Below, in pieces: positions 1 through 64,000 of a DNA stretch of 64,000 nucleotides. Origin of the DNA: a virus; IMG/VR virus record IMGVR_UViG_3300008448_000004, positions 96,001-160,000 of that record; one strand, 5' to 3'. A program made the translations under genes and the position numbers. Position 1 is the stretch's first letter; the number at the start of each line of letters is the position of its first letter. The notes beneath the pieces are model-generated. The model worked only from the letters and a program-made list of their open reading frames with translations. It was not told where the DNA came from and ran no database searches.

Positions 1-921
1 ACACTGTACTTTTGCGTTGGATGCTAAAGCTTTTAGCTTTGCATTAGAGATAACGGATTCACCTTCTTTTTTTCTTCCGTTTTGAAAATATAAACGAAGT
101 AATGTTAGATTTAGTTCTAGTTGTTTATATTTAGGAGTTGCTAAGACTTGCTTCATTTCTGAATAAGAAGTCCATTTATAGTATGCGCTAAAAGCTACTC
201 CAATCAGTATAATAAGTTCTAGAAAAAAGACCATCACGGCAAATGCCAAACTATTCTGTTGAATCTTATCTTCTTGCTTTGTTAACTTACTACCTGTTTT
301 TTGCTCAAGAATAGCAATACGGGAATCTCTTTCTTGCTCGTATTTCTTAACATCTGCTTCTAACTGCTTAACGGTATTTTGTTGTCGTCTACTAAGCACA
401 CCATCTTCGTCGTTTTGTTGTATTGCTTGTATTTGCTGTTCTTTTAAAGCTATACGCTGCTGGTATACTGCAGTTATAGAGTCTGCTCCTCTAGTCTGTA
501 TTGTATCTAGTTTAGACTCTACTGTAGCACTTGTATCAATCAACCTATGTGCTCCGTTTAAAGATAGATAGAAAGATCCAGCAACTAAAGTAAGACATAC
601 TATAATACCCGATGCTATGTTTACTGTTAATCTTTTTAGACGTAGTATAGTTGCTGTAAGCTGTTCAAAAGCAAATCTCTTAAACAACTCATACCCTGTC
701 ATAAAGAGTATAATAAAAACGGAAAAGAATAGATCTTGTCCGGAAAATAAGCTAGGTATACTATTGGTTACATCCTTAATAAAAAAGTAACTAAATAGTA
801 TTAGAAAAATATTTCCTAGAAAAGAAAAGTAATACAGAGTACTACTTAGGGGCTTGAAGTTTTTTTCGAAGTTAAAAGTTTCTAGGTCTGTTTTTAACTT
901 GTTATACTTATCTAGTTTCAT
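1..921 (-). CDS. Multi-pass membrane protein with central coiled coil (partial, runs off window start; not in ORF track)
   Basis: Hand-translated from ATG at 921: MKLDKYNKLKTDLETFNFEKNFKPLSSTLYYFSFLGNIFLILFSYFF..., open to position 1; 3-4 hydrophobic segments plus a Q/E/K-rich coil. Confidence 0.8.
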   Translation of the reverse strand, partial: MKLDKYNKLKTDLETFNFEKNFKPLSSTLYYFSFLGNIFLILFSYFFIKDVTNSIPSLFSGQDLFFSVFIILFMTGYELFKRFAFEQLTATILRLKRLTVNIASGIIVCLTLVAGSFYLSLNGAHRLIDTSATVESKLDTIQTRGADSITAVYQQRIALKEQQIQAIQQNDEDGVLSRRQQNTVKQLEADVKKYEQERDSRIAILEQKTGSKLTKQEDKIQQNSLAFAVMVFFLELIILIGVAFSAYYKWTSYSEMKQVLATPKYKQLELNLTLLRLYFQNGRKKEGESVISNAKLKALASNAKVQC

Positions 922-925
922 AATT

Positions 926-1096
926 TTAGAATTCTTCTATGATTCCTAATATTTCAGCGCCAACCAGTAATCCTCCTGCTGCATTAAAATACCACTGATC
1001 GGCATACATAAATGCGAAGCCAGCAAATACTCTAACAATGGATTTAGCTATGCTGATTCTAAAATGCCAGGTTGATTTACTTTCTTTCGGTTGCAT
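926..1096 (-). CDS. Small two-TM phage membrane protein, 56 aa (not in ORF track)
   Basis: MQPKESKSTWHFRISIAKSIVRVFAGFAFMYADQWYFNAAGGLLVGAEILGIIEEF; ATG overlaps the upstream stop (TAATG). Confidence 0.8.
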   Translation of the reverse strand: MQPKESKSTWHFRISIAKSIVRVFAGFAFMYADQWYFNAAGGLLVGAEILGIIEEF

Positions 1097-1590
1097 TAGT
1101 AGTTGGTTTTATTTTGAAACTGTCCGTTATATAGTTCTGCAGGAGTTGGATTTTTAATCATATAAAGCTGACACACTCTAGCATTCTCTTCAATGAAAAT
1201 TGTATCCGATTCTACAAACATTGTTGTTCCCATTGTTTCAGTTTCGAAACCTGGATCCCAGATAGGACTGTTTATCTTAGCTCCTCCTCTGTAGATAGAA
1301 GATCTAGATGTGATAAAACCAGTTGCATTAGCAGGAATCTTAATACCTTCGTTAAAGGTTAATGCGTAGGGACCTTTTGTAAGTCTCCACACTTTCCTCC
1401 CGTCTATATTCTGAAGAGGTACTCTATCAAAACTTTCTGGTTTGACAATGGTTTTTTCTTTTAATACCATGATTCCTCCGAGTATTCTTTCAATCTTCTG
1501 AACGGATAAATCTATACCGACCTGATTGACTTTATGCAAGCTCTGTGGGGCTACTAGATGTGCTAGTACTTCTTCTCCTGTTAGTAACAT
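1096..1590 (-). CDS. Trimeric dUTPase / dCTP deaminase family protein
   Basis: GIDLSV, SRSSIYRGG and DPGF motifs of the Dcd/Dut fold. Confidence 0.75.
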   Translation of the reverse strand: MLLTGEEVLAHLVAPQSLHKVNQVGIDLSVQKIERILGGIMVLKEKTIVKPESFDRVPLQNIDGRKVWRLTKGPYALTFNEGIKIPANATGFITSRSSIYRGGAKINSPIWDPGFETETMGTTMFVESDTIFIEENARVCQLYMIKNPTPAELYNGQFQNKTNY

Positions 1591-1596
1591 ATTAGT

Positions 1597-1989
1597 TTAA
1601 ATTGGCTCTATAGAATGTGATTGCAATAAGTTTTGTAGATGTATGTAGTAAACATCCCGGGTTGTTGATTCTAAAATATCTCCTACTTCAAACTTCTTTT
1701 CAAAATCTCCTGATTTGAGTAGGAAAGGACTGAGTACTCTAAATTGTCTAGTTCCTTCGTAGACATACTGTGATTCTAATACAGGAGTGGGGATTGTCGG
1801 AGGTGTAGTCTGTGCATAAGGAAATACTTTGTTAAGTACTTGACGTCTTTTATTACATCCACAGTCTTCTTTGCCCATAGCTCGAGCTACACCTTCTGCT
1901 ACTTTATCTATTCCTATTGCATGAGTAATTTTTGCAATAGTATCTCCTAAACCTTCGCTAGGATTTTGAGGGTTAAAATCTTGTGACAT
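1597..1989 (-). CDS. Phage protein with GLGD...DCGC..R...LN..FPY motif
   Basis: Motif recognisable as a recurrent phage hypothetical family; preceded by the late motif. Confidence 0.6.
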   Translation of the reverse strand: MSQDFNPQNPSEGLGDTIAKITHAIGIDKVAEGVARAMGKEDCGCNKRRQVLNKVFPYAQTTPPTIPTPVLESQYVYEGTRQFRVLSPFLLKSGDFEKKFEVGDILESTTRDVYYIHLQNLLQSHSIEPI

Positions 1990-1992
1990 ATC

Positions 1993-2000
1993 TATAAATA
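1993..2000 (-). promoter_or_regulatory. Putative late motif TATTTATA
   Basis: 3 nt upstream of ATG at 1989. Confidence 0.6.
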
Positions 2001-2007
2001 GTTAAAA

Positions 2008-2730
2008 TTAGCATTTATTTACTGCGTTTCTTACGTACATATAGAACTCCTCACGGCATTCTGGCTCGTTAAGGAATGCTCCGGAAAGCTTAGCTGTCTG
2101 CATAGAAGCACCTTGATGCTTAACTCCGCGGCATGATACACAACTATGTTTACTGTCTACAACCACCGCTACTCCTAGGTTATCTGGTATAACAGTATTC
2201 AGGGTATCAAAGATCTGCATAGTTAAATCTTCTTGAATCTGACCTCTTCTAGAATACTGTTCTACTATTCTGTTTAATTTAGAGAGTCCCATTACTTGCT
2301 TAGATTCTCCTGGTATGTAACCTACGTGACATACACCTAAAATCTGCTGATGGTGATGTGCGCATTGAGAGAATACCGGAATATTAGTCTCTACAATAAT
2401 ACCGTCGTAGTTCGAAGGAAAGGTTGTAATCTCACTCATAAGATCGTACCTACCTTTCCAGAGATCATTTACATAGGCCTTAGCTACGCGCTTAGGTGTA
2501 TTCTCACTATTCGGATCACTTTGCCAATTAACACCGAGGGCGTTTAGGAACTTACCGTAGTGGTGTGCTGCTTCAGTAATAATAGCATCTTTTTCTTCTG
2601 AGTTTAGAGAGCGATGCTCTCCTTTGTAAATTAAGTTTGCTAATTGAGTAGAAACTCCGTTAGCAAAACCTACTGTAGACTCTTCGAGTTTTTCAATATT
2701 AACTGTTAACGGTTTTTGCTTGTTGCTCAT
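2008..2730 (-). CDS. folE: GTP cyclohydrolase I
   Basis: TPKRVAK, SQCAHHH, GLSKLNRIV, RRGQIQEDLT and HSCVSCRGV motifs. Confidence 0.95.
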   Translation of the reverse strand: MSNKQKPLTVNIEKLEESTVGFANGVSTQLANLIYKGEHRSLNSEEKDAIITEAAHHYGKFLNALGVNWQSDPNSENTPKRVAKAYVNDLWKGRYDLMSEITTFPSNYDGIIVETNIPVFSQCAHHHQQILGVCHVGYIPGESKQVMGLSKLNRIVEQYSRRGQIQEDLTMQIFDTLNTVIPDNLGVAVVVDSKHSCVSCRGVKHQGASMQTAKLSGAFLNEPECREEFYMYVRNAVNKC

Positions 2731-2917
2731 ATTTCTTTAATTGTTCTTTTAATTTATCGATTTGTTCTTGAAGTTCCAACGTTTTTTGGGAATGCAAAGT
2801 AATTAATCCTACAATATTAACACTCACTACAGTTTCAAACTGAGTGAATCTGAACCATACGTAGGCTTGTGCACCACAGAGTGTTAGCAGTACTATTGTG
2901 AAGATGTCAAAGCTCAT
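2699..2917 (-). CDS. Small membrane-anchored coiled-coil protein
   Basis: N-terminal hydrophobic segment and charged C-terminal coil; in operon. Confidence 0.55.
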   Translation of the reverse strand: MSFDIFTIVLLTLCGAQAYVWFRFTQFETVVSVNIVGLITLHSQKTLELQEQIDKLKEQLKKYEQQAKTVNS

Positions 2918-2927
2918 TTATTTTGTT

Positions 2928-3299
2928 TTAATTTTTATCGTAACATTCTTTACATAATTGTCCTGCTCCTTCAACGTACCCGTACCTGAAGTTAATATTA
3001 ACATCGTAAGTGTAAGGAGTTTCTTTGCCGCAGATAATGCAATGCTCTATACTGTTAGAGTTTAACTCTCCTGGAACTTCAATACCCCAGCAGTTTGGGC
3101 CGCCGTCGTAAGTCATTCTCTTACTCCAAAGGTCCGGTGCTTTTCTCATAAAATAACCTAGGTCGTAGTTATTAGGAAGCAGTAGTGTAAGTCGTCTTAG
3201 AACCTCGTAGACATCTTCTGGTGTTTTAGCTTTTTTAAGCTTTTCTTCTAGGTTTGTAATAGCATTAAGAGTGTGCTGGTTAAAGGTGGGAGTATTCAT
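2928..3299 (-). CDS. Hypothetical protein with C-terminal CxxC...CxxC zinc finger
   Basis: CIICGKET...YVEGAGQLCKEC. Confidence 0.65.
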   Translation of the reverse strand: MNTPTFNQHTLNAITNLEEKLKKAKTPEDVYEVLRRLTLLLPNNYDLGYFMRKAPDLWSKRMTYDGGPNCWGIEVPGELNSNSIEHCIICGKETPYTYDVNINFRYGYVEGAGQLCKECYDKN

Positions 3300-3309
3300 A
3301 ATTAAACAT

Positions 3310-4173
3310 TTACTTTTCTAATTGTTGTATGTAGTTTAATAATCTGTCTTTAGGTGCCCATCCTAATCTTTCTACAGCATCACTATTAACACGTAAAGTC
3401 TTTCTATAATTACCTTGTTGCTCTGGGATGTTTATTGTTTCACATCCGAATTTATCGCAGAACATTTTAGCTACTTCGTTTACAGAGTAGTTACATCCTG
3501 TACCTAGCTCCCAAGCATCTTCATGCTTCTCATCAGACTCGGCAACTCTTATAAGCCCATCTACGATATCTTGAACGTGTGTGAAATCTCTACGTTGCTC
3601 TCCATCACCTACAATCGTCAGTTTCTCATTATTCTGAAGCTGTTTTCTCCACACCCCGATTACTGCAGCCATATGACTGTCTACTAGCTCACCAGGACCG
3701 TATACATTATAGAATCTAACGATTTCTGCGTTAAGCCCAAAACATTTAGTGCTCATCTTTATCCACTGCTCTCCCATGTACTTTGTCATAGCGTAGGGGG
3801 ATAATTCTGGGTTGTGGTGTTTAGATGATGATCCTGCGTATATAAGTTTAGCGCTTACTTTCAAAGCGTAATCAACTACCTGTCTAGTTCCCTCTACATT
3901 AGAGGTAAAAGTTTGTCTAGGTTGTGCAAAAGAAGGTTGAATTCTACTTAACGCGGCAAGATGAAAAATATACTTATAATTCTTTAAAGCAACATTTTCC
4001 ATGGCTCTTACATCACCTCCTAGGAAATTTGCACCTATCAGGTCAACATCCTTGGCTTCTTTTCCTATACTTAAATTATCTATTACATCGACATTATAGC
4101 CTCTGAGTAGAAGCTCTTTAGTTAGGGCATATCCTACAAAGCCACATCCTCCGGTTACTAGTACATTTTCCAT
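3310..4173 (-). CDS. NAD-dependent nucleotide-sugar epimerase/dehydratase (extended SDR)
   Basis: TGGCGFVG Rossmann motif, catalytic YAMTK (YxxxK), RFYNVYGP, RDFTHV. Confidence 0.92.
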   Translation of the reverse strand: MENVLVTGGCGFVGYALTKELLLRGYNVDVIDNLSIGKEAKDVDLIGANFLGGDVRAMENVALKNYKYIFHLAALSRIQPSFAQPRQTFTSNVEGTRQVVDYALKVSAKLIYAGSSSKHHNPELSPYAMTKYMGEQWIKMSTKCFGLNAEIVRFYNVYGPGELVDSHMAAVIGVWRKQLQNNEKLTIVGDGEQRRDFTHVQDIVDGLIRVAESDEKHEDAWELGTGCNYSVNEVAKMFCDKFGCETINIPEQQGNYRKTLRVNSDAVERLGWAPKDRLLNYIQQLEK

Positions 4174-4176
4174 AGT

Positions 4177-5013
4177 TTATACATTTAATGTTTTATTCCA
4201 AGCTGCAATATGCAAACGAGTTAATCCTCTAAAGCGGTATTTTTTAGCCATTTCAAGACAGAACTGAGTGCGTTCTTCAAAATCAGCTACATCGTCTAAT
4301 CCAGGCATACAAACTATATTCTTAAGAGGAATATTTAACGGAGTTACAAATTCTTCAAATATCTCCTTAACATCTTCTTCGGTACTGATAACGAATTTAA
4401 ACTGGTAGTTTTTATGCTCCATAATACGCTTAAGAGCTGCTTCATTAAAGCGTTGTGATTTAGTCATCCCCGAGTTTGCTAGCTTAGGAGAGCAATTAAT
4501 CTGGTCGAGCATTTTAAAGAGAGGTTCGTCAATATAGACTGTGCCGTTGGTTTCAATCTCGTAATACGGTCTGACAGTGTTATCGAGGTGTCTTGCAAGC
4601 CAGTAATTGGTAAAGTTAACGATTGATTGTTGATGTCCTTTTATTGTCGGTTCGCCGCCAGTCCAAATAATATGAACATTGCCATCTAGAATATCCTCGT
4701 AAACACCTTCTTCTTTCCATCGGTTAATTAGGTATTCGAATTCTTTATCTTCTCCTCTCCACAACCACTGGCTTGTACTATCACAAGTCCAGGTTGCTTT
4801 ACCTTCAGCATGTAAGTCTCCTATAAAGATTTCTCCATCTTCTAGCTTCTGCTCTTTAGCTAACATATTAGTGAATACTCTACTCATACCGCAAGTAAGG
4901 TTGCAGATACCTAAACGAACAAAGTAAGAAGGTATTCCCGAAGAGATGCCTTCACCTTGTATTGAGTAGAAGTCAGAGCTGATTAATAATTTTTTTGGAT
5001 CTATTTTACTCAT
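4177..5013 (-). CDS. queE: 7-carboxy-7-deazaguanine synthase (radical SAM)
   Basis: FYSIQGEG, FVRLGICNLTC, TGGEPT, IETNGT and SPKL motifs; cluster context. Confidence 0.92.
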   Translation of the reverse strand: MSKIDPKKLLISSDFYSIQGEGISSGIPSYFVRLGICNLTCGMSRVFTNMLAKEQKLEDGEIFIGDLHAEGKATWTCDSTSQWLWRGEDKEFEYLINRWKEEGVYEDILDGNVHIIWTGGEPTIKGHQQSIVNFTNYWLARHLDNTVRPYYEIETNGTVYIDEPLFKMLDQINCSPKLANSGMTKSQRFNEAALKRIMEHKNYQFKFVISTEEDVKEIFEEFVTPLNIPLKNIVCMPGLDDVADFEERTQFCLEMAKKYRFRGLTRLHIAAWNKTLNV

Positions 5014-5261
5014 AATTTACTTTTTTGTTCTTGTATAAATTGAAGATAAGGAATCCATTTTACATATGTAAGTTCTTCGTCTGGGAATCCTAATAGTATA
5101 TTGCCGGTTTCGTCTTTTGCTATCATAGTAAATCCGAAGCCTTCACATATCATATGAATTCCGTATTCAGGTTCTAGAGCTTCTGCTTCTTTTTCGATAT
5201 CGAAATCCCAAGGAAATTCCGGGTCATTTATTTCGCAGTATTGTTTACTAAACTCTGCCAT
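5010..5261 (-). CDS. Hypothetical acidic phage protein
   Basis: Overlaps flanking genes; MAEFSKQYCE...ICEGFG. Confidence 0.6.
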   Translation of the reverse strand: MAEFSKQYCEINDPEFPWDFDIEKEAEALEPEYGIHMICEGFGFTMIAKDETGNILLGFPDEELTYVKWIPYLQFIQEQKSKL

Positions 5262-5391
5262 TTGTAATCGTTTTTATATAATTTAAAACAAAACTAACAT
5301 TAGGCCATTCGGTTACTGCTGCAAAAAAACTAAGGTGTTTTTCTCCGCAGAGGCCTATTGCATGTTCTAAAGCGTGCAATACTTCGCTCAT
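5248..5391 (-). CDS. 47-aa protein with HxxGLCGExH motif (not in ORF track)
   Basis: MSEVLHALEHAIGLCGEKHLSFFAAVTEWPNVSFVLNYIKTITNGRV; ATG overlaps the upstream TGA. Confidence 0.65.
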   Translation of the reverse strand: MSEVLHALEHAIGLCGEKHLSFFAAVTEWPNVSFVLNYIKTITNGRV

Positions 5392-5618
5392 CAGTCTTGT
5401 CTTTGTTTTTCTTTAATCTGCTTTCTACGAGCAGCTTTCTTAGAGATAGTCTTTTCTTTCTTCTGCTCTTGAACTTCTTGCTGTTCAGTTTTTTCTCGAG
5501 TTAAAGCTTTCCATTCGGATTTAGCTACATACTGCCATTCTCTGCCTACCATGTTGTAAGCTTGTTGATCTGTAACACGGATAATGTTTCCGGTCTTTTC
5601 GCTTTTTAAACACTTCAT
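5391..5618 (-). CDS. Hypothetical basic protein
   Basis: ORF fills operon gap. Confidence 0.6.
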   Translation of the reverse strand: MKCLKSEKTGNIIRVTDQQAYNMVGREWQYVAKSEWKALTREKTEQQEVQEQKKEKTISKKAARRKQIKEKQRQD

Positions 5619-5641
5619 TGGTTATTCCTCCATGTTTTAGG

Positions 5642-6160
5642 TTATAGAAATTTTGAAATTTGACTTAGACGCTCTTCTACCGTGCCTCTTAGTACCACTA
5701 CTTTTTCTTCTGGGATATGTTGCTTTATAAATTGTATGATAATATCGTCAATCTTACTTTGTAATTCTTGCCAAGCTCCACCGGGCCTACCTTCATCTAT
5801 AACATAACCAAACTCAATAGGTATGTAAAAAAAGTACTCTACCCGGTCTTTAGTTTCCTCAAACAAATTTATAATTCCTTCAACATCTACATCGGGTGCT
5901 AGTATTTGAGAGTATATAATACAGTCAATTACGCTTCGAGTACTAATTACGTTCTTATGAGTAAGGTAATTCTGATATGCCCAAGCAGAAAGTTCGTTAA
6001 TTACGTATTGCTGTTCGTCGAGAGAAAAATCTAACGATTTAGCAATCTTAGTTACCGGCCTTGAAAATCCATCTGTAACATAGTAATCTGGATAGTGCTT
6101 AGCAACTTCCTTAAGCAGAGTACTTTTGCCTACTCCGTGAGCTCCTAGTAGTATTTTCAT
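5642..6160 (-). CDS. P-loop nucleotide kinase (AAA_28 / thymidylate-kinase-like)
   Basis: GAHGVGKST Walker A, RSVID, FFYIPIEF...DEGR. Confidence 0.8.
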   Translation of the reverse strand: MKILLGAHGVGKSTLLKEVAKHYPDYYVTDGFSRPVTKIAKSLDFSLDEQQYVINELSAWAYQNYLTHKNVISTRSVIDCIIYSQILAPDVDVEGIINLFEETKDRVEYFFYIPIEFGYVIDEGRPGGAWQELQSKIDDIIIQFIKQHIPEEKVVVLRGTVEERLSQISKFL

Positions 6161-6172
6161 TAAGTCTTTTGT

Positions 6173-6203
6173 TAAAGATAAGCTTTATTATTGGAACTGC
6201 CAA
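6173..6203 (-). promoter_or_regulatory. Bacteroidota-type promoter TTGG-N19-TATCTTTA
   Basis: Exact 19-nt spacer; upstream of kinase. Confidence 0.65.
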
Positions 6204-6790
6204 ACTTTAGTAAAGAAATATTTCCAAGATTCTAAGGAAGTTCTCCTCAGTAATGCATAAGCATGATCCGCATTAATAGTTATATTCTTTGTCCTAACCT
6301 CAGCTACTACTCTACCGGAATCTAATTGTGGGATTACTTCATGTATAACACTACCGCAGTCCGGATAGTCTGCTTGCTTTCCAGCAATTGCTTCTTGCAT
6401 ATTAAATCCTTTTAACTCAGGATACTTAGTTATAAGAGCAGGATGTCCATTGTAGATACTACCTGCGTATCGACCAAAAAACCCTGCTGGAATTATTCTC
6501 AAGTAACCGTGTAGTGTTATAAGTTTCTTGCTCAACAAAGTTTTACTTAGGTAGTCTTCTAAGACAGGCTTAAACGGTATAATCATTATGTCTACCTCAT
6601 TCTGCTTAAATATCTCCAGGTTTTCTGCTGTTATCTTACCTAGGTTATTGGTTACAACAAGACTGGGGAGATACCCAATCTCTTTACTTATAGCTATTAC
6701 TTCAGATCCAGTTTGAGAAATAAGTACTCCCCAGCTTTCTTGCTTTTTCATATTACTGTCCCATTGCTTTTTTAGTGTATACTTTTGCAT
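6188..6790 (-). CDS. dpdN: PurN-fold formyltransferase, candidate dPreQ1 formyltransferase (probable start 6751)
   Basis: LHGYLRII, YNGHPALI (N-x-H-P), GSVIHEV, LDSG catalytic motifs; directly downstream of queF. Confidence 0.75.
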   Translation of the reverse strand: MQKYTLKKQWDSNMKKQESWGVLISQTGSEVIAISKEIGYLPSLVVTNNLGKITAENLEIFKQNEVDIMIIPFKPVLEDYLSKTLLSKKLITLHGYLRIIPAGFFGRYAGSIYNGHPALITKYPELKGFNMQEAIAGKQADYPDCGSVIHEVIPQLDSGRVVAEVRTKNITINADHAYALLRRTSLESWKYFFTKVWQFQ

Positions 6791-7667
6791 CGATTAATGC
6801 TTGTGGTATTAAATCCAGCCTAGTAGCACGTACAGGGTTGATATCTAAAGATCCTCTTCTAGAATACAGTAACATTACAACACAATCTTTTACTTGAGGA
6901 ACACTCGTTAGAGCTGTAAACAGCTTTTCACTACAAAATTCATGAAACTCATTAACTTCCCTCAAGGCTATAACCTCTTTTAATAAGGATTGTAAATCTA
7001 AAATACCACCCTCAGTTTTAATGTGAAAATAAGCTGCTCCAGTATCTTTCTGCTTAGTATGTCGACATCTAGAACGTAGTGCGTTAGTGAAAACTTTAAA
7101 CTCACTGCCATGCCCTTCTTTTATTTTAAAATGAAAATTCTCGGCAGTATAGTCTGTTATCTCCATTTTCTCTAGCTTTTCATCGCCGATATAACCTTCC
7201 AGTAGCCTGTATCCTGAAGCTGGATCTGCTTCTACTAGTACGTCAAGCTCATCACCAGGTCTAAAGAATCCAACTTCAACCGGAGCTTGAATAGCTTCTG
7301 AAATATCATGTTTAACTTGAGCTTCATATGCTGCGATTGCTTCTTTAATGGTACCTCCCATCTTACACATATCAAAAGTATTCAAGTAAAGTTTAAAAGA
7401 TTTAGACTCTACCATAAACTCTGATGATGCAGGATATACAATTTTTAAAGTTCCAGCTACAGGAAGTCCGTTGTTAAGTAGGAAAGTAGCTTCGTGACAA
7501 TGCCATGTATCGTATCCTACAAACTCGTCCCCTTTAATGCCCCAATCTTCTCTAGCTAGCTTTCTAGGCATCGGCACTAGGAAAGAAGAATCAAATTTAT
7601 CTGTTGTGATTGCGTAACTGCCCTGTTGACCTAGGTGCTTACTTGCAATGTCGTTCATTCCACTCAT
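6753..7667 (-). CDS. queF: NADPH-dependent preQ0 reductase, two-domain type
   Basis: VESKSFKLYLNTF QueF signature, catalytic RSRC...QKD, FHEFCSE, YSRRGSLDINP. Confidence 0.93.
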   Translation of the reverse strand: MSGMNDIASKHLGQQGSYAITTDKFDSSFLVPMPRKLAREDWGIKGDEFVGYDTWHCHEATFLLNNGLPVAGTLKIVYPASSEFMVESKSFKLYLNTFDMCKMGGTIKEAIAAYEAQVKHDISEAIQAPVEVGFFRPGDELDVLVEADPASGYRLLEGYIGDEKLEKMEITDYTAENFHFKIKEGHGSEFKVFTNALRSRCRHTKQKDTGAAYFHIKTEGGILDLQSLLKEVIALREVNEFHEFCSEKLFTALTSVPQVKDCVVMLLYSRRGSLDINPVRATRLDLIPQALIDAKVYTKKAMGQ

Positions 7668-8473
7668 AGTTTTTTTCCTTTTATAATTTGACGAATAGTT
7701 AAGACGTTATGTGAGATAGATCTCATTTGATCTGGAGTTATTGTTCTATCCAGGTTATCGGCAAGCTTCTCTTTAGGTTTAGGTTTGTCTGTTCCTCCCC
7801 AGCTAAAGTTAATATCGTTCCAGCCGTATACAATAGGTGCAGAAGAATCTACAGAGTAGATAAGTTCTTTATCCTCTTTTGTATAGAGTACATACTCGGA
7901 ATAATTTTGAAGACCTAAGAGATGCACCTGTAAGTGATTATCCTTCAATACGTTCTTCATATGCTGAAAGACAATATAACGTATGTTATGGTAGTCTGTG
8001 CCTGGAATGGTATCGTAAGGCATAGCTACGATCTCAATTGCTGGGCATTGTCTTTTCCAGTAGGTAATCTCGTTAAGAGATTTGTATAGCTCTCCCATAT
8101 TGGTACCTTGTATAACAGCAATAAGCTTGAAAGGTATTCTATGTAAGCTTCCATATCTGTTTTCTAAAATCGAAAGGAATGCTTTTAAGAACTCGATAGT
8201 TTTATCACAATCGTTAACCCAGTCGGGAACTACTACATGGGTAGGTTTAACGCGTTCTGCTGCTTCAATTAAGATTTCAAAATCAACAGATTTTCCTAAT
8301 TCAAAAGCACTATTATCTAAAATAGAAAAAGTTGCATTTTTACACTTTCTAATATAGAAGTCTGTATACTCTTGATCTTGTCCAATCAAGTGAGCTAGCA
8401 CATAAGGGTAGTCGTTAATAAGGTCGTGAATAGGAAATAACTGCTTTGGAATTTCGTGGCTAATTAAGGTCAT
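7664..8473 (-). CDS. dpdA: TGT-fold guanine transglycosylase acting on DNA (DpdA, possibly DpdA3 type)
   Basis: TGT-like motifs ILDNSAFE, VPD, VIQG, VHLLG, SVDSS; lies between queC and queF. Confidence 0.75.
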   Translation of the reverse strand: MTLISHEIPKQLFPIHDLINDYPYVLAHLIGQDQEYTDFYIRKCKNATFSILDNSAFELGKSVDFEILIEAAERVKPTHVVVPDWVNDCDKTIEFLKAFLSILENRYGSLHRIPFKLIAVIQGTNMGELYKSLNEITYWKRQCPAIEIVAMPYDTIPGTDYHNIRYIVFQHMKNVLKDNHLQVHLLGLQNYSEYVLYTKEDKELIYSVDSSAPIVYGWNDINFSWGGTDKPKPKEKLADNLDRTITPDQMRSISHNVLTIRQIIKGKKL

Positions 8474-8479
8474 TTTATT

Positions 8480-9340
8480 TTATTTTTGATATTCTGCTAA
8501 TACTTTTTCAACATGCTCTTTAGCTACAGTCCATTTTACAGGCCCAGTTTCGTCAGCATAAGCTACAGGATCAGGACGACCTAGCTTAATAAATGCTTCA
8601 ATACGCTCTACTGATGCTGCTGATTTATAGTCTGAATACCAGTCTAATTCAGTACTAGCATTTGTTGCGAAAGAGATCGGCTTGTAGCTGGTATTAGTAC
8701 GTTTATATACTTCGTTAAAATCTAAACCTAGTGCTTCGCAGCATTCTTCTCCATCTTTTAAAATATCAAATTTATTTAGTTCAAGATAAGGAGTATAGTG
8801 TGATACTAAATGCGAATCCCAATTACCAATTTTAAATGCTTCAAAATCAGCATCACGAAACTCTTGTCTACAATCAGGATAAATTGCATGATCGCCGGCA
8901 TGTATTCCCATTGCAATAACTACCTCTTGACCTACAGCACAATCATCTGTAATCGTTTTTGTTGCAATTGAAAGTGCTACTGCTTGAATAAGTGAAGCAA
9001 AGATTTTATTACGGTTAGGAACAACGGTATCTTTCATATTGTCCTGCTCATAATGTCCTTCTGGAACATCCCATCCTCCTTCTACGAGAGCAGAATTAAG
9101 GAGTTTTGTTATTCCGTCAATTTTAATAACCTGATGTCTTACAAAATTGTCTGTTTTTGTAAAAAACATTTTATCGTTAATATAACCCACTAGGGATTTA
9201 GCTCTTTCTAATTCGACTTTATGCTTTTGGCCATAGTCAAAACTAAGAGCTGTTACTTCGTAGCCGTTAGCTAGAAGGTGTAAAAGGAGAGTAGAGGAAT
9301 CCATTCCTCCTGAAAGGCTGAGAACTGCTTGCTTTTTCAT
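8480..9340 (-). CDS. queC: 7-cyano-7-deazaguanine synthase
   Basis: SGGMDS, FDYGQKH, VPNRN, HAGDHAIYPDCR; C-terminal Zn cysteines absent. Confidence 0.92.
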   Translation of the reverse strand: MKKQAVLSLSGGMDSSTLLLHLLANGYEVTALSFDYGQKHKVELERAKSLVGYINDKMFFTKTDNFVRHQVIKIDGITKLLNSALVEGGWDVPEGHYEQDNMKDTVVPNRNKIFASLIQAVALSIATKTITDDCAVGQEVVIAMGIHAGDHAIYPDCRQEFRDADFEAFKIGNWDSHLVSHYTPYLELNKFDILKDGEECCEALGLDFNEVYKRTNTSYKPISFATNASTELDWYSDYKSAASVERIEAFIKLGRPDPVAYADETGPVKWTVAKEHVEKVLAEYQK

Positions 9341-9384
9341 CTTTTAAAGTATATTGTTTGAGGAAGTATTTACTTATTAAACGC

Positions 9385-9585
9385 TTACTCCTCGTTCAAG
9401 CGTTGCATTTTATCTTTAAATTCTTCTTCTGTTAAATCTCTATAAGTAGGTCCTAAACCGTAATCCATATCTACAAGCACCCAGTCATTCTGAATTAAAA
9501 ACCGGTCGTTGTGTTTTTCGTTCCATTCATATTCTACAAAAACTAAATACTCTTCGTAAGTCTTAAAAGGAAGTTGTTGTGTCAT
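9385..9585 (-). CDS. Hypothetical protein
   Basis: ORF in operon. Confidence 0.55.
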   Translation of the reverse strand: MTQQLPFKTYEEYLVFVEYEWNEKHNDRFLIQNDWVLVDMDYGLGPTYRDLTEEEFKDKMQRLNEE

Positions 9586-9586
9586 A

Positions 9587-10093
9587 TTAGAATAATTGTC
9601 TTATAAGATAATTACTATTTACCGGTAAAGCAAATAAATCTTTATTTTTACCACATAGTTTAAAGTTTCGACCTTTAACGTAGTTTCTCATTTCGTTAAG
9701 ATCGTAAATGTAGCAATGATTATTGTCTAGATCGTAGGTAAGTATGCTATCGGCCTTGGAGGTATAAAACCATCCGAGAGTACCGGTTGGGTGTTTAATT
9801 ACTTCTAAGAAAGTAAATCCGTTCCTAATGTTAGTTTTAATATCTGCACGATCCCATTCTTGGGTACGTTTATTAAAAACTTCTACGTCAAAACCTTTCT
9901 TTTGCTTAAACTTATACTCTTGGTAATCGGTATAGTCTTTTAGTTCTATACCTCTCTCTAAAAGCTGTTCAATAACATTAACTTCACCTGCTCTACCTTT
10001 TTTGTAAGCTTGGGTACTTTCAAACTTATTCATAACTGTTTTATTTTTAATTTTCGTAAGTAGCGCTATTTCTTTCGTTTTCTCTAAACTCAA
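9587..10093 (-). CDS. PD-(D/E)XK nuclease-fold protein (probable start near 10033)
   Basis: KGRAGE helix, GFDVEV, ADIKT (D-x-K) pattern. Confidence 0.6.
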   Translation of the reverse strand: MSLEKTKEIALLTKIKNKTVMNKFESTQAYKKGRAGEVNVIEQLLERGIELKDYTDYQEYKFKQKKGFDVEVFNKRTQEWDRADIKTNIRNGFTFLEVIKHPTGTLGWFYTSKADSILTYDLDNNHCYIYDLNEMRNYVKGRNFKLCGKNKDLFALPVNSNYLIRQLF

Positions 10094-10511
10094 CCTTTAC
10101 TACCTTAACTCTACCTTCTGTTTCTTCTTGTACGAAAGCATTTACTTTTTCAAAAACAAATTTAGCAAATTGCTCTGCTCCTACAGCAGGAAGCTCTCTC
10201 AGCTGTATAACTCCTAAATGATCCATAGTTCTAAATCCGTTAATACCCGGGTCATCTTGTGCTACCAATGTTGTATGGTCAAACATATAATCCATCCAAA
10301 CTTTAGGATTTTTACCATCTATAGTTCCTTTAGCTCGCTTCATGCCTCCAAAATCCCAAACCCAATTACGCTCATCTAATTCACCTTCGAACCAAATCTT
10401 AAAAGATACTCCATATCCATGTAAATACTTACAGTGCGTTCCTTCTGCTTTCCACTGCCTGAATACACAGCTATATCCGTCGAATACTTTTGCTGATGAA
10501 AACTTTGCCAT
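10047..10511 (-). CDS. queD: 6-carboxy-tetrahydropterin synthase
   Basis: CKYLHGY (CxxxHGH-like), DFG, FDHT, VEFREN motifs. Confidence 0.93.
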   Translation of the reverse strand: MAKFSSAKVFDGYSCVFRQWKAEGTHCKYLHGYGVSFKIWFEGELDERNWVWDFGGMKRAKGTIDGKNPKVWMDYMFDHTTLVAQDDPGINGFRTMDHLGVIQLRELPAVGAEQFAKFVFEKVNAFVQEETEGRVKVVKVEFRENERNSATYEN

Positions 10512-10531
10512 ATATTTTACTTTATTTTAAT

Positions 10532-11068
10532 TTAAGACTTTAATGTCAAATCTTCAACTCCTCTCTCCTCCTCAAAACTAACAGGGTAGTTCTTTACTAA
10601 ATGTGAAGGAGGAGCTTGCCGGACAGGTGTGTATTGAGAAGATATCTGCTGATATAAATCTAAAAGCGTACCATCGAAGTCTTCCATGAGTTGCTCTAGT
10701 ACTTCTTTAGCTATTCTAGTCGACTTGGTTACTTGCTTTTTAAAGTCTTCAAGACGAGTAGCTTCATCTTTATGATAATCTTCCATAAGCCTTCTATACT
10801 TTTCCATGTAAAGGCTTTCTATCTCTCTTCGTTTTTCTAAATCCTGCACCCCTACCTGCCTATCTTCTAACTCATACAAAGCGTATTGAGCCATCCAATA
10901 ATATGGAGAGTGGTCAAAATCACCGTTTTTTATCTTATCAGGAATAGGAGCGTAAGGATGTAAGGTATCCTTAACTTTGCAGTTTCGCCACCATTGAAAA
11001 CGGTTATACTTTATCCGAACAAGTTCAGATAGTTTTTGCTCGATAAAAGGTCTTGGATGACGTATCAT
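10532..11068 (-). CDS. Hypothetical protein
   Basis: Long ORF behind a promoter. Confidence 0.65.
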   Translation of the reverse strand: MIRHPRPFIEQKLSELVRIKYNRFQWWRNCKVKDTLHPYAPIPDKIKNGDFDHSPYYWMAQYALYELEDRQVGVQDLEKRREIESLYMEKYRRLMEDYHKDEATRLEDFKKQVTKSTRIAKEVLEQLMEDFDGTLLDLYQQISSQYTPVRQAPPSHLVKNYPVSFEEERGVEDLTLKS

Positions 11069-11071
11069 ACC

Positions 11072-13113
<2,042 letters not shown>

Positions 13114-13157
13114 TTTTAGCGATATTTTTTAAATTTTAGGAATAGAATAACCTTCTA

Positions 13158-13188
13158 CAAATATATGTAGATTAAACCATAAAACCAA
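13158..13188 (-). promoter_or_regulatory. Bacteroidota-type promoter TTGG-N19-TATATTTG
   Basis: Perfect TAnnTTTG -7 box; upstream of nrdJ. Confidence 0.75.
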
Positions 13189-13225
13189 TTTTTATTGAAA
13201 AAGTTATAAAGTTTTTCTACACTAC

Positions 13226-13537
13226 TTACGCAGACGGTGTAGGCGTCGGACTTGGCGTGGCAGCCGGGGTGGCGCTGATGCTTGGGGTTGGAGGAGGGAC
13301 GTCAGCGGCGATTCTTCCGCCATTACCTCCGGGAGATCCTCCTACTATTGTATCTTGAGAGGATTGTACAGATTGTACGTATGTATTTGCTCTCTTCTGT
13401 AGATCAGAAGACGGAGCAGCGGCCTGTTTAACTTGCTTTTCAAATTGCTGTTTTAGCAAATTATTTGCTGATAGTTGATTTATTTTGTCTAGTTGTGTTT
13501 TAGACTCTTTTTCGTACTTGTCCTGTAAACTGGCCAT
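13226..13537 (-). CDS. Late protein with Pro/Thr/Ser-rich tail
   Basis: PPPTPSISATPAATPSPTPTPSA; preceded by late motif. Confidence 0.6.
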   Translation of the reverse strand: MASLQDKYEKESKTQLDKINQLSANNLLKQQFEKQVKQAAAPSSDLQKRANTYVQSVQSSQDTIVGGSPGGNGGRIAADVPPPTPSISATPAATPSPTPTPSA

Positions 13538-13557
13538 TATTTGTAGTTTAGATCTAT

Positions 13558-13565
13558 TATAAATA
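13558..13565 (-). promoter_or_regulatory. Putative late motif TATTTATA
   Basis: 20 nt upstream of ATG at 13537. Confidence 0.6.
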
Positions 13566-13573
13566 TCTAAGCG

Positions 13574-14962
13574 TTACTGAGATGGTCCTTGTAACTCAAA
13601 AAATTTCTTACTTAGAAAATCTCTCTCATCTTTGTTAAAGAGCATCGGATTACCGGATCCTGATTGAGTACTGCCAGATGGGAAGATAACATCGTCTCCT
13701 AACTCCTTATCTTGTATATCTATCGCTCCGGTAGAGGTATCCACTACTGCAGGATAGGTCATTCCATCCATACCGTATCTATTTTTCATAATATGAAAGC
13801 GACCTGTACCTCCAACTTTGTCTTGACGCTTTCTAGAAAGAGACATTGCAAAGTCAGCAATCATAATCTTATCGTATGAACCTGCTGCTTTATCTCCCTC
13901 GATAATTTCGTCTTTTGCACCTGCGCGATTAACTTGAGATACGGTCCAGATCGGTATTTTTAGTTCTCTAGCAAGTCCTTTTGAAGCGGTATATACGTCG
14001 TCAATCTCGTCTTTTCTCTCTGAGATTTTTCTAGGTGATCTTAGAAGATCAACATAGTCGATAATTACTAAGTCAGGCTTATACCCTAGATCGGTACATT
14101 TACGTATGTGCGATTCTATAGTGTTTATCGTAGCTTTACCCATAGGGTATTCTTTAATAATTAACTTCCCTGGTAAGGACTGTATAGTCTGTGCTACTTG
14201 TTCTCTATGTAAGTCTATTTGATCGACGGGTATCTTAGTGAAGAAAGCATCGTAACGTTTACCGACATATGATTGTGAAAGCTCTAGGGTGTAGTGTACT
14301 ACTACTAATCCCATTTGTACAGCAGATGCTCCCATATGTACAAGCGACCAGCTCTTACCTCCTCCTGGATTACCGAATATCAATCCGAAATCGCCAGAAC
14401 CTAGTCCTCCAGCTAGTAGTCTATCTACAACAGGCCATCCTGTAGCTACCGGACTTCTTTCTTCACCTCTATACCTTGTTTCGATATCTTTAAGGTACTC
14501 ATGTCCTATATTCTTATCCTGACCTGCTTTTAGAGCTGAGTCGACAAGTACTCGAATTTCATCGTAATTGCCTATATTTAAAAGGTCGACTGAAGAGAGG
14601 AGTGCTTTCTTTAGCTGTTGATTCTTACAGAAGTTCGAGAATTCTTGTTCTACATACTCTTGATCATCGTAGGTAGCTTTATAAGCTTCCTTCAATTGCT
14701 CGACGACAGTGGTCTTAAGTACTTCGTTATCTATCTTCTTAACTTCAATCTTAAGGGAATCTAGCGTAGGAGTTGTATTGTACTTATAGTAGTATCTTAA
14801 TAACTCTTTGACTACCCACTTGTGACTTGGATTATCGAAGTAGTCTTCGTCTAAGACATCGTGAATATTTTGTAGAAATTCTTTATGTTTCAGCAGTGAG
14901 GCTATAACCTTTATTTGAAACGAATTTCCATAACTTGATAACTGGTGGAGTGCTGTTGGCAT
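13574..14962 (-). CDS. gp41: Replicative DnaB/gp41-like helicase
   Basis: GNPGGGKS Walker A, IIDYVD Walker B, TVSQVNR, KNRYG. Confidence 0.93.
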   Translation of the reverse strand: MPTALHQLSSYGNSFQIKVIASLLKHKEFLQNIHDVLDEDYFDNPSHKWVVKELLRYYYKYNTTPTLDSLKIEVKKIDNEVLKTTVVEQLKEAYKATYDDQEYVEQEFSNFCKNQQLKKALLSSVDLLNIGNYDEIRVLVDSALKAGQDKNIGHEYLKDIETRYRGEERSPVATGWPVVDRLLAGGLGSGDFGLIFGNPGGGKSWSLVHMGASAVQMGLVVVHYTLELSQSYVGKRYDAFFTKIPVDQIDLHREQVAQTIQSLPGKLIIKEYPMGKATINTIESHIRKCTDLGYKPDLVIIDYVDLLRSPRKISERKDEIDDVYTASKGLARELKIPIWTVSQVNRAGAKDEIIEGDKAAGSYDKIMIADFAMSLSRKRQDKVGGTGRFHIMKNRYGMDGMTYPAVVDTSTGAIDIQDKELGDDVIFPSGSTQSGSGNPMLFNKDERDFLSKKFFELQGPSQ

Positions 14963-14975
14963 ATTTTATTTTAGA

Positions 14976-15170
14976 TTATTCAAAAAGAACAAAAGTGAGG
15001 CCGAGAGGTAGAATGGACTTAAATTTGTCATCTGAATGGATCTCTATAATCTGTTCAGGGTAGAAGAATTTAACTTCTGCGTTTCTGTAGAGAGTAGCTT
15101 TACTGTCAGGGTCATTGTAGTTAGTAATAGAAACTCTTTTCTGATCTACGTTGTAAACTAATTTAAACAT
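14976..15170 (-). CDS. Hypothetical protein
   Basis: ORF behind a promoter. Confidence 0.55.
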   Translation of the reverse strand: MFKLVYNVDQKRVSITNYNDPDSKATLYRNAEVKFFYPEQIIEIHSDDKFKSILPLGLTFVLFE

Positions 15171-15193
15171 ATAGCTTTTATTTTTTCTGTAAT

Positions 15194-15224
15194 TTAAAAT
15201 AACTAATTCTATTCAATTATCCAA
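15194..15224 (-). promoter_or_regulatory. Bacteroidota-type promoter TTGG-N19-TATTTTAA
   Basis: 19-nt spacer. Confidence 0.55.
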
Positions 15225-16251
15225 CTTTCTTCTTGTAGGCTTTTAGGTAAGTGAAGGTATCATGTAACCACATTTGGGGATTAGCAATACTCCCTCCTAG
15301 CATATCTTCATTGTACATCCTCAAGAAAGCGGCGTTGTTCATATCCTGTTGAGGGTCGTCTAGAACACTTCTTATAAGTTCTTTATTTTCTTCTGAAATT
15401 AAAGGTTCGTGTAGGTTCATTAGAGTCTCGTTTATCTCTAACTGCTTCCTGTATTGAAGTATGCTACCGTAGAGTTTATTTTGCTCTAATCGCTCTTCTG
15501 ATGCTTCTAGTATGTGAGGTAGTGTGTACCTTGTTGACTGTTTAAACTCTGGAAAAAGTTTAAGTATCTTTTTTGCTTGAAGGCCTCTAATACCGGGTAC
15601 ATTATCTGATTGATCTCCTGCAAGTATTTTATAGTTTAAGTAATTTTGAGGAGTAATACCTAATTCATCTACCACTGCTTTAGGAGAGTAGAATTTCTTC
15701 TTTATAGGACTGTACAGCGTTACTCTGTCGTTGACAAGCTGTAAGTAGTCTTTATCGGAAGATACGATGTATACTTCTTCTTCTAACTGTTTAGATAAAT
15801 ACCCGATTACATCGTCTGCTTCTACCTTATCTACTATAAGTAAATCAACAGGGAGTTGTCTTAGGTAGTCTATCAGCCTTACAATCTGGTTTGTTATAGC
15901 TTCTGATTCTTCTTCCTTCGTATCAAACCCGTCCCAGTTGGTAACTCTGGTTAACTTTCTATTAGCTTTGTATTCAGGGTAGAGGTTTCGTTTTGCTGTA
16001 GATCCTCCTAGTCCATCGAATACTAAAATAACTCGAGTTGGTTTTATAGTTCGGATAACAAATCCTATAGACTTTAAGTACCCGGTTAGACCTCCTATAT
16101 GGTGACCGTGAGCATTCAAATGCTTCACCATTACAAAGGATCTTAAAAAGGTGTTCATGCTATCGATTAAGAGAACCCTGCTATGTAAATGCAGGGTCTC
16201 TTGTTTCGATTCTTTTAGGCTATTAAATATAGCTTGGTATTCTTTATTCAC
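15217..16251 (-). CDS. 5'-3' exonuclease / T4 RNase H-like (GTG start at 16251 preferred to track start 16299)
   Basis: LIDSMN, VFDG, YKANR, EADDVI, SSDKDYLQL, GDQSDNVPGI. Confidence 0.93.
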   Translation of the reverse strand: MNKEYQAIFNSLKESKQETLHLHSRVLLIDSMNTFLRSFVMVKHLNAHGHHIGGLTGYLKSIGFVIRTIKPTRVILVFDGLGGSTAKRNLYPEYKANRKLTRVTNWDGFDTKEEESEAITNQIVRLIDYLRQLPVDLLIVDKVEADDVIGYLSKQLEEEVYIVSSDKDYLQLVNDRVTLYSPIKKKFYSPKAVVDELGITPQNYLNYKILAGDQSDNVPGIRGLQAKKILKLFPEFKQSTRYTLPHILEASEERLEQNKLYGSILQYRKQLEINETLMNLHEPLISEENKELIRSVLDDPQQDMNNAAFLRMYNEDMLGGSIANPQMWLHDTFTYLKAYKKKVG

Positions 16252-17320
16252 TGTCGGATGCTTCAAATATGTCTTTAATATCTTCTTCTGTCTCTTCAAC
16301 TACGTCAAAATCTTTACTGCCTAGTATCTGCAGCCATTCCTTTGAGTGTTCTTTTTTATAATTATCAATCGCTTTCTTATCATCAGGAATAAACCCGTGT
16401 ACAGTCATGATAATTCTACCTTCAGTTGTTACACCGGTAATATGGTTCTTATCACAGCTAACTTTTGTTCTCTTAGCAAACTCAACGTTCTTACCGTTTT
16501 TAGTTGCTTTGATCTTATTAGTACCACTGTTAGATACATTACCGAATGTAATAATAAGTGAAGCGTCGAAGAACATGGTATCACCTCCTTTATTCTTCAT
16601 CTTAGGTTGCTCCATCGGACTTCCGGGTTTTGCAACCCAGATCTTATTTACAGCAAGTAAGGTGTTAGTAAAAGGTTGAGATTCTTTTCTGGATAGTACA
16701 ATCTTCTGATTGATAAAGTTCCCGAATTGTTGAGACATTGCTCCGGCGTTCCATTCGTTATTGTTCTTGTTGGATTCAACCGAAAGTCGGGATGGTATAC
16801 TTCCTACAGAGTCCCATAAGAATAACAGGTCGTAAGGTAGGTTACCTTTCTTCTGCTCATCTAAAAGATCTGCGATAAAAGCTGCTACATCCTCGATAGT
16901 ATTTAAGGATGATCTATCCACATAGATAAAGAATCCTTTATAGTCTACAACTTCGCCAGTATCGGGGTCTGCAATTTCATCTACTTGAAAGCCCATCTGT
17001 TTAGCATGTTCCCAAGACCATTTCATCTCGGTTATAATGAATACAGGTAAGATACCTTTCTTCTGTGCAGACACTGCTGCTTCTAGAAGGGCGGTTGTCT
17101 TACCTGTATCAGAATGTCCTCTAAGTAGTGTAATATGGCCCATCGGTATTCCTGGGATAGATAGAACGTCTTGGTAAGATTGGGATAGTTCAATCCACTT
17201 ATCTTCTTTAAACTTTACATTCCCTACTAGGAATTTATTTTTCTTGAAACCTTCTAAATCAAATCCGCCTTTGATAGCTTTTGAAATAGTCGTATTTAAC
17301 GATTCTTTAGCTTTTGCCAT
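16244..17320 (-). CDS. uvsX: RecA/UvsX recombinase
   Basis: GHSDTGKTT Walker A, LWDSVGS Walker B, VNKIW, GG..MFF. Confidence 0.9.
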   Translation of the reverse strand: MAKAKESLNTTISKAIKGGFDLEGFKKNKFLVGNVKFKEDKWIELSQSYQDVLSIPGIPMGHITLLRGHSDTGKTTALLEAAVSAQKKGILPVFIITEMKWSWEHAKQMGFQVDEIADPDTGEVVDYKGFFIYVDRSSLNTIEDVAAFIADLLDEQKKGNLPYDLLFLWDSVGSIPSRLSVESNKNNNEWNAGAMSQQFGNFINQKIVLSRKESQPFTNTLLAVNKIWVAKPGSPMEQPKMKNKGGDTMFFDASLIITFGNVSNSGTNKIKATKNGKNVEFAKRTKVSCDKNHITGVTTEGRIIMTVHGFIPDDKKAIDNYKKEHSKEWLQILGSKDFDVVEETEEDIKDIFEASDSE

Positions 17321-17332
17321 ATTTTGTTTTTA

Positions 17333-18181
17333 TTAGAACGGAAGGTCATTACCGGGAGTATCTTCTTTAAAAAGATCATCGAACTCTTTATCGATATCCG
17401 GCTTTTGTTTTACGTTTAGAGAATACTTACTGTTCTTAGGAGCAGCAGGCTGTGCTGTTGCTGGAGCTGGTGTTTCAGTCTCTTCCTCTTCTTCTGTAGC
17501 TTCAGTACTACCGGGGTTCAACCATTCGTAAAGACCTTGCTTAAGTTCTTCGTATGTCGGCTTTCTGTACAGCTCAATCGGATCTGGTTGTGTTTCAAGC
17601 CAGACTTTAAGCTGTTTAGCATCTTCAGAAGCAGGAGTTTGTTTAGTCTTAACACGAACTGAAGTCTTGTTAAACTGACGTCCGCTCTGATCAGGACCTA
17701 CTGTCTCTACGATAAGATCGCGACCTTGGTAAGTATCGGTGTAATCTCCTACATCTTCGTCTTCTGCTACAGCAAGAAGCTCCATATAAACCTCTTTACC
17801 GAATTCCCAAAGACGTACGCCCTTGTCTTCTTCGCCTCTAACGATAACTGGTGCAAATACTCTCATCTTCGGTTCTAGCTTTTTAGCTAGTTTAAAATTC
17901 TCAACCGTGTAAGTTTGCTTTTTCAAGCTTTCTGAAAACTCTACGATTGGGTCTTTCTCTCCGAAGTTAACAAGAGAGATCATAGTACGGTTGTTAATAC
18001 CGTAGTGGAAAAAGACTTCCTTAAAAGGATTTTCTTTATTCCATTTGGCAGGAAGCATCCTTACCTGGAATTTGCCAATTGGCGCTTTCCAAATTGACTC
18101 AGCGATCTTGCTTTTGCCACCGCCACCGCGGGTTTGCAAGCTGGCCAATTTTTGCTTAATTAAACTTACGTTCATAGCCAT
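17333..18181 (-). CDS. gp32: gp32-like single-stranded DNA-binding protein
   Basis: VRMLP...NPF...FHY, VIVRGEEDKGVRLWEFGK, acidic tail ending DLPF. Confidence 0.85.
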   Translation of the reverse strand: MAMNVSLIKQKLASLQTRGGGGKSKIAESIWKAPIGKFQVRMLPAKWNKENPFKEVFFHYGINNRTMISLVNFGEKDPIVEFSESLKKQTYTVENFKLAKKLEPKMRVFAPVIVRGEEDKGVRLWEFGKEVYMELLAVAEDEDVGDYTDTYQGRDLIVETVGPDQSGRQFNKTSVRVKTKQTPASEDAKQLKVWLETQPDPIELYRKPTYEELKQGLYEWLNPGSTEATEEEEETETPAPATAQPAAPKNSKYSLNVKQKPDIDKEFDDLFKEDTPGNDLPF

Positions 18182-18222
18182 TTTGATGTATTTTAAAATT
18201 AAAAGTGAACATATATCTTAAA

Positions 18223-18253
18223 CTAAGATAATGAAAAAAATGATAACAGCCAA
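18223..18253 (-). promoter_or_regulatory. Bacteroidota-type promoter TTGG-N19-TATCTTAG
   Basis: 19-nt spacer; upstream of SSB. Confidence 0.65.
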
Positions 18254-18259
18254 CTTTTT

Positions 18260-18682
18260 TTAGAGGCTAATTATCTTATGTATCTTAGTGCTTAGGAGGC
18301 GGATATCATCTCCCTGTGTTAGTAGTACTGTATTTTTATAATCCGCCCATGAAATTCTATAGCTTGTATCTAGAATCCCTTCGTTTAACTGCCTTATTAG
18401 AATGTTTAAGGCATTAATAGTATACAGTGTGTTTGATTCTTTCTTTCTGTGAAGAAGGATCGTATTGTTGAGAATATAAGGAGTTGTATTTTCTGTATCA
18501 ATATTATATGTGCAGAGCAAATCCGTACAATCCTTAGACTCTAATACAAATATTTTATTGTACAGAATCTTATAGTGGGATTTAATCTGATCGAGAGTAG
18601 TGTCTAAACTCTCCTTTGATGTGAATGTACAAAACAGTCTATTCATATAATCAATACCGCTGTAGTCGAAATTATCTATCAT
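18260..18682 (-). CDS. Hypothetical protein between polymerase and SSB
   Basis: LFCTF...CTYNI...LHRKKESNTLYTINALN; coupled to the pol gene. Confidence 0.7.
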   Translation of the reverse strand: MIDNFDYSGIDYMNRLFCTFTSKESLDTTLDQIKSHYKILYNKIFVLESKDCTDLLCTYNIDTENTTPYILNNTILLHRKKESNTLYTINALNILIRQLNEGILDTSYRISWADYKNTVLLTQGDDIRLLSTKIHKIISL

Positions 18683-20010
18683 AAATAGTTGGTTTTCATT
18701 AAAGAATCGTAATCCTTACCGTACTTTGCTTTTACCGGATATTTACTTTCTCGCAAGAGGCTAACAATCTCTAGCAGGAGTTCTTTTCCGTCCTCTACGT
18801 TAAAATCTAATAAGAAAGAGTCGTATACTACTAGGCTTATAAAACTCTTCTTCCCTTCTAATATAGCTTGAAGTTTTGTCAGTAATTCTACGTTTGTTTT
18901 AGTTTCTAAATTTTGTATAAAGTAATTAAATAGTTTGAGTAAGTATATGTCTTCGGATACTTGTAAGGTTCGTCCAGTCGGTAATTGAACTCCTTTCCCG
19001 TACTGGTATGTATTCCAAAGATCATCAAGGTAGGTGCTTAGAGCTTTGTAGAAAGGAATCTCTCTATACTCTTCTTTAATGCCTCCGTATATGTTTTGGA
19101 AGGTTATTTGCTTAGCTTCCTTATATTCTTCTTCTGTGATAGTATCTCTGTTAAAGTACTGTTTTGCAAAATATGTATGAATCGATTGATCTTCTGGTAA
19201 TTCGAAGTTAATCAAATTAGCAATAAGTCTTACGTGGTATGCATCAAAATCAAACTCGACAAAGTAATGGTTCTGAGGTATGAAGCATTTTCTAGAGTGG
19301 TTTTCTTTATTTAGGGCTAGAAAGTTAATACCGTTGAATGCATTTGTAGGTCTCGCAGTTACATTGTACAGGTTATAGTTTGTATATATTATCTGATCTT
19401 CGTAAGAATCTGTTATACTGTGCGGAGTAAAAAATTCTCCAAAGCATTGAGTATCTATTTTAAGTCCTGCTTCTTCTACCTTTTTATAAACTTTTTCGTA
19501 TTGAGAATAAAATTCTAGATCTAAACGAAAAGTCTTAATACAGGTCTCAACTTTAATATAAAGCTCTTCCCAGTATTCGTAGAGTTTCGATATCGGTATA
19601 ACTCTGTTTATATCTTTGTAAACACCGGTGTATCGTTGATAGTAGATGTTTATAAGGGGTGAATCTCCCCTATTCTCCATAGGTTTCTCCCCTCTTTCTA
19701 AAAAACAATAATTGAGGTCTATTAAAGAAAGATCTAAGTAATATGAATGGTATTTACTGTTTAAACAGTATATCTTACTAGCTTTCGATAGTACCTTAAC
19801 TACTTCGAGTATATTAAGTGAAAAGCCTTCCGAATGATCTAGAACTACAATATATCCTTTGTTTTCCGATACGGGACGTATGTAAAGTAGAGAAGGTTTT
19901 GCTAGACGGGGATGCTGATTATCGTTATTAGAGATTAGATTTATGAAGCATGAATCTAGCTTCTCTCCTAACTTTTCTAACTGTTCTTGAGTTTCTACTA
20001 TGTAGTGCAT
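18679..20010 (-). CDS. Compact, divergent family-A DNA polymerase
   Basis: TARPTN, motif A DFDAYHVRL, motif B EAKQITFQNIYG, motif C VYDSFL. Confidence 0.85.
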   Translation of the reverse strand: MHYIVETQEQLEKLGEKLDSCFINLISNNDNQHPRLAKPSLLYIRPVSENKGYIVVLDHSEGFSLNILEVVKVLSKASKIYCLNSKYHSYYLDLSLIDLNYCFLERGEKPMENRGDSPLINIYYQRYTGVYKDINRVIPISKLYEYWEELYIKVETCIKTFRLDLEFYSQYEKVYKKVEEAGLKIDTQCFGEFFTPHSITDSYEDQIIYTNYNLYNVTARPTNAFNGINFLALNKENHSRKCFIPQNHYFVEFDFDAYHVRLIANLINFELPEDQSIHTYFAKQYFNRDTITEEEYKEAKQITFQNIYGGIKEEYREIPFYKALSTYLDDLWNTYQYGKGVQLPTGRTLQVSEDIYLLKLFNYFIQNLETKTNVELLTKLQAILEGKKSFISLVVYDSFLLDFNVEDGKELLLEIVSLLRESKYPVKAKYGKDYDSLMKTNYL

Positions 20011-20026
20011 TAACCTTTATTTACAA

Positions 20027-20057
20027 TAAAAATATAGAAGTTATTTCTACTTATCAA
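20027..20057 (-). promoter_or_regulatory. Bacteroidota-type promoter TTGA-N19-TATTTTTA
   Basis: 19-nt spacer; upstream of polymerase. Confidence 0.55.
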
Positions 20058-20716
20058 CTTTTACTTGGTACCGCAAACTTGCTATACTCTTCACCGATAT
20101 AAGTCTTTAATCCAGGAAAAGTTTTATCTTTAGTCTCCACAAGTCTTTTATTCGTATCTACGATACCAGCAACAGGGTATTGCTTATTTACTCTATCGTC
20201 CTTTAGAGGTCCTGTTAGCTTCCAAAATAAGTCTATAACTTGATAAAGATAATCTTGTAGTCTAGACTTTCTATTCCTCATAGTATCATAATTCTCTTTT
20301 GAAATCTCTATAATGTTAGAAGATTCATTTACTTTTTTTGCAAAGTACCTTAAAAAATAACCTCGTTCATAATCCTCCTGGGTGGGTTGTGGGTAGTAGG
20401 GAGTCAACTCTCTTAAGACAACTCCATAAGCGTCTGTATCAGGCTCTCCTTGTGCGAGAGAAACATTTTTAATTTGTTCGTAGCTCAATACAGCGTCTAG
20501 GTCAAACTTACCAGTGCTAACTGATAAATTAGAGGCGGTTTCTATCGGTGTAAGTTTTACATTAGCGTTACTATCAAAAGGATCTGATCCTGTAAAAAAT
20601 TTTCCATCAAAAGTCTTATAATAAGAACCTCTGTATTCTTCTCCTTTTATTGTAAATTCACCTCCGGTTGTTACCTGGTTTGTTATTATTCTGTTTTTAG
20701 GATAATATCTAATCAT
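20054..20716 (-). CDS. Baseplate-operon hypothetical (probable virion protein)
   Basis: Last gene of the baseplate block. Confidence 0.6.
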   Translation of the reverse strand: MIRYYPKNRIITNQVTTGGEFTIKGEEYRGSYYKTFDGKFFTGSDPFDSNANVKLTPIETASNLSVSTGKFDLDAVLSYEQIKNVSLAQGEPDTDAYGVVLRELTPYYPQPTQEDYERGYFLRYFAKKVNESSNIIEISKENYDTMRNRKSRLQDYLYQVIDLFWKLTGPLKDDRVNKQYPVAGIVDTNKRLVETKDKTFPGLKTYIGEEYSKFAVPSKS

Positions 20717-20729
20717 ACTACATTTAGTT

Positions 20730-23700
20730 TTAACCAGTCCAGTTTATAGAAGGTAGAGTATCTTTTTTTCCACTTGCTGCAATAACATCTAGTTCTGATA
20801 GCATATCCAGTAAATTGCTTTGAGGCATCGTATCTATCTTTCTGCTAGGGTCTTGTCCTGTACCGTGTGTTACAACACAAGGTTTAGGCGCTGTTCGTAA
20901 ACCTTTATCTGGGAATAATATATCATAGCCGGGATTAAATTTGAATCCAGGAGCTAAGATACCGTCCTTGATAAAGGTTAGTAGTAGATTAGCTAATGCT
21001 GATATTTGAACGCTTGTTAGAGATTGCCATAAGTTATGTCCTCGATAAACCGGATAAGAGAGATGACACTCATCGTAAGGTATGGCTCGCTCGCCGCTAT
21101 AATTTAATATTTGACCGCTAGAAGTACACAGCAAGGCAGGACCGTAAGATTCCATTTCAATTCCTATACTATTAGCATTCATACTAGGAGATGCACCCCA
21201 AGTCGGATCACCGTAGTGGTTAGATTTCCATTTTTTAAATCCTCTAAATCCAGCTATCTTTCCTGTTCGTCCGATAGTAAAATCAGCACTGGCAGGGTTT
21301 ACATCTACGGATCTATTCCAGGTGTTTTGATAGTGTGTTAGCGGATTGTCGTAACTCGATACCGTGTAGTGTATGGTTACATATTTAAAGATGCCGCTGG
21401 CATTACCTTTTGCTGCTCTGGTCCAAGTCTTTCCATCGGTAATAGATGCCATTTGGAAAGCAAAAGGTTGATTATTATAGTCTGATGCTTTTTCTTTACA
21501 GTTGAGTACGGCTTGAACTGGAACTCCTTGAGCAGCTGTTCTTAGAGGAAAAGTTTTCTTTACATCAGCCCATTTCTTAACACCGATTTTTCCACGTTCT
21601 GCTGCGGGAACATACTTATTAATATCCTCCAGGGTTGCAATTTTAAGAGCTTTGCCGGAACATTTAGCTGCTTTCTTTGTTGTACTGTAAGTCGGCGTAC
21701 CTACTACTTCTTGCTTTTCAGGTGGTTTGTAAGCTCCTTTCTTTATAGACTGGTTTAAGACAGATGCTGCTACCTTAACATTTTTAGGTAGATTAATCAT
21801 AGATCCCTTTATGGTAGTATTCCATGCGTTATTAGAAATATCATGTGTTATTCCGGATACAATAAATCCTACTTTAGGGAGTCCGTTAGTTTTGTACTTT
21901 GAAGGAAGTCTATCTCCTGGAATGCAAAATCCTTCATACAGCACCAGGTTACTTATTCCTGCCATAGTCAAGTTGATTGATATCGGCATAATACCGTTAG
22001 CACTTACTCCCATAGTCGCTCCTCCTGCTTCACCGGGGTTCGATTTAAGAAGAGTTGCAGCAGTAATGTAGTAGTTCTTAGCAGCGTCCAGATTTTGAAT
22101 TTTAACCTCTCTAGGAGCTGCTAAGGAGTTAGCAGAGTAGAATCGAAACATAAACTCATTAAAGCTTTGAGCTTCTTGTAGCACTCCAGCATTATCTACC
22201 GGTTGAACCGGCCCTGATTTTTGCTCGGTTTTTTGACCGGCATCAGTAGTTTTATTTTTCATAAGTCTGTCTACTACACCGGCATTAAACTCGGCAAAAG
22301 TAGAACCGTCTTTATTAAGGGTTGATACCTGATTGCCGGGGTCCATTGCTGTGATTGCAAGCATAGATCCTAGCTTGGTGCTAAATTCAGTATTAAGGGA
22401 GAAGCTCTTAGCAACCGAAGGTAGTCCTGTAACAGGTATTCCTTGGTATATACTCGACTCTTTACCTTTTGGGTTTGCATCTAATATCTGGTCGTCGTAT
22501 ATTGTAAGAGTATTGCTGTCGTCGTCATATCCTACTCTAAATTCATTAACATTACCTAAACTTTTTTGTACATCTGTTAGAATTTGCTCTAAAAAAGCTG
22601 CTAGAGTAACGTTAAAATTTCTATCACTATCTGTAAAATTTCTTATAACTCCTAGAAGGTAATCTACATTCAAATAGATCTCCATTATTCTTCCTTCGGT
22701 ATCACTTGCTTTATACTTGCAGTTTTTTAAAAAAGAAGAACCGAAAGGACTTCCCGTTGGTGAAAAGAGCTCTGCTGTGTTTACAGCTGTATTAGGTACA
22801 CTACCTGGGCTTACTTTGTTAATTGTGAAAAGCTTTCCGTAATCAGCATCTGATGCATCTAAGGGTACTATGCAGACTGTAGGATCGGCAGAAAACTGGT
22901 GATTAGTTCTATAACAGAGGTTATTGTTAGGATTAAAGTTTAAGTAGATTAAGGGTTTTTTCTGATTAGCGCTTTTGTTAAACTCGTAAATCATGGCCGA
23001 GTTATGTATGTAGGCTAATAGCAATCCTAGTTTGATATAGCAGTAGAGAGATTGAGAGGTGGTTGCTTCATCTCCGGTATCTCCAGATACTGAACTGAAA
23101 GGTACTAGTAGAACGCTATCTAATCCAGCAAGAGCGTTTCCGCCTGTTGATTTTCCTGTTAGTAAATATTCAGGGTCGTTTCCGTTTTGAAAAGCACTCA
23201 CTACCTCGGGTGCTGCTGTCGAACCACCAGACCATAGTCCTAACCCTGGTGCAAAGTAAGTAGTCGCAATATCCGGAATTGTTGTCTCCACAGGGGTGGG
23301 GTCAGCAGCCGTTAACGTAGTTGTTGCGATAGGTTCAGAAAGAGATCCGGTAGATCCAAATCTTAGTTTCATATCTACTAAGAATCCTTCTAGAGCAGAA
23401 GCCGGTGCAGATCTACCATCTAATAAAGCTTGGTATTGGGATACTGCATCAGCAGCCTCTCCGTTACCGGCTGAAGGAGCTCCTTCTCCGCCGCTATTTG
23501 ATCCGGCGTTTGCACTTGCTAGTAGTTGTTTTCCAATTTTTGAATCAGGGAAAGAAGATATGTTATTTATCTTCAAAGAATCTGTAACGCTACCTATACC
23601 TGTTAATTTTAAAGTACAGTCGTAACTACCATCCGGACCAACACTCCAGTTGAAGTTAGTTACTGTTCCTAACATACCGTCGTAGTTGCCGTCTGTCTTT

Positions 23701-24317
23701 CTTCTAATCTGGTAAATCTTTCTTAGAAGATCTTCTTTAGAAAGGTCTTCATCTTTAAAGACGTCCACCGTGATTGAATCATCTGCTGTATCGAAAGTGT
23801 CATTGTTCTTAATGTATGAACTATGTCCCCACTCTAATAAACAGGTAAATCCGGTTCTAAAAAATAAAGCATCTATAACATCTAACTGAGCTAGGTTATT
23901 GACTCTAAATTTAACATCAGCTACTTTAAGAGATCCTAGGGTACCTACTGTATTTATTGTTGCTGATGTGATGCCGGGCATAGGTCTGTATCCGAATTCA
24001 TCTAAAGCTTTTACTCCTATGTTGTAGGAAGCATCCCAAGATCTCAACCTAGATCCTCCACCAGCAGTCTCAATTGCTGTACCTCCAAACAGTACCCATT
24101 TTCTAGCAAGATTTACTCCACCTTCACCGAGACTTTTTACTAAGTCGCCACCAATAACGGATGCTAGAGAAGTAAGTTTGATCCAGCAGTTATTATCGGA
24201 TATAAATTCTATGTTTTTATTATCCCTAGCTTCGGTCTTAACTAGTTGTCTACTTCTAGCAAAGATCTGCCCTATAGCTTCGTTATTTATCGGAGAACCT
24301 ATTAAATTTTTTGCCAT
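20730..24317 (-). CDS. Baseplate hub-like protein with C-terminal N-acetylmuramoyl-L-alanine amidase domain
   Basis: Hub-like N-terminal region after a LysM gene; Amidase_2 motifs TIHYT, SADFTIG, SIGIEM, VTHG, KID. Confidence 0.75.
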   Translation of the reverse strand: MAKNLIGSPINNEAIGQIFARSRQLVKTEARDNKNIEFISDNNCWIKLTSLASVIGGDLVKSLGEGGVNLARKWVLFGGTAIETAGGGSRLRSWDASYNIGVKALDEFGYRPMPGITSATINTVGTLGSLKVADVKFRVNNLAQLDVIDALFFRTGFTCLLEWGHSSYIKNNDTFDTADDSITVDVFKDEDLSKEDLLRKIYQIRRKTDGNYDGMLGTVTNFNWSVGPDGSYDCTLKLTGIGSVTDSLKINNISSFPDSKIGKQLLASANAGSNSGGEGAPSAGNGEAADAVSQYQALLDGRSAPASALEGFLVDMKLRFGSTGSLSEPIATTTLTAADPTPVETTIPDIATTYFAPGLGLWSGGSTAAPEVVSAFQNGNDPEYLLTGKSTGGNALAGLDSVLLVPFSSVSGDTGDEATTSQSLYCYIKLGLLLAYIHNSAMIYEFNKSANQKKPLIYLNFNPNNNLCYRTNHQFSADPTVCIVPLDASDADYGKLFTINKVSPGSVPNTAVNTAELFSPTGSPFGSSFLKNCKYKASDTEGRIMEIYLNVDYLLGVIRNFTDSDRNFNVTLAAFLEQILTDVQKSLGNVNEFRVGYDDDSNTLTIYDDQILDANPKGKESSIYQGIPVTGLPSVAKSFSLNTEFSTKLGSMLAITAMDPGNQVSTLNKDGSTFAEFNAGVVDRLMKNKTTDAGQKTEQKSGPVQPVDNAGVLQEAQSFNEFMFRFYSANSLAAPREVKIQNLDAAKNYYITAATLLKSNPGEAGGATMGVSANGIMPISINLTMAGISNLVLYEGFCIPGDRLPSKYKTNGLPKVGFIVSGITHDISNNAWNTTIKGSMINLPKNVKVAASVLNQSIKKGAYKPPEKQEVVGTPTYSTTKKAAKCSGKALKIATLEDINKYVPAAERGKIGVKKWADVKKTFPLRTAAQGVPVQAVLNCKEKASDYNNQPFAFQMASITDGKTWTRAAKGNASGIFKYVTIHYTVSSYDNPLTHYQNTWNRSVDVNPASADFTIGRTGKIAGFRGFKKWKSNHYGDPTWGASPSMNANSIGIEMESYGPALLCTSSGQILNYSGERAIPYDECHLSYPVYRGHNLWQSLTSVQISALANLLLTFIKDGILAPGFKFNPGYDILFPDKGLRTAPKPCVVTHGTGQDPSRKIDTMPQSNLLDMLSELDVIAASGKKDTLPSINWTG

Positions 24318-24318
24318 A

Positions 24319-24621
24319 CTACTTTACGTTAAGCCTATTGTACTGTCTTAAGATAGCACTTACATCAACGGGTACTCTGAGCTGTATTCCCGGTTCTGGG
24401 AATAGAGTATCACAAGGTAGGTTGTTTGCTGTAGGTATAATCCACCATAGTGTCTTATCTCCGTAGTAGTTATGTGCTAGGAGATCGTACCTATCTTGTT
24501 GAGTTGATATAAGGTAAATATCGTTATTTGTTGGCGCAATATGCGGGTAGTAATTGGTTGTATAGAGCCTCTTACCTGAATCGCTTTTTACTACTTCTAT
24601 ATCTTGGTATCTGCGGTTCAT
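24319..24621 (-). CDS. LysM / gp53-like baseplate wedge protein
   Basis: DRYDLLAHNYYGDKTLWWIIPTANNL...PGIQLRVP. Confidence 0.85.
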   Translation of the reverse strand: MNRRYQDIEVVKSDSGKRLYTTNYYPHIAPTNNDIYLISTQQDRYDLLAHNYYGDKTLWWIIPTANNLPCDTLFPEPGIQLRVPVDVSAILRQYNRLNVK

Positions 24622-24625
24622 ACTT

Positions 24626-27340
24626 TTACGCTTTTAACTGTTGTTGGAAAGAAAGAGGTGTTATATTAGTAGCACTTGTACTACGGCGAGGTAAGAAGTC
24701 ATGTATAGGCGTAAACTGACAGCTAACATCTACTAGCTGAGGAGCTTCAAACATATCACCGTCTAGGTTAATTTCCCAAGGGTAACTGTCTGCAACTGTT
24801 ATATTCATACTAGTAAGAAATCCGGGTTGTTTATAAATATAATCACCTAGAGTCAATTTAACAACTGGGCTTCTCATAAATCCGCTAGATTGGTAATCTG
24901 GATATAGTTGTGATTGTAGGAAGTTCAACTTCTGATACATGGGTTTAAGTTCTTGCTTTGATTCTGCTGCAAGCTTAAAATTAAAAGAAAGAGTTCTTGA
25001 AAATCCATTGTATACGTAAAAGTTCTCACCTCTACCTACATATCTAAACGGTGATAATTCTGCAGTATTATTATCAGAGAAAGAAGTTAAATAGGCTCTA
25101 AAGAGGACAGGTATAACAGCTCCACTGTACATTAAGGCTTCAAATCTAAACTTAATAAGATCTGCAATAGATTTTTCCGGGTCATAGTCTTGCCCGACTG
25201 GTGCTGCTGTTACTTTATCAGATCGGCCAGGTCCTGCAATACCGATTCTACTCTGAAGATTGTTAGTAGTGTAATCTACAAGCTTGTAGCCTATTTTATC
25301 TGGAGAGAAAGAACCTGCTCCACCTGCTGCTCCTTCTATCGTACTTCTAAAATCAGTTAAGTTAGCATCAGTCCATTTTTTTCCAGATGCACCTAATACC
25401 GATTGTTTGTAGAGTAAGCTATAGTTAAAAGTTTTAGCCCCGTTATTAGAGTTGTTTGGGTCGCCTGGGTTAGCACTAGAGTTAAGGGTATCGGTTTTAT
25501 CTCCAGTATTTGTTTCTCTTTTTAGAATTACTTTATCACTAGGGCCGATTGGGTACTCATATATAACATTTGGATTAGAAGGATTAGTAGTTACCTTATC
25601 GTTTCCTTTTATAATTTGCTTATCGGAAAAATCAGCAGACTTGCCGATTAGTTTTCCTGCTAACACTGCTAACCTACTCTCGTTATTAACGTCTACGGTA
25701 TTGTTTGTTAAAGTTTGACCGTAAGGAACAGATCCGAAAAGACCTGCTTTAGCAACTGTTACAGTTTTGTCGACATACGCTGTTGTCTGTAAAAGTTCTT
25801 TTAATGTTTTATAGGTTCCGTTTTGATACAAAGGTATCGGCGGGTTTACGTCGTATAGCGGACTTGTATCAAAATCTGGATTTCTTTTTATAATGGTTTG
25901 GCCAATACCTCTCTTTGCTCCTGGACCTCCTTCATACTTTAGTAAGGTAAATCGATCTTCTGGAATAAAAAGGTTCTTATTAGCAGTTGTGGTTTGCTTA
26001 GTAAATATTTTAGCTTTTAAAAGAGCTACAAGTCTATTGTCTGTATCAGGTTTTGCTTTATTAGAAGTCTGAGTATATTTTACGTAGCCAGGAGCGTTAG
26101 CTTGTAGATCTTCTGGTTTGGTAATAAGAATATCCTGCAGTGTTGCATTTACTCCTTGAGCATTTGCGTAGAGAGATGTTGCAGGATTGGCTTTATATAG
26201 ATCAGAGTTATCTTGGTATCTCTGTATAGTAGTTGTTCCGAGACCTCTTTCAGAATTAGGGCCTCCCGGATACTGTATTAAGGTTGTTCTATCTTGAGGA
26301 ATGTACAGGTTCTTATTTGTTGTTGTTTCTGCACTATACATCTTAGAGCGGAGTAAAGCTACTAATCTGTTATCGGTATTAGGTCTTTCTAGATTCGACT
26401 GTTCTGTGTATTTGAGATAACCTGCTTTAGTTGACTTTAATCCTTCTTTTGTAAGTACGTATATATCCGCCAAAGTAGTAGTCTCTCCTTCTTGATTCTT
26501 ATAAAGAGAAGAAGCAGGATTTGTTCTCAGCAAATCTGAGTTATCAGCATATCTAGGGATGGTTGTTAATCCTATACCGTATACTGATCCAGGTCCGCCT
26601 GGGTATGAGAATAGTAGATTCTTGTTTGTTCTTGAAATACCTAGTCGCTGTAAATTTTCTAGATTAGAAGTACTAGATGTATCTGTTGCTCGAGTTGCTG
26701 GTAGTATTTTGGTATTTAAGAGAGTTACAAGTCTGTTATCTGCTCCTTGATTTGCTAAATTATAACTCTGTACGACTCTTTCGTAGGTTTGGGAAAAAGG
26801 GTTATAGGGCACAGTTCCATGTCTGTCTGCATGTATACCGCTACCTGCTAATCTTACTTGAGCTAAAGTGTTTAATCCACCGTTGTATACTCTTGTGTTT
26901 TCTATTAATCCAAAAAATCTAGCTGTTGTATTTCTTCCCGGGTTTAGGTTAGCTTGAGAGCCAACTTCCATTTTAGGATTAGTTAACTGTAATCCTATTT
27001 GCTTTGCTACAAAGGTATATCCTTTTGGAGAGGATTTTATAAATTTTTGAATCCTCTTAAAATCATATTCTGCAGCAGAAGGTACAATAAGTCCGTTACC
27101 GAGTCTTGTTAAACTACTACCTCTAACCGGGAAGTCTAAAGATGCTAAATTACCTGTATAGTATTGTCTAGTCTTTCCGTCTGCGTTTTCAGGGAAAGGC
27201 CATTGTATATACGGCTCATCACTACTTGCTCCAAATTGCTGGTCTCTTCCGTATTTTAAGCTCTTCTGTATAAAGTTACCGGTTCCTCCGTAGTAGTAGG
27301 GGAAGTTAGCGAGGTTATTTAATAAGTCGACTAATGGCAT
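24626..27340 (-). CDS. Baseplate tube-initiator-like protein with internal repeats
   Basis: C-terminal tube-fold motifs (LFRAYLTSFSD, YVGRGE, RTLSFNF, PVVKLTLGD, PWEI); follows the tape measure gene. Confidence 0.7.
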   Translation of the reverse strand: MPLVDLLNNLANFPYYYGGTGNFIQKSLKYGRDQQFGASSDEPYIQWPFPENADGKTRQYYTGNLASLDFPVRGSSLTRLGNGLIVPSAAEYDFKRIQKFIKSSPKGYTFVAKQIGLQLTNPKMEVGSQANLNPGRNTTARFFGLIENTRVYNGGLNTLAQVRLAGSGIHADRHGTVPYNPFSQTYERVVQSYNLANQGADNRLVTLLNTKILPATRATDTSSTSNLENLQRLGISRTNKNLLFSYPGGPGSVYGIGLTTIPRYADNSDLLRTNPASSLYKNQEGETTTLADIYVLTKEGLKSTKAGYLKYTEQSNLERPNTDNRLVALLRSKMYSAETTTNKNLYIPQDRTTLIQYPGGPNSERGLGTTTIQRYQDNSDLYKANPATSLYANAQGVNATLQDILITKPEDLQANAPGYVKYTQTSNKAKPDTDNRLVALLKAKIFTKQTTTANKNLFIPEDRFTLLKYEGGPGAKRGIGQTIIKRNPDFDTSPLYDVNPPIPLYQNGTYKTLKELLQTTAYVDKTVTVAKAGLFGSVPYGQTLTNNTVDVNNESRLAVLAGKLIGKSADFSDKQIIKGNDKVTTNPSNPNVIYEYPIGPSDKVILKRETNTGDKTDTLNSSANPGDPNNSNNGAKTFNYSLLYKQSVLGASGKKWTDANLTDFRSTIEGAAGGAGSFSPDKIGYKLVDYTTNNLQSRIGIAGPGRSDKVTAAPVGQDYDPEKSIADLIKFRFEALMYSGAVIPVLFRAYLTSFSDNNTAELSPFRYVGRGENFYVYNGFSRTLSFNFKLAAESKQELKPMYQKLNFLQSQLYPDYQSSGFMRSPVVKLTLGDYIYKQPGFLTSMNITVADSYPWEINLDGDMFEAPQLVDVSCQFTPIHDFLPRRSTSATNITPLSFQQQLKA
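25520..26740 (-). repeat. Four degenerate protein repeats of about 111-122 aa
   Basis: Units start DNRLVTLL (26740), DNRLVALL (26374), DNRLVALL (26041), ESRLAVL (25681); most carry a YPGGP/YEGGP-like motif. Confidence 0.85.
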
Positions 27341-27347
27341 TTTAATA

Positions 27348-30300
27348 TTATCTTATACGTGAGTTAGAATTTAAAACATTGCCGTAACTTGTAACGGTTG
27401 CTTTAGAAGTTGCATAGGCTAGTTTATCTGCATCCACTGTAAGTTGTTTATCTCTAATTGCAGTTAAAATAGCTGTATGCTCTTTTAGAACTTTAACCAT
27501 TTCAACAATAGTATCGCGAGTATCTTTTCCTAAGAATACTTCTCCTTGGTCTACTTTTGCTACACCTGTAGTAGTTACTACGCCTCCGGTTGCTAATTTA
27601 GGTTCCTGAAGAGGAGTAGCTTCCTTGGATGGACCGGTTTTTCCTGCAGCTTTTAATTCATCTCCGTACATACCCAGTACAGCATCACCGATAGGTTTTG
27701 CTCCTACAAAGTCTGCAACCAATCCTCCTAGCCACCTACCAGCAACATCTCCTGCCATTGCACCTAAGATAGTACCTACGCCTGGGATAGGTATGAGAGA
27801 TCCTAAAGCGCCTCCTCCGATTGAGCCTAACACACCTCCTAATCCTTGCATCACTCTCGCACCGACTGCTTGTGATAGTTCAGGCCCTTTTTTATCACCT
27901 GCTATCATCTCCTTAATGTCGTTATTTGCAAATACACCTTCTATTAAGGTGCTAACAATAGGTATCTTAACTAATTTTTTTAAGAAACCTCCTATATTTG
28001 TTTTTAACCATCCTCCTATAGCCCCTTTAGGGTTAGCTACAGCAGAAGCTGTTGATTTTATACTGCTCCATATTCTACTAAAGAATCCACCTCCGCCGGT
28101 TTTAGCAACATTAGAGGCAGCGGCAGCTGTTGTCTGAGTTGCGGGTGCAGCTGCTTTAGCTTGTTTTAGAGCTTCTGCAGATGTCATACCGGGGTTAGCT
28201 GCTTTTATTTGAGCGGCTGTTTTAACATTCGCTGATACCGGTTTAGCACCGGGGGTGGTTGCTGCTGCAGGTGCACTAGCTGTAGCGCCTGCGCTTGCTC
28301 CGCCACCTGCGGCTCCACTCATAGCATCTGCTACACCTCCGTATCCTAAAGCTCCTAACAGTGGTGCAGCCTTTCCACCTATCTTTCCTAAAAACTTACC
28401 AGTACCGGCAAGGAATCTACCGAACTTGCCCATTTTAGCAAGCTTTCTTCCCATCTTAAACTTACTACCGGGTTTAGAGCCGCCTAGCATATCTGCTACA
28501 CCTCCTTCACCTTCACCTCCTCCTGCTCCTGCACCACCAGCACCCAGATTAGTTACTTCACTAAAAGTTGGATTACTGCGAGATGAACCTCTGGTAAAGT
28601 ATTTTGCAATACCTGATAATCCTTTTAACCCTATTATGATTGCTCCTATTGAAGCAAACTTCTTAAGCACGTCTCCCAGGATTGGAATATCTCCAATCTT
28701 ACCTATAAACTGTCCTACACCTTTTACTGCTAATACTATACCTCTAGTTATATCTGATACAAATTTAAAACCGTCTGCTAAAAGTTCTACAAATTGTCCC
28801 ATCGGCCCTTCTACTATGGAGGCTATAACATCTTTCATTTTTTCCATAGCTTCGGCAAACCTGGTCTGAGTGTCAACTTGCATTTTTGATACCTCAAAGC
28901 TCTTACCTTGGGCGATACCTTGTTCTATTTGATCCGCTAATTGACCTTTTCCTTCTGCTCTTAGTTTCTTTATCTCATCTTTTTGTGCAGCACTTAACTT
29001 ATTTAACTGAGCTTGTTTCTGTAACGAATTGGCTAACTCATCAGCAGACATGCCCATTGACTCAGCAATTGCCTGTTGTTGAATCCTATTTAATTTTTGG
29101 AAGTTGTTAATACCGCCGACTTGCTTTAACATCTCTTCAGCCGCTTCTGCTGTTTTTCCTTCAAGAGCTAAACTTCTAGCTCTACTTAACTCTAAATCAC
29201 GGCCTGTTAAAACTTCTGCTTCCATTTCTGCTGCAATAGAACTCTCAAAGTCTAACAGCTTATCTGTCATATTCTTTGTTTGTTCTAGAGTTAGTCCTAG
29301 CTTTTGAGCCTGTACTACAGCTTTTGCAATTAGAGCAGGATCGTTTTTATAGAATGCAGCTAATTGCCCTTCTGTCTTAAGTACTTCTGCAAGTACTTTT
29401 TTATTGCTAAATAATCCTTTGTTTTGTTTTCCAACATTTTTTACAAGATCTTCCTGAGTAGTGTTGTACTGCATTGCGTACATCGAAAGCTTAGAAGCTT
29501 CTTCCCCGCTAAGTCCTAAGTTTCTTGTAAGTAGTATTTGTCCTTCTGTTAACTTCTCTCCAAAGATGGCTGATGTACCAAAAGCTTCGTTAAGCTGTTG
29601 TTGAGCGGCAAGGGTATTCTTTTTAGTCATATACTCCTTACCGCTATGTACTGCCATTTCTTCAGCATAGTGGTAGAGGTCTTTTGCTGCATCAGCAGAT
29701 AAACCATACTGTTTACCGATATCGGCTACCTCTTTGTTGAACTCCATACCTAGATGGACTAGCTTAGTTACAAGACCGACAGCTAGTCCCATAAGTACCA
29801 GAGGATCTTTAAGGGCTGAACCAATACCTTTAAACACACCTTTAAGCCCTGCCATTGCAGTGCTCCATATGTTACCATGCTCAGCAGCATGTTCCATACT
29901 CTCTTCTATATCCTCAAAATATTTTGTATCGATACCAAACTTACCTAGAGCACCAGTTATACCGTGTATTAACTTTCCGGTTAATCCTAACTTCTTTTGA
30001 ATTTCTTCTTCATGCTTTAAACGAGTCTGGCTAAGCTTTACCAGGTCATTTAAGTAGTTACCTTCTTCTTGCTTTAATTTTCCGTTCTCATCTAGAATTC
30101 CGTTAATCTCTATAAGCTGTGCTTTCTCCTGTTCTGTAAGTGCTCTAGATTTTGCTAGTTCTTGTAATTCTTTTCTCGTCGAACTTAAAACCGATGTCTG
30201 TATTTTTATTTTTTCTTGAAGGGATAATATATCTTTTCTGTTAAGTTTAGATATACCTTCTTGGTCGTATTTAAACTTATCGGCTATTCCTCCTAACGCT

Positions 30301-30602
30301 CTAAAAGATTTAGTTATCTCTTTACTCGCAGTGTCAACTCCGGTTATATCTTTAACTACATTCTTAAAGGTATCGCTTACTTCTGAAAATCCTCTTTTCA
30401 TCCTATCTACTCTATCTTCTAAACCGGCTAGCGTTTGGTCTAGAGCAGTAGTATCTCGTTTAAGAGCGTCTAAAGTTACGCTTTTAAACTCTATATTAAG
30501 TTCACGAGCTAACTCTTTTAACCTTAAAATCTTAGCTTCTATTTGAGCTAATGATTCAGGGCTGGGAGTTTGATCGCCTGTAGGATTTGTTGCATCTACC
30601 AT
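27348..30602 (-). CDS. Tape measure protein
   Basis: 1084 aa helical coiled-coil with Ala/Gly-rich and hydrophobic segments; downstream of the chaperone. Confidence 0.88.
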   Translation of the reverse strand: MVDATNPTGDQTPSPESLAQIEAKILRLKELARELNIEFKSVTLDALKRDTTALDQTLAGLEDRVDRMKRGFSEVSDTFKNVVKDITGVDTASKEITKSFRALGGIADKFKYDQEGISKLNRKDILSLQEKIKIQTSVLSSTRKELQELAKSRALTEQEKAQLIEINGILDENGKLKQEEGNYLNDLVKLSQTRLKHEEEIQKKLGLTGKLIHGITGALGKFGIDTKYFEDIEESMEHAAEHGNIWSTAMAGLKGVFKGIGSALKDPLVLMGLAVGLVTKLVHLGMEFNKEVADIGKQYGLSADAAKDLYHYAEEMAVHSGKEYMTKKNTLAAQQQLNEAFGTSAIFGEKLTEGQILLTRNLGLSGEEASKLSMYAMQYNTTQEDLVKNVGKQNKGLFSNKKVLAEVLKTEGQLAAFYKNDPALIAKAVVQAQKLGLTLEQTKNMTDKLLDFESSIAAEMEAEVLTGRDLELSRARSLALEGKTAEAAEEMLKQVGGINNFQKLNRIQQQAIAESMGMSADELANSLQKQAQLNKLSAAQKDEIKKLRAEGKGQLADQIEQGIAQGKSFEVSKMQVDTQTRFAEAMEKMKDVIASIVEGPMGQFVELLADGFKFVSDITRGIVLAVKGVGQFIGKIGDIPILGDVLKKFASIGAIIIGLKGLSGIAKYFTRGSSRSNPTFSEVTNLGAGGAGAGGGEGEGGVADMLGGSKPGSKFKMGRKLAKMGKFGRFLAGTGKFLGKIGGKAAPLLGALGYGGVADAMSGAAGGGASAGATASAPAAATTPGAKPVSANVKTAAQIKAANPGMTSAEALKQAKAAAPATQTTAAAASNVAKTGGGGFFSRIWSSIKSTASAVANPKGAIGGWLKTNIGGFLKKLVKIPIVSTLIEGVFANNDIKEMIAGDKKGPELSQAVGARVMQGLGGVLGSIGGGALGSLIPIPGVGTILGAMAGDVAGRWLGGLVADFVGAKPIGDAVLGMYGDELKAAGKTGPSKEATPLQEPKLATGGVVTTTGVAKVDQGEVFLGKDTRDTIVEMVKVLKEHTAILTAIRDKQLTVDADKLAYATSKATVTSYGNVLNSNSRIR

Positions 30603-30619
30603 AGTATCTCTAAATATAT

Positions 30620-30627
30620 TATAAATA
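30620..30627 (-). promoter_or_regulatory. Putative late motif TATTTATA
   Basis: 17 nt upstream of TMP ATG. Confidence 0.6.
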
Positions 30628-30635
30628 GGGAGTAC

Positions 30636-30906
30636 CTACTTTTTTGGAGCAGGTACTTTATAGGTAGGTTGTTTCTGAGCTATGTTTGGTTTGTAAATCT
30701 CTCTCTTATTATTAGTTGCGTCGTTTAGATCTTCTTCTCCTTTTTGCTTCTCGTACCAGTCTTTCATTTCATTAAAAGTGTATTTGCGAAGCCAAGTAGG
30801 CATTTCATATATATCTAACCAACTGTAACCTCCTTGTCCGTGAAATACTATTTCATGTATTTCTTTGAAAAGGTAGAGTCTATGCTCAGGACTTAGGCCA
30901 AAAAAA
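30636..30906 (-). CDS. gp51/GT-like tail chaperone extension reached by frameshift (no own start; not in ORF track)
   Basis: +1-frame ORF FFGLSPEHRLYLFKEIHEIVFHGQGGYSWLDIYEMPTWLRKYTF...; begins at a T7 run overlapping the end of the upstream gene. Confidence 0.75.
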
Positions 30907-31641
30907 TTCTGTTCCGATTGGAATCTCTACGCCCTCCTCAACGTGTGTATCAGATTCGTAGTCAAACGTAAGAAGTACTTCTGGTTGAATTTCGGTAATA
31001 TGTTTTCTTAGAGCTCTTGAATCGGGTGCTAACATAACATCGACAAAGCCTCTAATTGCTTTTGGATCTCTGTCTCCATTTATCGATGTGATAATCTTTT
31101 TGAACCTGGTAGTTACTTCGCTAGATCCGTTAGGATTGACTTTTTTCATACCTTGAAGTTCTCTCTCAATATCTTTCTCATCTTTATGAGTTAGTAGTTT
31201 GAAAGTGACAATATTGCCGGTAGTAGGTAGTTTAAATTCAAACTCATTCACACCGGGAGTCTTAACTAAACTTCTATCGAGTTTCTTTTCTTTTAACTTT
31301 GTTAAGTCGACGGTGACTTTTTCTGAAGTTCCTGTAATAGGATTGTAGTAGTTAAAACTGTAATCTTTACCGTATCCTAGAATTCTTGCAGCAATCAGCA
31401 AAGCATTCTTATCTGTTATTAGTAGATCGTCAAAATTAATCTTAGTGACGATTAGAGATTGTAGTAGTTTATCTAGAACCGTGTTATTATTAATTAGATT
31501 AGCATTAGTAAGGATATCTTCCTCTTTTGCTGTCATATACTTCATTTCCAGTTTACCGCTAGATAAAGGGTTATCTTGGGGATATAAGAGTCCTTCGGAC
31601 GGTAGTTCAACTGTTTCGGTCGGTAACTTAAATTCGCTCAT
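30886..31641 (-). CDS. gp26-like baseplate hub assembly / tail chaperone
   Basis: VELPSEGLLYP, MKYMTAKEEDIL, DLLITDKNALLIAARILGYG. Confidence 0.8.
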   Translation of the reverse strand: MSEFKLPTETVELPSEGLLYPQDNPLSSGKLEMKYMTAKEEDILTNANLINNNTVLDKLLQSLIVTKINFDDLLITDKNALLIAARILGYGKDYSFNYYNPITGTSEKVTVDLTKLKEKKLDRSLVKTPGVNEFEFKLPTTGNIVTFKLLTHKDEKDIERELQGMKKVNPNGSSEVTTRFKKIITSINGDRDPKAIRGFVDVMLAPDSRALRKHITEIQPEVLLTFDYESDTHVEEGVEIPIGTEFFWPKS

Positions 31642-31670
31642 AGATTTTTATTTAGTAACTGTATTGTATA

Positions 31671-31678
31671 TATAAATA
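31671..31678 (-). promoter_or_regulatory. Putative late motif TATTTATA
   Basis: 29 nt upstream of ATG at 31641. Confidence 0.6.
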
Positions 31679-31698
31679 TGCCGGAGATTGATTTTCTA

Positions 31699-32262
31699 CT
31701 AGAAAACAGTCTTCAAGCTTCTAATAATTTTTTTATCCCATTTCTTAAGAACATTCTTGTAGAAGTAAGCTAAAGCATACGGTCCAGAATGTCCTAATTC
31801 TAAAGCAAAGCTCTTTATTTCAGCAGAGGTTAGTTCGATAAGAAGGATGTACTCGTCAAAAGTTGGATCGCCTTCTATATTATTTTTCTTATAATAGTCT
31901 CCTAAAGCTATTTCAGCAGTTAAGTCAAAGTATTTACCATTAGAAGAATTCCAAGCATGATCGAGAGGTACGTACCTGGAAGCTATTCCTTCGCAGTATT
32001 TAATGCCTGATCCGCCTGAGTACGCTGTGTAGAAAGAGTTGTCGTAGCACTGCTTAGTCTTGACTTTTAATATTTTGCTTTTTAACAAATCGTCTACGTC
32101 TTTAGCTACAGGTAGGGTTTTATAAGAAACAACTTTTATAGGTTTAGCTACTTCAGCTTTCCATTTAGCAAACTTTAATTGATCATTTTCAGCATCAAGC
32201 ATTTGAGAAAGCATTGTTGCTTCTCCGTCAAGATATCGTTTTAATTGGCTTTCTAGTAACAT
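31699..32262 (-). CDS. Putative transglutaminase/papain-fold protein
   Basis: QCYDNS...YCEG...HAWN...FDLT, a C-H-D triad pattern. Confidence 0.55.
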   Translation of the reverse strand: MLLESQLKRYLDGEATMLSQMLDAENDQLKFAKWKAEVAKPIKVVSYKTLPVAKDVDDLLKSKILKVKTKQCYDNSFYTAYSGGSGIKYCEGIASRYVPLDHAWNSSNGKYFDLTAEIALGDYYKKNNIEGDPTFDEYILLIELTSAEIKSFALELGHSGPYALAYFYKNVLKKWDKKIIRSLKTVF

Positions 32263-32266
32263 CGTA

Positions 32267-32274
32267 TATAAATA
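32267..32274 (-). promoter_or_regulatory. Putative late motif TATTTATA
   Basis: 4 nt upstream of ATG at 32262. Confidence 0.6.
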
Positions 32275-32281
32275 TTAAAAT

Positions 32282-32311
32282 AAAAAAATCTCTTGGGATT
32301 TCCAAGAGATT
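32282..32311 (-). terminator. Rho-independent terminator after tail tube gene
   Basis: 10-bp stem AATCTCTTGG/CCAAGAGATT, 5-nt loop, U-tract on minus strand. Confidence 0.85.
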
Positions 32312-32336
32312 CTTTAAAATAATTGCTAAGGTTATC

Positions 32337-32822
32337 TTAGAAGTTAAGTTCGCAGTAATCCATAGCGATTGTCATTTCGATCGTAATGTACTGATCGTTA
32401 GACCAATCGTATTCACCGAAGTTAGCTGATTTAACGTATGCGCCTCTGATCACCCATTCTCCTACGATATCACCTACAGGGCCTAAGATGTTTAGAGTGA
32501 CATTCTTTTTATAGAAGTCAGAATAACCATCTCTACCTGTGATTGATTCGTGAGATAGACGGATCCATTCCATTACAGTTTGGGCTCCAGAAGGGGTGAT
32601 AGGGTCGTAAAGCGATAGTGCCATATCCTGCCATTCAGCTTTGCCCTTAAGTTTACGGTATACGTTGATGTGATCGAGCTTGATATCAGTAAACTGTACT
32701 TGAGGTGAAGCAGCTTTCTTGATGAGGTATGTAGGGATACCATCGATGTACATTATGAAGCGGTTCTGAACCTTGGGTTCGAAGGCCGTATACATCAACT
32801 CATTTGGATCTATTAGTGGCAT
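32337..32822 (-). CDS. gp19: Tail tube protein
   Basis: EPKVQNRF, WQDMALSLYDP, MEWIRL, GDIVGEWVIRGAY, YDWS, MDYC. Confidence 0.92.
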   Translation of the reverse strand: MPLIDPNELMYTAFEPKVQNRFIMYIDGIPTYLIKKAASPQVQFTDIKLDHINVYRKLKGKAEWQDMALSLYDPITPSGAQTVMEWIRLSHESITGRDGYSDFYKKNVTLNILGPVGDIVGEWVIRGAYVKSANFGEYDWSNDQYITIEMTIAMDYCELNF

Positions 32823-32837
32823 ATTCTATTCGTTTAA

Positions 32838-32845
32838 TATAAATA
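32838..32845 (-). promoter_or_regulatory. Putative late motif TATTTATA
   Basis: 15 nt upstream of tube ATG. Confidence 0.6.
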
Positions 32846-32869
32846 TCGGTTTAATAAATTTTCTATAAC

Positions 32870-34663
32870 TTATTGACCAAATGTTGCTCCAGTTGGTAGA
32901 ATGTTGAAGTCAAGTATAATGAATTCAGCAGTTCTAGTTGGCTGTAAGTAGATAGCACCTACTAATTGGTTTCTATCGATTACATCTGGAGTGTTGTTTG
33001 TTTCATCCATTACAATTCTGTAAGAATATAGACCCTGTCTTTGTTGTACTGAATCTAAGTAAGGAGTCATTTGATTGACGAACTTAGTTCTTGTAGCAAC
33101 TGTGTTCTGCTCGAATAAGAAGTTTTCAGCAATTTGACCAATTTGTCTCTTAAGAGCAATTAATAGTCTTCTTACGTTTACTCTATCAAGAGCAGAAGGC
33201 TTAGTTTGTAAGGTCTTCTGACCATATACTACTGTACCTTGTCCAGGGAATATTGCAATTGGGTTTACTTTACCGTTGTAAAGGTTGTCTCTGTTAGACT
33301 TTGTTAATCTGTATTCAGGACCGATTACTGTTGGCAGTCCACCGCGGTTTAGACCTGCTGGTGCAAACCATTCTGCAGCAATCTTGTCGTTATATGCATA
33401 CACACCGGGGATGATAGTTGAAGCAGGAACCCAACGCATTTTACCTGTCTCGTTAGATCTTACTTGAACCCAAGGCCAGTATGTAGCGGCATAGCTAGTA
33501 TCGGCTACAGCTGCATTATTTACAGCGTTAGAAACACTTTGGTTTTTAGCTGTTGTGTCTAGTACTGCAATTGCATCACCTCTACCTTCGACGATTGTTA
33601 TTACATCTGCTAGGGTAGTTTCTGCATTTTGAATGGCTAGACCTGGAGCATAAATTACTTCGTAGTCGTACCAGTCTTTATTTTTAAGAAGACTGAAAGC
33701 TATATCGTAGTTACCTGGAACGAGTCCTTGTATGTTTTCAGTAGCGTTTGTTGAACCTTCAGGAACACCTGTTATGTTTTCAAACAGCTTTAACGCTTTA
33801 CCGCTAGTCTTTCCGCCGTATAGATCACCAGCTGAACCACTGAAAGATCCATTGTATGAACCTGAACCTATTTTAGGTATAGAGCCGGTTGCAGCTGAGT
33901 TTGCAGTTCCGTCATTGTTTAAGTATCCGGGCTGTGCATTAACGTAAGATACTCTCACGAAACGGCTCTTGTTAGCGTAAGATCCTGTAGAGAGTAACTG
34001 CCAATCGCCGTTCTCATCTTGAACAGGATACCAAGACATATTACCGATTTGGTATTCTATATAATTAGGTGTATTTGGATCTAAGCTTAAGTTAGACCAA
34101 GTCTCTAATACTGTTTTTTGTTTCTGGTAGTCATCACCTCTTCTGATCACAAGAGTGAAAAGTCCGTTCTCTTTATCTGAGTATGATACTTCCCATCTGA
34201 TATTATTCAATGAACCAGAAGGTAAATACCCCTCTGCTAGGCTTGCTGTTGCACCTTGGTAGTTGCTTTGGTCAACACCTAAAGCGAGTGTTTCTAATAT
34301 AAAAGAAACAACTCCAGAGCTTGTAGCTGGTACAGAAGCAGTTGCAGGTAGGTAACCTCCGTTAGGTATAGTTGCAATTGATCCTGAAACAACTCTTGTT
34401 ACAATCATAGTCTCACCTCCTTGTTGGAAGTAGTTATAAACTGCTAAAGAGGTTAGATATTCTTCGGTAGAGCTACCGGTTACAAATATAGATCCAAACT
34501 TGCTTGTAAAATCAGAATAAGAAGTTACTACAGTAGGGTAGTTAACCGGCCCTTTAACGGTAGGACCTACTAACGCGGCACCTGCTACTACAGGTCCTTG
34601 TGCTATTTGGGATAGGTCGTTTTCGTTTAGAAATACGCCGGGTGAGATTATTGCTTCTGCCAT
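32870..34663 (-). CDS. gp18: Contractile tail sheath protein
   Basis: SPGV, WFAPAGLNRG, VNPI, YGQKTL, DRVNVRRLL, FEQN, PTRTAEFI. Confidence 0.95.
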   Translation of the reverse strand: MAEAIISPGVFLNENDLSQIAQGPVVAGAALVGPTVKGPVNYPTVVTSYSDFTSKFGSIFVTGSSTEEYLTSLAVYNYFQQGGETMIVTRVVSGSIATIPNGGYLPATASVPATSSGVVSFILETLALGVDQSNYQGATASLAEGYLPSGSLNNIRWEVSYSDKENGLFTLVIRRGDDYQKQKTVLETWSNLSLDPNTPNYIEYQIGNMSWYPVQDENGDWQLLSTGSYANKSRFVRVSYVNAQPGYLNNDGTANSAATGSIPKIGSGSYNGSFSGSAGDLYGGKTSGKALKLFENITGVPEGSTNATENIQGLVPGNYDIAFSLLKNKDWYDYEVIYAPGLAIQNAETTLADVITIVEGRGDAIAVLDTTAKNQSVSNAVNNAAVADTSYAATYWPWVQVRSNETGKMRWVPASTIIPGVYAYNDKIAAEWFAPAGLNRGGLPTVIGPEYRLTKSNRDNLYNGKVNPIAIFPGQGTVVYGQKTLQTKPSALDRVNVRRLLIALKRQIGQIAENFLFEQNTVATRTKFVNQMTPYLDSVQQRQGLYSYRIVMDETNNTPDVIDRNQLVGAIYLQPTRTAEFIILDFNILPTGATFGQ

Positions 34664-34690
34664 AGTTTTTTAGATTAGTTAATTTCTAAT

Positions 34691-34698
34691 AATAAATA
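34691..34698 (-). promoter_or_regulatory. Putative late motif TATTTATT
   Basis: 27 nt upstream of sheath ATG. Confidence 0.55.
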
Positions 34699-34737
34699 GT
34701 ACACTTTTTTCGTAAAAAGTTATTCCTAAAATATTTA

Positions 34738-34986
34738 TTATGTTATTTTAGTTGCGGTTCCATCTTCGATATTTACAGAAACTGGTCCGTATTTCTTTAC
34801 TAGACTTTCTGAAGCAGATTCTTCCTCGATCATTAATTCTTGTAATTCTCCAAGGTAAGCTTGTTCTACTAAATTTAATCTAGCTTTTTGTACGGCGATT
34901 TCACCTAGATTCGCGACTAATTTTTCTGTTCTTTCTTTGATCTTTACTAGTTGATCAATTTCTTCTTGTAACAAGTTAATTTTCAT
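34738..34986 (-). CDS. Small coiled-coil protein
   Basis: LGEIAVQK...KKYGPVSVNIEDG. Confidence 0.65.
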   Translation of the reverse strand: MKINLLQEEIDQLVKIKERTEKLVANLGEIAVQKARLNLVEQAYLGELQELMIEEESASESLVKKYGPVSVNIEDGTATKIT

Positions 34987-35000
34987 AAACGTTTATATTT

Positions 35001-37292
35001 TTAAGATACTTGAGTTAGAGTTGCTATAATAGACGGCACTCCGGGTATATTCCCGTTTGCAGCAAGGTAAGCATAGGTTGTATTTGCACTGTTACTCTGA
35101 TATGCTATTTCTAAATAATCTCCAGCATTCAAAGAGTCTACAAAGTTCCATGCTGCAACGAGGCGATGATTCGAAGGCACAGTTACTACTGTAGCACTAT
35201 TAGGTATATTAGATCCGTTCTTCTTAAACCAGATATAGACATCAGCAGAGCCTGCTCCTTGAACAATTTGAGCTGAGAATTGAAGATTAAAGACGCCGGT
35301 ATCAGCTACTTGTATCCTCGTCGGTAACCCCATCTCATTATTTTCAATAGTAACTTCGTTACTGTAGTCTGTTGTATGATATTGAAAAGATCCAGACTGG
35401 TTAATTGAGCCGGACTGAGTTGTTAGATCGCTAAAAGCTCCGAAGTGTTTGCCTTGGAGACTGGAGCTTATGCTAGTTCCGTTTATGTAGAGTTGGTTGT
35501 TTCCTTCTACGTAAACACTACCGGTTATATGCAACGAACCAGTCATTTCGTGACGGTTATTTGCATCTAGGTGCAACTTCTTATTTGCTATTGAATCAAA
35601 TCCTCCTGCAAAGAACATTATAGGCATGTCAGAAGATGCATTACCTATGTGAAGATGTTCCCCTGTAGAATATATGTAAGCATCATTAGGACCCCCTACC
35701 ACGTTTGGAATATTATAAGTACTACTATTAATACCCATGTCAATATAGTACTCTGTTTCGCTTCCTATATCGTTTGTAGCAACTATATCACTAGAAGCTA
35801 CTACACTATCAGATAAATTTTGGATATTAATTTGAGAATAAGTAGCTACATTGCTTTCGGCTTGTATTATATTATAACTAGCGTTGTTAGCAGGTAATAC
35901 TCTTAGAGCAGGAACTGCAGTACTAACTTCAGAAGCAGTAGTACTTGTGTTAATACCTACTACTCCTTCAGGATGTATATACACTTTAGCATTAGCTTCG
36001 GTATCAAACCCTCCATTAAATATTATGACTGATTTATTAGGGGCAGCGTTACCTATTAGTAGATTACTTCCTGTTACGTAAAGGTATCCATCGTTAGGAC
36101 CTCCTACTACTCCAGAAGCACTATCAAAAGTACTACTGTTAATGCCCATATTTATGTAGTTACCTTCTTCGGTAGCTTCGTCATTTGCTGCAACTACATC
36201 GGCTGATGCGGTAGATCCACTGCTGTGGTTACATATTAGATTCTGCACATATCCGTCTACTTCTGCTAAAGAAGTTATTATATTATAAGAACCGGTATTG
36301 AGTTGTTGTACAATTAAAGCTTCAGGAGCAGCTGCTCCATGAGATGCAGATGTGTTTATTCCAATATAGTACCAATTCTCGCCGTCTACGATACTGGCTG
36401 TTTGCCAGATTGCGCTGTTAACTAGTGTAAATGTTTCATCTAGGTAGGGAATATGGTAAGGGTCTGCATCAATTCTAGGTATGTTAGAAGCTGTTACGTC
36501 TCCGAAAAATTGAATTGAACCGTAGACTGTGTGACCTGAACCGGTCACTTCTAGTGCGCCGGAAAGTATTAGATCACCGCTAGAGCTAATCTTCATCTTA
36601 ACTCTATCCTGTACATTAAAGCCGCCAACGAAGAAGTTTAAACTTCCGGTTGCACCTTCTCTAGCATTGCCTATATAGAATTCGTTTGCAAGAGAGTATA
36701 AGTAAGCATCACCGGCATTACCTATTCCTCCTTCTACAGAGTATCCCGAGTTATTAATACCGAGATCGACGTACATATCCGATTCTGAGCCGTTGTTAGC
36801 TGTAACAACTATATCACCGGATGCAAAACCGCCGGAGCTGAAATTCTTTACAGCGATTTGAAGATAGTTATCCGTATCTCCGAAAGCATCCATAATAGTA
36901 TAAGCGTCCGCGTCATTTTGAAATACATTTAGAGAAGCTGGTGCTCTTGATTCAGGTTCGTAACTACCTGTTGTGTTAATCGATACGTAGAGAAACTCTA
37001 CATCGTTAACTAAACTAGCTGTAACGTGTATCGGCGAGTTTGCCCAAAATCCCCCTACTGGGTCGTAGTAGGGAACGTGGTAAGGTTCGGTCTGTACCAG
37101 TGCTGGAGCAAAAGCAGAAGCAGTAACGTTTGTTAGATTTCTACCGTCTCCATAAAGGTATGAGCCAGAGATTGAACCTGATACTAGTATGTCAGCAGAG
37201 CTAGATGCTGCTAGAGCATTTATTACTCTGAGTATATGATCAGATTTGATTATTTTACCAGGTTCAATACCTGTTTTGCTTATAGTTGCCAT
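35001..37292 (-). CDS. Fibre-like structural protein with three beta-rich repeats and C-terminal C1q/TNF-like domain
   Basis: Repeats of ASxDIV...MGINxS...DAYLY...IGNA...FxGGF; C-terminal GVFNLQFSAQ...WFKKNG...GDYLEI. Confidence 0.7.
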   Translation of the reverse strand: MATISKTGIEPGKIIKSDHILRVINALAASSSADILVSGSISGSYLYGDGRNLTNVTASAFAPALVQTEPYHVPYYDPVGGFWANSPIHVTASLVNDVEFLYVSINTTGSYEPESRAPASLNVFQNDADAYTIMDAFGDTDNYLQIAVKNFSSGGFASGDIVVTANNGSESDMYVDLGINNSGYSVEGGIGNAGDAYLYSLANEFYIGNAREGATGSLNFFVGGFNVQDRVKMKISSSGDLILSGALEVTGSGHTVYGSIQFFGDVTASNIPRIDADPYHIPYLDETFTLVNSAIWQTASIVDGENWYYIGINTSASHGAAAPEALIVQQLNTGSYNIITSLAEVDGYVQNLICNHSSGSTASADVVAANDEATEEGNYINMGINSSTFDSASGVVGGPNDGYLYVTGSNLLIGNAAPNKSVIIFNGGFDTEANAKVYIHPEGVVGINTSTTASEVSTAVPALRVLPANNASYNIIQAESNVATYSQINIQNLSDSVVASSDIVATNDIGSETEYYIDMGINSSTYNIPNVVGGPNDAYIYSTGEHLHIGNASSDMPIMFFAGGFDSIANKKLHLDANNRHEMTGSLHITGSVYVEGNNQLYINGTSISSSLQGKHFGAFSDLTTQSGSINQSGSFQYHTTDYSNEVTIENNEMGLPTRIQVADTGVFNLQFSAQIVQGAGSADVYIWFKKNGSNIPNSATVVTVPSNHRLVAAWNFVDSLNAGDYLEIAYQSNSANTTYAYLAANGNIPGVPSIIATLTQVS

Positions 37293-37305
37293 GTTCTATA
37301 TTACT

Positions 37306-37313
37306 TATAAATA
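37306..37313 (-). promoter_or_regulatory. Putative late motif TATTTATA
   Basis: 13 nt upstream of ATG at 37292. Confidence 0.6.
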
Positions 37314-37314
37314 T

Positions 37315-38184
37315 TTAAGGTCTGCCGGTAACTATTTCAGGGTTGAAGATAACTTTGGTAAAGTTGTGGAACTTATTAGCCATCTTCGCTATTTCTGCAT
37401 TAACCGTATCTGGTATCAGGTATCCATTCAATGTCATATTAAAGCTGCTTTTTACAGCTCTATCTGCTCCCTCTTCTAGTATAGTTTGAGTAGAGAAGCT
37501 ATCTATTCTTGTTTTAAATTGAAATCTTTCCGGATCTCCCCAGTAGCTGTTTGAAGCAAAGTTAATTCCTTCTACAAGCTTATTCATCTGTTCAACAAAG
37601 TCTGTAAAAATAACGCAGGAATAGGTTATAGTAACGTAATCAGGTACGATTGCTAACATCCACTCTTCTTCCGGCTTTTGATTAGAGAGAAGGTAGAAGT
37701 TATCGTATATGTTTCTTCTGCTAAATTTTTTCTTCAACATAACAACATTATTGACAACGTTACCGTCCAGTTTATTCCCTAGTTCTCTGTTTTGTTCTAT
37801 AGTATCTCTCTTGTACATAATAAGAGGTACTAGTATCTTACCGTTACCGTCTCTATAAAATCCATCGGCTTGAACAGACTTCCATCTTTCAGGAGAACCG
37901 TAAATCACAGGTACGTTTATCTGTGTACTATTTTGAACAACTGTCAGTTTTAATCTATTGTCAAAATAAAACTGTATAGCTTCGTCTATATCCTTTATAC
38001 CGATTTTTGGAATTTTATCGGTATCGCCTTTCATTGATATCTCAAAAGCGCGATTAAATTCTGGTTGTCCGGGGTTGGTGGTATCTACGCCTCCTATACC
38101 GTTAGGATTTCCTATCTCTGTTAAAAATGGATTAACAAAGCTATCTAAAAAATCTCGCCTTTGAACTGGTGTAGGTTTTGCCAT
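37315..38184 (-). CDS. gp15-like tail terminator / sheath stabiliser
   Basis: VPVIYGSPERW, VPDYVTITY; position in neck block. Confidence 0.75.
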   Translation of the reverse strand: MAKPTPVQRRDFLDSFVNPFLTEIGNPNGIGGVDTTNPGQPEFNRAFEISMKGDTDKIPKIGIKDIDEAIQFYFDNRLKLTVVQNSTQINVPVIYGSPERWKSVQADGFYRDGNGKILVPLIMYKRDTIEQNRELGNKLDGNVVNNVVMLKKKFSRRNIYDNFYLLSNQKPEEEWMLAIVPDYVTITYSCVIFTDFVEQMNKLVEGINFASNSYWGDPERFQFKTRIDSFSTQTILEEGADRAVKSSFNMTLNGYLIPDTVNAEIAKMANKFHNFTKVIFNPEIVTGRP

Positions 38185-38187
38185 TTA

Positions 38188-38679
38188 TTACAGTCGTTGT
38201 TTTGTTATACCTAATTTGTCTCCACGTGTATAGTGTGTCTTTAGTATAACAGAGTAGTCGTTACCAAAATTCTCTAATCCGTCAGAATAAGAATAGGCAT
38301 TGTCTTTACCCATTATTAACTGATTTTCGTTTACATTATCTACTTCGTAGTATATTTCGTTGTACATAACAACATCGCCAATCTCAGGTATAACGTTTGC
38401 TTCAATCATATCATCTCTTAAGAACCTAAAAACAACATCTCTTTGAGTGTCGGGGCCAAATTCATCGACAGGAGCTGTAAAATCTCCTCTCTCAATTATG
38501 CAGTTAAATAGTATAGGTCCTATAAAAGTCTTACTTAGTGATTCGCCATATAAATTAGGCGTAGTATCAGGAAGAACTGTCTTGTAGTATCCTACCTGCT
38601 GGGAGATTACGTCGTTAACTAGCTCTTTTGAGATAATTTTAAACGTATCTATGTCTCTAAGTGATCCAAATATTGCCAT
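38188..38679 (-). CDS. gp14-like neck / head-completion protein
   Basis: Position after gp13-like gene; PEIGDVV...YYEVDNVNE. Confidence 0.7.
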   Translation of the reverse strand: MAIFGSLRDIDTFKIISKELVNDVISQQVGYYKTVLPDTTPNLYGESLSKTFIGPILFNCIIERGDFTAPVDEFGPDTQRDVVFRFLRDDMIEANVIPEIGDVVMYNEIYYEVDNVNENQLIMGKDNAYSYSDGLENFGNDYSVILKTHYTRGDKLGITKQRL

Positions 38680-38680
38680 C

Positions 38681-39889
38681 TTATCCTATAAATATAAACA
38701 TTGGTATATCTGTCAAAGTATTCTTCATAGCTGATGCTTCGGCTTGCTTTCTCTCTAACTGCGCTTGACGTGTTGTTCCGTCAAGATCTCCTCTTAGTTT
38801 CTCAATTAAAGCTACTTTTTCTGCTCTAGCATCTGTAAGTAAATCACTCTGATTTAGAGTAACTTCATCACCCGGTATAGGAATAGCGTTATACTTTCCT
38901 CTGATATAGCCTAGTATTTCTTTTGCTATAGCAGCAGCATATTCATAAATCCAGTATTTACCCGGGGCGTTAATTTCAGAATAAACAGGGTTCTCATAAG
39001 GAACATTTCCCATGTTAGTTATAAGGTTATTAGGCTGTGTTAACTGTCCAGTAGCAGGATCTATATAAGAATAAGGGCCTCTTAGTGGGTTTGTTTCATC
39101 AGATTTTTTACTATACTGAAACCATAGTCTACCTGCTCGGTAAGGATCCGTTACAGTGCCGGGTACTGGGAATATTTTTAACTGGTTGTTTATTAATTCG
39201 AAAGTAAATGTAGATCTTCTCACATAATCTGACATTTCAATAGCTTGTATTCTTTGAATATCCCAATATACGGGGAACATCATATACGATACAGCCGTTG
39301 AGTAAGATCCCCAGCCGAAAGTATCTAACAAGCCTTGGTAGTCAAAACCGGTGCCAGCGTATGGATCAAAGTAACGCACAATAGCAGGAGGAGCTTCGTA
39401 GAAGATTCTTCGTATTTTAATATTATCACCAAGTGCTAGAGAAGCAGAAGCTTGTGCCCAAGCATTCATATCGTATATTTGCTGTCCGCCTCTTAACATC
39501 ATAGATCCCGTATACCAAGGTACATTTCCTCCAACGCCTACCGCTTCACCATACACATCTGATAATTGTATTATACCTTGTATGCTTGGGGAGATTACGT
39601 TATTATTCAGCGGTGAACTATTGGGTGACCCTTCTAGAGAGAGGTAATTATCTCTAATCTTAAACAGGTATAATTCATTTCCATAAGTGGTTACAGCTTC
39701 TTCTAGAGCTGCGTAAAAGTTGATGTCTTGCAGCTCCACTTCCATGATAGGATACCCGAGCTTTCTTGCAGCAAAGTTAGCAAACTTAGGAGCATCAATT
39801 TGAAATTGAGCATCGCTGTCATAGAACCCGAAAGGGGTATTTCCTGCTACCGGAATTGGGGTGCCGTCGTATATTGGTTTATTCGCCAT
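38681..39889 (-). CDS. gp13-like neck protein
   Basis: ARKLGYPIMEVEL, AKEILGYIRGKY, GDEVTLN. Confidence 0.8.
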   Translation of the reverse strand: MANKPIYDGTPIPVAGNTPFGFYDSDAQFQIDAPKFANFAARKLGYPIMEVELQDINFYAALEEAVTTYGNELYLFKIRDNYLSLEGSPNSSPLNNNVISPSIQGIIQLSDVYGEAVGVGGNVPWYTGSMMLRGGQQIYDMNAWAQASASLALGDNIKIRRIFYEAPPAIVRYFDPYAGTGFDYQGLLDTFGWGSYSTAVSYMMFPVYWDIQRIQAIEMSDYVRRSTFTFELINNQLKIFPVPGTVTDPYRAGRLWFQYSKKSDETNPLRGPYSYIDPATGQLTQPNNLITNMGNVPYENPVYSEINAPGKYWIYEYAAAIAKEILGYIRGKYNAIPIPGDEVTLNQSDLLTDARAEKVALIEKLRGDLDGTTRQAQLERKQAEASAMKNTLTDIPMFIFIG

Positions 39890-39891
39890 TT

Positions 39892-40575
39892 TTAATTCCT
39901 ATGATCGTTGTATATTTTTAAAATATCTTCCACTATGGGATCTCTATGGTTAGTTCTTAGAGTTACAACTTTAAATCCTGGAACATCGTTGAAATTATCG
40001 CAGATAAATTTAAAACCAGATGCTTTTTTATCCTTTAAGTCTATTTGTGCAGTATCTCCACATACAACCATCTTGCTACCGGAACAGATTCTTCCTAATA
40101 ATAATTCCATTTGTCTATCAGTTATATTCTGTCCTTCATCTACTACAACAAAACAGTTACTAAGGTTTCTACCTCTCATGAACGCTAAAGGTATAACTTC
40201 GATTCTGCCTTCAGAAATCTCTTTATCTATTTTCTCCTTATTGTAGAGCCTATACATATTATCGTATATAGCTGCAGTATAGGGAGCTAGTTTAGCATCT
40301 TTATCTCCTGGTAGGAATCCTATTTCTTCTCCAGAAGTAACTGCCGGTCTAGTTAGTATAACTTTCTCAACATCGCGTTTAAACAGAGCATCAAGAGCGG
40401 CTTGTGCAGCTACCATTGATTTACCTGATCCAGCTGCTCCTTTCAAAACCGTTATTTTACTTTCTAATATAACGGCTTTAGCTTGTTTTTGTTCATCTGT
40501 AAGAGAAACTTGAAATCTAATAGGATTTTTAAGCTCTCTTTTCTTCTTTACAGCACCGTTTCCTTGCTCAGTCAT
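39892..40575 (-). CDS. phoH: PhoH-family ATPase
   Basis: GAAGSGKS, RGRNL, VDEGQN, GDTAQID. Confidence 0.93.
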   Translation of the reverse strand: MTEQGNGAVKKKRELKNPIRFQVSLTDEQKQAKAVILESKITVLKGAAGSGKSMVAAQAALDALFKRDVEKVILTRPAVTSGEEIGFLPGDKDAKLAPYTAAIYDNMYRLYNKEKIDKEISEGRIEVIPLAFMRGRNLSNCFVVVDEGQNITDRQMELLLGRICSGSKMVVCGDTAQIDLKDKKASGFKFICDNFNDVPGFKVVTLRTNHRDPIVEDILKIYNDHRN

Positions 40576-40588
40576 AAAACATCTTTGT

Positions 40589-40596
40589 TATAAATA
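40589..40596 (-). promoter_or_regulatory. Putative late motif TATTTATA
   Basis: 13 nt upstream of phoH ATG. Confidence 0.6.
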
Positions 40597-40612
40597 GTTA
40601 GAAAGTGACAAT

Positions 40613-40638
40613 AAAAAAGCCGGCTTTTTGAGCCGGCT
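40613..40638 (-). terminator. Rho-independent terminator after major capsid gene
   Basis: AGCCGGCT inverted pair with 5-nt loop followed by U6 on minus strand. Confidence 0.85.
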
Positions 40639-40661
40639 CTTTATATTTGGTTAACAATCTA

Positions 40662-42362
40662 TTAAAGAGTGTTAAGGTCGGTGACGTACACCTTAGCGTA
40701 GAATTCAGGACGAACCATTTTCTTAGCGTAGCGAGTCATTAAACCTTTTCTTGGTGTAAAGGTCTCAGGATCGTACACTAGAGGTGTCATGATCAACGGT
40801 ACATAAGGAGCATATACAGCACCAGTCTCAAGGAATTGAGAACCACGTAGACCAAGAAGGATTAAGTTCTCAGTTAAGTAAGGGTTCTTATAAACCTTAT
40901 AACGGCTGTTTAATTGACCAACCTTCTGTACGCCGAATGCATACTTCATAGACTCAGTCTCACCGTTTACATCAGCTGCAAATCCAGGAATAGATTCAAG
41001 GATTGTAGAGATAGCAGGAGAAACCATCATGAAGTTAGCACCACCGCGTAGAGTTCTTTGGTGAATTACGTTAGAAAGCTTTTGAAGCTTAGTTCCAAGT
41101 GTCTGGAACCACTCACCCTGGGTGTTGTAGAAACCACCAGCACCAGCTGCTACGATATTGTAGCTGAAGGTACCATCAGCGCCTGCAGTCCAGAATTTGT
41201 TAGCTACAGCAGACCATACTTCAGTTCCAGCAGATGCATTCTGAATAAGCATATCTAGGATCTCAAGATCGATCTCAAGAGCGATATACTCACCTAACAT
41301 AGAAGTTAGTTCAGCTTCAGCATCGATGTTCTGGAATTTCTCAAGGTCTTGAGCTAATTCCGGAGTCCATTCTGCTTTTAACTTACGAGTCTTAGCAACG
41401 ATACCTTCAGATTCCATTTGAATCTTAATCTCAGGGATTACGATATCAGATGTAGAAGCAGCGTTTGGTACAGAGAAGTTAGCAGAAGCAGGAGTGTCTT
41501 CGAAGTCACCACGCTTGTTAAAGTCGGTTTGCTTAGTGTAGTAAACTACATAATTACCGGTAGCAGCAGTTGCTTCAGCAGTAGAAGCAGAAACGAAGAA
41601 TAGGACGTTACCGCCGCTAAGTCTTGTAAATGCTTGTAGGTTGTCAGCAGACTCGATTGAACCAGAGTTAATGATAAAGCCTCTTACTGCATTAACGTCG
41701 AAATCAGTTAATGAAGAAGTAGGGATAGCAATCTTCTTAACAAGAGTAAGAGCTGAATCGCTACCACCTTGGATTGAAGAAGAGAAAGCTGTATCGTAGT
41801 TCACATCAGAGAAAGAAGCAGAAGCTACAGAAACACCAGAAGCGTTATAAGCTACAGATGCAGAGAATTGGTTAATTGAATAACCAAAACGACCAGCGCC
41901 ATAAAGACCACCTTGAGCAAGGTTGCCGAAGTTAGTAGAATCAGTACCGAAAAGTGACTGACCGCTAACGAAAGGAGTCTTGTTGTTTGAATACTGGAAG
42001 TTTAAGTAGAAGATAAGACCGGCAGGTAGATTCATAGGCTGAACGGAAACGAATTCCTTAGCAGCGATCATACCGAACACCTTTCTTACAAGAGGAAGAG
42101 CGATACCAGCCCACTGCTCACCTACACCAGTTGTGAAGGTTGCACCGCTTGTGCTGTTACCACCAGAGAAGTTAGAAGCAGACTCGACTACAAGTCTTTT
42201 AGCCTGATTCTCAAGCATTACTGCCATGTTTGTTTTGTCATAGCCATCTAGACCTTCTAGAAGACCAGACTTAGCCCACTTACCAGCAAGCTTCTTAGCA
42301 ACAGATTGCTGCTGCTCAAAGCCGTTTGATGTGGATTCTAAAAGAGAGTTAATAGTACTCAT
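40662..42362 (-). CDS. gp23: Major capsid protein (T4 gp23 fold)
   Basis: LPLVRKVF, VSVQPMNLPAGLIF, AKTRKLKAEWTPELAQDL, YAPYVPL, TRYAK. Confidence 0.96.
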   Translation of the reverse strand: MSTINSLLESTSNGFEQQQSVAKKLAGKWAKSGLLEGLDGYDKTNMAVMLENQAKRLVVESASNFSGGNSTSGATFTTGVGEQWAGIALPLVRKVFGMIAAKEFVSVQPMNLPAGLIFYLNFQYSNNKTPFVSGQSLFGTDSTNFGNLAQGGLYGAGRFGYSINQFSASVAYNASGVSVASASFSDVNYDTAFSSSIQGGSDSALTLVKKIAIPTSSLTDFDVNAVRGFIINSGSIESADNLQAFTRLSGGNVLFFVSASTAEATAATGNYVVYYTKQTDFNKRGDFEDTPASANFSVPNAASTSDIVIPEIKIQMESEGIVAKTRKLKAEWTPELAQDLEKFQNIDAEAELTSMLGEYIALEIDLEILDMLIQNASAGTEVWSAVANKFWTAGADGTFSYNIVAAGAGGFYNTQGEWFQTLGTKLQKLSNVIHQRTLRGGANFMMVSPAISTILESIPGFAADVNGETESMKYAFGVQKVGQLNSRYKVYKNPYLTENLILLGLRGSQFLETGAVYAPYVPLIMTPLVYDPETFTPRKGLMTRYAKKMVRPEFYAKVYVTDLNTL

Positions 42363-42386
42363 TTGTTATTCTTTTTTTAAGTTTGA

Positions 42387-43535
42387 TTACTTGGTTTTTT
42401 TAATCCCAGCGAGAACTTGCCAACGGTTAACGATGTCATTTTGTTCTACGATAGGTTGTGCTTTAGCAACCATTCCAGCAGGCTTAGAAGCAAATCCTAC
42501 TGATTCTTTGATAGATTTTTTAGCTACATTGGTTGTAGCGATAGAATCTTGTAATGTTTCGTAAATCTTTTTAGCTTCTTTTACGTTTTCAGCACGATCA
42601 AAAGCATTGATAACTTTTAACTTCTGTGCTTCGCTTAAGGATTTAGCTTTGAAAATTTTATTTACATAAAGCAATTTAGCATTCAATAGGTTTACTTCGT
42701 TCAATTCAGTACGAAGTGTGTTTATTGTTTTAACTGCTTCTTGTAAATCGTGTTTCATTTTCTTAACTTCTTCCATAGCTTTTTCTTCTTCTCCGTGTTT
42801 AGCTTCCATCTTAGGATCTTCTTCCTTGTCAGCTTCTTCTAGAGAGGCAAGAATTTCATCGAGAGTAATCTCGTCAACAGAATCATCGTGTACTTCAGCT
42901 GCTAAATCAACTTCGCCTTCGCCACCAGCTTCTTCGCCAGCGCCAGCTTCAGGTTCAAGAGCACCAGCATCATCTGCAGGAGCACCGCCCATTTGAATGT
43001 CAGAAAGTACGTCTCTGATAATGTCTTTAAGTTCATCGACTGTTAGCTCGGTTACTTCTTCTCCACCTTCAACAGGGCCTTCTTCGCTTTCACCAGCTTC
43101 GTCATCTTCTTTTTCTTCTTTATCGTCAGCGTCGTCATCGTCGCCTTCTTTCTGAAGTTTTTTAGAATCGTCTTCAGCTTCAAGTTCAGCTAAAAGTTCG
43201 TCAAGAGTAACTTCGTCAACTTCACCCATATCATCGCCTTCTTTCATGGGATCTTCGTCATGCTTAGCTTCCATCTTAGCGTCCTTTTTGTCATGTTTAG
43301 CTTCTCCCATGGCTTTTTCCTCTTCGTCATGCTTAGCTTCATCGACAGGCTTTTCTTCCTTGTCTTTTGCTTCGAATGCTAAAGATTCATCATCCATTTC
43401 AGATAGCTTTAACTTGATCATTTCTTGAACTCTAGGACCGAAAGTTTCTGCAATTTGCTCTTTGGCAAGTTCGTAAGCAGATTGGCGCAATGCTTTAGCG
43501 TCAGCAATAGCCTGCTTAATTAAATCGTTTTGCAT
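42387..43535 (-). CDS. Prohead scaffold protein (start 43535 preferred; alternative in-frame ATG at 43613)
   Basis: Highly acidic, EVNLLNAKLLY motif, between protease and MCP. Confidence 0.8.
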   Translation of the reverse strand: MQNDLIKQAIADAKALRQSAYELAKEQIAETFGPRVQEMIKLKLSEMDDESLAFEAKDKEEKPVDEAKHDEEEKAMGEAKHDKKDAKMEAKHDEDPMKEGDDMGEVDEVTLDELLAELEAEDDSKKLQKEGDDDDADDKEEKEDDEAGESEEGPVEGGEEVTELTVDELKDIIRDVLSDIQMGGAPADDAGALEPEAGAGEEAGGEGEVDLAAEVHDDSVDEITLDEILASLEEADKEEDPKMEAKHGEEEKAMEEVKKMKHDLQEAVKTINTLRTELNEVNLLNAKLLYVNKIFKAKSLSEAQKLKVINAFDRAENVKEAKKIYETLQDSIATTNVAKKSIKESVGFASKPAGMVAKAQPIVEQNDIVNRWQVLAGIKKTK

Positions 43536-43552
43536 TTTTACTTTTTTTGGGA

Positions 43553-43613
43553 ATTGCTTATTAGAAGCAATATAAGAATTATAGGTATGTAATGCTACAA
43601 TAGAGGGTAGCAT
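43553..43613 (-). promoter_or_regulatory. Two 7-bp hairpins in the scaffold/MCP leader
   Basis: ATGCTAC-N8-GTAGCAT and ATTGCTT-N5-AAGCAAT. Confidence 0.55.
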
Positions 43614-43624
43614 ATATTTGTACT

Positions 43625-43632
43625 AATAAATA
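43625..43632 (-). promoter_or_regulatory. Putative late motif TATTTATT
   Basis: Upstream of the scaffold leader. Confidence 0.55.
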
Positions 43633-43672
43633 TACCTATTTAAAGGAAACAGTTAATTCTTACGAAACTTTT

Positions 43673-44299
43673 TTATCGTAAGCAACAAACACCTGTCTGT
43701 AGACATATAATATCTCCTAACAGACTATCTACTTTCTTATACTTGTTGAAATGATTGATCTCTGAGGGAGTATAAGATTCTTTTAATACTGGTGTCATGA
43801 AAGAGCCGTAGGTAGAAGGAGTTGAGACAAAATCCCAACATATTAATTCTAGGTCATCTTCTACTTGAACTAGGTTTTCATCAATAGCTGAGACTGAGCC
43901 CATGGCTCTAGAAGATATACCAACTTTAATTCCGTTTTGGAATAAGGTTCTTAATATGTTACCCGAAGGGGTAGGTAATACTTCAATCTTACCGTATAGA
44001 TCGTCTCCATCCCACCATAAGTCTAATATGTTATGAGATGCGTTCTTTAAGTTAACAACAGGAGATTCTGGGTGATCTAATTCACCGAGAGCTCTATTTT
44101 CTGCGATAGGCCCGCGAAGGTATTTCTCTACTTCTCTTTTTAAGGATGGACCGTAAACGCGTCTGTTTGCATTTGGCTTATTCATAGCCTGCATCTTACC
44201 CTGTACTATTAGATTAGCGTTAGGGTTTATTTTTGATTCAAACAGAGCTTGAGGGCTAGGTTGAAAAGGCAAATATTCTATTAAAAGTTGTTTTGACAT
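43673..44299 (-). CDS. gp21: Prohead core protease
   Basis: NANRRVY, ALGELDHP, VGISSRAMGS, WDFVSTPS. Confidence 0.94.
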   Translation of the reverse strand: MSKQLLIEYLPFQPSPQALFESKINPNANLIVQGKMQAMNKPNANRRVYGPSLKREVEKYLRGPIAENRALGELDHPESPVVNLKNASHNILDLWWDGDDLYGKIEVLPTPSGNILRTLFQNGIKVGISSRAMGSVSAIDENLVQVEDDLELICWDFVSTPSTYGSFMTPVLKESYTPSEINHFNKYKKVDSLLGDIICLQTGVCCLR

Positions 44300-44300
44300 A

Positions 44301-45683
44301 TTAGCTTATGTTCTTCTTTATAAAAGATATACCTGCGTCTTTTAGTTTCTTCTCTAATTCAGGATCAGTAGTTTTTCTATACTCACGATCTTCCCCGGCG
44401 CTACCAATCGAGTACTTTAATGCTTCCTCAACGTGTTTCTTAATTATCTCTTTTACCATCTTACGCTTCTCTTCACTTAAGCCACCAGCCTGTGGCGAGT
44501 TTTGATTTACAGCTGCGATAAAATCTTGGTAGCTTTCAACCGGTTCGTCGTAAACTGTTATCGTATCATTATCGGTATCAATACGTATTGCTCCGTCTTG
44601 GTAGCTTAAGTCTAGGATAAGAGTACTATAGTTCTTACCAATAGCTGTTCCTCCTCTAATTCCTTTACCTGCTTTTTCAGCCCATCTTGCTACCTGATTA
44701 ACTAATGGAAGTATACCTCTAGATTTAGCAAATTTTTTAATATTCTCGGGAACAGTAGCTTCTTGTACAGCATCTTCTTCCATTGATGTTGGTGCTGACA
44801 TTTCGTCTCCCATGTTACCTGGGTGTAGATCAGCATCATCGTCATTTAAGAATTGCTCATAGTCATCTAATACATCCCAGTTAGACAAGAGATGTCTAAT
44901 AGCGATTTTACCTTTAGGTGATAAATCACCGTGTACATCTGACCAGCCTACAATTGCATCTTCTAGATCGCTATACAGGTCACTATCTTTTCCCCATTCA
45001 TCAGCTACCTTGTCCAGCATTTGCTGAACTTTATTGAAGTCTTCTTTAATTCCTTTCTTAACCATATCTACAGCCATATCTTCAGAAGAATCGTATGGAG
45101 TTCCCATATATCCTTCCTTTAATTGTTGAACTCCTTCAGGCTTTCCTTTTTTAGCTTCAGACTTACTTAGAGAAGCTTGGACGTTTGCGTCTTCATCTTT
45201 CTTTAATTCCTTTTTAAGATAGCCGTCTGCTTTAGTTTTATTAGTAGTATCAGAAACATTACTCTCTTTGAATTCAATATCAGAAGCAGCCTCTTCTTTC
45301 TTAGGCTTCTCACCAGTTGCAATTAACTTGGTGTAAAATAAAGGATCTTTTTCTAGATTCTTAAGTGCTTTATTAGTTGCTTTATCAAGCTCTGCTTTGT
45401 TTAAAAAAGCAGAATTCCAATCTGGAGCTGCTTGGTAGGTTAATCCTAATTCGAAATTTACACCTTTTCTTAATTCTGCAGGCATAATTTCGTAAGCCTC
45501 TTTAAGAGGGTTTAAAGTTTCAGAGATAATTCCCTTGTTCTTTAACACTCTGACTGTGTCATCGAACGTCATTACGTTAGTAACAAGGTTTTTGAGTCGA
45601 CGGTCTTTTCTAGCACGCTCCATGAACTGTGCTTTATTTATTTTACCGCCTCTATACTCTCTGTATGATTCTGATATAGTCAT
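44301..45683 (-). CDS. Acidic modular internal-head-like protein
   Basis: Repeated (L/I/V/M)-x-E sites; N-terminal KGVNFEL...KNLEKDPLFY motif. Confidence 0.6.
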   Translation of the reverse strand: MTISESYREYRGGKINKAQFMERARKDRRLKNLVTNVMTFDDTVRVLKNKGIISETLNPLKEAYEIMPAELRKGVNFELGLTYQAAPDWNSAFLNKAELDKATNKALKNLEKDPLFYTKLIATGEKPKKEEAASDIEFKESNVSDTTNKTKADGYLKKELKKDEDANVQASLSKSEAKKGKPEGVQQLKEGYMGTPYDSSEDMAVDMVKKGIKEDFNKVQQMLDKVADEWGKDSDLYSDLEDAIVGWSDVHGDLSPKGKIAIRHLLSNWDVLDDYEQFLNDDDADLHPGNMGDEMSAPTSMEEDAVQEATVPENIKKFAKSRGILPLVNQVARWAEKAGKGIRGGTAIGKNYSTLILDLSYQDGAIRIDTDNDTITVYDEPVESYQDFIAAVNQNSPQAGGLSEEKRKMVKEIIKKHVEEALKYSIGSAGEDREYRKTTDPELEKKLKDAGISFIKKNIS

Positions 45684-45699
45684 TTCTGATCTGTTTAAT

Positions 45700-45707
45700 A
45701 ATAAATA
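45700..45707 (-). promoter_or_regulatory. Putative late motif TATTTATT
   Basis: 16 nt upstream of ATG at 45683. Confidence 0.55.
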
Positions 45708-45709
45708 TC

Positions 45710-45838
45710 TTATCGGCCTTGGCCTCTGTAGTTTTTCTCACGTCTATCATGTTTGTTGAAAGACTTTTGAGATTTACCTAACTTTCTTTTTCCGAACGTA
45801 ACCTTGCGGCTATCTCCTTTGCCTGTTGATTTTGCCAT
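45710..45838 (-). CDS. 42-aa basic protein ending YRGQGR (not in ORF track)
   Basis: MAKSTGKGDSRKVTFGKRKLGKSQKSFNKHDRREKNYRGQGR; ATG overlaps the upstream TAA. Confidence 0.75.
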   Translation of the reverse strand: MAKSTGKGDSRKVTFGKRKLGKSQKSFNKHDRREKNYRGQGR

Positions 45839-47880
45839 TACTTAAACCTTTTTATATTTTTGTGTAATGCTGAAACCATTTCTTTAATCTGTGTTAAAGC
45901 TCTTTCTGTATGTACTTTGTATTTAAGTCCATCCTCTCCTTCAGATAGTTCTGTTTTGAGACGGCTTACGTATTCGTATAGTTTGTGAATCTCTTGAACT
46001 TTTCGCTTAACTGCTTTTACAGCTTGATGAAACTGCTCGGGTTTAGTTCGAGTTTTTGTTTCGGTTCTAAACTTAGAATAGTTTTCATTTAGATTTCCTC
46101 CATCTTTGAAAGCTTTATTCAGCATATCTATAACATTCTCTACTCCCCAAGATCCAAATTTTGATATTTGAAGAGCGTTTTTGAGCGATGTTGTTCCTGG
46201 TTCTCTAGTTCCTATTGCTACTCTAAAATCATTCAATCTAGGAGCTCCAGCAGCTTTATCATCTACCATAATCAAGTCCTTATCGCCTAATTTATAGATG
46301 TAAACTGTTCTCTTAGAACCGTATTTATTTACTTGTTGATCTTTATCTACAAGTTTAAAATTTAATCCTTTTTGAGCTGCGTAATCAGTGATCATAGCTT
46401 CTATATTCTTAACAGCCCATTGTTGTTTAGCTTCTTCTATGTTATTTTCGGGTAGCGGTTTTTTCTGCAGTACAAGATTGACAATCATCATTAAGCCGTC
46501 TGCTGTAATATGTCCTTGTCTGTAAGCAGACATTAACGTCTTTTTAACGTCTGGGGCTAGATTGGGATTATTGAGAGTAGCAATTACTTCATCGGTTCCT
46601 GCTGCTTCCATTAATTCATCTTCCCAGCCTTCATCTTCTTCATCTTCTATTCTCTCTACATCACTAGAGTGCATACTATAAACTTCTCCGTCTCTATCCA
46701 TTTCAACCTCAACAAAGCCGCGATGAATAGCAACTATAGTTCCAGTTTCACCGTAGAATTCGTTTCCGTAGACTACTTTAACTCTATCATCTTCTTGAAA
46801 TCCTTCTTCTAAGCCATGTGACTTGTGTCCGACGATTTCATCCCAAGCATCTTGGTCTAGGGTTTTTTTCTGAACTACTCCGGCTACATTCTCCATCGTT
46901 GCTGCCCTTCTCTCGATTTCACCTTTATCCATATACGGATTAGTTTCTGGGCCCCATTCACCTTGACTTTTTAGTTTGCGTATGGCTTGATCAATCTTAT
47001 TTAGCATGTCACCGTACTTATCAGCTACGGGACCGCCTTCTGGTTCTGCTTCTTGCTCCATATCTCTCTCAATCTCTGCTCTCTTTCTGAGCAGCATGGC
47101 AATCTTAGCTTGATTAGGATTTACTTTCCGTACTTGCGGTTTTGGAGCGTCTTTTTTAGCTCTTATTGCCATTAAGACAGGGTCGTTAATACCTGCTTCA
47201 TCAATATGATGTCCTTTCCCCATACCTAAATCAAAAGCACCATCATACTTCCCAGGTTGTTTTTTAGAAGGAACTAAATCTGCTTTAACAGATAGATAAG
47301 GATACTTACCTTTATCGCCTAAAAACTTCCAATCTTTTGGATCACTAGACCCTCCGGTAGATATCCATCCGCTGTCTCCTTTATAGTCATATTTCACACC
47401 CGGTTTTAATTCACTTTCATCTAATGCCTCAGGAAAATGAGCTTGTCCTTCTTTTGTCCATTTCCAGTTTGGAAACTTCTTTAATACATCATGGATAGTA
47501 TTAACTTGTAATTCGTTTGTTCTGTTTCCAGCTCCATCTATTACGTTAATAGAGAAAGTACCTGTTGAAGGTTCAAAGTAAATACTAGAGTCAGTCTTAG
47601 TGTCTGTACCGATGTGAATCTTACCAGCGGCTTCCCACAGCTCTCTATAGTCCATAGCTTTAGCTCCAGGATGAGTGCTATGTTTGAATTTAGCATTAAA
47701 AGGAGCTGAGGTGCTTTCTGTTTTTTTCTTCTTAAAAGCTTTAGGAGTAAAAGTCTGTTCACCAGGTCCGGTCATCGCAGTAGCTCCAGCAGTTGAATTA
47801 CCGCCAGTAAAAGAAGTTTCTTTAATTATTTCATGAATGGCCTTAAAAAGACCTTCCTTGGTAAGTTTAATTTTATTCAT
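45838..47880 (-). CDS. Large modular internal-head-like protein
   Basis: Short domains separated by L/I/M-x-E sites; includes a KOW/SH3-like unit. Confidence 0.6.
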   Translation of the reverse strand: MNKIKLTKEGLFKAIHEIIKETSFTGGNSTAGATAMTGPGEQTFTPKAFKKKKTESTSAPFNAKFKHSTHPGAKAMDYRELWEAAGKIHIGTDTKTDSSIYFEPSTGTFSINVIDGAGNRTNELQVNTIHDVLKKFPNWKWTKEGQAHFPEALDESELKPGVKYDYKGDSGWISTGGSSDPKDWKFLGDKGKYPYLSVKADLVPSKKQPGKYDGAFDLGMGKGHHIDEAGINDPVLMAIRAKKDAPKPQVRKVNPNQAKIAMLLRKRAEIERDMEQEAEPEGGPVADKYGDMLNKIDQAIRKLKSQGEWGPETNPYMDKGEIERRAATMENVAGVVQKKTLDQDAWDEIVGHKSHGLEEGFQEDDRVKVVYGNEFYGETGTIVAIHRGFVEVEMDRDGEVYSMHSSDVERIEDEEDEGWEDELMEAAGTDEVIATLNNPNLAPDVKKTLMSAYRQGHITADGLMMIVNLVLQKKPLPENNIEEAKQQWAVKNIEAMITDYAAQKGLNFKLVDKDQQVNKYGSKRTVYIYKLGDKDLIMVDDKAAGAPRLNDFRVAIGTREPGTTSLKNALQISKFGSWGVENVIDMLNKAFKDGGNLNENYSKFRTETKTRTKPEQFHQAVKAVKRKVQEIHKLYEYVSRLKTELSEGEDGLKYKVHTERALTQIKEMVSALHKNIKRFK

Positions 47881-48752
47881 TACTTACTAACTGTGTTTTT
47901 AAGTTCTTTTACAAGCTCACAGTATTGCATCAAACTAATCAAGTGATCATCTTTGATGTTCTGCTTGTTAGAAATAGGTTGTATATTTTTTAAAACTTCT
48001 TGAAGTTTAATAACGGTAACAGGATTCTCTACCTTACCGCTAAGACGGAGTAGAGTCTGCTTAACTTCTTCTATTTTATTATTTAAGTAAGCTTTTAGCT
48101 TAACCGTATCAGATATGTTGTTGATATACTCTTTCAGTATCTCTTTTTGATCGCTGGATAGAGTATTGTATTTTTCATTAAATTTCTCAACTAAGAACTT
48201 GTAGCTTAAAGCTTTAATTTCTTTTTCTTCACGGATAAAATCTGTGATTGAAGGATCCTCTATATTTTTAACAGCGGGGGTTGTTACATGCTCAAATACA
48301 GTTAGTTTATTAACCATAAGCTGTTCTGTATCGACCACTGTTTTAGCATTTGCTGCTTCAAGTATGGTGTAAATTGCTGCGGATACTTTGTAGTTGTTTA
48401 TCTTAGCTTTGAAAAAGTCGTCTAAGTTGTAATGCTTCTTAACCTCTCGTATTAAGTTAAACTTTTCTTTCTCTAAAATTTCCTGATTTAACTTCTTGCT
48501 CTGCTCGCAGATAGTCGAAATTAGCATCTCTGCTTTAGTCTCTGATAAAGGGTAATTCTTAAGTAGAGTGTTATATAGATTTAATTCTTTTGAAAGCTCT
48601 GTATTTCTAAAATACTTCTTTAATATACTTACTGCTTTAGAATCTCTTGAAGACATCATGTCTGATGTTATCTGTCTTATTAAAAGCTCAAATAAAATAC
48701 CAGTATTTCTATATTTCGAGTGCTTAATACGTTGTTGCATAATAGGTTTCAC
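47880..48752 (-). CDS. Head-block protein downstream of portal
   Basis: IKHSKYRNTGILFELL; helical. Confidence 0.7.
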   Translation of the reverse strand: MKPIMQQRIKHSKYRNTGILFELLIRQITSDMMSSRDSKAVSILKKYFRNTELSKELNLYNTLLKNYPLSETKAEMLISTICEQSKKLNQEILEKEKFNLIREVKKHYNLDDFFKAKINNYKVSAAIYTILEAANAKTVVDTEQLMVNKLTVFEHVTTPAVKNIEDPSITDFIREEKEIKALSYKFLVEKFNEKYNTLSSDQKEILKEYINNISDTVKLKAYLNNKIEEVKQTLLRLSGKVENPVTVIKLQEVLKNIQPISNKQNIKDDHLISLMQYCELVKELKNTVSK

Positions 48753-48765
48753 AGTATTAGTCTAT

Positions 48766-48773
48766 TATAAATA
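48766..48773 (-). promoter_or_regulatory. Putative late motif TATTTATA
   Basis: Between portal stop and next start. Confidence 0.6.
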
Positions 48774-48780
48774 TGTAGGT

Positions 48781-50724
48781 TTACCCGATATCGTCTTTTA
48801 AATTAGATTCGTCTAAAAGACCGCTATCTTTTTTCTCTTCGAAAAGATTAACTTTTCTCCCTTTTATAGCATCAAATACCGCTTTATTTTGTAAGTATAC
48901 CTTTGTTGTGTTTGTATTTTCTAGAGCTAAAGGGGATCCTCCTTGATACTTAGCTCTTATACCTCCTTGTTCGCCATTGGAATCACTACCTGGTAGATCA
49001 GCACGGCCGGTTCTGTCGCGTCCAAGTGGGTCTGCAGCTGTTCCGATAAATGATGCTTTCTCTGTCGGTCTTCCTGGTGATTTTCTAGGTTCATCTTTGA
49101 GCTCATCGTAACCTTGAGGAACATCCCCAGCACCTGCAGTGTAGTTAGCGTTGCCGCCATACATTGCTGCGATCTGGTGAGGAGTACCGTATGCTTGACC
49201 TGTTGCTGCAGGGTCATTACCTTCTTCTTCAATTTGCTTTAATCGGAAAGCTCTCTTCTTATCGGCTACCAGTAAGTCTCTTAATTCATCAAACTTATCT
49301 TCGCTGAACTGGAATAGGTTGTCGTAAATCCAATCAGTAGGTAGTAGGTTATTCTCTTGTAACGCTGCTGCTAGATCTACTGTCTCTTTCCATAGAGCTA
49401 TCATCTCTTGACGATATACAATAGAAGGAGGTGTTAAGGATAGAGAGAAGTTAGTTAAACTCTCATTAGTGTATCCTTGAGTGTATAAATGTACTAGTGC
49501 TATCTTTGTAAGCTCGCTTACTACTATATTCTGTACTCTTTCTACAGTGCGTGCAAAACGAATATCTTCAGCAGCAAGAGTTGCCTTACCTGTTAAGTCT
49601 TTCTCATATCCTAAGAAAGCTTTAGGTATCCTTAAAGCTGCAAATAGTTTATCTCTTAAATAATCAACGTCTTCAATGCCGTTATAGTCTAATCCTTTAG
49701 CTGTATCTATTCTAGTTGATTGATCATTACCTCTAACTGGAATGAAGAAGTCCTCAAGCATGTTTTGGATGTTATACTTAAGGTTGTACTGACCTGTTTG
49801 CGGGTCGATGTAAGGAGTTTTCTTCATCTTAGAGATCATTCTCTGCATATAGTTCTCAACCTCATTCGGTGGAATAGAACCTACGTTAACATAGAATACT
49901 CTTTTCTCCGGTGCTCTCACAATACGATGTATTAACATCGCATCTTCCATTAGAATCATCTGCTTGAAAGTCTTTCTTGCAGGTTCTAGGTATGAACGTC
50001 CGTAAGGTAGGTAGTTAACATCACCTAGAAGTCTAAAGTGAGCCATTTCGTAGTTCTCAAAAACTATCTCTTGAGTAGAGCCTTGTCTTTGGTTGAATAG
50101 CGGAGTATAGCCGGTAGTTACAGATGATGCAATTGCGTTAGGATCGAATCTAAATCTTACATAAGAAGGATTCTTCGGATCAGCACCTTCTTCTCTTATA
50201 ATGACATAAGCAGAAAAAGGAATTACATTATATACTCCAAACTTCTCAGCTATTTCTAGCTTTAAGAAGAAGTCTCCATACTTACACATATTTCTAATCC
50301 ACGACCATAAGTTAAACTCAATATTCATTACGTCGTAGAAAAGGTTGTAAAGTATCTTTTGGATATTTTCATCAGAAGATCTAATCTGTAGAACTTCACC
50401 TTGTTCGTTTTTAATAGTACACTCGTCAGCTAGAACATCAAGAGCAGAAGCAATAATCGCATCTGTATCCATTCCTTCATAGTCTGTATAAAGTTGGAAT
50501 TTCAGAGCTTGGAAATTCTGAATGATATTGTAGTTATATGCGTAGCTGTTAGAAGTTGTGTATAGCCTATTAAATCTATCCACAAGAGAGTTTGTCTGTA
50601 GTACACCGCTTGTCTGTATTCTATCGGTATCAACAACTCTCAACTGATCTCCGCCGACGTTTCTGATGATTACATCGGAAGAAAAAAGTCTTTTAAGGCT
50701 CTTAAAGATATTGTTCTCTGCCAT
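48781..50724 (-). CDS. gp20: Portal protein
   Basis: MEDAMLIHRIVRAPEKRVFYV, MLEDFFIPVRG, AEDIRFARTV. Confidence 0.95.
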   Translation of the reverse strand: MAENNIFKSLKRLFSSDVIIRNVGGDQLRVVDTDRIQTSGVLQTNSLVDRFNRLYTTSNSYAYNYNIIQNFQALKFQLYTDYEGMDTDAIIASALDVLADECTIKNEQGEVLQIRSSDENIQKILYNLFYDVMNIEFNLWSWIRNMCKYGDFFLKLEIAEKFGVYNVIPFSAYVIIREEGADPKNPSYVRFRFDPNAIASSVTTGYTPLFNQRQGSTQEIVFENYEMAHFRLLGDVNYLPYGRSYLEPARKTFKQMILMEDAMLIHRIVRAPEKRVFYVNVGSIPPNEVENYMQRMISKMKKTPYIDPQTGQYNLKYNIQNMLEDFFIPVRGNDQSTRIDTAKGLDYNGIEDVDYLRDKLFAALRIPKAFLGYEKDLTGKATLAAEDIRFARTVERVQNIVVSELTKIALVHLYTQGYTNESLTNFSLSLTPPSIVYRQEMIALWKETVDLAAALQENNLLPTDWIYDNLFQFSEDKFDELRDLLVADKKRAFRLKQIEEEGNDPAATGQAYGTPHQIAAMYGGNANYTAGAGDVPQGYDELKDEPRKSPGRPTEKASFIGTAADPLGRDRTGRADLPGSDSNGEQGGIRAKYQGGSPLALENTNTTKVYLQNKAVFDAIKGRKVNLFEEKKDSGLLDESNLKDDIG

Positions 50725-50730
50725 ATTACT

Positions 50731-50738
50731 TATAAATA
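50731..50738 (-). promoter_or_regulatory. Putative late motif TATTTATA
   Basis: 6 nt upstream of portal ATG. Confidence 0.6.
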
Positions 50739-50743
50739 TTTAA

Positions 50744-52354
50744 TTATTTTAGCAACCAAGTTAAATCTTCGTTTTGTCCAAACTGATTTGTCATTTTCCA
50801 TGGATGACGTTCTAAAGCTAAAGCGGGAGTTATTATTTCCATGCCGTAGTTCGATTTGGACATATTGCCTAAGCTTGCTTTTGCAAGATCAATACCTGTT
50901 TGCCTAAATCTGAGAGCTGTATCTCTTAAGAATAACCCAATACCTATCGGTATTACGAGGTCATCATTATATCCTTCAAGCGCTTGAGCTTTACCTGATT
51001 TCCAGATGAAAGTAGATAATTCTTCATGCGTTCTTTTAGACTGTACAATACAACTCTTATCATGAATATACGAAGTTAATTTCGAAATAACAAGAGGTCT
51101 TGTTCTTTGATTTGTAGAAAATCCAGGAACCATTCCATCTCCTCTATCAAAACGGCTTAAATACAGCTCAACATTAGTTAGAGCTATATCCGATCTTGGG
51201 GAGTAGTATAGATTAGGGTACTGTGATTCGACGGCTGTCTGTATTACATCCCATCCAATACCGGTGTTTTCTATAATGAGAAGTCCCATGTTCCACTCTG
51301 TAGCAACGCTGACAGCTAATCTACCTAAGTCTCTTGTGTCGGGCTGTCCGCGGTACTCTGCTACTTGCTTGGCTTCTTCAACTTCCATTACTTGAATAGT
51401 TGAATAGTCTTTTCCATCGCCTCTAGCTACGTCAACTATAATTGCATATGTTTTAGAGTAATCGGGGTATTCCCAAAGCCAGTAGTTATGATCAATAAAA
51501 CGTTTCTCTACAGGAGGCTTTATCAAACTCTCGTACCATTTTAGTATCTCAGGTTCAATTACGGTTGCACCGGATGTTGTGAAGTCACAATCACATTCCT
51601 GGGCTGCTTCTCTTTTACCGAGTATCTTATCTTGTTCTTCTCTCCAGGTTTGAGTTCTTTCAGGATGTACTGTCCAGGGAAGTCTAATAGCAGTGAATTT
51701 ATTTTCACCAATTTCTGCTTTAGTAAATTCTTTGTGAAACCAGTTACCTGTACCGTTAGGGGTAGATATAGCAATACATCGACCTCCGGTAGCAAGAGTC
51801 TGTTGAGCAGCTGTAAAGATAGTTTCGATGTTATCAATAAACGCTGCTTCGTCAAGTATGAGTAGTGATACAGCTTCTGAACGGCCTGAGTCTGATGCGG
51901 CAGAAACTGCTTTGATTTGAGATCCATTTGCTAGCTTAATACTAAGTTTGTTGTTAAATTCTGTACCACCTGCAAATTCTTTAATCCAATTAGGAAGATG
52001 GTCGTATGCAAACGAAACTTTAGTGACAAGGTTTTTAGCAGTATCCTGCTTTGTTGCTACAACAAGGATGTTCTTATCTTTATTGAAAAGCATCATCCAT
52101 AAGGCATAAGCAGATACTAGAGTAGAGATACCTAGCTGTCTAGACTTATTGACAATATTGTATTCGTTTTGTTGAAATACACCTAGTACTTTTTCTTGGA
52201 ATAGGTAGAGATTAAATTGCATTCTACCGCGGGTGGGGTGCTGAATCCAGTAATATTTCTTCATGAAATATACAGGATCTTGGGCACAGCGTATTAGCTC
52301 CTGCCTTATAGCTTCTTTTAAGCTCTGCTGACTTACTTGAGTTTTATTTTCCAT
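50744..52354 (-). CDS. gp17: Terminase large subunit
   Basis: KSRQLGIST, LDEAAF, STPNG, VDVARG..DYS, NDDLV. Confidence 0.95.
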   Translation of the reverse strand: MENKTQVSQQSLKEAIRQELIRCAQDPVYFMKKYYWIQHPTRGRMQFNLYLFQEKVLGVFQQNEYNIVNKSRQLGISTLVSAYALWMMLFNKDKNILVVATKQDTAKNLVTKVSFAYDHLPNWIKEFAGGTEFNNKLSIKLANGSQIKAVSAASDSGRSEAVSLLILDEAAFIDNIETIFTAAQQTLATGGRCIAISTPNGTGNWFHKEFTKAEIGENKFTAIRLPWTVHPERTQTWREEQDKILGKREAAQECDCDFTTSGATVIEPEILKWYESLIKPPVEKRFIDHNYWLWEYPDYSKTYAIIVDVARGDGKDYSTIQVMEVEEAKQVAEYRGQPDTRDLGRLAVSVATEWNMGLLIIENTGIGWDVIQTAVESQYPNLYYSPRSDIALTNVELYLSRFDRGDGMVPGFSTNQRTRPLVISKLTSYIHDKSCIVQSKRTHEELSTFIWKSGKAQALEGYNDDLVIPIGIGLFLRDTALRFRQTGIDLAKASLGNMSKSNYGMEIITPALALERHPWKMTNQFGQNEDLTWLLK

Positions 52355-52956
52355 AGTATACCAGCTTTAATACTAACACCTCCGTTGAGATCGTAGCCTG
52401 CGCCTAAGGTATACATTCCGTCTTTCTTAGTCTTTAGAGTTAGAGTAGGACCGAAATAGGATATTGGTTCGTCCTTATTTACAACTCCCTCGAAGCCAGC
52501 GTATAATTGGGTTTTTGCTTTTGGAGGTATTACTACTGTGGTTTCTTTTGTAATGACCGGCACTTTATAGTCTGCGCTGAACCATCTGCTTTCTATCTTA
52601 TTCTTACTTACCGAATCTGTTATGTAGGCATAGCCTATACTGTCAATAGCTATAGTATCTCTGTAAACTCTTGTTGCGTAAAAATCTTTAAGTATCGCTG
52701 CTGTATCTACATCTTTATAGAACGAATCTACAGTTCCTGGAAGATACTCTGTTTCACCTGGGATGTATACAGGCTTTTCTACTCTCTTTGCTACATACTG
52801 CGTGTCTATCTTTACAGTTATTATGGGCTTTCCTCCTTCGGGACAAGGTATATCGCTTTTGCAGGACTTTTGCAACAGTATTATAATAACTAAAACGGCA
52901 ATTATCGCTAGATAAAAGCCGTTCTTAGTCGATAGTAATTTTTTAATATTTACCAC
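52333..52956 (-). CDS. Membrane-anchored / possible lipoprotein with beta-rich C-terminus
   Basis: Basic n-region, FYLAIIAVLVIIILL, QKSC; many D-S/T motifs. Confidence 0.6.
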   Translation of the reverse strand: MVNIKKLLSTKNGFYLAIIAVLVIIILLQKSCKSDIPCPEGGKPIITVKIDTQYVAKRVEKPVYIPGETEYLPGTVDSFYKDVDTAAILKDFYATRVYRDTIAIDSIGYAYITDSVSKNKIESRWFSADYKVPVITKETTVVIPPKAKTQLYAGFEGVVNKDEPISYFGPTLTLKTKKDGMYTLGAGYDLNGGVSIKAGILWKIKLK

Positions 52957-52962
52957 TAAAAT

Positions 52963-53625
52963 TTAATTTGATTTCCAAGCATCTATCTTCTCTTTCCATA
53001 GTTTCTTTACAGCTATTCTAGCTGCGTTTTGATCATGAGAAGGGATTTGCTTTTGAATTAAGCCTTTGATATCTTCAATTAATTCATCAATAGCCATTTC
53101 AACACCTGGACCTGCTAGGTCTGTATCGTCGTATTTTTCAAAGAAAGAAGCTGTATCTCCGGGTCTAATAACGTTACTGTACATTAAGTGACCTGGAATT
53201 GCTTCTGCTACATCATCTCCTTCTTCTAGAGATTCTTCTCCTTCTTCATCGCTAACGTCGGTTAGCTTAGCTAAGTCTGCAGTCAAAGTTTTAATTTGCT
53301 GCGGGATTGTACCGATCATTTGCTTATACTGGTCTATTGTTATTTCTCCTGCTTTTAACTTCTGAATGAGTTCGTCTTTTTGCTTAGTTAGTTTAGCTAA
53401 CTGAGTTCTTTTATCAGAGTCGCTGCCGAGTTGTTTATCAACAGCTTTTACGTCTTTTTTGGAAGGCTCTTTTTCAAACTCATCAGAGCTAAATTCGTCT
53501 TCTTTTTCCCAATCGTCTGTTTCTTCTTCTGCTTCTTTAATTAAAGCTTTTTTACCAGCATCCAGTTTAGATGCTACAGTAGCTCTATTCTCAGTAACAA
53601 ATTTATAAAAGTCAAACTGTGCCAT
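52963..53625 (-). CDS. Acidic late protein (internal-head-like)
   Basis: FDFYKFVTEN...LIKEAEE; late motif upstream. Confidence 0.55.
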   Translation of the reverse strand: MAQFDFYKFVTENRATVASKLDAGKKALIKEAEEETDDWEKEDEFSSDEFEKEPSKKDVKAVDKQLGSDSDKRTQLAKLTKQKDELIQKLKAGEITIDQYKQMIGTIPQQIKTLTADLAKLTDVSDEEGEESLEEGDDVAEAIPGHLMYSNVIRPGDTASFFEKYDDTDLAGPGVEMAIDELIEDIKGLIQKQIPSHDQNAARIAVKKLWKEKIDAWKSN

Positions 53626-53639
53626 TTTATCTAATTTAT

Positions 53640-53647
53640 TATAAATA
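53640..53647 (-). promoter_or_regulatory. Putative late motif TATTTATA
   Basis: 14 nt upstream of ATG at 53625. Confidence 0.6.
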
Positions 53648-53661
53648 GCAGGGATTTTAGT

Positions 53662-53901
53662 TTAAAGCATGTCTGGAAGGGGTGTAATAACTTTAGAATC
53701 ATTCTTTAAGATTAGCCATTCTCTCTTAGACATTTCACGTCCGTAGATAGCATAGACATCTTTCTTTTTAGAATCTTTAGGGTATTTAATTGCAGGTCCA
53801 GCTAACGAATGTAGCTTAGCATTTTTTCCTGGCTCTTGATAAAGAGATAGTACGGTCCCTTCGGGCGTCTTTACTTTCTTTATGTAACTTGATTCACTCA
53901 T
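53662..53901 (-). CDS. Hypothetical protein with LHxxxGPA motif
   Basis: KLHSLAGPAIKY; sits behind a host-type promoter inside the late block. Confidence 0.6.
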   Translation of the reverse strand: MSESSYIKKVKTPEGTVLSLYQEPGKNAKLHSLAGPAIKYPKDSKKKDVYAIYGREMSKREWLILKNDSKVITPLPDML

Positions 53902-53913
53902 ATTGTTTTGCTA

Positions 53914-53944
53914 TAAAGATAGCAAAAAACTTTCAGACTTCCAA
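53914..53944 (-). promoter_or_regulatory. Bacteroidota-type promoter TTGG-N19-TATCTTTA
   Basis: 19-nt spacer. Confidence 0.65.
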
Positions 53945-53945
53945 C

Positions 53946-55637
53946 TTAAATCTCAACTCCTCTTATCTTATCTACCATACCAAAGCGAGACTGTACTCCT
54001 CCACCTTCTCGGCTTGCTGCAAATATCTTTGGAATTTTAGTACCGTTTAGATCCTGTTTTTCGTCGGTAAAGAAAAGATCTCCATCTCTTTTTCTAATGT
54101 GAGCGTAAAGTTTATCGCCTTTTTTCTTTATGAAAGAAGAAAGAGGTATAAAATCACCGTTTGAAAGCTTAATTGTATTCTTGCCGACTTTTTCATGCTT
54201 TACGTCCATCTCTCCTATATAGTAGTAAGATACAGGACCTCCCATCTCCGGTGTACCTACTAGCAACGTCTTTACGATATCGGCAGGTACTTTCCTAGAT
54301 ACATCCTGTATAGCTGGATTTTTATATAAGTTTTTTCCTTGTAGTTTTTCTTTGTTGATTATCTTCTTATACCATTTATAAGCATCATTGTAGAATTTAA
54401 CTACAAATTCTTTAATTGCCGGGTTTTGATTGTCGGCTGTTAAAGCTGTAATTCCTTTTATTCCTCCGCTTCCTAAAGTCGGGGCTGAAGGTCCTTTAGC
54501 GGATACTAGAACTGGAGCTTTTTTACCTTTAACTATTAGCTTTACGTCTGAGTAAGGTTCAACACCTTTTACGTTTCTACCTTCTACTTTTTCTGCAGAA
54601 AGAACACCTTCCAGTTTTGAGCCGTTTGCAGAGATAATGGTCTTTTCGCCAGGTATAGAATTTATAATATCGATAAGACCTCTCTCCTGTCTCTCCGTTG
54701 TATCAGCTTTTGATCCGCCTGATCCGCCGAACTCTGGTGTTTTCTTTAAGTCTCTGAGTGTATATTTGTTTCCTTTGTCATCTTTGAAATAAAAGACTTT
54801 ATTTGGATGTTCAAAAGGTGTATTTTCTACGGATTGAGCGAATGCGTCTGAAATGGCTTGGTTTAAAAACTCAGGCTCTTTGGGGTCGTGATTAGGATAA
54901 TTTTTTGGATCAGTACTGAACAGTTTCTTATATTCGGGTTTAGCGAATTGAAGAACTACTTTTTGTCCGTCGGCTAATTCAAAAGGGTCTTTTTTTTCGA
55001 CCTTATCGTAAATCTTTTTAATTCTAGGAATATACCTACTCATCCTTGTAAGTTCCGCAGCATCTAAGTTACGTTCTAACAGTATCTGTAGGTTTTCTAC
55101 TAGTAGTTTTAAGTTTACCTTCTTCTTGGAAGTACTTTCTTCTAGAGTTTCTCCTTCACCTCCTGTCTCTTCTTCACCACCTCCAGCTTCTTCTCCGCCT
55201 CCAGCTTCTTCTTCTTCCGGTTCTTGAGGTGCTGCTCCTTCTTCTTTCTCAGGACCTGGCTTACCTATCGGTGCACCTAACTCTAATAGTTGCGCTATAG
55301 CTGCTGTTGCTCTTTGTTTATCGCTTAAGAAAGATAGGTAGTACTTCTTACCTTCTACTTTACAGCTGTAAGTTTTACCGGTCCAAGTTAGTATAAATTC
55401 TTGATTATTGTGTAAGACAATTTTGAAGGTTGTGGGTCTAGGTGCTACTACGTATATACCGTTTAAGTAATCTTTAAAAGCATCTGACATTAACATAGTT
55501 AACGTCTCTTTTAAAGACGGATACTTCATTAAAATGTAGTTCATCGGATCTTCTTCAAACGATACCTGCTGTACCGGTTGAGGAACTGTTTGATCTTCTG
55601 GTGCTTCGTTAATTTTATGTCTGAGTTTTATCTTCAT
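53946..55637 (-). CDS. Head-block protein with possible C-terminal PD-(D/E)XK-like nuclease domain
   Basis: N-terminal domain, acidic Gly linker, then RQERGL...YSDVKL...LVSAKG. Confidence 0.5.
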   Translation of the reverse strand: MKIKLRHKINEAPEDQTVPQPVQQVSFEEDPMNYILMKYPSLKETLTMLMSDAFKDYLNGIYVVAPRPTTFKIVLHNNQEFILTWTGKTYSCKVEGKKYYLSFLSDKQRATAAIAQLLELGAPIGKPGPEKEEGAAPQEPEEEEAGGGEEAGGGEEETGGEGETLEESTSKKKVNLKLLVENLQILLERNLDAAELTRMSRYIPRIKKIYDKVEKKDPFELADGQKVVLQFAKPEYKKLFSTDPKNYPNHDPKEPEFLNQAISDAFAQSVENTPFEHPNKVFYFKDDKGNKYTLRDLKKTPEFGGSGGSKADTTERQERGLIDIINSIPGEKTIISANGSKLEGVLSAEKVEGRNVKGVEPYSDVKLIVKGKKAPVLVSAKGPSAPTLGSGGIKGITALTADNQNPAIKEFVVKFYNDAYKWYKKIINKEKLQGKNLYKNPAIQDVSRKVPADIVKTLLVGTPEMGGPVSYYYIGEMDVKHEKVGKNTIKLSNGDFIPLSSFIKKKGDKLYAHIRKRDGDLFFTDEKQDLNGTKIPKIFAASREGGGVQSRFGMVDKIRGVEI

Positions 55638-55643
55638 AATGAA

Positions 55644-56471
55644 TTACCATTTACGGCAGCTCCAATATCTTGCTTTTGTTCTTGGTCCGGGGTTATCGCA
55701 ATTATGTCTTGCTCTGAAAGATTTTCTTCTTGCAGGATTAGACTTTTTTATTCTCATATTAGGATCTCCAAAGTTAACCTTCTTTACATTTCCGGTTTTT
55801 GGATCTTTCACGTATACTTTAAATTTCTTAACATCCCCTTGCATGGGCTTACCTAGAGGTACGTTTCTACCGCGATACTCCGCTTCCTGTAAAGCATTCC
55901 AATGTTCTTTTATATACTCGGCTAAACAAGCAGGACAAAATTCTCCTTCGTTTAACTCATCTAATTCTTCTTTTACCGGAATACATTTATCTTTTCCGTT
56001 TTCAGTACCGGCGTATCTATAGCCTTTCCAACAAGGCTTTCCGTCGCTACCTTTTACCTTCTCTTCGTTTGTCTCTTCAAAGGCTTCCTTACCGTCATAC
56101 ACAATATGTCCTTTGTCTTGTAACATTTTTACTAGCCTTGGCAATATAGGATTGCCACTTATATCTTTACTCTGGAAGTGAGTTGCTCCGTATTGGTCTA
56201 GTATTCGCTTTAAGTCAGACAGCATTACTATTTTACCTTCTATTTCATCTTGTAAATCTAGTCCGAATGTTTTGTCGAATAGTTGAACTAACAATGGGTA
56301 GTTCCATTCATCGGGCATGTAGGTTTGGTGTTGTCTAGGAGCTACAAACATCTCATCCATACCTTCGTTCGCTCTGTTCTTACAGCTTTTTGCTCCTGTA
56401 AGGTAAGGTTTAGGACATGAAGTACCTTTTTCGTGCACATGCCCACATCTATGACAGCAAGTTCCAGCCAT
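55644..56471 (-). CDS. Cys-rich modular protein with CWKGY and DUF6321-like C-terminal domain
   Basis: KKVNFGDPNMRIKKSNPARRKSFRARHNC...ARYWSC. Confidence 0.7.
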   Translation of the reverse strand: MAGTCCHRCGHVHEKGTSCPKPYLTGAKSCKNRANEGMDEMFVAPRQHQTYMPDEWNYPLLVQLFDKTFGLDLQDEIEGKIVMLSDLKRILDQYGATHFQSKDISGNPILPRLVKMLQDKGHIVYDGKEAFEETNEEKVKGSDGKPCWKGYRYAGTENGKDKCIPVKEELDELNEGEFCPACLAEYIKEHWNALQEAEYRGRNVPLGKPMQGDVKKFKVYVKDPKTGNVKKVNFGDPNMRIKKSNPARRKSFRARHNCDNPGPRTKARYWSCRKW

Positions 56472-56833
56472 TAGTGTAAGAATTTAAGTTTATACTTTGT
56501 TGAATTAATTAATTCTACAATAGTGTCTACTTGGTTTTCTAAGTAAGAATCTTTAGGTAGAGAAGGTCTGATAGCGCTCATGAACTTACAGAGCCCTTCA
56601 AAATAGGTAATAGCAGAATCATCTTCTTTTAAAGTTCCGGCCATTTTGTAGCCTCTCAGTATTCCATACATACCTTGATATGATTCTACGTAAGCATCAA
56701 TCAAAGGTACAATACCTTCGTAGTAGGCCTGTAGAGCTAGATGTGCTGCGTGAGATTGAGTCTGTAGATGGAATATATGCGCTTGATTTCTAGACTGCAT
56801 TAGCGTCCCGATAAAAGTTCCTGCTTGATCCAT
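56471..56833 (-). CDS. Ferritin/Dps-like four-helix protein (DUF5856-like)
   Basis: QAHIFHLQTQSHAAHLAL..YYEG...DAYVESYQG. Confidence 0.7.
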   Translation of the reverse strand: MDQAGTFIGTLMQSRNQAHIFHLQTQSHAAHLALQAYYEGIVPLIDAYVESYQGMYGILRGYKMAGTLKEDDSAITYFEGLCKFMSAIRPSLPKDSYLENQVDTIVELINSTKYKLKFLH

Positions 56834-57801
56834 TATTTTTGTTTTTGCATTGCTTGTTTAATTGCCTTATCTTTTACACCTTTGTATTCTTCTGAAGGCT
56901 TTTCAATTTCACCGTCTTTATCAAAATCTTTACCCGCTTCAGGTAGAACCTTACTTTGCTCAGGACCGTATTCGTGATACTGATCGTTAGCTTGTTGAAT
57001 GTAGTTCTCCGATTTAGATATATGATCTTGAATCCAGCCTGGTATGTCTTTTTCTTGGTTGCCTAGTTTTGCAAGTAATTCATTAGCATGACGAATGATA
57101 GTCTCTAAGCTACCTTGAGCCATAGACACTTCGTGATCTTCGTTAAGCTTTTTCTTTTCTACTTCTTTTTCCTGCAAAGGTTTTTTAGACTTCTCAATTA
57201 TACTATGCTTAGCTCTCAACTCTTTAATTTGACTTAGGAGTGCTTCTACCTGTGCTTCGTAGTTCTCTGCATTAACAGGATCAGACTTGGCAGCTTTTAG
57301 GTGTGCGTTAACTTCTTTTTGTATATGAGCTATCTTCTTATGAATTTTTTCAGTCACTTTACCTTTCTTCTCTTCTAGACCTCTAGCTGTTTCGTATACA
57401 GCTTGTACTAAGTCGTGAGCAGCATTCATTGCTTCGTTCTCATCCAAGTAGAATCCGTGAATATCTTCGGGAAGTAATCCACCTCTTACTTGATTAGCAA
57501 AGCCAATTGGATCGGTCTTAAATGAAAGATTCATTGGGTCATCCATTGGATCTTTAGACTTCTCTACTACGTAGAACTCAATATTGTTTGCTAATTGGAC
57601 TGGAGCTTCTTGAATATTTTCGTTCTCTTTTAAGACTTGCTTTATTTCGTTTAAGACTTTTTTCTTTTCGTCTACATTAACTTTTAATGCAGAAATATAA
57701 TCTTGAAGATCGCCTTTTGTGCATCCTACTTTCTGGCCTCTTGTTCCATCGGCTTTTTTCTTATAGACGCATTTATTCTTTTGATCGATAGAATATGGCA
57801 T
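56833..57801 (-). CDS. Modular internal-head-like protein
   Basis: Modules DHEVSMA...DIPGWIQDHI and DFDKDGEIE...EY; L-x-E sites. Confidence 0.6.
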   Translation of the reverse strand: MPYSIDQKNKCVYKKKADGTRGQKVGCTKGDLQDYISALKVNVDEKKKVLNEIKQVLKENENIQEAPVQLANNIEFYVVEKSKDPMDDPMNLSFKTDPIGFANQVRGGLLPEDIHGFYLDENEAMNAAHDLVQAVYETARGLEEKKGKVTEKIHKKIAHIQKEVNAHLKAAKSDPVNAENYEAQVEALLSQIKELRAKHSIIEKSKKPLQEKEVEKKKLNEDHEVSMAQGSLETIIRHANELLAKLGNQEKDIPGWIQDHISKSENYIQQANDQYHEYGPEQSKVLPEAGKDFDKDGEIEKPSEEYKGVKDKAIKQAMQKQK

Positions 57802-57815
57802 ATTTACGGTTTTTT

Positions 57816-57823
57816 AATAAATA
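57816..57823 (-). promoter_or_regulatory. Putative late motif TATTTATT
   Basis: 14 nt upstream of ATG at 57801. Confidence 0.55.
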
Positions 57824-57825
57824 GG

Positions 57826-58398
57826 TTAAAGCTCGGCATCTCGCATCTTCTGAAGTATTTCTTTTGCTTCTCCGTACATTTTAGATTTAGACGAGGTTTC
57901 AGACCAATCTTCTATATCTCCTTGTTCGGTTAGATATTCTTCTTTATCAGACAGCCATGTATCTAGAGCTTTATCTAGATCGACTATTAGAGAGTCTTTA
58001 TTTGCGTTTAGCATTCGTTTCTCATACTCCTCATATTCGCCTTTCTTCCTCAGTTCATGCTCCATATCAATTACACAGTCAAAGCATTTGCCGTGTATTG
58101 AGTACATTTTTTTATTCAAATCTGTTACTTTCATTGCTTTCTTACAGCAAGGGCAAGCCAGGGGCATTATAACTAATTTTTTAATTTCGTCAAATTTAGT
58201 TATGTTCTGCTTAATTCCGTTTTTGATCGTCCACACTTTGCCGTTATCTTCCCAAACGTCTCCTTCCTGATAGTCAGCAATCTGCTTTTCGTATCCAATC
58301 TGCACACGTGTTTTCTCACCGGTCTTACCCGTAATTAAATTACGCATACGTTGAACGTCGCGGTGGGTAAATTCTTTTTTCAACATAGACTCTTTCAT
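57826..58398 (-). CDS. Zinc-finger phage protein
   Basis: EGDVWEDNGKVWTIKNG, CPCC...CFDC. Confidence 0.7.
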   Translation of the reverse strand: MKESMLKKEFTHRDVQRMRNLITGKTGEKTRVQIGYEKQIADYQEGDVWEDNGKVWTIKNGIKQNITKFDEIKKLVIMPLACPCCKKAMKVTDLNKKMYSIHGKCFDCVIDMEHELRKKGEYEEYEKRMLNANKDSLIVDLDKALDTWLSDKEEYLTEQGDIEDWSETSSKSKMYGEAKEILQKMRDAEL

Positions 58399-58407
58399 AG
58401 ACTTATT

Positions 58408-58917
58408 TTATTTAATTCCTAATTCTCTTAATTGCTTTATTGTGTCAGCAGCAGAAGTATGTTTAATACCTATACCGCCTGATTCTCTCCATTCATCAAT
58501 GTTCTTACCTCTATCATCTATCAAGATAGCATTTGTATTTGCAAACTGTCTTTTTTGACTTGCTCGTCTAAGGATTAACTTCACTCCGGGGAGATTTCTT
58601 TTTACCCAAACGTATTTTCCTATCTTAGAAGATTCTTCATTTGAAGGTGCTGATAGTAGTTCGGGGTTATGAGGTTTGATATAATCCCATAGGGCTTTTC
58701 CGTCAGGCATCCATTTTAAATTTGCCCAAAATTTTATTCCTGCTTTATCTAGAGGTTCCCAAAACTTATCCATGCCGAGAGCTTCAGCCTCTCTAGGAGT
58801 CATATGTGTCAGGTCTTTATAGCCTCTGTCGAAGTCAACTAGGACTCCGTCCATATCACAGTAAATTTTATACTGCTGCTCTTCAGCTTCTTTTAATATA
58901 TCTAGTAATTTAATCAT
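58408..58917 (-). CDS. HAD-family 5'(3')-deoxyribonucleotidase-like phosphatase with N-terminal tag
   Basis: [18 protein letters not shown]; starts [10 protein letters not shown]. Confidence 0.85.
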
Positions 58918-59542
58918 TCCAGATTACTTCTTTAAATTTTTCAGGACCGAGACCAAAATAAGCACACTTCCAATCACTTTGCTGAAAGAAAGGTAGGCTC
59001 ATCCACTCATCTCGTCTATTCCATAGACATTTTGCAGCATCATCCCAGTCTATATTTAAAACTACATTTTCAACTTTTGTCTTTACTTCTTGAACTTTAA
59101 AATAATTGAAGTCGTCCCATTCGTAATGGAATACTTCAAATACGACTCCTTCTCTATCTACATAGTCTAAAGCAAAATCAATGCCCCACTTGCTCTTTAT
59201 TCTTGTTAATTTATGAACAATTGGTAATTCTTCCGACCATTTCTTGAGCTGAATGAAAGCTTCTCCTGCATATCCTTTTCTCTCTAGTATAGCAGCATGG
59301 TTTATATGTACTCCATCCCAGAGTTGATCTGCTACAAACCATTCCTGTGAGAGAGCTTTTTTATGTCTCCAGGTTGTTACTTTACTGTTCACTTCAGCGT
59401 AATCTTCTTCTAGTTTAGAAAAATTATAGCCGTTTGTATCGAACAGATCTAAACAGTCGTAAGATGGATTCTCGTACTTTAAAATAGGGTTACTCCACAG
59501 TGGTGTGGGGTCAAACTTAGCTTCTAGTAATTGTAGTTTCAT
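58910..59542 (-). CDS. Phage hypothetical protein
   Basis: [26 protein letters not shown]. Confidence 0.65.
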
Positions 59543-59544
59543 AG

Positions 59545-59793
59545 TTATGTTGCTGGTTCAAACCAATCGGAACACCATTTTGAAGGGTCATCAATTTTCA
59601 TGACATTACTATTGTCATTCCATTTAATAAAATGCTTACTGCTACAAAGATGCTTACCATCTTCTTTAGAGTAGTATTTACATACGTGGCATCCGAAGCC
59701 TTTGCTACTTTTCATAAAAGCTTTATGATTAGATGGAACAGCGTATGTACCGCCACCGTATTGTTCTTCTAAAAGGTCTATTAACTTAATCAT
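59545..59793 (-). CDS. Small four-Cys (HiPIP-like) protein with N-terminal tag
   Basis: CHVC-x11-C-x23-CSDW; starts [10 protein letters not shown]. Confidence 0.5.
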
Positions 59794-59794
59794 T

Positions 59795-60136
59795 TTATTT
59801 ACTCTTTATAATTAATTCACCTAACACTTCTATCTTACCTACTAATTTTTGAAATTCTGTCATTCCCATTTCTACGTCTTTCCCTGCTTTTTTAAGCTCT
59901 TCTAACAATTCTCCGTATTCCTTAATTCCTTCTTCTACGTCAAATTTACCTTCGTTTGCTTTTTTGTAATAAGGAAGCTTTACTACGAAGTGGTTGTAGG
60001 TTAACATAGCAGGACCGCCTTTCTCTTTAGCATTATCAGCTATTTTTTCTGCACCATCGTGACGTTTTTGAGCGAACTCTTTAAAGCTTTCCGTATCTAA
60101 TATCTCTTCTTTTAGTATGTTTATTAATTTAATCAT
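59795..60136 (-). CDS. Hypothetical protein with N-terminal tag
   Basis: Starts MIKLINILKE. Confidence 0.65.
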   Translation of the reverse strand: MIKLINILKEEILDTESFKEFAQKRHDGAEKIADNAKEKGGPAMLTYNHFVVKLPYYKKANEGKFDVEEGIKEYGELLEELKKAGKDVEMGMTEFQKLVGKIEVLGELIIKSK

Positions 60137-61164
60137 TGACAGTGGTAGTTTAAGTATCTCTGAAGTGCTTTTGCGTAATGTGTTCCTTTATCTTTTAATT
60201 TACCTTTTGCAGCTCTAACTCTAGAACAAGAAAGGTTACCTAATCTTTTCTTAAGAATACCAGGCTTTACAGGGTCGTGAACTCCTTCTGCAACTGCATT
60301 AATCTCTTCGTAGCTTAGGATGCCTGTTGGAGTTAGTATAATTTCATTCCATAAATGAGTTACATCCCTTTTACAAGCTGTCCAATCTCTACATATATTC
60401 TCTTCATATTCTGGAAAAGAAAATCTGAATAAGTTTGCAGCTCTATGCCCTTTATCTGTAGCAAAAGATTTTACGTCAGATTGAAATGCAGCTACTAAAT
60501 GACCTTTTAGTTTAACGAGTATATTGCTTTCTGGTCTAAAGAATTTTTTAAATTGAGCAGTGAAGCAGGATATAGAGAATGTAGTTTGCGTCTGTATAGA
60601 TGTAGCAATATTCTTTAATCCTTCTCTAGAAGTCCAGTGGTAAGCTACCGCTTCTATATCTGCAGAGCCGTATGTATCTACTGTAAACATTTCATCTAGT
60701 AAAACATAAGGTTCTATGTTTCCTCTAGAATAAAAAAATGCAATTTTATCATTTTCAATATTGACAAGATACTTCCCATACTCTTCTCTTATAGTCCATA
60801 TTCTATGGTTTATAAAATCTTCTATAAAGTCTAGAACCATTTTCTTCGTATGCTTGTCGTATAATTCAGTTTCTATATACAGTTGGTAACTAAAGTATTT
60901 ATTAACTAACTGTATTAGCCTTTTATCTCCTCCCACTTCTCCTCCTCTTACGTCGTAACCTTGTTTTTGTAATTCTAGAAACTCTCTTGAAATATTTTCC
61001 CATTCCCGTATAGTATGAAATGCACTTTCGGGTTTAATATAGCCTCTCACTTTATACTCTGCGGCATCTTCTACGTAATACTCTTCTTCTTTCTGTAATT
61101 TAACTCTTTCGAATGAATATACAGGCGTGGCTACCTCTTTTAATATGTCTCTGAGTTTGATCAT
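60133..61164 (-). CDS. Possible ADP-ribosyltransferase-fold protein with N-terminal tag
   Basis: YHWTS..G...I / ISCFT / NEIIL pattern; starts MIKLRDILKE. Confidence 0.45.
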   Translation of the reverse strand: MIKLRDILKEVATPVYSFERVKLQKEEEYYVEDAAEYKVRGYIKPESAFHTIREWENISREFLELQKQGYDVRGGEVGGDKRLIQLVNKYFSYQLYIETELYDKHTKKMVLDFIEDFINHRIWTIREEYGKYLVNIENDKIAFFYSRGNIEPYVLLDEMFTVDTYGSADIEAVAYHWTSREGLKNIATSIQTQTTFSISCFTAQFKKFFRPESNILVKLKGHLVAAFQSDVKSFATDKGHRAANLFRFSFPEYEENICRDWTACKRDVTHLWNEIILTPTGILSYEEINAVAEGVHDPVKPGILKKRLGNLSCSRVRAAKGKLKDKGTHYAKALQRYLNYHCQ

Positions 61165-62117
61165 TCGTATATCTGTGGATTTTTACGTCCGTAGTCTCTC
61201 ATTATCATAGCAGCAGAAGCATTTGCTTCATTCTCAATATCACTACCTGTATCTCCTGCTCCCATTTGTAACATCCCTAATTCGTTCTGCTTATGATGTA
61301 CCAGCTCGTGAGCTAGAGTTCTAAAAATATCTGCAAGGTTTCTATTACCGGTATAGACACAGAGTTCGTACGTTTCGGGATTATAATGCCCGAAGGTAAA
61401 GTTTTGCTTAGGAAAGCTTGGGTCTGAGATTGTTTCGATGCCGGGCATGTTATCTACCTCTAATAAATCACAGCAGTGTTTTATAAATTTCTGTATCTCT
61501 AAATCTCTAGGATTCTCTAAACCTGCTTCGTAGCTTTCTTTAATAGTAGCTGCTAGCATTTTAAATAGCTGTTGAGATTTACCTTTAGCGTTGACTGCTT
61601 CAGGTACACATTCTTTAAATTTATCGTAATTACCTGTCCTCAATGCTTCACGCATTGTTGTAGCTGATATTCTTTCAAACTTTTCCTCTACAGGAATGGT
61701 AAGTATTTGATCTCCAAAACGTTTCTGTAGAGATTTAAAATAGTTTTGATCTTCTACTTCGTCTTTAGCTCCGGCTAGATAGATTGGTTTTTGTTGAGGT
61801 CTTGCTTCTATAAATTTATAAGCATAGGTTACCGGGCTAGGGTATGGGGATATCTCAACACTTGCTTTCGGAATAGGGTTACACTCTAAATAAGTTTCCC
61901 AAGTCTTTAAGCTTTGTTGTGCTGTTATACCGTCTCTTTCTTTTTGACTAATTACTATATATACCTGATCTATGTATCCTCTAGAGGCTAGGTCTTTAAC
62001 GACTTCAAAATGGCCTTTATGTGGAGGTTTGAATCCTCCGGGATATATGCAAGGTCCTAGCTCATAAGTTACATCTTCTACAATGCTCTTAGCTAGATTA
62101 AACGCCGTTAAATTCAT
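61161..62117 (-). CDS. HIGH-family nucleotidyltransferase fused to HExxH zincin-like domain
   Basis: GGFKPPHKGH and ISATTMR; C-terminal LAHELVHHKQ...ENEANA. Confidence 0.8.
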   Translation of the reverse strand: MNLTAFNLAKSIVEDVTYELGPCIYPGGFKPPHKGHFEVVKDLASRGYIDQVYIVISQKERDGITAQQSLKTWETYLECNPIPKASVEISPYPSPVTYAYKFIEARPQQKPIYLAGAKDEVEDQNYFKSLQKRFGDQILTIPVEEKFERISATTMREALRTGNYDKFKECVPEAVNAKGKSQQLFKMLAATIKESYEAGLENPRDLEIQKFIKHCCDLLEVDNMPGIETISDPSFPKQNFTFGHYNPETYELCVYTGNRNLADIFRTLAHELVHHKQNELGMLQMGAGDTGSDIENEANASAAMIMRDYGRKNPQIYE

Positions 62118-62875
62118 TTCTTTATATTTAAAAACGTTTTTATTTTCGAATCTAGTTCATCAAAAGCTGTAAAATCGTTCTGGTTTACTTTATCTATCAT
62201 ACCTTGAAACTCTCTCTCAAGAACTGTTTTTTGTTCTGGAGATAATTCTTGGTAATTTGGGTTGATTTTAAAGAACTGTTCTACTTTATCTGCAGAAAAG
62301 GTATCTGGTCCGCCATCTGGGTCATTGTTATTGACAATGGCAAATTTGGAATCTCCAAAAGTTTGCTTATAATGGTCAATGTTATTAGTAACATCCTTCC
62401 AGCTGCGAAGCACGATAGACGGTTTTAAGCTTCTATCTCTTAAAGTATTACGCCTTAAAGTTGTCATCGGAGAAGCATAAACCATCACCATCATTACATC
62501 GTATCCTGCATTCTCTAGTTCATTTTTCTTCTTAGTAGTTGTATTCTTACTACCTCCTGTAACGTCCATTATAACAGGTCTTCCTCTGAGAACAGCTTCT
62601 TTATAATCCTCTTTAGTCTTTATCTGAGCTTTTTGCATAGCTTTAGATGCTTGACTGAGCTGATCTGATGTGAATGCTCCTTGATTCATACTTCCACCGC
62701 CTATTTTTTCTAATTCTGGCTCGAAGTACTTATCTGGGTTTAGGACGTATTCTTGGAATTCAGATGGAATGTAGTTTTTAATAATAGTACTTTTACCGGA
62801 TCCTGCCGGTCCTGCAAATAGTATAGCTCTTTTATTTTTAGCTACCTCGTATAAAATGGTTCCGAGTTTTATCAT
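62114..62875 (-). CDS. Zeta-toxin/PNK-like P-loop kinase with N-terminal tag
   Basis: GPAGSGKS, LNPDKYFE, IMDVTG, LRRNTLRDR; starts MIKLGTILYE. Confidence 0.8.
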   Translation of the reverse strand: MIKLGTILYEVAKNKRAILFAGPAGSGKSTIIKNYIPSEFQEYVLNPDKYFEPELEKIGGGSMNQGAFTSDQLSQASKAMQKAQIKTKEDYKEAVLRGRPVIMDVTGGSKNTTTKKKNELENAGYDVMMVMVYASPMTTLRRNTLRDRSLKPSIVLRSWKDVTNNIDHYKQTFGDSKFAIVNNNDPDGGPDTFSADKVEQFFKINPNYQELSPEQKTVLEREFQGMIDKVNQNDFTAFDELDSKIKTFLNIKK

Positions 62876-62891
62876 AAGACAGTATTCTCAT

Positions 62892-62899
62892 AATAAATA
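62892..62899 (-). promoter_or_regulatory. Putative late motif TATTTATT
   Basis: 16 nt upstream of the tagged-enzyme block. Confidence 0.6.
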
Positions 62900-62900
62900 G

Positions 62901-63698
62901 TTAGTTCTCGAGCTTAATAACATTTGGTAGTAGTTCTGTTGCAGGAACTAATTCCTCATTTTCAAGTTCAAATAGTTTATAAGCTAATTTAAAAAGCTCA
63001 AAATCTTCAGCTAGAGTTTTACCGGATTCTTTTAACTCCCATCCATCTCCTTGTAACTTTTTGCCTTGCTTGTCCGGTCCTCGCTTTGTGGATTTTAGCC
63101 AAAGTATTCCGCGTCTGTGTATCTCCATATTGTGTGTTTCGTTCCAAGCCGTCGCATAGGCTGCGGTTTGCAAATCGTAACTTCTATGTAAGCTATTGGA
63201 AGTTTTAATATCGATCAACCAATTTTCTTCCCCTATTTGACATACTATATCTCCAGTACCTGCAAATTTATAAGCATCTGAGAATAAGTGGCATTCACTC
63301 GCAATCAAGACTGGTTTATGCGTGTTCCAAAAATCAGCAAATTTACCAATCATTCTCCAAACATCCGTTGGATAGTTAATATGTCCGTTTTCATCAATCC
63401 ATCTAATCTCTTCTCCTGATAGGTATCTCTCAATAGCAGTGTGTACTTGAGTTCCTTCGTCTCCTGCTTTTCTCATTATGATGTCTGCGTTATGTCCGAC
63501 ATCTTTCATCCATGTCTCAAAAAATTTATTCTTAGGGAAGTAAGACAGTACGTAGGTTACGGATGGGTAAAATACTCCTGCGTCTCTTTGATAATACCTC
63601 TGGTCGTGCAGGGTTATTTGTTTGGCGTGAGGACTTACCTCTACCACTCTTCTTACAGCCGGATGGTAGTAAGCGTTTTGTCCTTTTTGAATGCTCAT
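62901..63698 (-). CDS. Cas4-like / PD-(D/E)XK phage exonuclease
   Basis: PSVT, GTQVH, AGTGD, LIDIKTS, LQTAAY. Confidence 0.85.
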   Translation of the reverse strand: MSIQKGQNAYYHPAVRRVVEVSPHAKQITLHDQRYYQRDAGVFYPSVTYVLSYFPKNKFFETWMKDVGHNADIIMRKAGDEGTQVHTAIERYLSGEEIRWIDENGHINYPTDVWRMIGKFADFWNTHKPVLIASECHLFSDAYKFAGTGDIVCQIGEENWLIDIKTSNSLHRSYDLQTAAYATAWNETHNMEIHRRGILWLKSTKRGPDKQGKKLQGDGWELKESGKTLAEDFELFKLAYKLFELENEELVPATELLPNVIKLEN

Positions 63699-64000
63699 GT
63701 TAATTGTAATTTTTTTGATAATATGGTTCGGAAGGTTAAGGGTGTAGCTTTATGAAGCTGTTGTGTAAATTTTGTAAATCCTAATTCACTAGGATCTTTA
63801 TCTTCTAATTCAATTAAGTAAACTTCTTTACCTAGATCTAAGAGCTCTTGTGCGTACTTTAGCGTAAGTTTTAAAACATCGTTATCTAAAGCTAAGTAGA
63901 CAGTCTTAACTTGTATTTCGTTTAGCTTGGCTTTTAAAGCAGTTGGTATTAACTTACCAAAAAGAGGAATAGCATTTCGTTTAGCTGCTATAGCATCGAA
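63695..64000 (-). CDS. DNA primase, TOPRIM C-terminal part (partial; not in ORF track)
   Basis: Hand translation FDAIAAKRNAIPLFGK...YLALDND...KDPSELGF. Confidence 0.85.
   Translation of the reverse strand, partial: FDAIAAKRNAIPLFGKLIPTALKAKLNEIQVKTVYLALDNDVLKLTLKYAQELLDLGKEVYLIELEDKDPSELGFTKFTQQLHKATPLTFRTILSKKLQLT

Follow-up and report, generated by a model that had tools for sequence, protein, structure and literature searches.

A recurrent N-terminal decapeptide on unrelated proteins of a distant T4-like phage as a candidate capsid-targeting propeptide

The window, a stretch of 64,000 nucleotides (positions 96,001 to 160,000 of IMG/VR record IMGVR_UViG_3300008448_000004), comes from an uncultured, distant T4-like virus with a genome of 181 kb and about 217 genes, whose host is probably a member of the Bacteroidota. 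A tight minus-strand operon of seven genes (62875-58408; Table 1) contains five unrelated proteins, of 253, 343, 113, 82 and 169 amino acids, that all start MIKLxxxLxE, exactly the five N-termini that an earlier note on this DNA had reported. The scan of the remaining genome proposed there, for 10-mers of the form M-x-x-hydrophobic-x-x-hydrophobic-[LI]-x-E at protein starts, found the pattern at the head of 5/7 block genes and of 0/217 genes outside the block (hypergeometric p ∼5e-9, computed by hand from these counts). Synonymous codon differences between the copies, likewise noted earlier, are present at codons 2 (ATA/ATC/ATT), 3 (AAA/AAG), 4 (CTC/TTA) and 10 (GAG/GAA). The shared tag is not a DNA repeat, because the 60 nt before each tagged start belong to the coding part of the gene ahead and are unrelated in sequence. 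Tagged genes lack a Shine-Dalgarno sequence and are translationally coupled through ATGA overlaps. The block begins a contiguous run of genes that reaches terminase, portal, protease and capsid genes.

Table 1. Genes and sequence features of the tagged block and of the associated head-assembly region (window coordinates)
Feature	Position	Strand	Basis
Late-type promoter-like motif TATTTATT	62892..62899	-	24 nt before kinase ATG
Tagged P-loop kinase, 253 aa, MIKLGTILYE	62114..62875	-	AAA_33, Zeta_toxin profiles
318-aa nucleotidyltransferase-like protein	61161..62117	-	PPHKGH motif, CTP_transf_like
Tagged 343-aa protein, MIKLRDILKE	60133..61164	-	Tag + linker + core + basic module
Conserved basic C-terminal module, residues 288-343 of the 343-aa protein	60136..60303	-	
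Tagged 113-aa protein, MIKLINILKE	59795..60136	-	ORF listing
Tagged Cys-rich 82-aa protein	59545..59793	-	ORF listing
210-aa operon protein, MKLQLLE	58910..59542	-	Homologue N-termini
Tagged HAD 5'(3')-deoxyribonucleotidase-family protein, 169 aa	58408..58917	-	phrog_2643
563-aa protein, second-class leader MKIKLRHKINE	53946..55637	-	Homologue N-termini
220-aa protein, third-class leader MAQFDFYKFVTE	52963..53625	-	Homologue N-termini
Prohead protease, gp21 / Peptidase_S77 homologue	43673..44299	-	PF03420, 85.2 bits
Acidic scaffold-like protein, gp22 position	42387..43613	-	Gene order, composition
Major capsid protein, gp23 homologue	40662..42362	-	PF07068, 245 bits

By its profile matches, the 253-aa protein is assigned as a P-loop kinase of the Zeta_toxin/AAA_33 type (AAA_33, 31.1 bits, cut-off 27; Zeta_toxin, 28.8 bits, cut-off 22.3); it also matches the phrog_505 polynucleotide kinase (1.4e-5) and has a Walker A motif, GPAGSGKS, in a fold that begins at about residue 13-18. 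The strict tag is present on 26/27 of its homologues from the fetched loci. The 169-aa protein is placed by sequence in the HAD NT5C family of 5'(3')-deoxyribonucleotidases: it matches phrog_2643 at 6.7e-27, with the profile starting at residue 13, and its DxDxT motif reads YCDMDGVL (CDMDGVL being residues 20-26). Most of its phage homologues align from residue 16-17 only, and their starts vary between the strict tag, MNTSIVDLLE and an untagged MDAIYCDMDG. Regarding the enzymes described earlier as "NAD-handling", the 318-aa protein does provide a cytidylyltransferase-like match, but at 21.6 bits this is borderline over the CTP_transf_like cut-off of 21; its PPHKGH stands for the (H/T)xGH motif of such enzymes, and PPAT matches in the PDB are weak (E 0.04 or worse). 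The protein also has a C-terminal HExxH domain, and its phrog matches are phrog_395 and the phrog_87 metallo-protease. Kinase, HAD and nucleotidyltransferase folds all begin after the leader. The two small tagged proteins have strict-tagged homologues as well, 24/33 for the 113-aa protein (its Flavobacterium phage immuto homologue starts MRLLELLRE) and 3/5 for the Cys-rich 82-aa protein.

The 343-aa protein consists of the tag, a disordered linker of about 30 aa, a 256-aa core and a basic C-terminal module, with AlphaFold pLDDT below 50 at residues 1-41 and high at 42-290, and three helices predicted at residues 301-341. Its earlier description as ART-like has weak fold matches as its basis. 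A Pfam search returned no match for this protein; Foldseek gave the PARP1 catalytic domain as best hit (E 0.014, TM 0.16), and VIA-align reached a Z of 5.1 or less, the VIA matches to residues 166-293 being mostly ARTs (TreX, CteC, Scabin, DarT, PARPs). The ART beta-sandwich is marked by an NAD-binding His/Arg, a middle aromatic residue or S-x-S, and a catalytic Glu; in the 343-aa protein, H176 and E274 are invariant across 39 homologues. In the comparison with untagged homologues that the note had called for, nearly all of the ∼320 homologues of this protein are 255-256 aa long and without the tag, while separate lineages bear MINLADILNE-, MKIRIIKE-, MNIFLTE- or MQEVESNLEE-. Packaging is thus not needed for the enzyme's function, because most family members work untagged. 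The basic module, 85-94% identical across >70 viral contigs and single copy in this genome, is found elsewhere as a stand-alone protein of 62-66 aa composed of tag plus module. From these comparisons, the protein at this locus is read as having gained tag and basic module together, and the tag, more generally, as a module gained and lost within single families.

Across IMG/VR, 107 tagged proteins form about 53 BLAST clusters when the tag is trimmed first. The motif scan of relatives that had been suggested places the tag on >50 unrelated families, in contigs with a gp21-type protease: among tag-bearing contigs, the only ones counted, PF03420 is found on 13/18 of at least 40 kb and on 5/5 of the complete ones. 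The Pfam census of the tagged cargo includes Zeta_toxin kinases (12), ART-PolyVal (PF18760; 2, 1.3e-27), NT5C and RNase_T, with exonucleases among the cargo. Conservation was assessed on loci chosen without regard to the tag, in which 75 distinct ORFs begin M[IV][KR]L. It is strongest at residues 7 (I/L in 72/75), 8 (L/I in 72/75) and 10 (E 68, D 0, Q/K/N 7), and weak at 5 and 9. The N-terminal restriction was checked by searching for the core peptide without its Met: 69 of the 79 distinct occurrences follow the first Met and 3 a later Met, and alternative start codons are suggested for the remaining 7, which follow V or I at 2-24 residues from where the frame opens; a truly internal core peptide was found in 0/79. 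In relatives, a GroEL-like chaperonin is encoded near tagged genes, and in a few tagged proteins the tag is directly followed by a hydrophobic stretch (e.g., locus L183, start 3957). The relatives found include phages in culture, namely immuto, HTVC008M and Melnitz.

Not every leader in the region is of the strict form. The looser variants quoted in the note are present in the sequence, and their homologues support those at 62117 and 55637 but not the one at 59542. The 318-aa protein (62117) has a longer leader that ends SIVE at residue 14, and its homologues start MINAELLGKRIAE or, without the tag, MKIAIYPGAFKPPH; those of the 563-aa protein (55637, ending INE at residue 11) start MTNREIIRRLILNE or MKNKEVLRYIIKEE, three of them having the strict tag. 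By contrast, the MKLQLLE start of the 210-aa protein (59542) is doubtful as a variant: its homologues start MQLVLTNTEFN or MKLTKNQLHRN, a hydrophobic-x-E leader occurs on 0/20 of them, and judged from these N-termini the protein is probably not tagged. A third class is represented by the 220-aa protein, which adjoins the large terminase gene (just upstream) behind its own TATTTATA motif and has homologues that start MEFNYKQFLTEN or MIFNLQKFLVEN (MENFDLKKFLVEN in immuto). The three proteins with other leaders, at 62117, 55637 and 53625, are probably cargo as well.

The late motif announced ahead of the block is real, yet it is the phage's own TATTTAT(A/T) and not T4's TATAAATA. It lies as TATTTATT in the 25-nt gap between an exonuclease gene and the first tagged gene. 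A gene start follows at a distance of 8-45 nt in 22/34 cases of TATTTATA and in 13/18 of TATTTATT, as compared to 0-4 cases for other one-base variants. Scaffold, sheath, portal and tail genes likewise have TATTTAT(A/T) ahead of them, with TATTTATT before those of scaffold (43613) and sheath (34663), and TATTTAT is present within 60 nt upstream of 33/106 tagged IMG/VR ORFs. Late expression need not apply to every tagged gene, because one of them (L111, record G005, 4514) is preceded by a TATAAT-like sequence instead of the late motif.

The gp21 homologue that the note had recognised is confirmed by its PF03420 match. It shares 31% identity with T4 gp21, aligns its His (DHP) and Ser (ISSR) with T4 H85 and S140, and starts MSKQLLIE where T4 has MNEPQLLIE, so that QLLIE corresponds to the LIE-9 of gp21. 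Protease, scaffold and capsid genes stand in the T4 order. The scaffold-like protein gave no match in the family search but carries internal tag-like motifs, TLDELLAE and TLDEILAS. The PF07068 search gave one match only, and a gp24 homologue was not recognised here. The likely maturation site of the capsid protein reads LVVE, with Val and not Leu/Ile at P3.

Based on the collective evidence, the decapeptide M-I-K-L-x-(D)-I/L-L-x-E is best understood as a T4-like propeptide for capsid targeting, which would bring cargo into the head and be cut after Glu10, a reading to which we assign a probability of roughly 65%. Every sequence-level test that was run favoured the earlier idea of a tag like the T4 capsid-targeting sequence (CTS), although some details needed correction. 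Points against the capsid-targeting reading are the untagged state of most of the 343-aa family, the TATAAT-like sequence before one tagged gene and the Val at P3 of the capsid protein's likely maturation site. The operon would presumably be transcribed late, from the TATTTATT motif. As a short helix, expected to be amphipathic through hydrophobic side chains at 4, 7, 8 and usually 11, the tag would dock each cargo protein on the scaffolding core during prohead assembly, the scaffold-like protein being the presumed partner. The presumed cutter, the gp21-type protease, would then cleave behind Glu10; Leu8 would thereby occupy P3, in keeping with the L/I-x-E rule of T4. The mature proteins, from residue 11 onward, would remain in the head with the DNA and probably be ejected into the next host. 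The sequences show the tag itself, its statistics and modularity, its confinement to N-termini and its link with the protease and the late motif, whereas docking, cleavage, virion presence and ejection we infer by analogy; on that basis, enzymes are probably loaded into the capsid of this phage, the cargo comprising the P-loop kinase, the weakly ART-like enzyme with its basic module, two small proteins and the HAD nucleotidase.

The T4 CTS of internal proteins (Mullaney and Black 1996; reviewed in PMC9026906 and PMC3012670) uses residues 4 and 7 for targeting and 8 and 10 for processing, which Asp10 blocks (PMC9026906). Positions 4, 7, 8 and 10, invariant here, are those mapped as functional in T4, and this favours the CTS-like reading. 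The tag shares with the CTS a length within 10-20 residues, hydrophobic residues at 4 and 7, an (L/I)-x-E ending with Glu instead of Asp, portability, and an S77 protease with its catalytic residues in the genome. As in T4 IPI, IPII and IPIII, a 10-residue leader is found at the extreme N-terminus of unrelated proteins in a phage with gp21-type protease and gp22-position scaffold, and relatives have small basic tagged proteins, such as the 62-aa tag-plus-module protein, that resemble the small T4 internal proteins. The likeness covers 10 residues, too short to establish homology, and the consensus MIKLxDILKE differs from the MKTYQEFIAE of IPII and IPIII. The tagged phages are aquatic T4-like viruses, probably of Bacteroidota hosts; their cargo includes sizeable enzymes, several tag classes coexist, and the >50 cargo families compare with a handful of cargo proteins in T-even phages. 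The idea that T4-like phages can load a variety of proteins by means of a CTS has already been published (PMC9026906). The closest sequence match is the propeptide of T4 gp24 (MAKINELLRE; M-x-K-I/L-x-E/D-L/I-L-R/K-E), also exactly 10 residues and grouped with CTSs as a 10-20-residue propeptide (PMC5694885). However, gp24 is a shell protein cut by gp21, whereas the tagged proteins read as internal cargo. DNA-delivered enzymes are known in T4 Alt, an ADP-ribosyltransferase that is packaged and injected, and in the ART-PolyVal domains of polyvalent proteins, which occur among the tagged cargo; the 343-aa protein has only weak ART-fold matches and Alt undergoes C-terminal processing as well, while polyvalent proteins are giant and multidomain and the tagged proteins here small. 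In phiKZ, 201phi2-1 and SPN3US, propeptides of ejection proteins are thought to target the prohead (PMC5694885), and a gp21-related protease of the same family cuts after Glu, as proposed here. Those propeptides are often >100 residues long, without a shared portable decapeptide, and their (S/A/G)-x-E sites have a small P3 residue in place of Leu/Ile.

Alternatively, the tag could be a docking or localisation peptide not destined for the capsid interior, with Glu10 kept for binding rather than for cleavage, and with a phage chaperone, a replication or assembly factory, the membrane or an oligomerisation helix as candidate partner. Being short, amphipathic and strictly N-terminal, the tag fits any docking helix, and the chaperonin near tagged genes and the hydrophobic stretches behind some tags point the same way. 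This account, which we consider unlikely, leaves unexplained the absence of Asp from position 10, where Glu is the rule, the match of the conserved positions to the gp24 propeptide as well as to the T4 CTS, and the hydrophobic-x-E motifs on the protease and scaffold that the phage itself encodes. Head assembly is favoured instead by the tag's link to S77-protease phages and late-type motifs. A nucleic-acid origin of the shared start, as a non-Shine-Dalgarno initiation cassette or a recombination linker for cassette shuffling with the peptide as by-product, would accommodate the missing Shine-Dalgarno sequences and the ATGA coupling. In highly expressed genes, moreover, codons 2 and 3 are commonly A-rich. 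A nucleic-acid origin is already disfavoured, and very improbable: the peptide is kept while codons vary synonymously, the upstream DNA is unrelated, residue conservation follows a protein-level pattern (7, 8 and 10 strongest, 5 and 9 weak), and tag classes of different sequence share the hydrophobic-x-E ending only.

Closer to the capsid-targeting reading is the proposal that the tag loads the prohead and is cut, but that the cargo acts during assembly or in the head, as accessory core proteins, DNA-condensing proteins or nucleotide scavengers, and not as an injected toolkit. The evidence is shared with the capsid-targeting reading as far as cleavage, and the basic module and small tagged proteins could neutralise DNA charge, as proposed for T4 internal proteins (PMC3012670). 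Still, kinases, nucleotidases, ART-PolyVal and exonucleases have no obvious role in a DNA-filled head, and both Alt and IPI, the precedents from T4, do their work once ejected (PMC5694885); we consider this proposal rather improbable.

The N-terminal decapeptide MIKLxxxLxE (the tag), shared by the 253-aa kinase, the 343-, 113- and 82-aa proteins and the 169-aa HAD protein of the minus-strand operon, is understood here, by analogy with phage T4, as a signal that probably loads its bearers into the phage head, with cleavage after Glu10 to follow; we put this reading at a probability of about 0.65. Cargo so loaded would likely be ejected into the host. The five N-termini reported earlier match the ORF listing exactly, and a motif scan across the rest of the genome shows the tag confined to the operon, with the 10-mer pattern present on 5/7 block genes versus 0/217 others (hypergeometric p ~5e-9, computed by hand). 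If [LI]-x-E is allowed anywhere up to residue 15, all seven block genes have it, against 34/217 elsewhere. The earlier note had counted MKLQLLE of the 210-aa protein as a tag variant; homologues do not keep this start, and the protein is left out of the tagged set. The 190-, 322-, 120- and 79-aa proteins are untagged, as is the 275-aa protein, whose C-terminal module recurs on tagged proteins elsewhere and is common to a recurrent tagged 145-aa IMG/VR family (MIKLxNILKEDEYV...). At least two more leader classes are found in the window, each with a hydrophobic-x-E end, on the 563-aa protein (homologues MTNREIIRRLILNE) and on the 220-aa protein (MAQFDFYKFVTE; homologues MIFNLQKFLVEN). Neither a Shine-Dalgarno sequence common to the seven block genes nor any similarity of their upstream DNA was found, and the unrelated upstream sequences rule out a DNA repeat at the tag starts.

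Coordinates of the features discussed (window positions unless stated otherwise)
Feature	Position	Strand	Remarks
Gene block, seven genes	62875-58408	minus	overlapping or abutting
TATTTATT	62899-62892		upstream of kinase gene
318-aa protein	61161-62117	minus	nucleotidyltransferase-like N-half (PPHKGH) joined to HExxH C-half (LAHELVHH; phrog_87 metallo-protease, E 0.0012)
Basic module of 343-aa protein	60136-60303	minus	~50 aa, GILKKRLGNLSCSR...YLNYH, in fetched IMG/VR loci L010-L082
275-aa protein	55644-56471	minus	C-terminal basic conserved module RKSFRARHNC...RYWSCRKW; phrog_7595
Large terminase	50744-52354		adjoined by portal-sized gene
680-aa protein	45838-47880	minus	between portal and protease genes; starts MNKIKLTKEGLFKAIHEIIKE, then TSFTGGNSTAGAT...
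Peptidase_S77 (gp21) homologue	43673-44299		85 bits
Scaffold-position protein	42387-43613	minus	highly acidic
gp23-type capsid protein	40662-42362		245 bits
TATTTAT(A/T) example sites	53640-53647, 50731-50738, 48766-48773, 40589-40596, 62892-62899	coding	
392-aa gene	genome 28105-29283	plus	outside window; one of few plus-strand genes; loose tag-like start MKLIKLLSQRLLEAEG; far from head module
MIKLKSLLKE gene	~6264-7994 of loci L005-L009 of relatives		directly upstream of untagged 256-aa orthologue; 318 to 573 aa among otherwise near-identical loci

The source record (180,934 bp, with the window at bases 96001-160000; CheckV completeness 100%; ~216/224 genes on the minus strand in the whole-genome listing) is that of a distant T4-like virus. 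No close cultured relative emerged when the block was compared with INPHARED phages by megablast; protein searches led to Flavobacterium phage immuto, Pelagibacter phage HTVC008M and the Methylophilales Melnitz phages. In the T4 record, the internal proteins IPII and IPIII start with MKTYQEFIAE and IPI with MKTFKEF..., while the vertex protein gp24 begins MAKINELLRE, followed by S. All T4 internal head proteins enter the core via the capsid-targeting sequence (CTS), and such propeptides comprise 10-20 residues (PMC5694885). Mutagenesis of the IPIII CTS assigned residues 4 and 7 to targeting and residues 8 and 10 to processing, the latter being blocked by Asp at residue 10 (PMC9026906). The conserved non-Met positions of the tag coincide exactly with these functional residues 4, 7, 8 and 10. 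The local protease shows 31% identity to T4 gp21 in the alignment, with its His (DHP) and Ser (ISSR) opposite gp21 residues 85 and 140, and the two N-termini compare as MSKQLLIE here and MNEPQLLIE in T4. The kinase homologue starts with MIPFILKE in HTVC008M and with MKTFAELQE in Melnitz, and these forms bridge the T4 and MIKL-type consensus sequences. As in the present genome, the interval from exonuclease to terminase in immuto encodes tag-like starts (MISIYNILKE, MRLLELLRE, MKKVMGNLADLLLE, MKKSELVKLIKE, MKKSQLRQIIKE). The acidic protein at the scaffold position contains the tag-resembling TLDELLAE and TLDEILAS, which may be protease sites or a surface mimicked by the tags; the true start may lie downstream of its annotated first Met, since MQNDLIKQ... 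looks more like the beginning of the T4 scaffold gp22. The TSFTGGNSTAGAT stretch of the 680-aa protein resembles the part of the capsid protein immediately past the likely maturation site of the latter (LVVE, followed by SASNFSGGNSTSGAT). The 680-aa protein could be a paralogue, located at the vertex or associated with the shell, that has the same N-arm as the capsid protein.

The main rival to head loading is that the tag serves as a docking signal for something else. We consider this unlikely, given that it explains neither the strict Glu nor why the conserved positions are those that function in T4. Alternatively, the shared start could be a feature at the nucleic-acid level. The synonymous differences among tag codons noted earlier are confirmed in a comparison of the five copies, and these codon data disfavour such an origin, making it highly improbable.

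IMG/VR was scanned for the tag with a degenerate DNA pattern for M-I-K-L-x-x-hydrophobic-L-K-E that returned at least 126 matches in at least 119 stretches. These numbers are not evidence per se, for they are estimated to be little above chance expectation for so much DNA; it is the character of the hits that counts, since 107 of the 126 matches listed open ORFs of ≥60 aa without an in-frame Met upstream. After tag trimming, the 107 tagged proteins listed fall into ~53 BLAST clusters. When 100 of the tagged proteins among the matches listed were compared with Pfam, they included 12 Zeta_toxin-type kinases and two ART-PolyVal proteins (E 1.3e-27), along with NT5C, RNase_T, alpha/beta hydrolases and several DUFs; most of the 100 had no Pfam match. 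Because the collection pattern fixes Lys9 and biases the sample at positions 1-4 and 7-10, making any logo drawn from it circular, the logo was rebuilt from loci not chosen by tag, namely those fetched for homologues of the 343-aa protein and of its C-terminal module (75 distinct ORFs with an M[IV][KR]L start). Position 6 is D in 52/75, position 7 I/L and position 8 L/I in 72/75 each, and position 10 E in 68/75 and D in none of the 75; position 11 is mainly V/I/L/M/C. When the core peptide without its Met was searched in every frame, 69 of the 79 distinct occurrences followed the first Met and three a later one; in the other seven, V or I precedes, 2-24 residues from the frame start, as would fit GTG or ATT start codons, and none of the 79 was truly internal. 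Five complete relatives carry the strict pattern 1-4 times per genome, on the coding strand every time, and the reversed-pattern control gave 0. The gp21 family PF03420 was present in 13/18 searchable tag-bearing contigs of ≥40 kb among the matches listed, including 5/5 complete ones, the remainder of the 18 being 20-68% fragments.

Among homologues in the fetched loci, the other cargo shows the modularity described below for the 343-aa protein. The strict tag is found in 26/27 homologues of the kinase and 24/33 of the 113-aa protein, in 7/39 of the HAD protein (other forms include MNTSIVDLLE- and untagged MDAIYCDMDG) and in 0/67 of the nucleotidyltransferase-like 318-aa protein (other forms include MINAELLGKRIAE- and untagged MKIAIYPGAFKPPH). 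The proposal of a toolkit for nucleotide and NAD handling is fair for the kinase (Pfam AAA_33 and Zeta_toxin above cut-off; Walker A motif) and the HAD protein (phrog_2643, 6.7e-27; DxDxT present), but tentative for the rest, where matches are borderline or weak. The 318-aa protein gave a borderline cytidylyltransferase-like match, with a PPHKGH motif and an HExxH region at its C-terminal end. For the core of the 343-aa protein, the best Foldseek matches were PARP1 catalytic domains (E 0.014, TM 0.16), and ARTs were numerous where VIA-align matched residues 166-293 (Z ≤5.1). These weak, ART-leaning matches are suggestive only, and we refrain from calling the protein an ART. No useful match came from PDB sequence searches with the 343-, 318- and 210-aa proteins; Pfam and PHROGs gave no match for the 343-, 113-, 82-, 210- and 190-aa proteins, nor PHROGs for the neighbouring 680-, 408-, 322- and 286-aa proteins.

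The 343-aa protein is an instance of modular construction. Nearly all of its ~320 homologues are untagged, have 255-256 aa and begin near its residue 37 (MYxVRGY...); only two close relatives have the long form. The AlphaFold model has residues 1-41 without confident structure, a confident core (42-290) and, set apart from it, a C-terminal piece of three helices. Different leaders were gained independently by other lineages of the family: MINLADILNE-, MKIRIIKEGDEKK-M..., MNIFLTE- and MQEVESNLEE-. Residues 288-343 form a Lys/Arg-rich basic module found at 85-94% identity on >70 viral contigs, a conservation unusual among diverged phages. Elsewhere, the module is most often part of a 62-66-aa protein composed of tag, short linker and module (e.g., MIKLIDILNE-VKEG-...), and it also occurs as a C-terminal addition on other tagged proteins. 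From the untagged homologues and the module's stand-alone tagged form, it follows that a normally free enzyme has here gained both tag and basic module. A T4 internal protein is small, basic and tagged, and the protein made of tag and module fits the same description.

A wider proposal, which we advance as possible but less likely than not, is that aquatic T4-like phages, throughout an entire clade, co-inject enzymes as a first-minute counter-defence by means of an injection kit with two interchangeable parts. The N-terminal loading tag MIKLxDILKE would be its one part and the basic C-terminal module (~50 residues, highly conserved but optional) the other; together they would turn a free cytoplasmic enzyme into a head-packaged, DNA-associated, co-injected protein, and dozens of ready-made enzymes (kinases, ARTs, nucleases, nucleotidases) could be delivered ahead of gene expression. 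Hosts of the tag-bearing clade likely include Bacteroidota, and phages of SAR11 and OM43 carry looser tag forms. That the CTS could let T4-like phages load varied proteins was already suggested in a review (PMC9026906). With the concept thus in print, the advance is one of breadth and definition, not of principle. No description of the tag was found in the openly accessible papers searched; the novelty lies in the definition of a second consensus and its breadth over uncultured aquatic T4-like phages, in the enzyme cargo, the coexistence of multiple tag classes and the pairing of tag with basic module. If the tag does load heads, the T4 capsid-targeting principle is no T-even curiosity but a general, evolvable cargo system, one that in abundant environmental myoviruses would comprise >50 families, most without an assigned function, and be far richer than T4's. 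The tag would then be a sequence-only predictor of virion-delivered effectors in uncultured phages, likely anti-defence or host-takeover proteins. It would also supply the engineering of protein packaging with another well-defined consensus, the second, for use in phages whose hosts are non-enteric.

Lastly, the late motif previously placed before the block is present upstream of the kinase gene, but it is TATTTAT(A/T) and not T4's TATAAATA. TATTTATA has 34 copies on the coding strand versus six on the opposite strand; 22/34 of these, and 13/18 copies of TATTTATT, lie 8-45 nt upstream of a gene start, other one-base variants being so placed in 0-4 cases. Portal, scaffold, sheath, tail and baseplate-size genes are among those preceded by the motif, and TATTTAT(A/T) is read as a putative genome-wide late-type promoter motif of the phage. 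T4's TATAAATA, with six coding-strand copies and one near a gene start, is not used. HTVC008M falls outside the coverage of a pelagiphage transcriptome paper (PMC12753301), which therefore does not bear on timing. Within the upstream 60 nt of 106 tagged IMG/VR ORFs listed, TATTTAT occurs in 33/106 and TATAAATA in 1/106.
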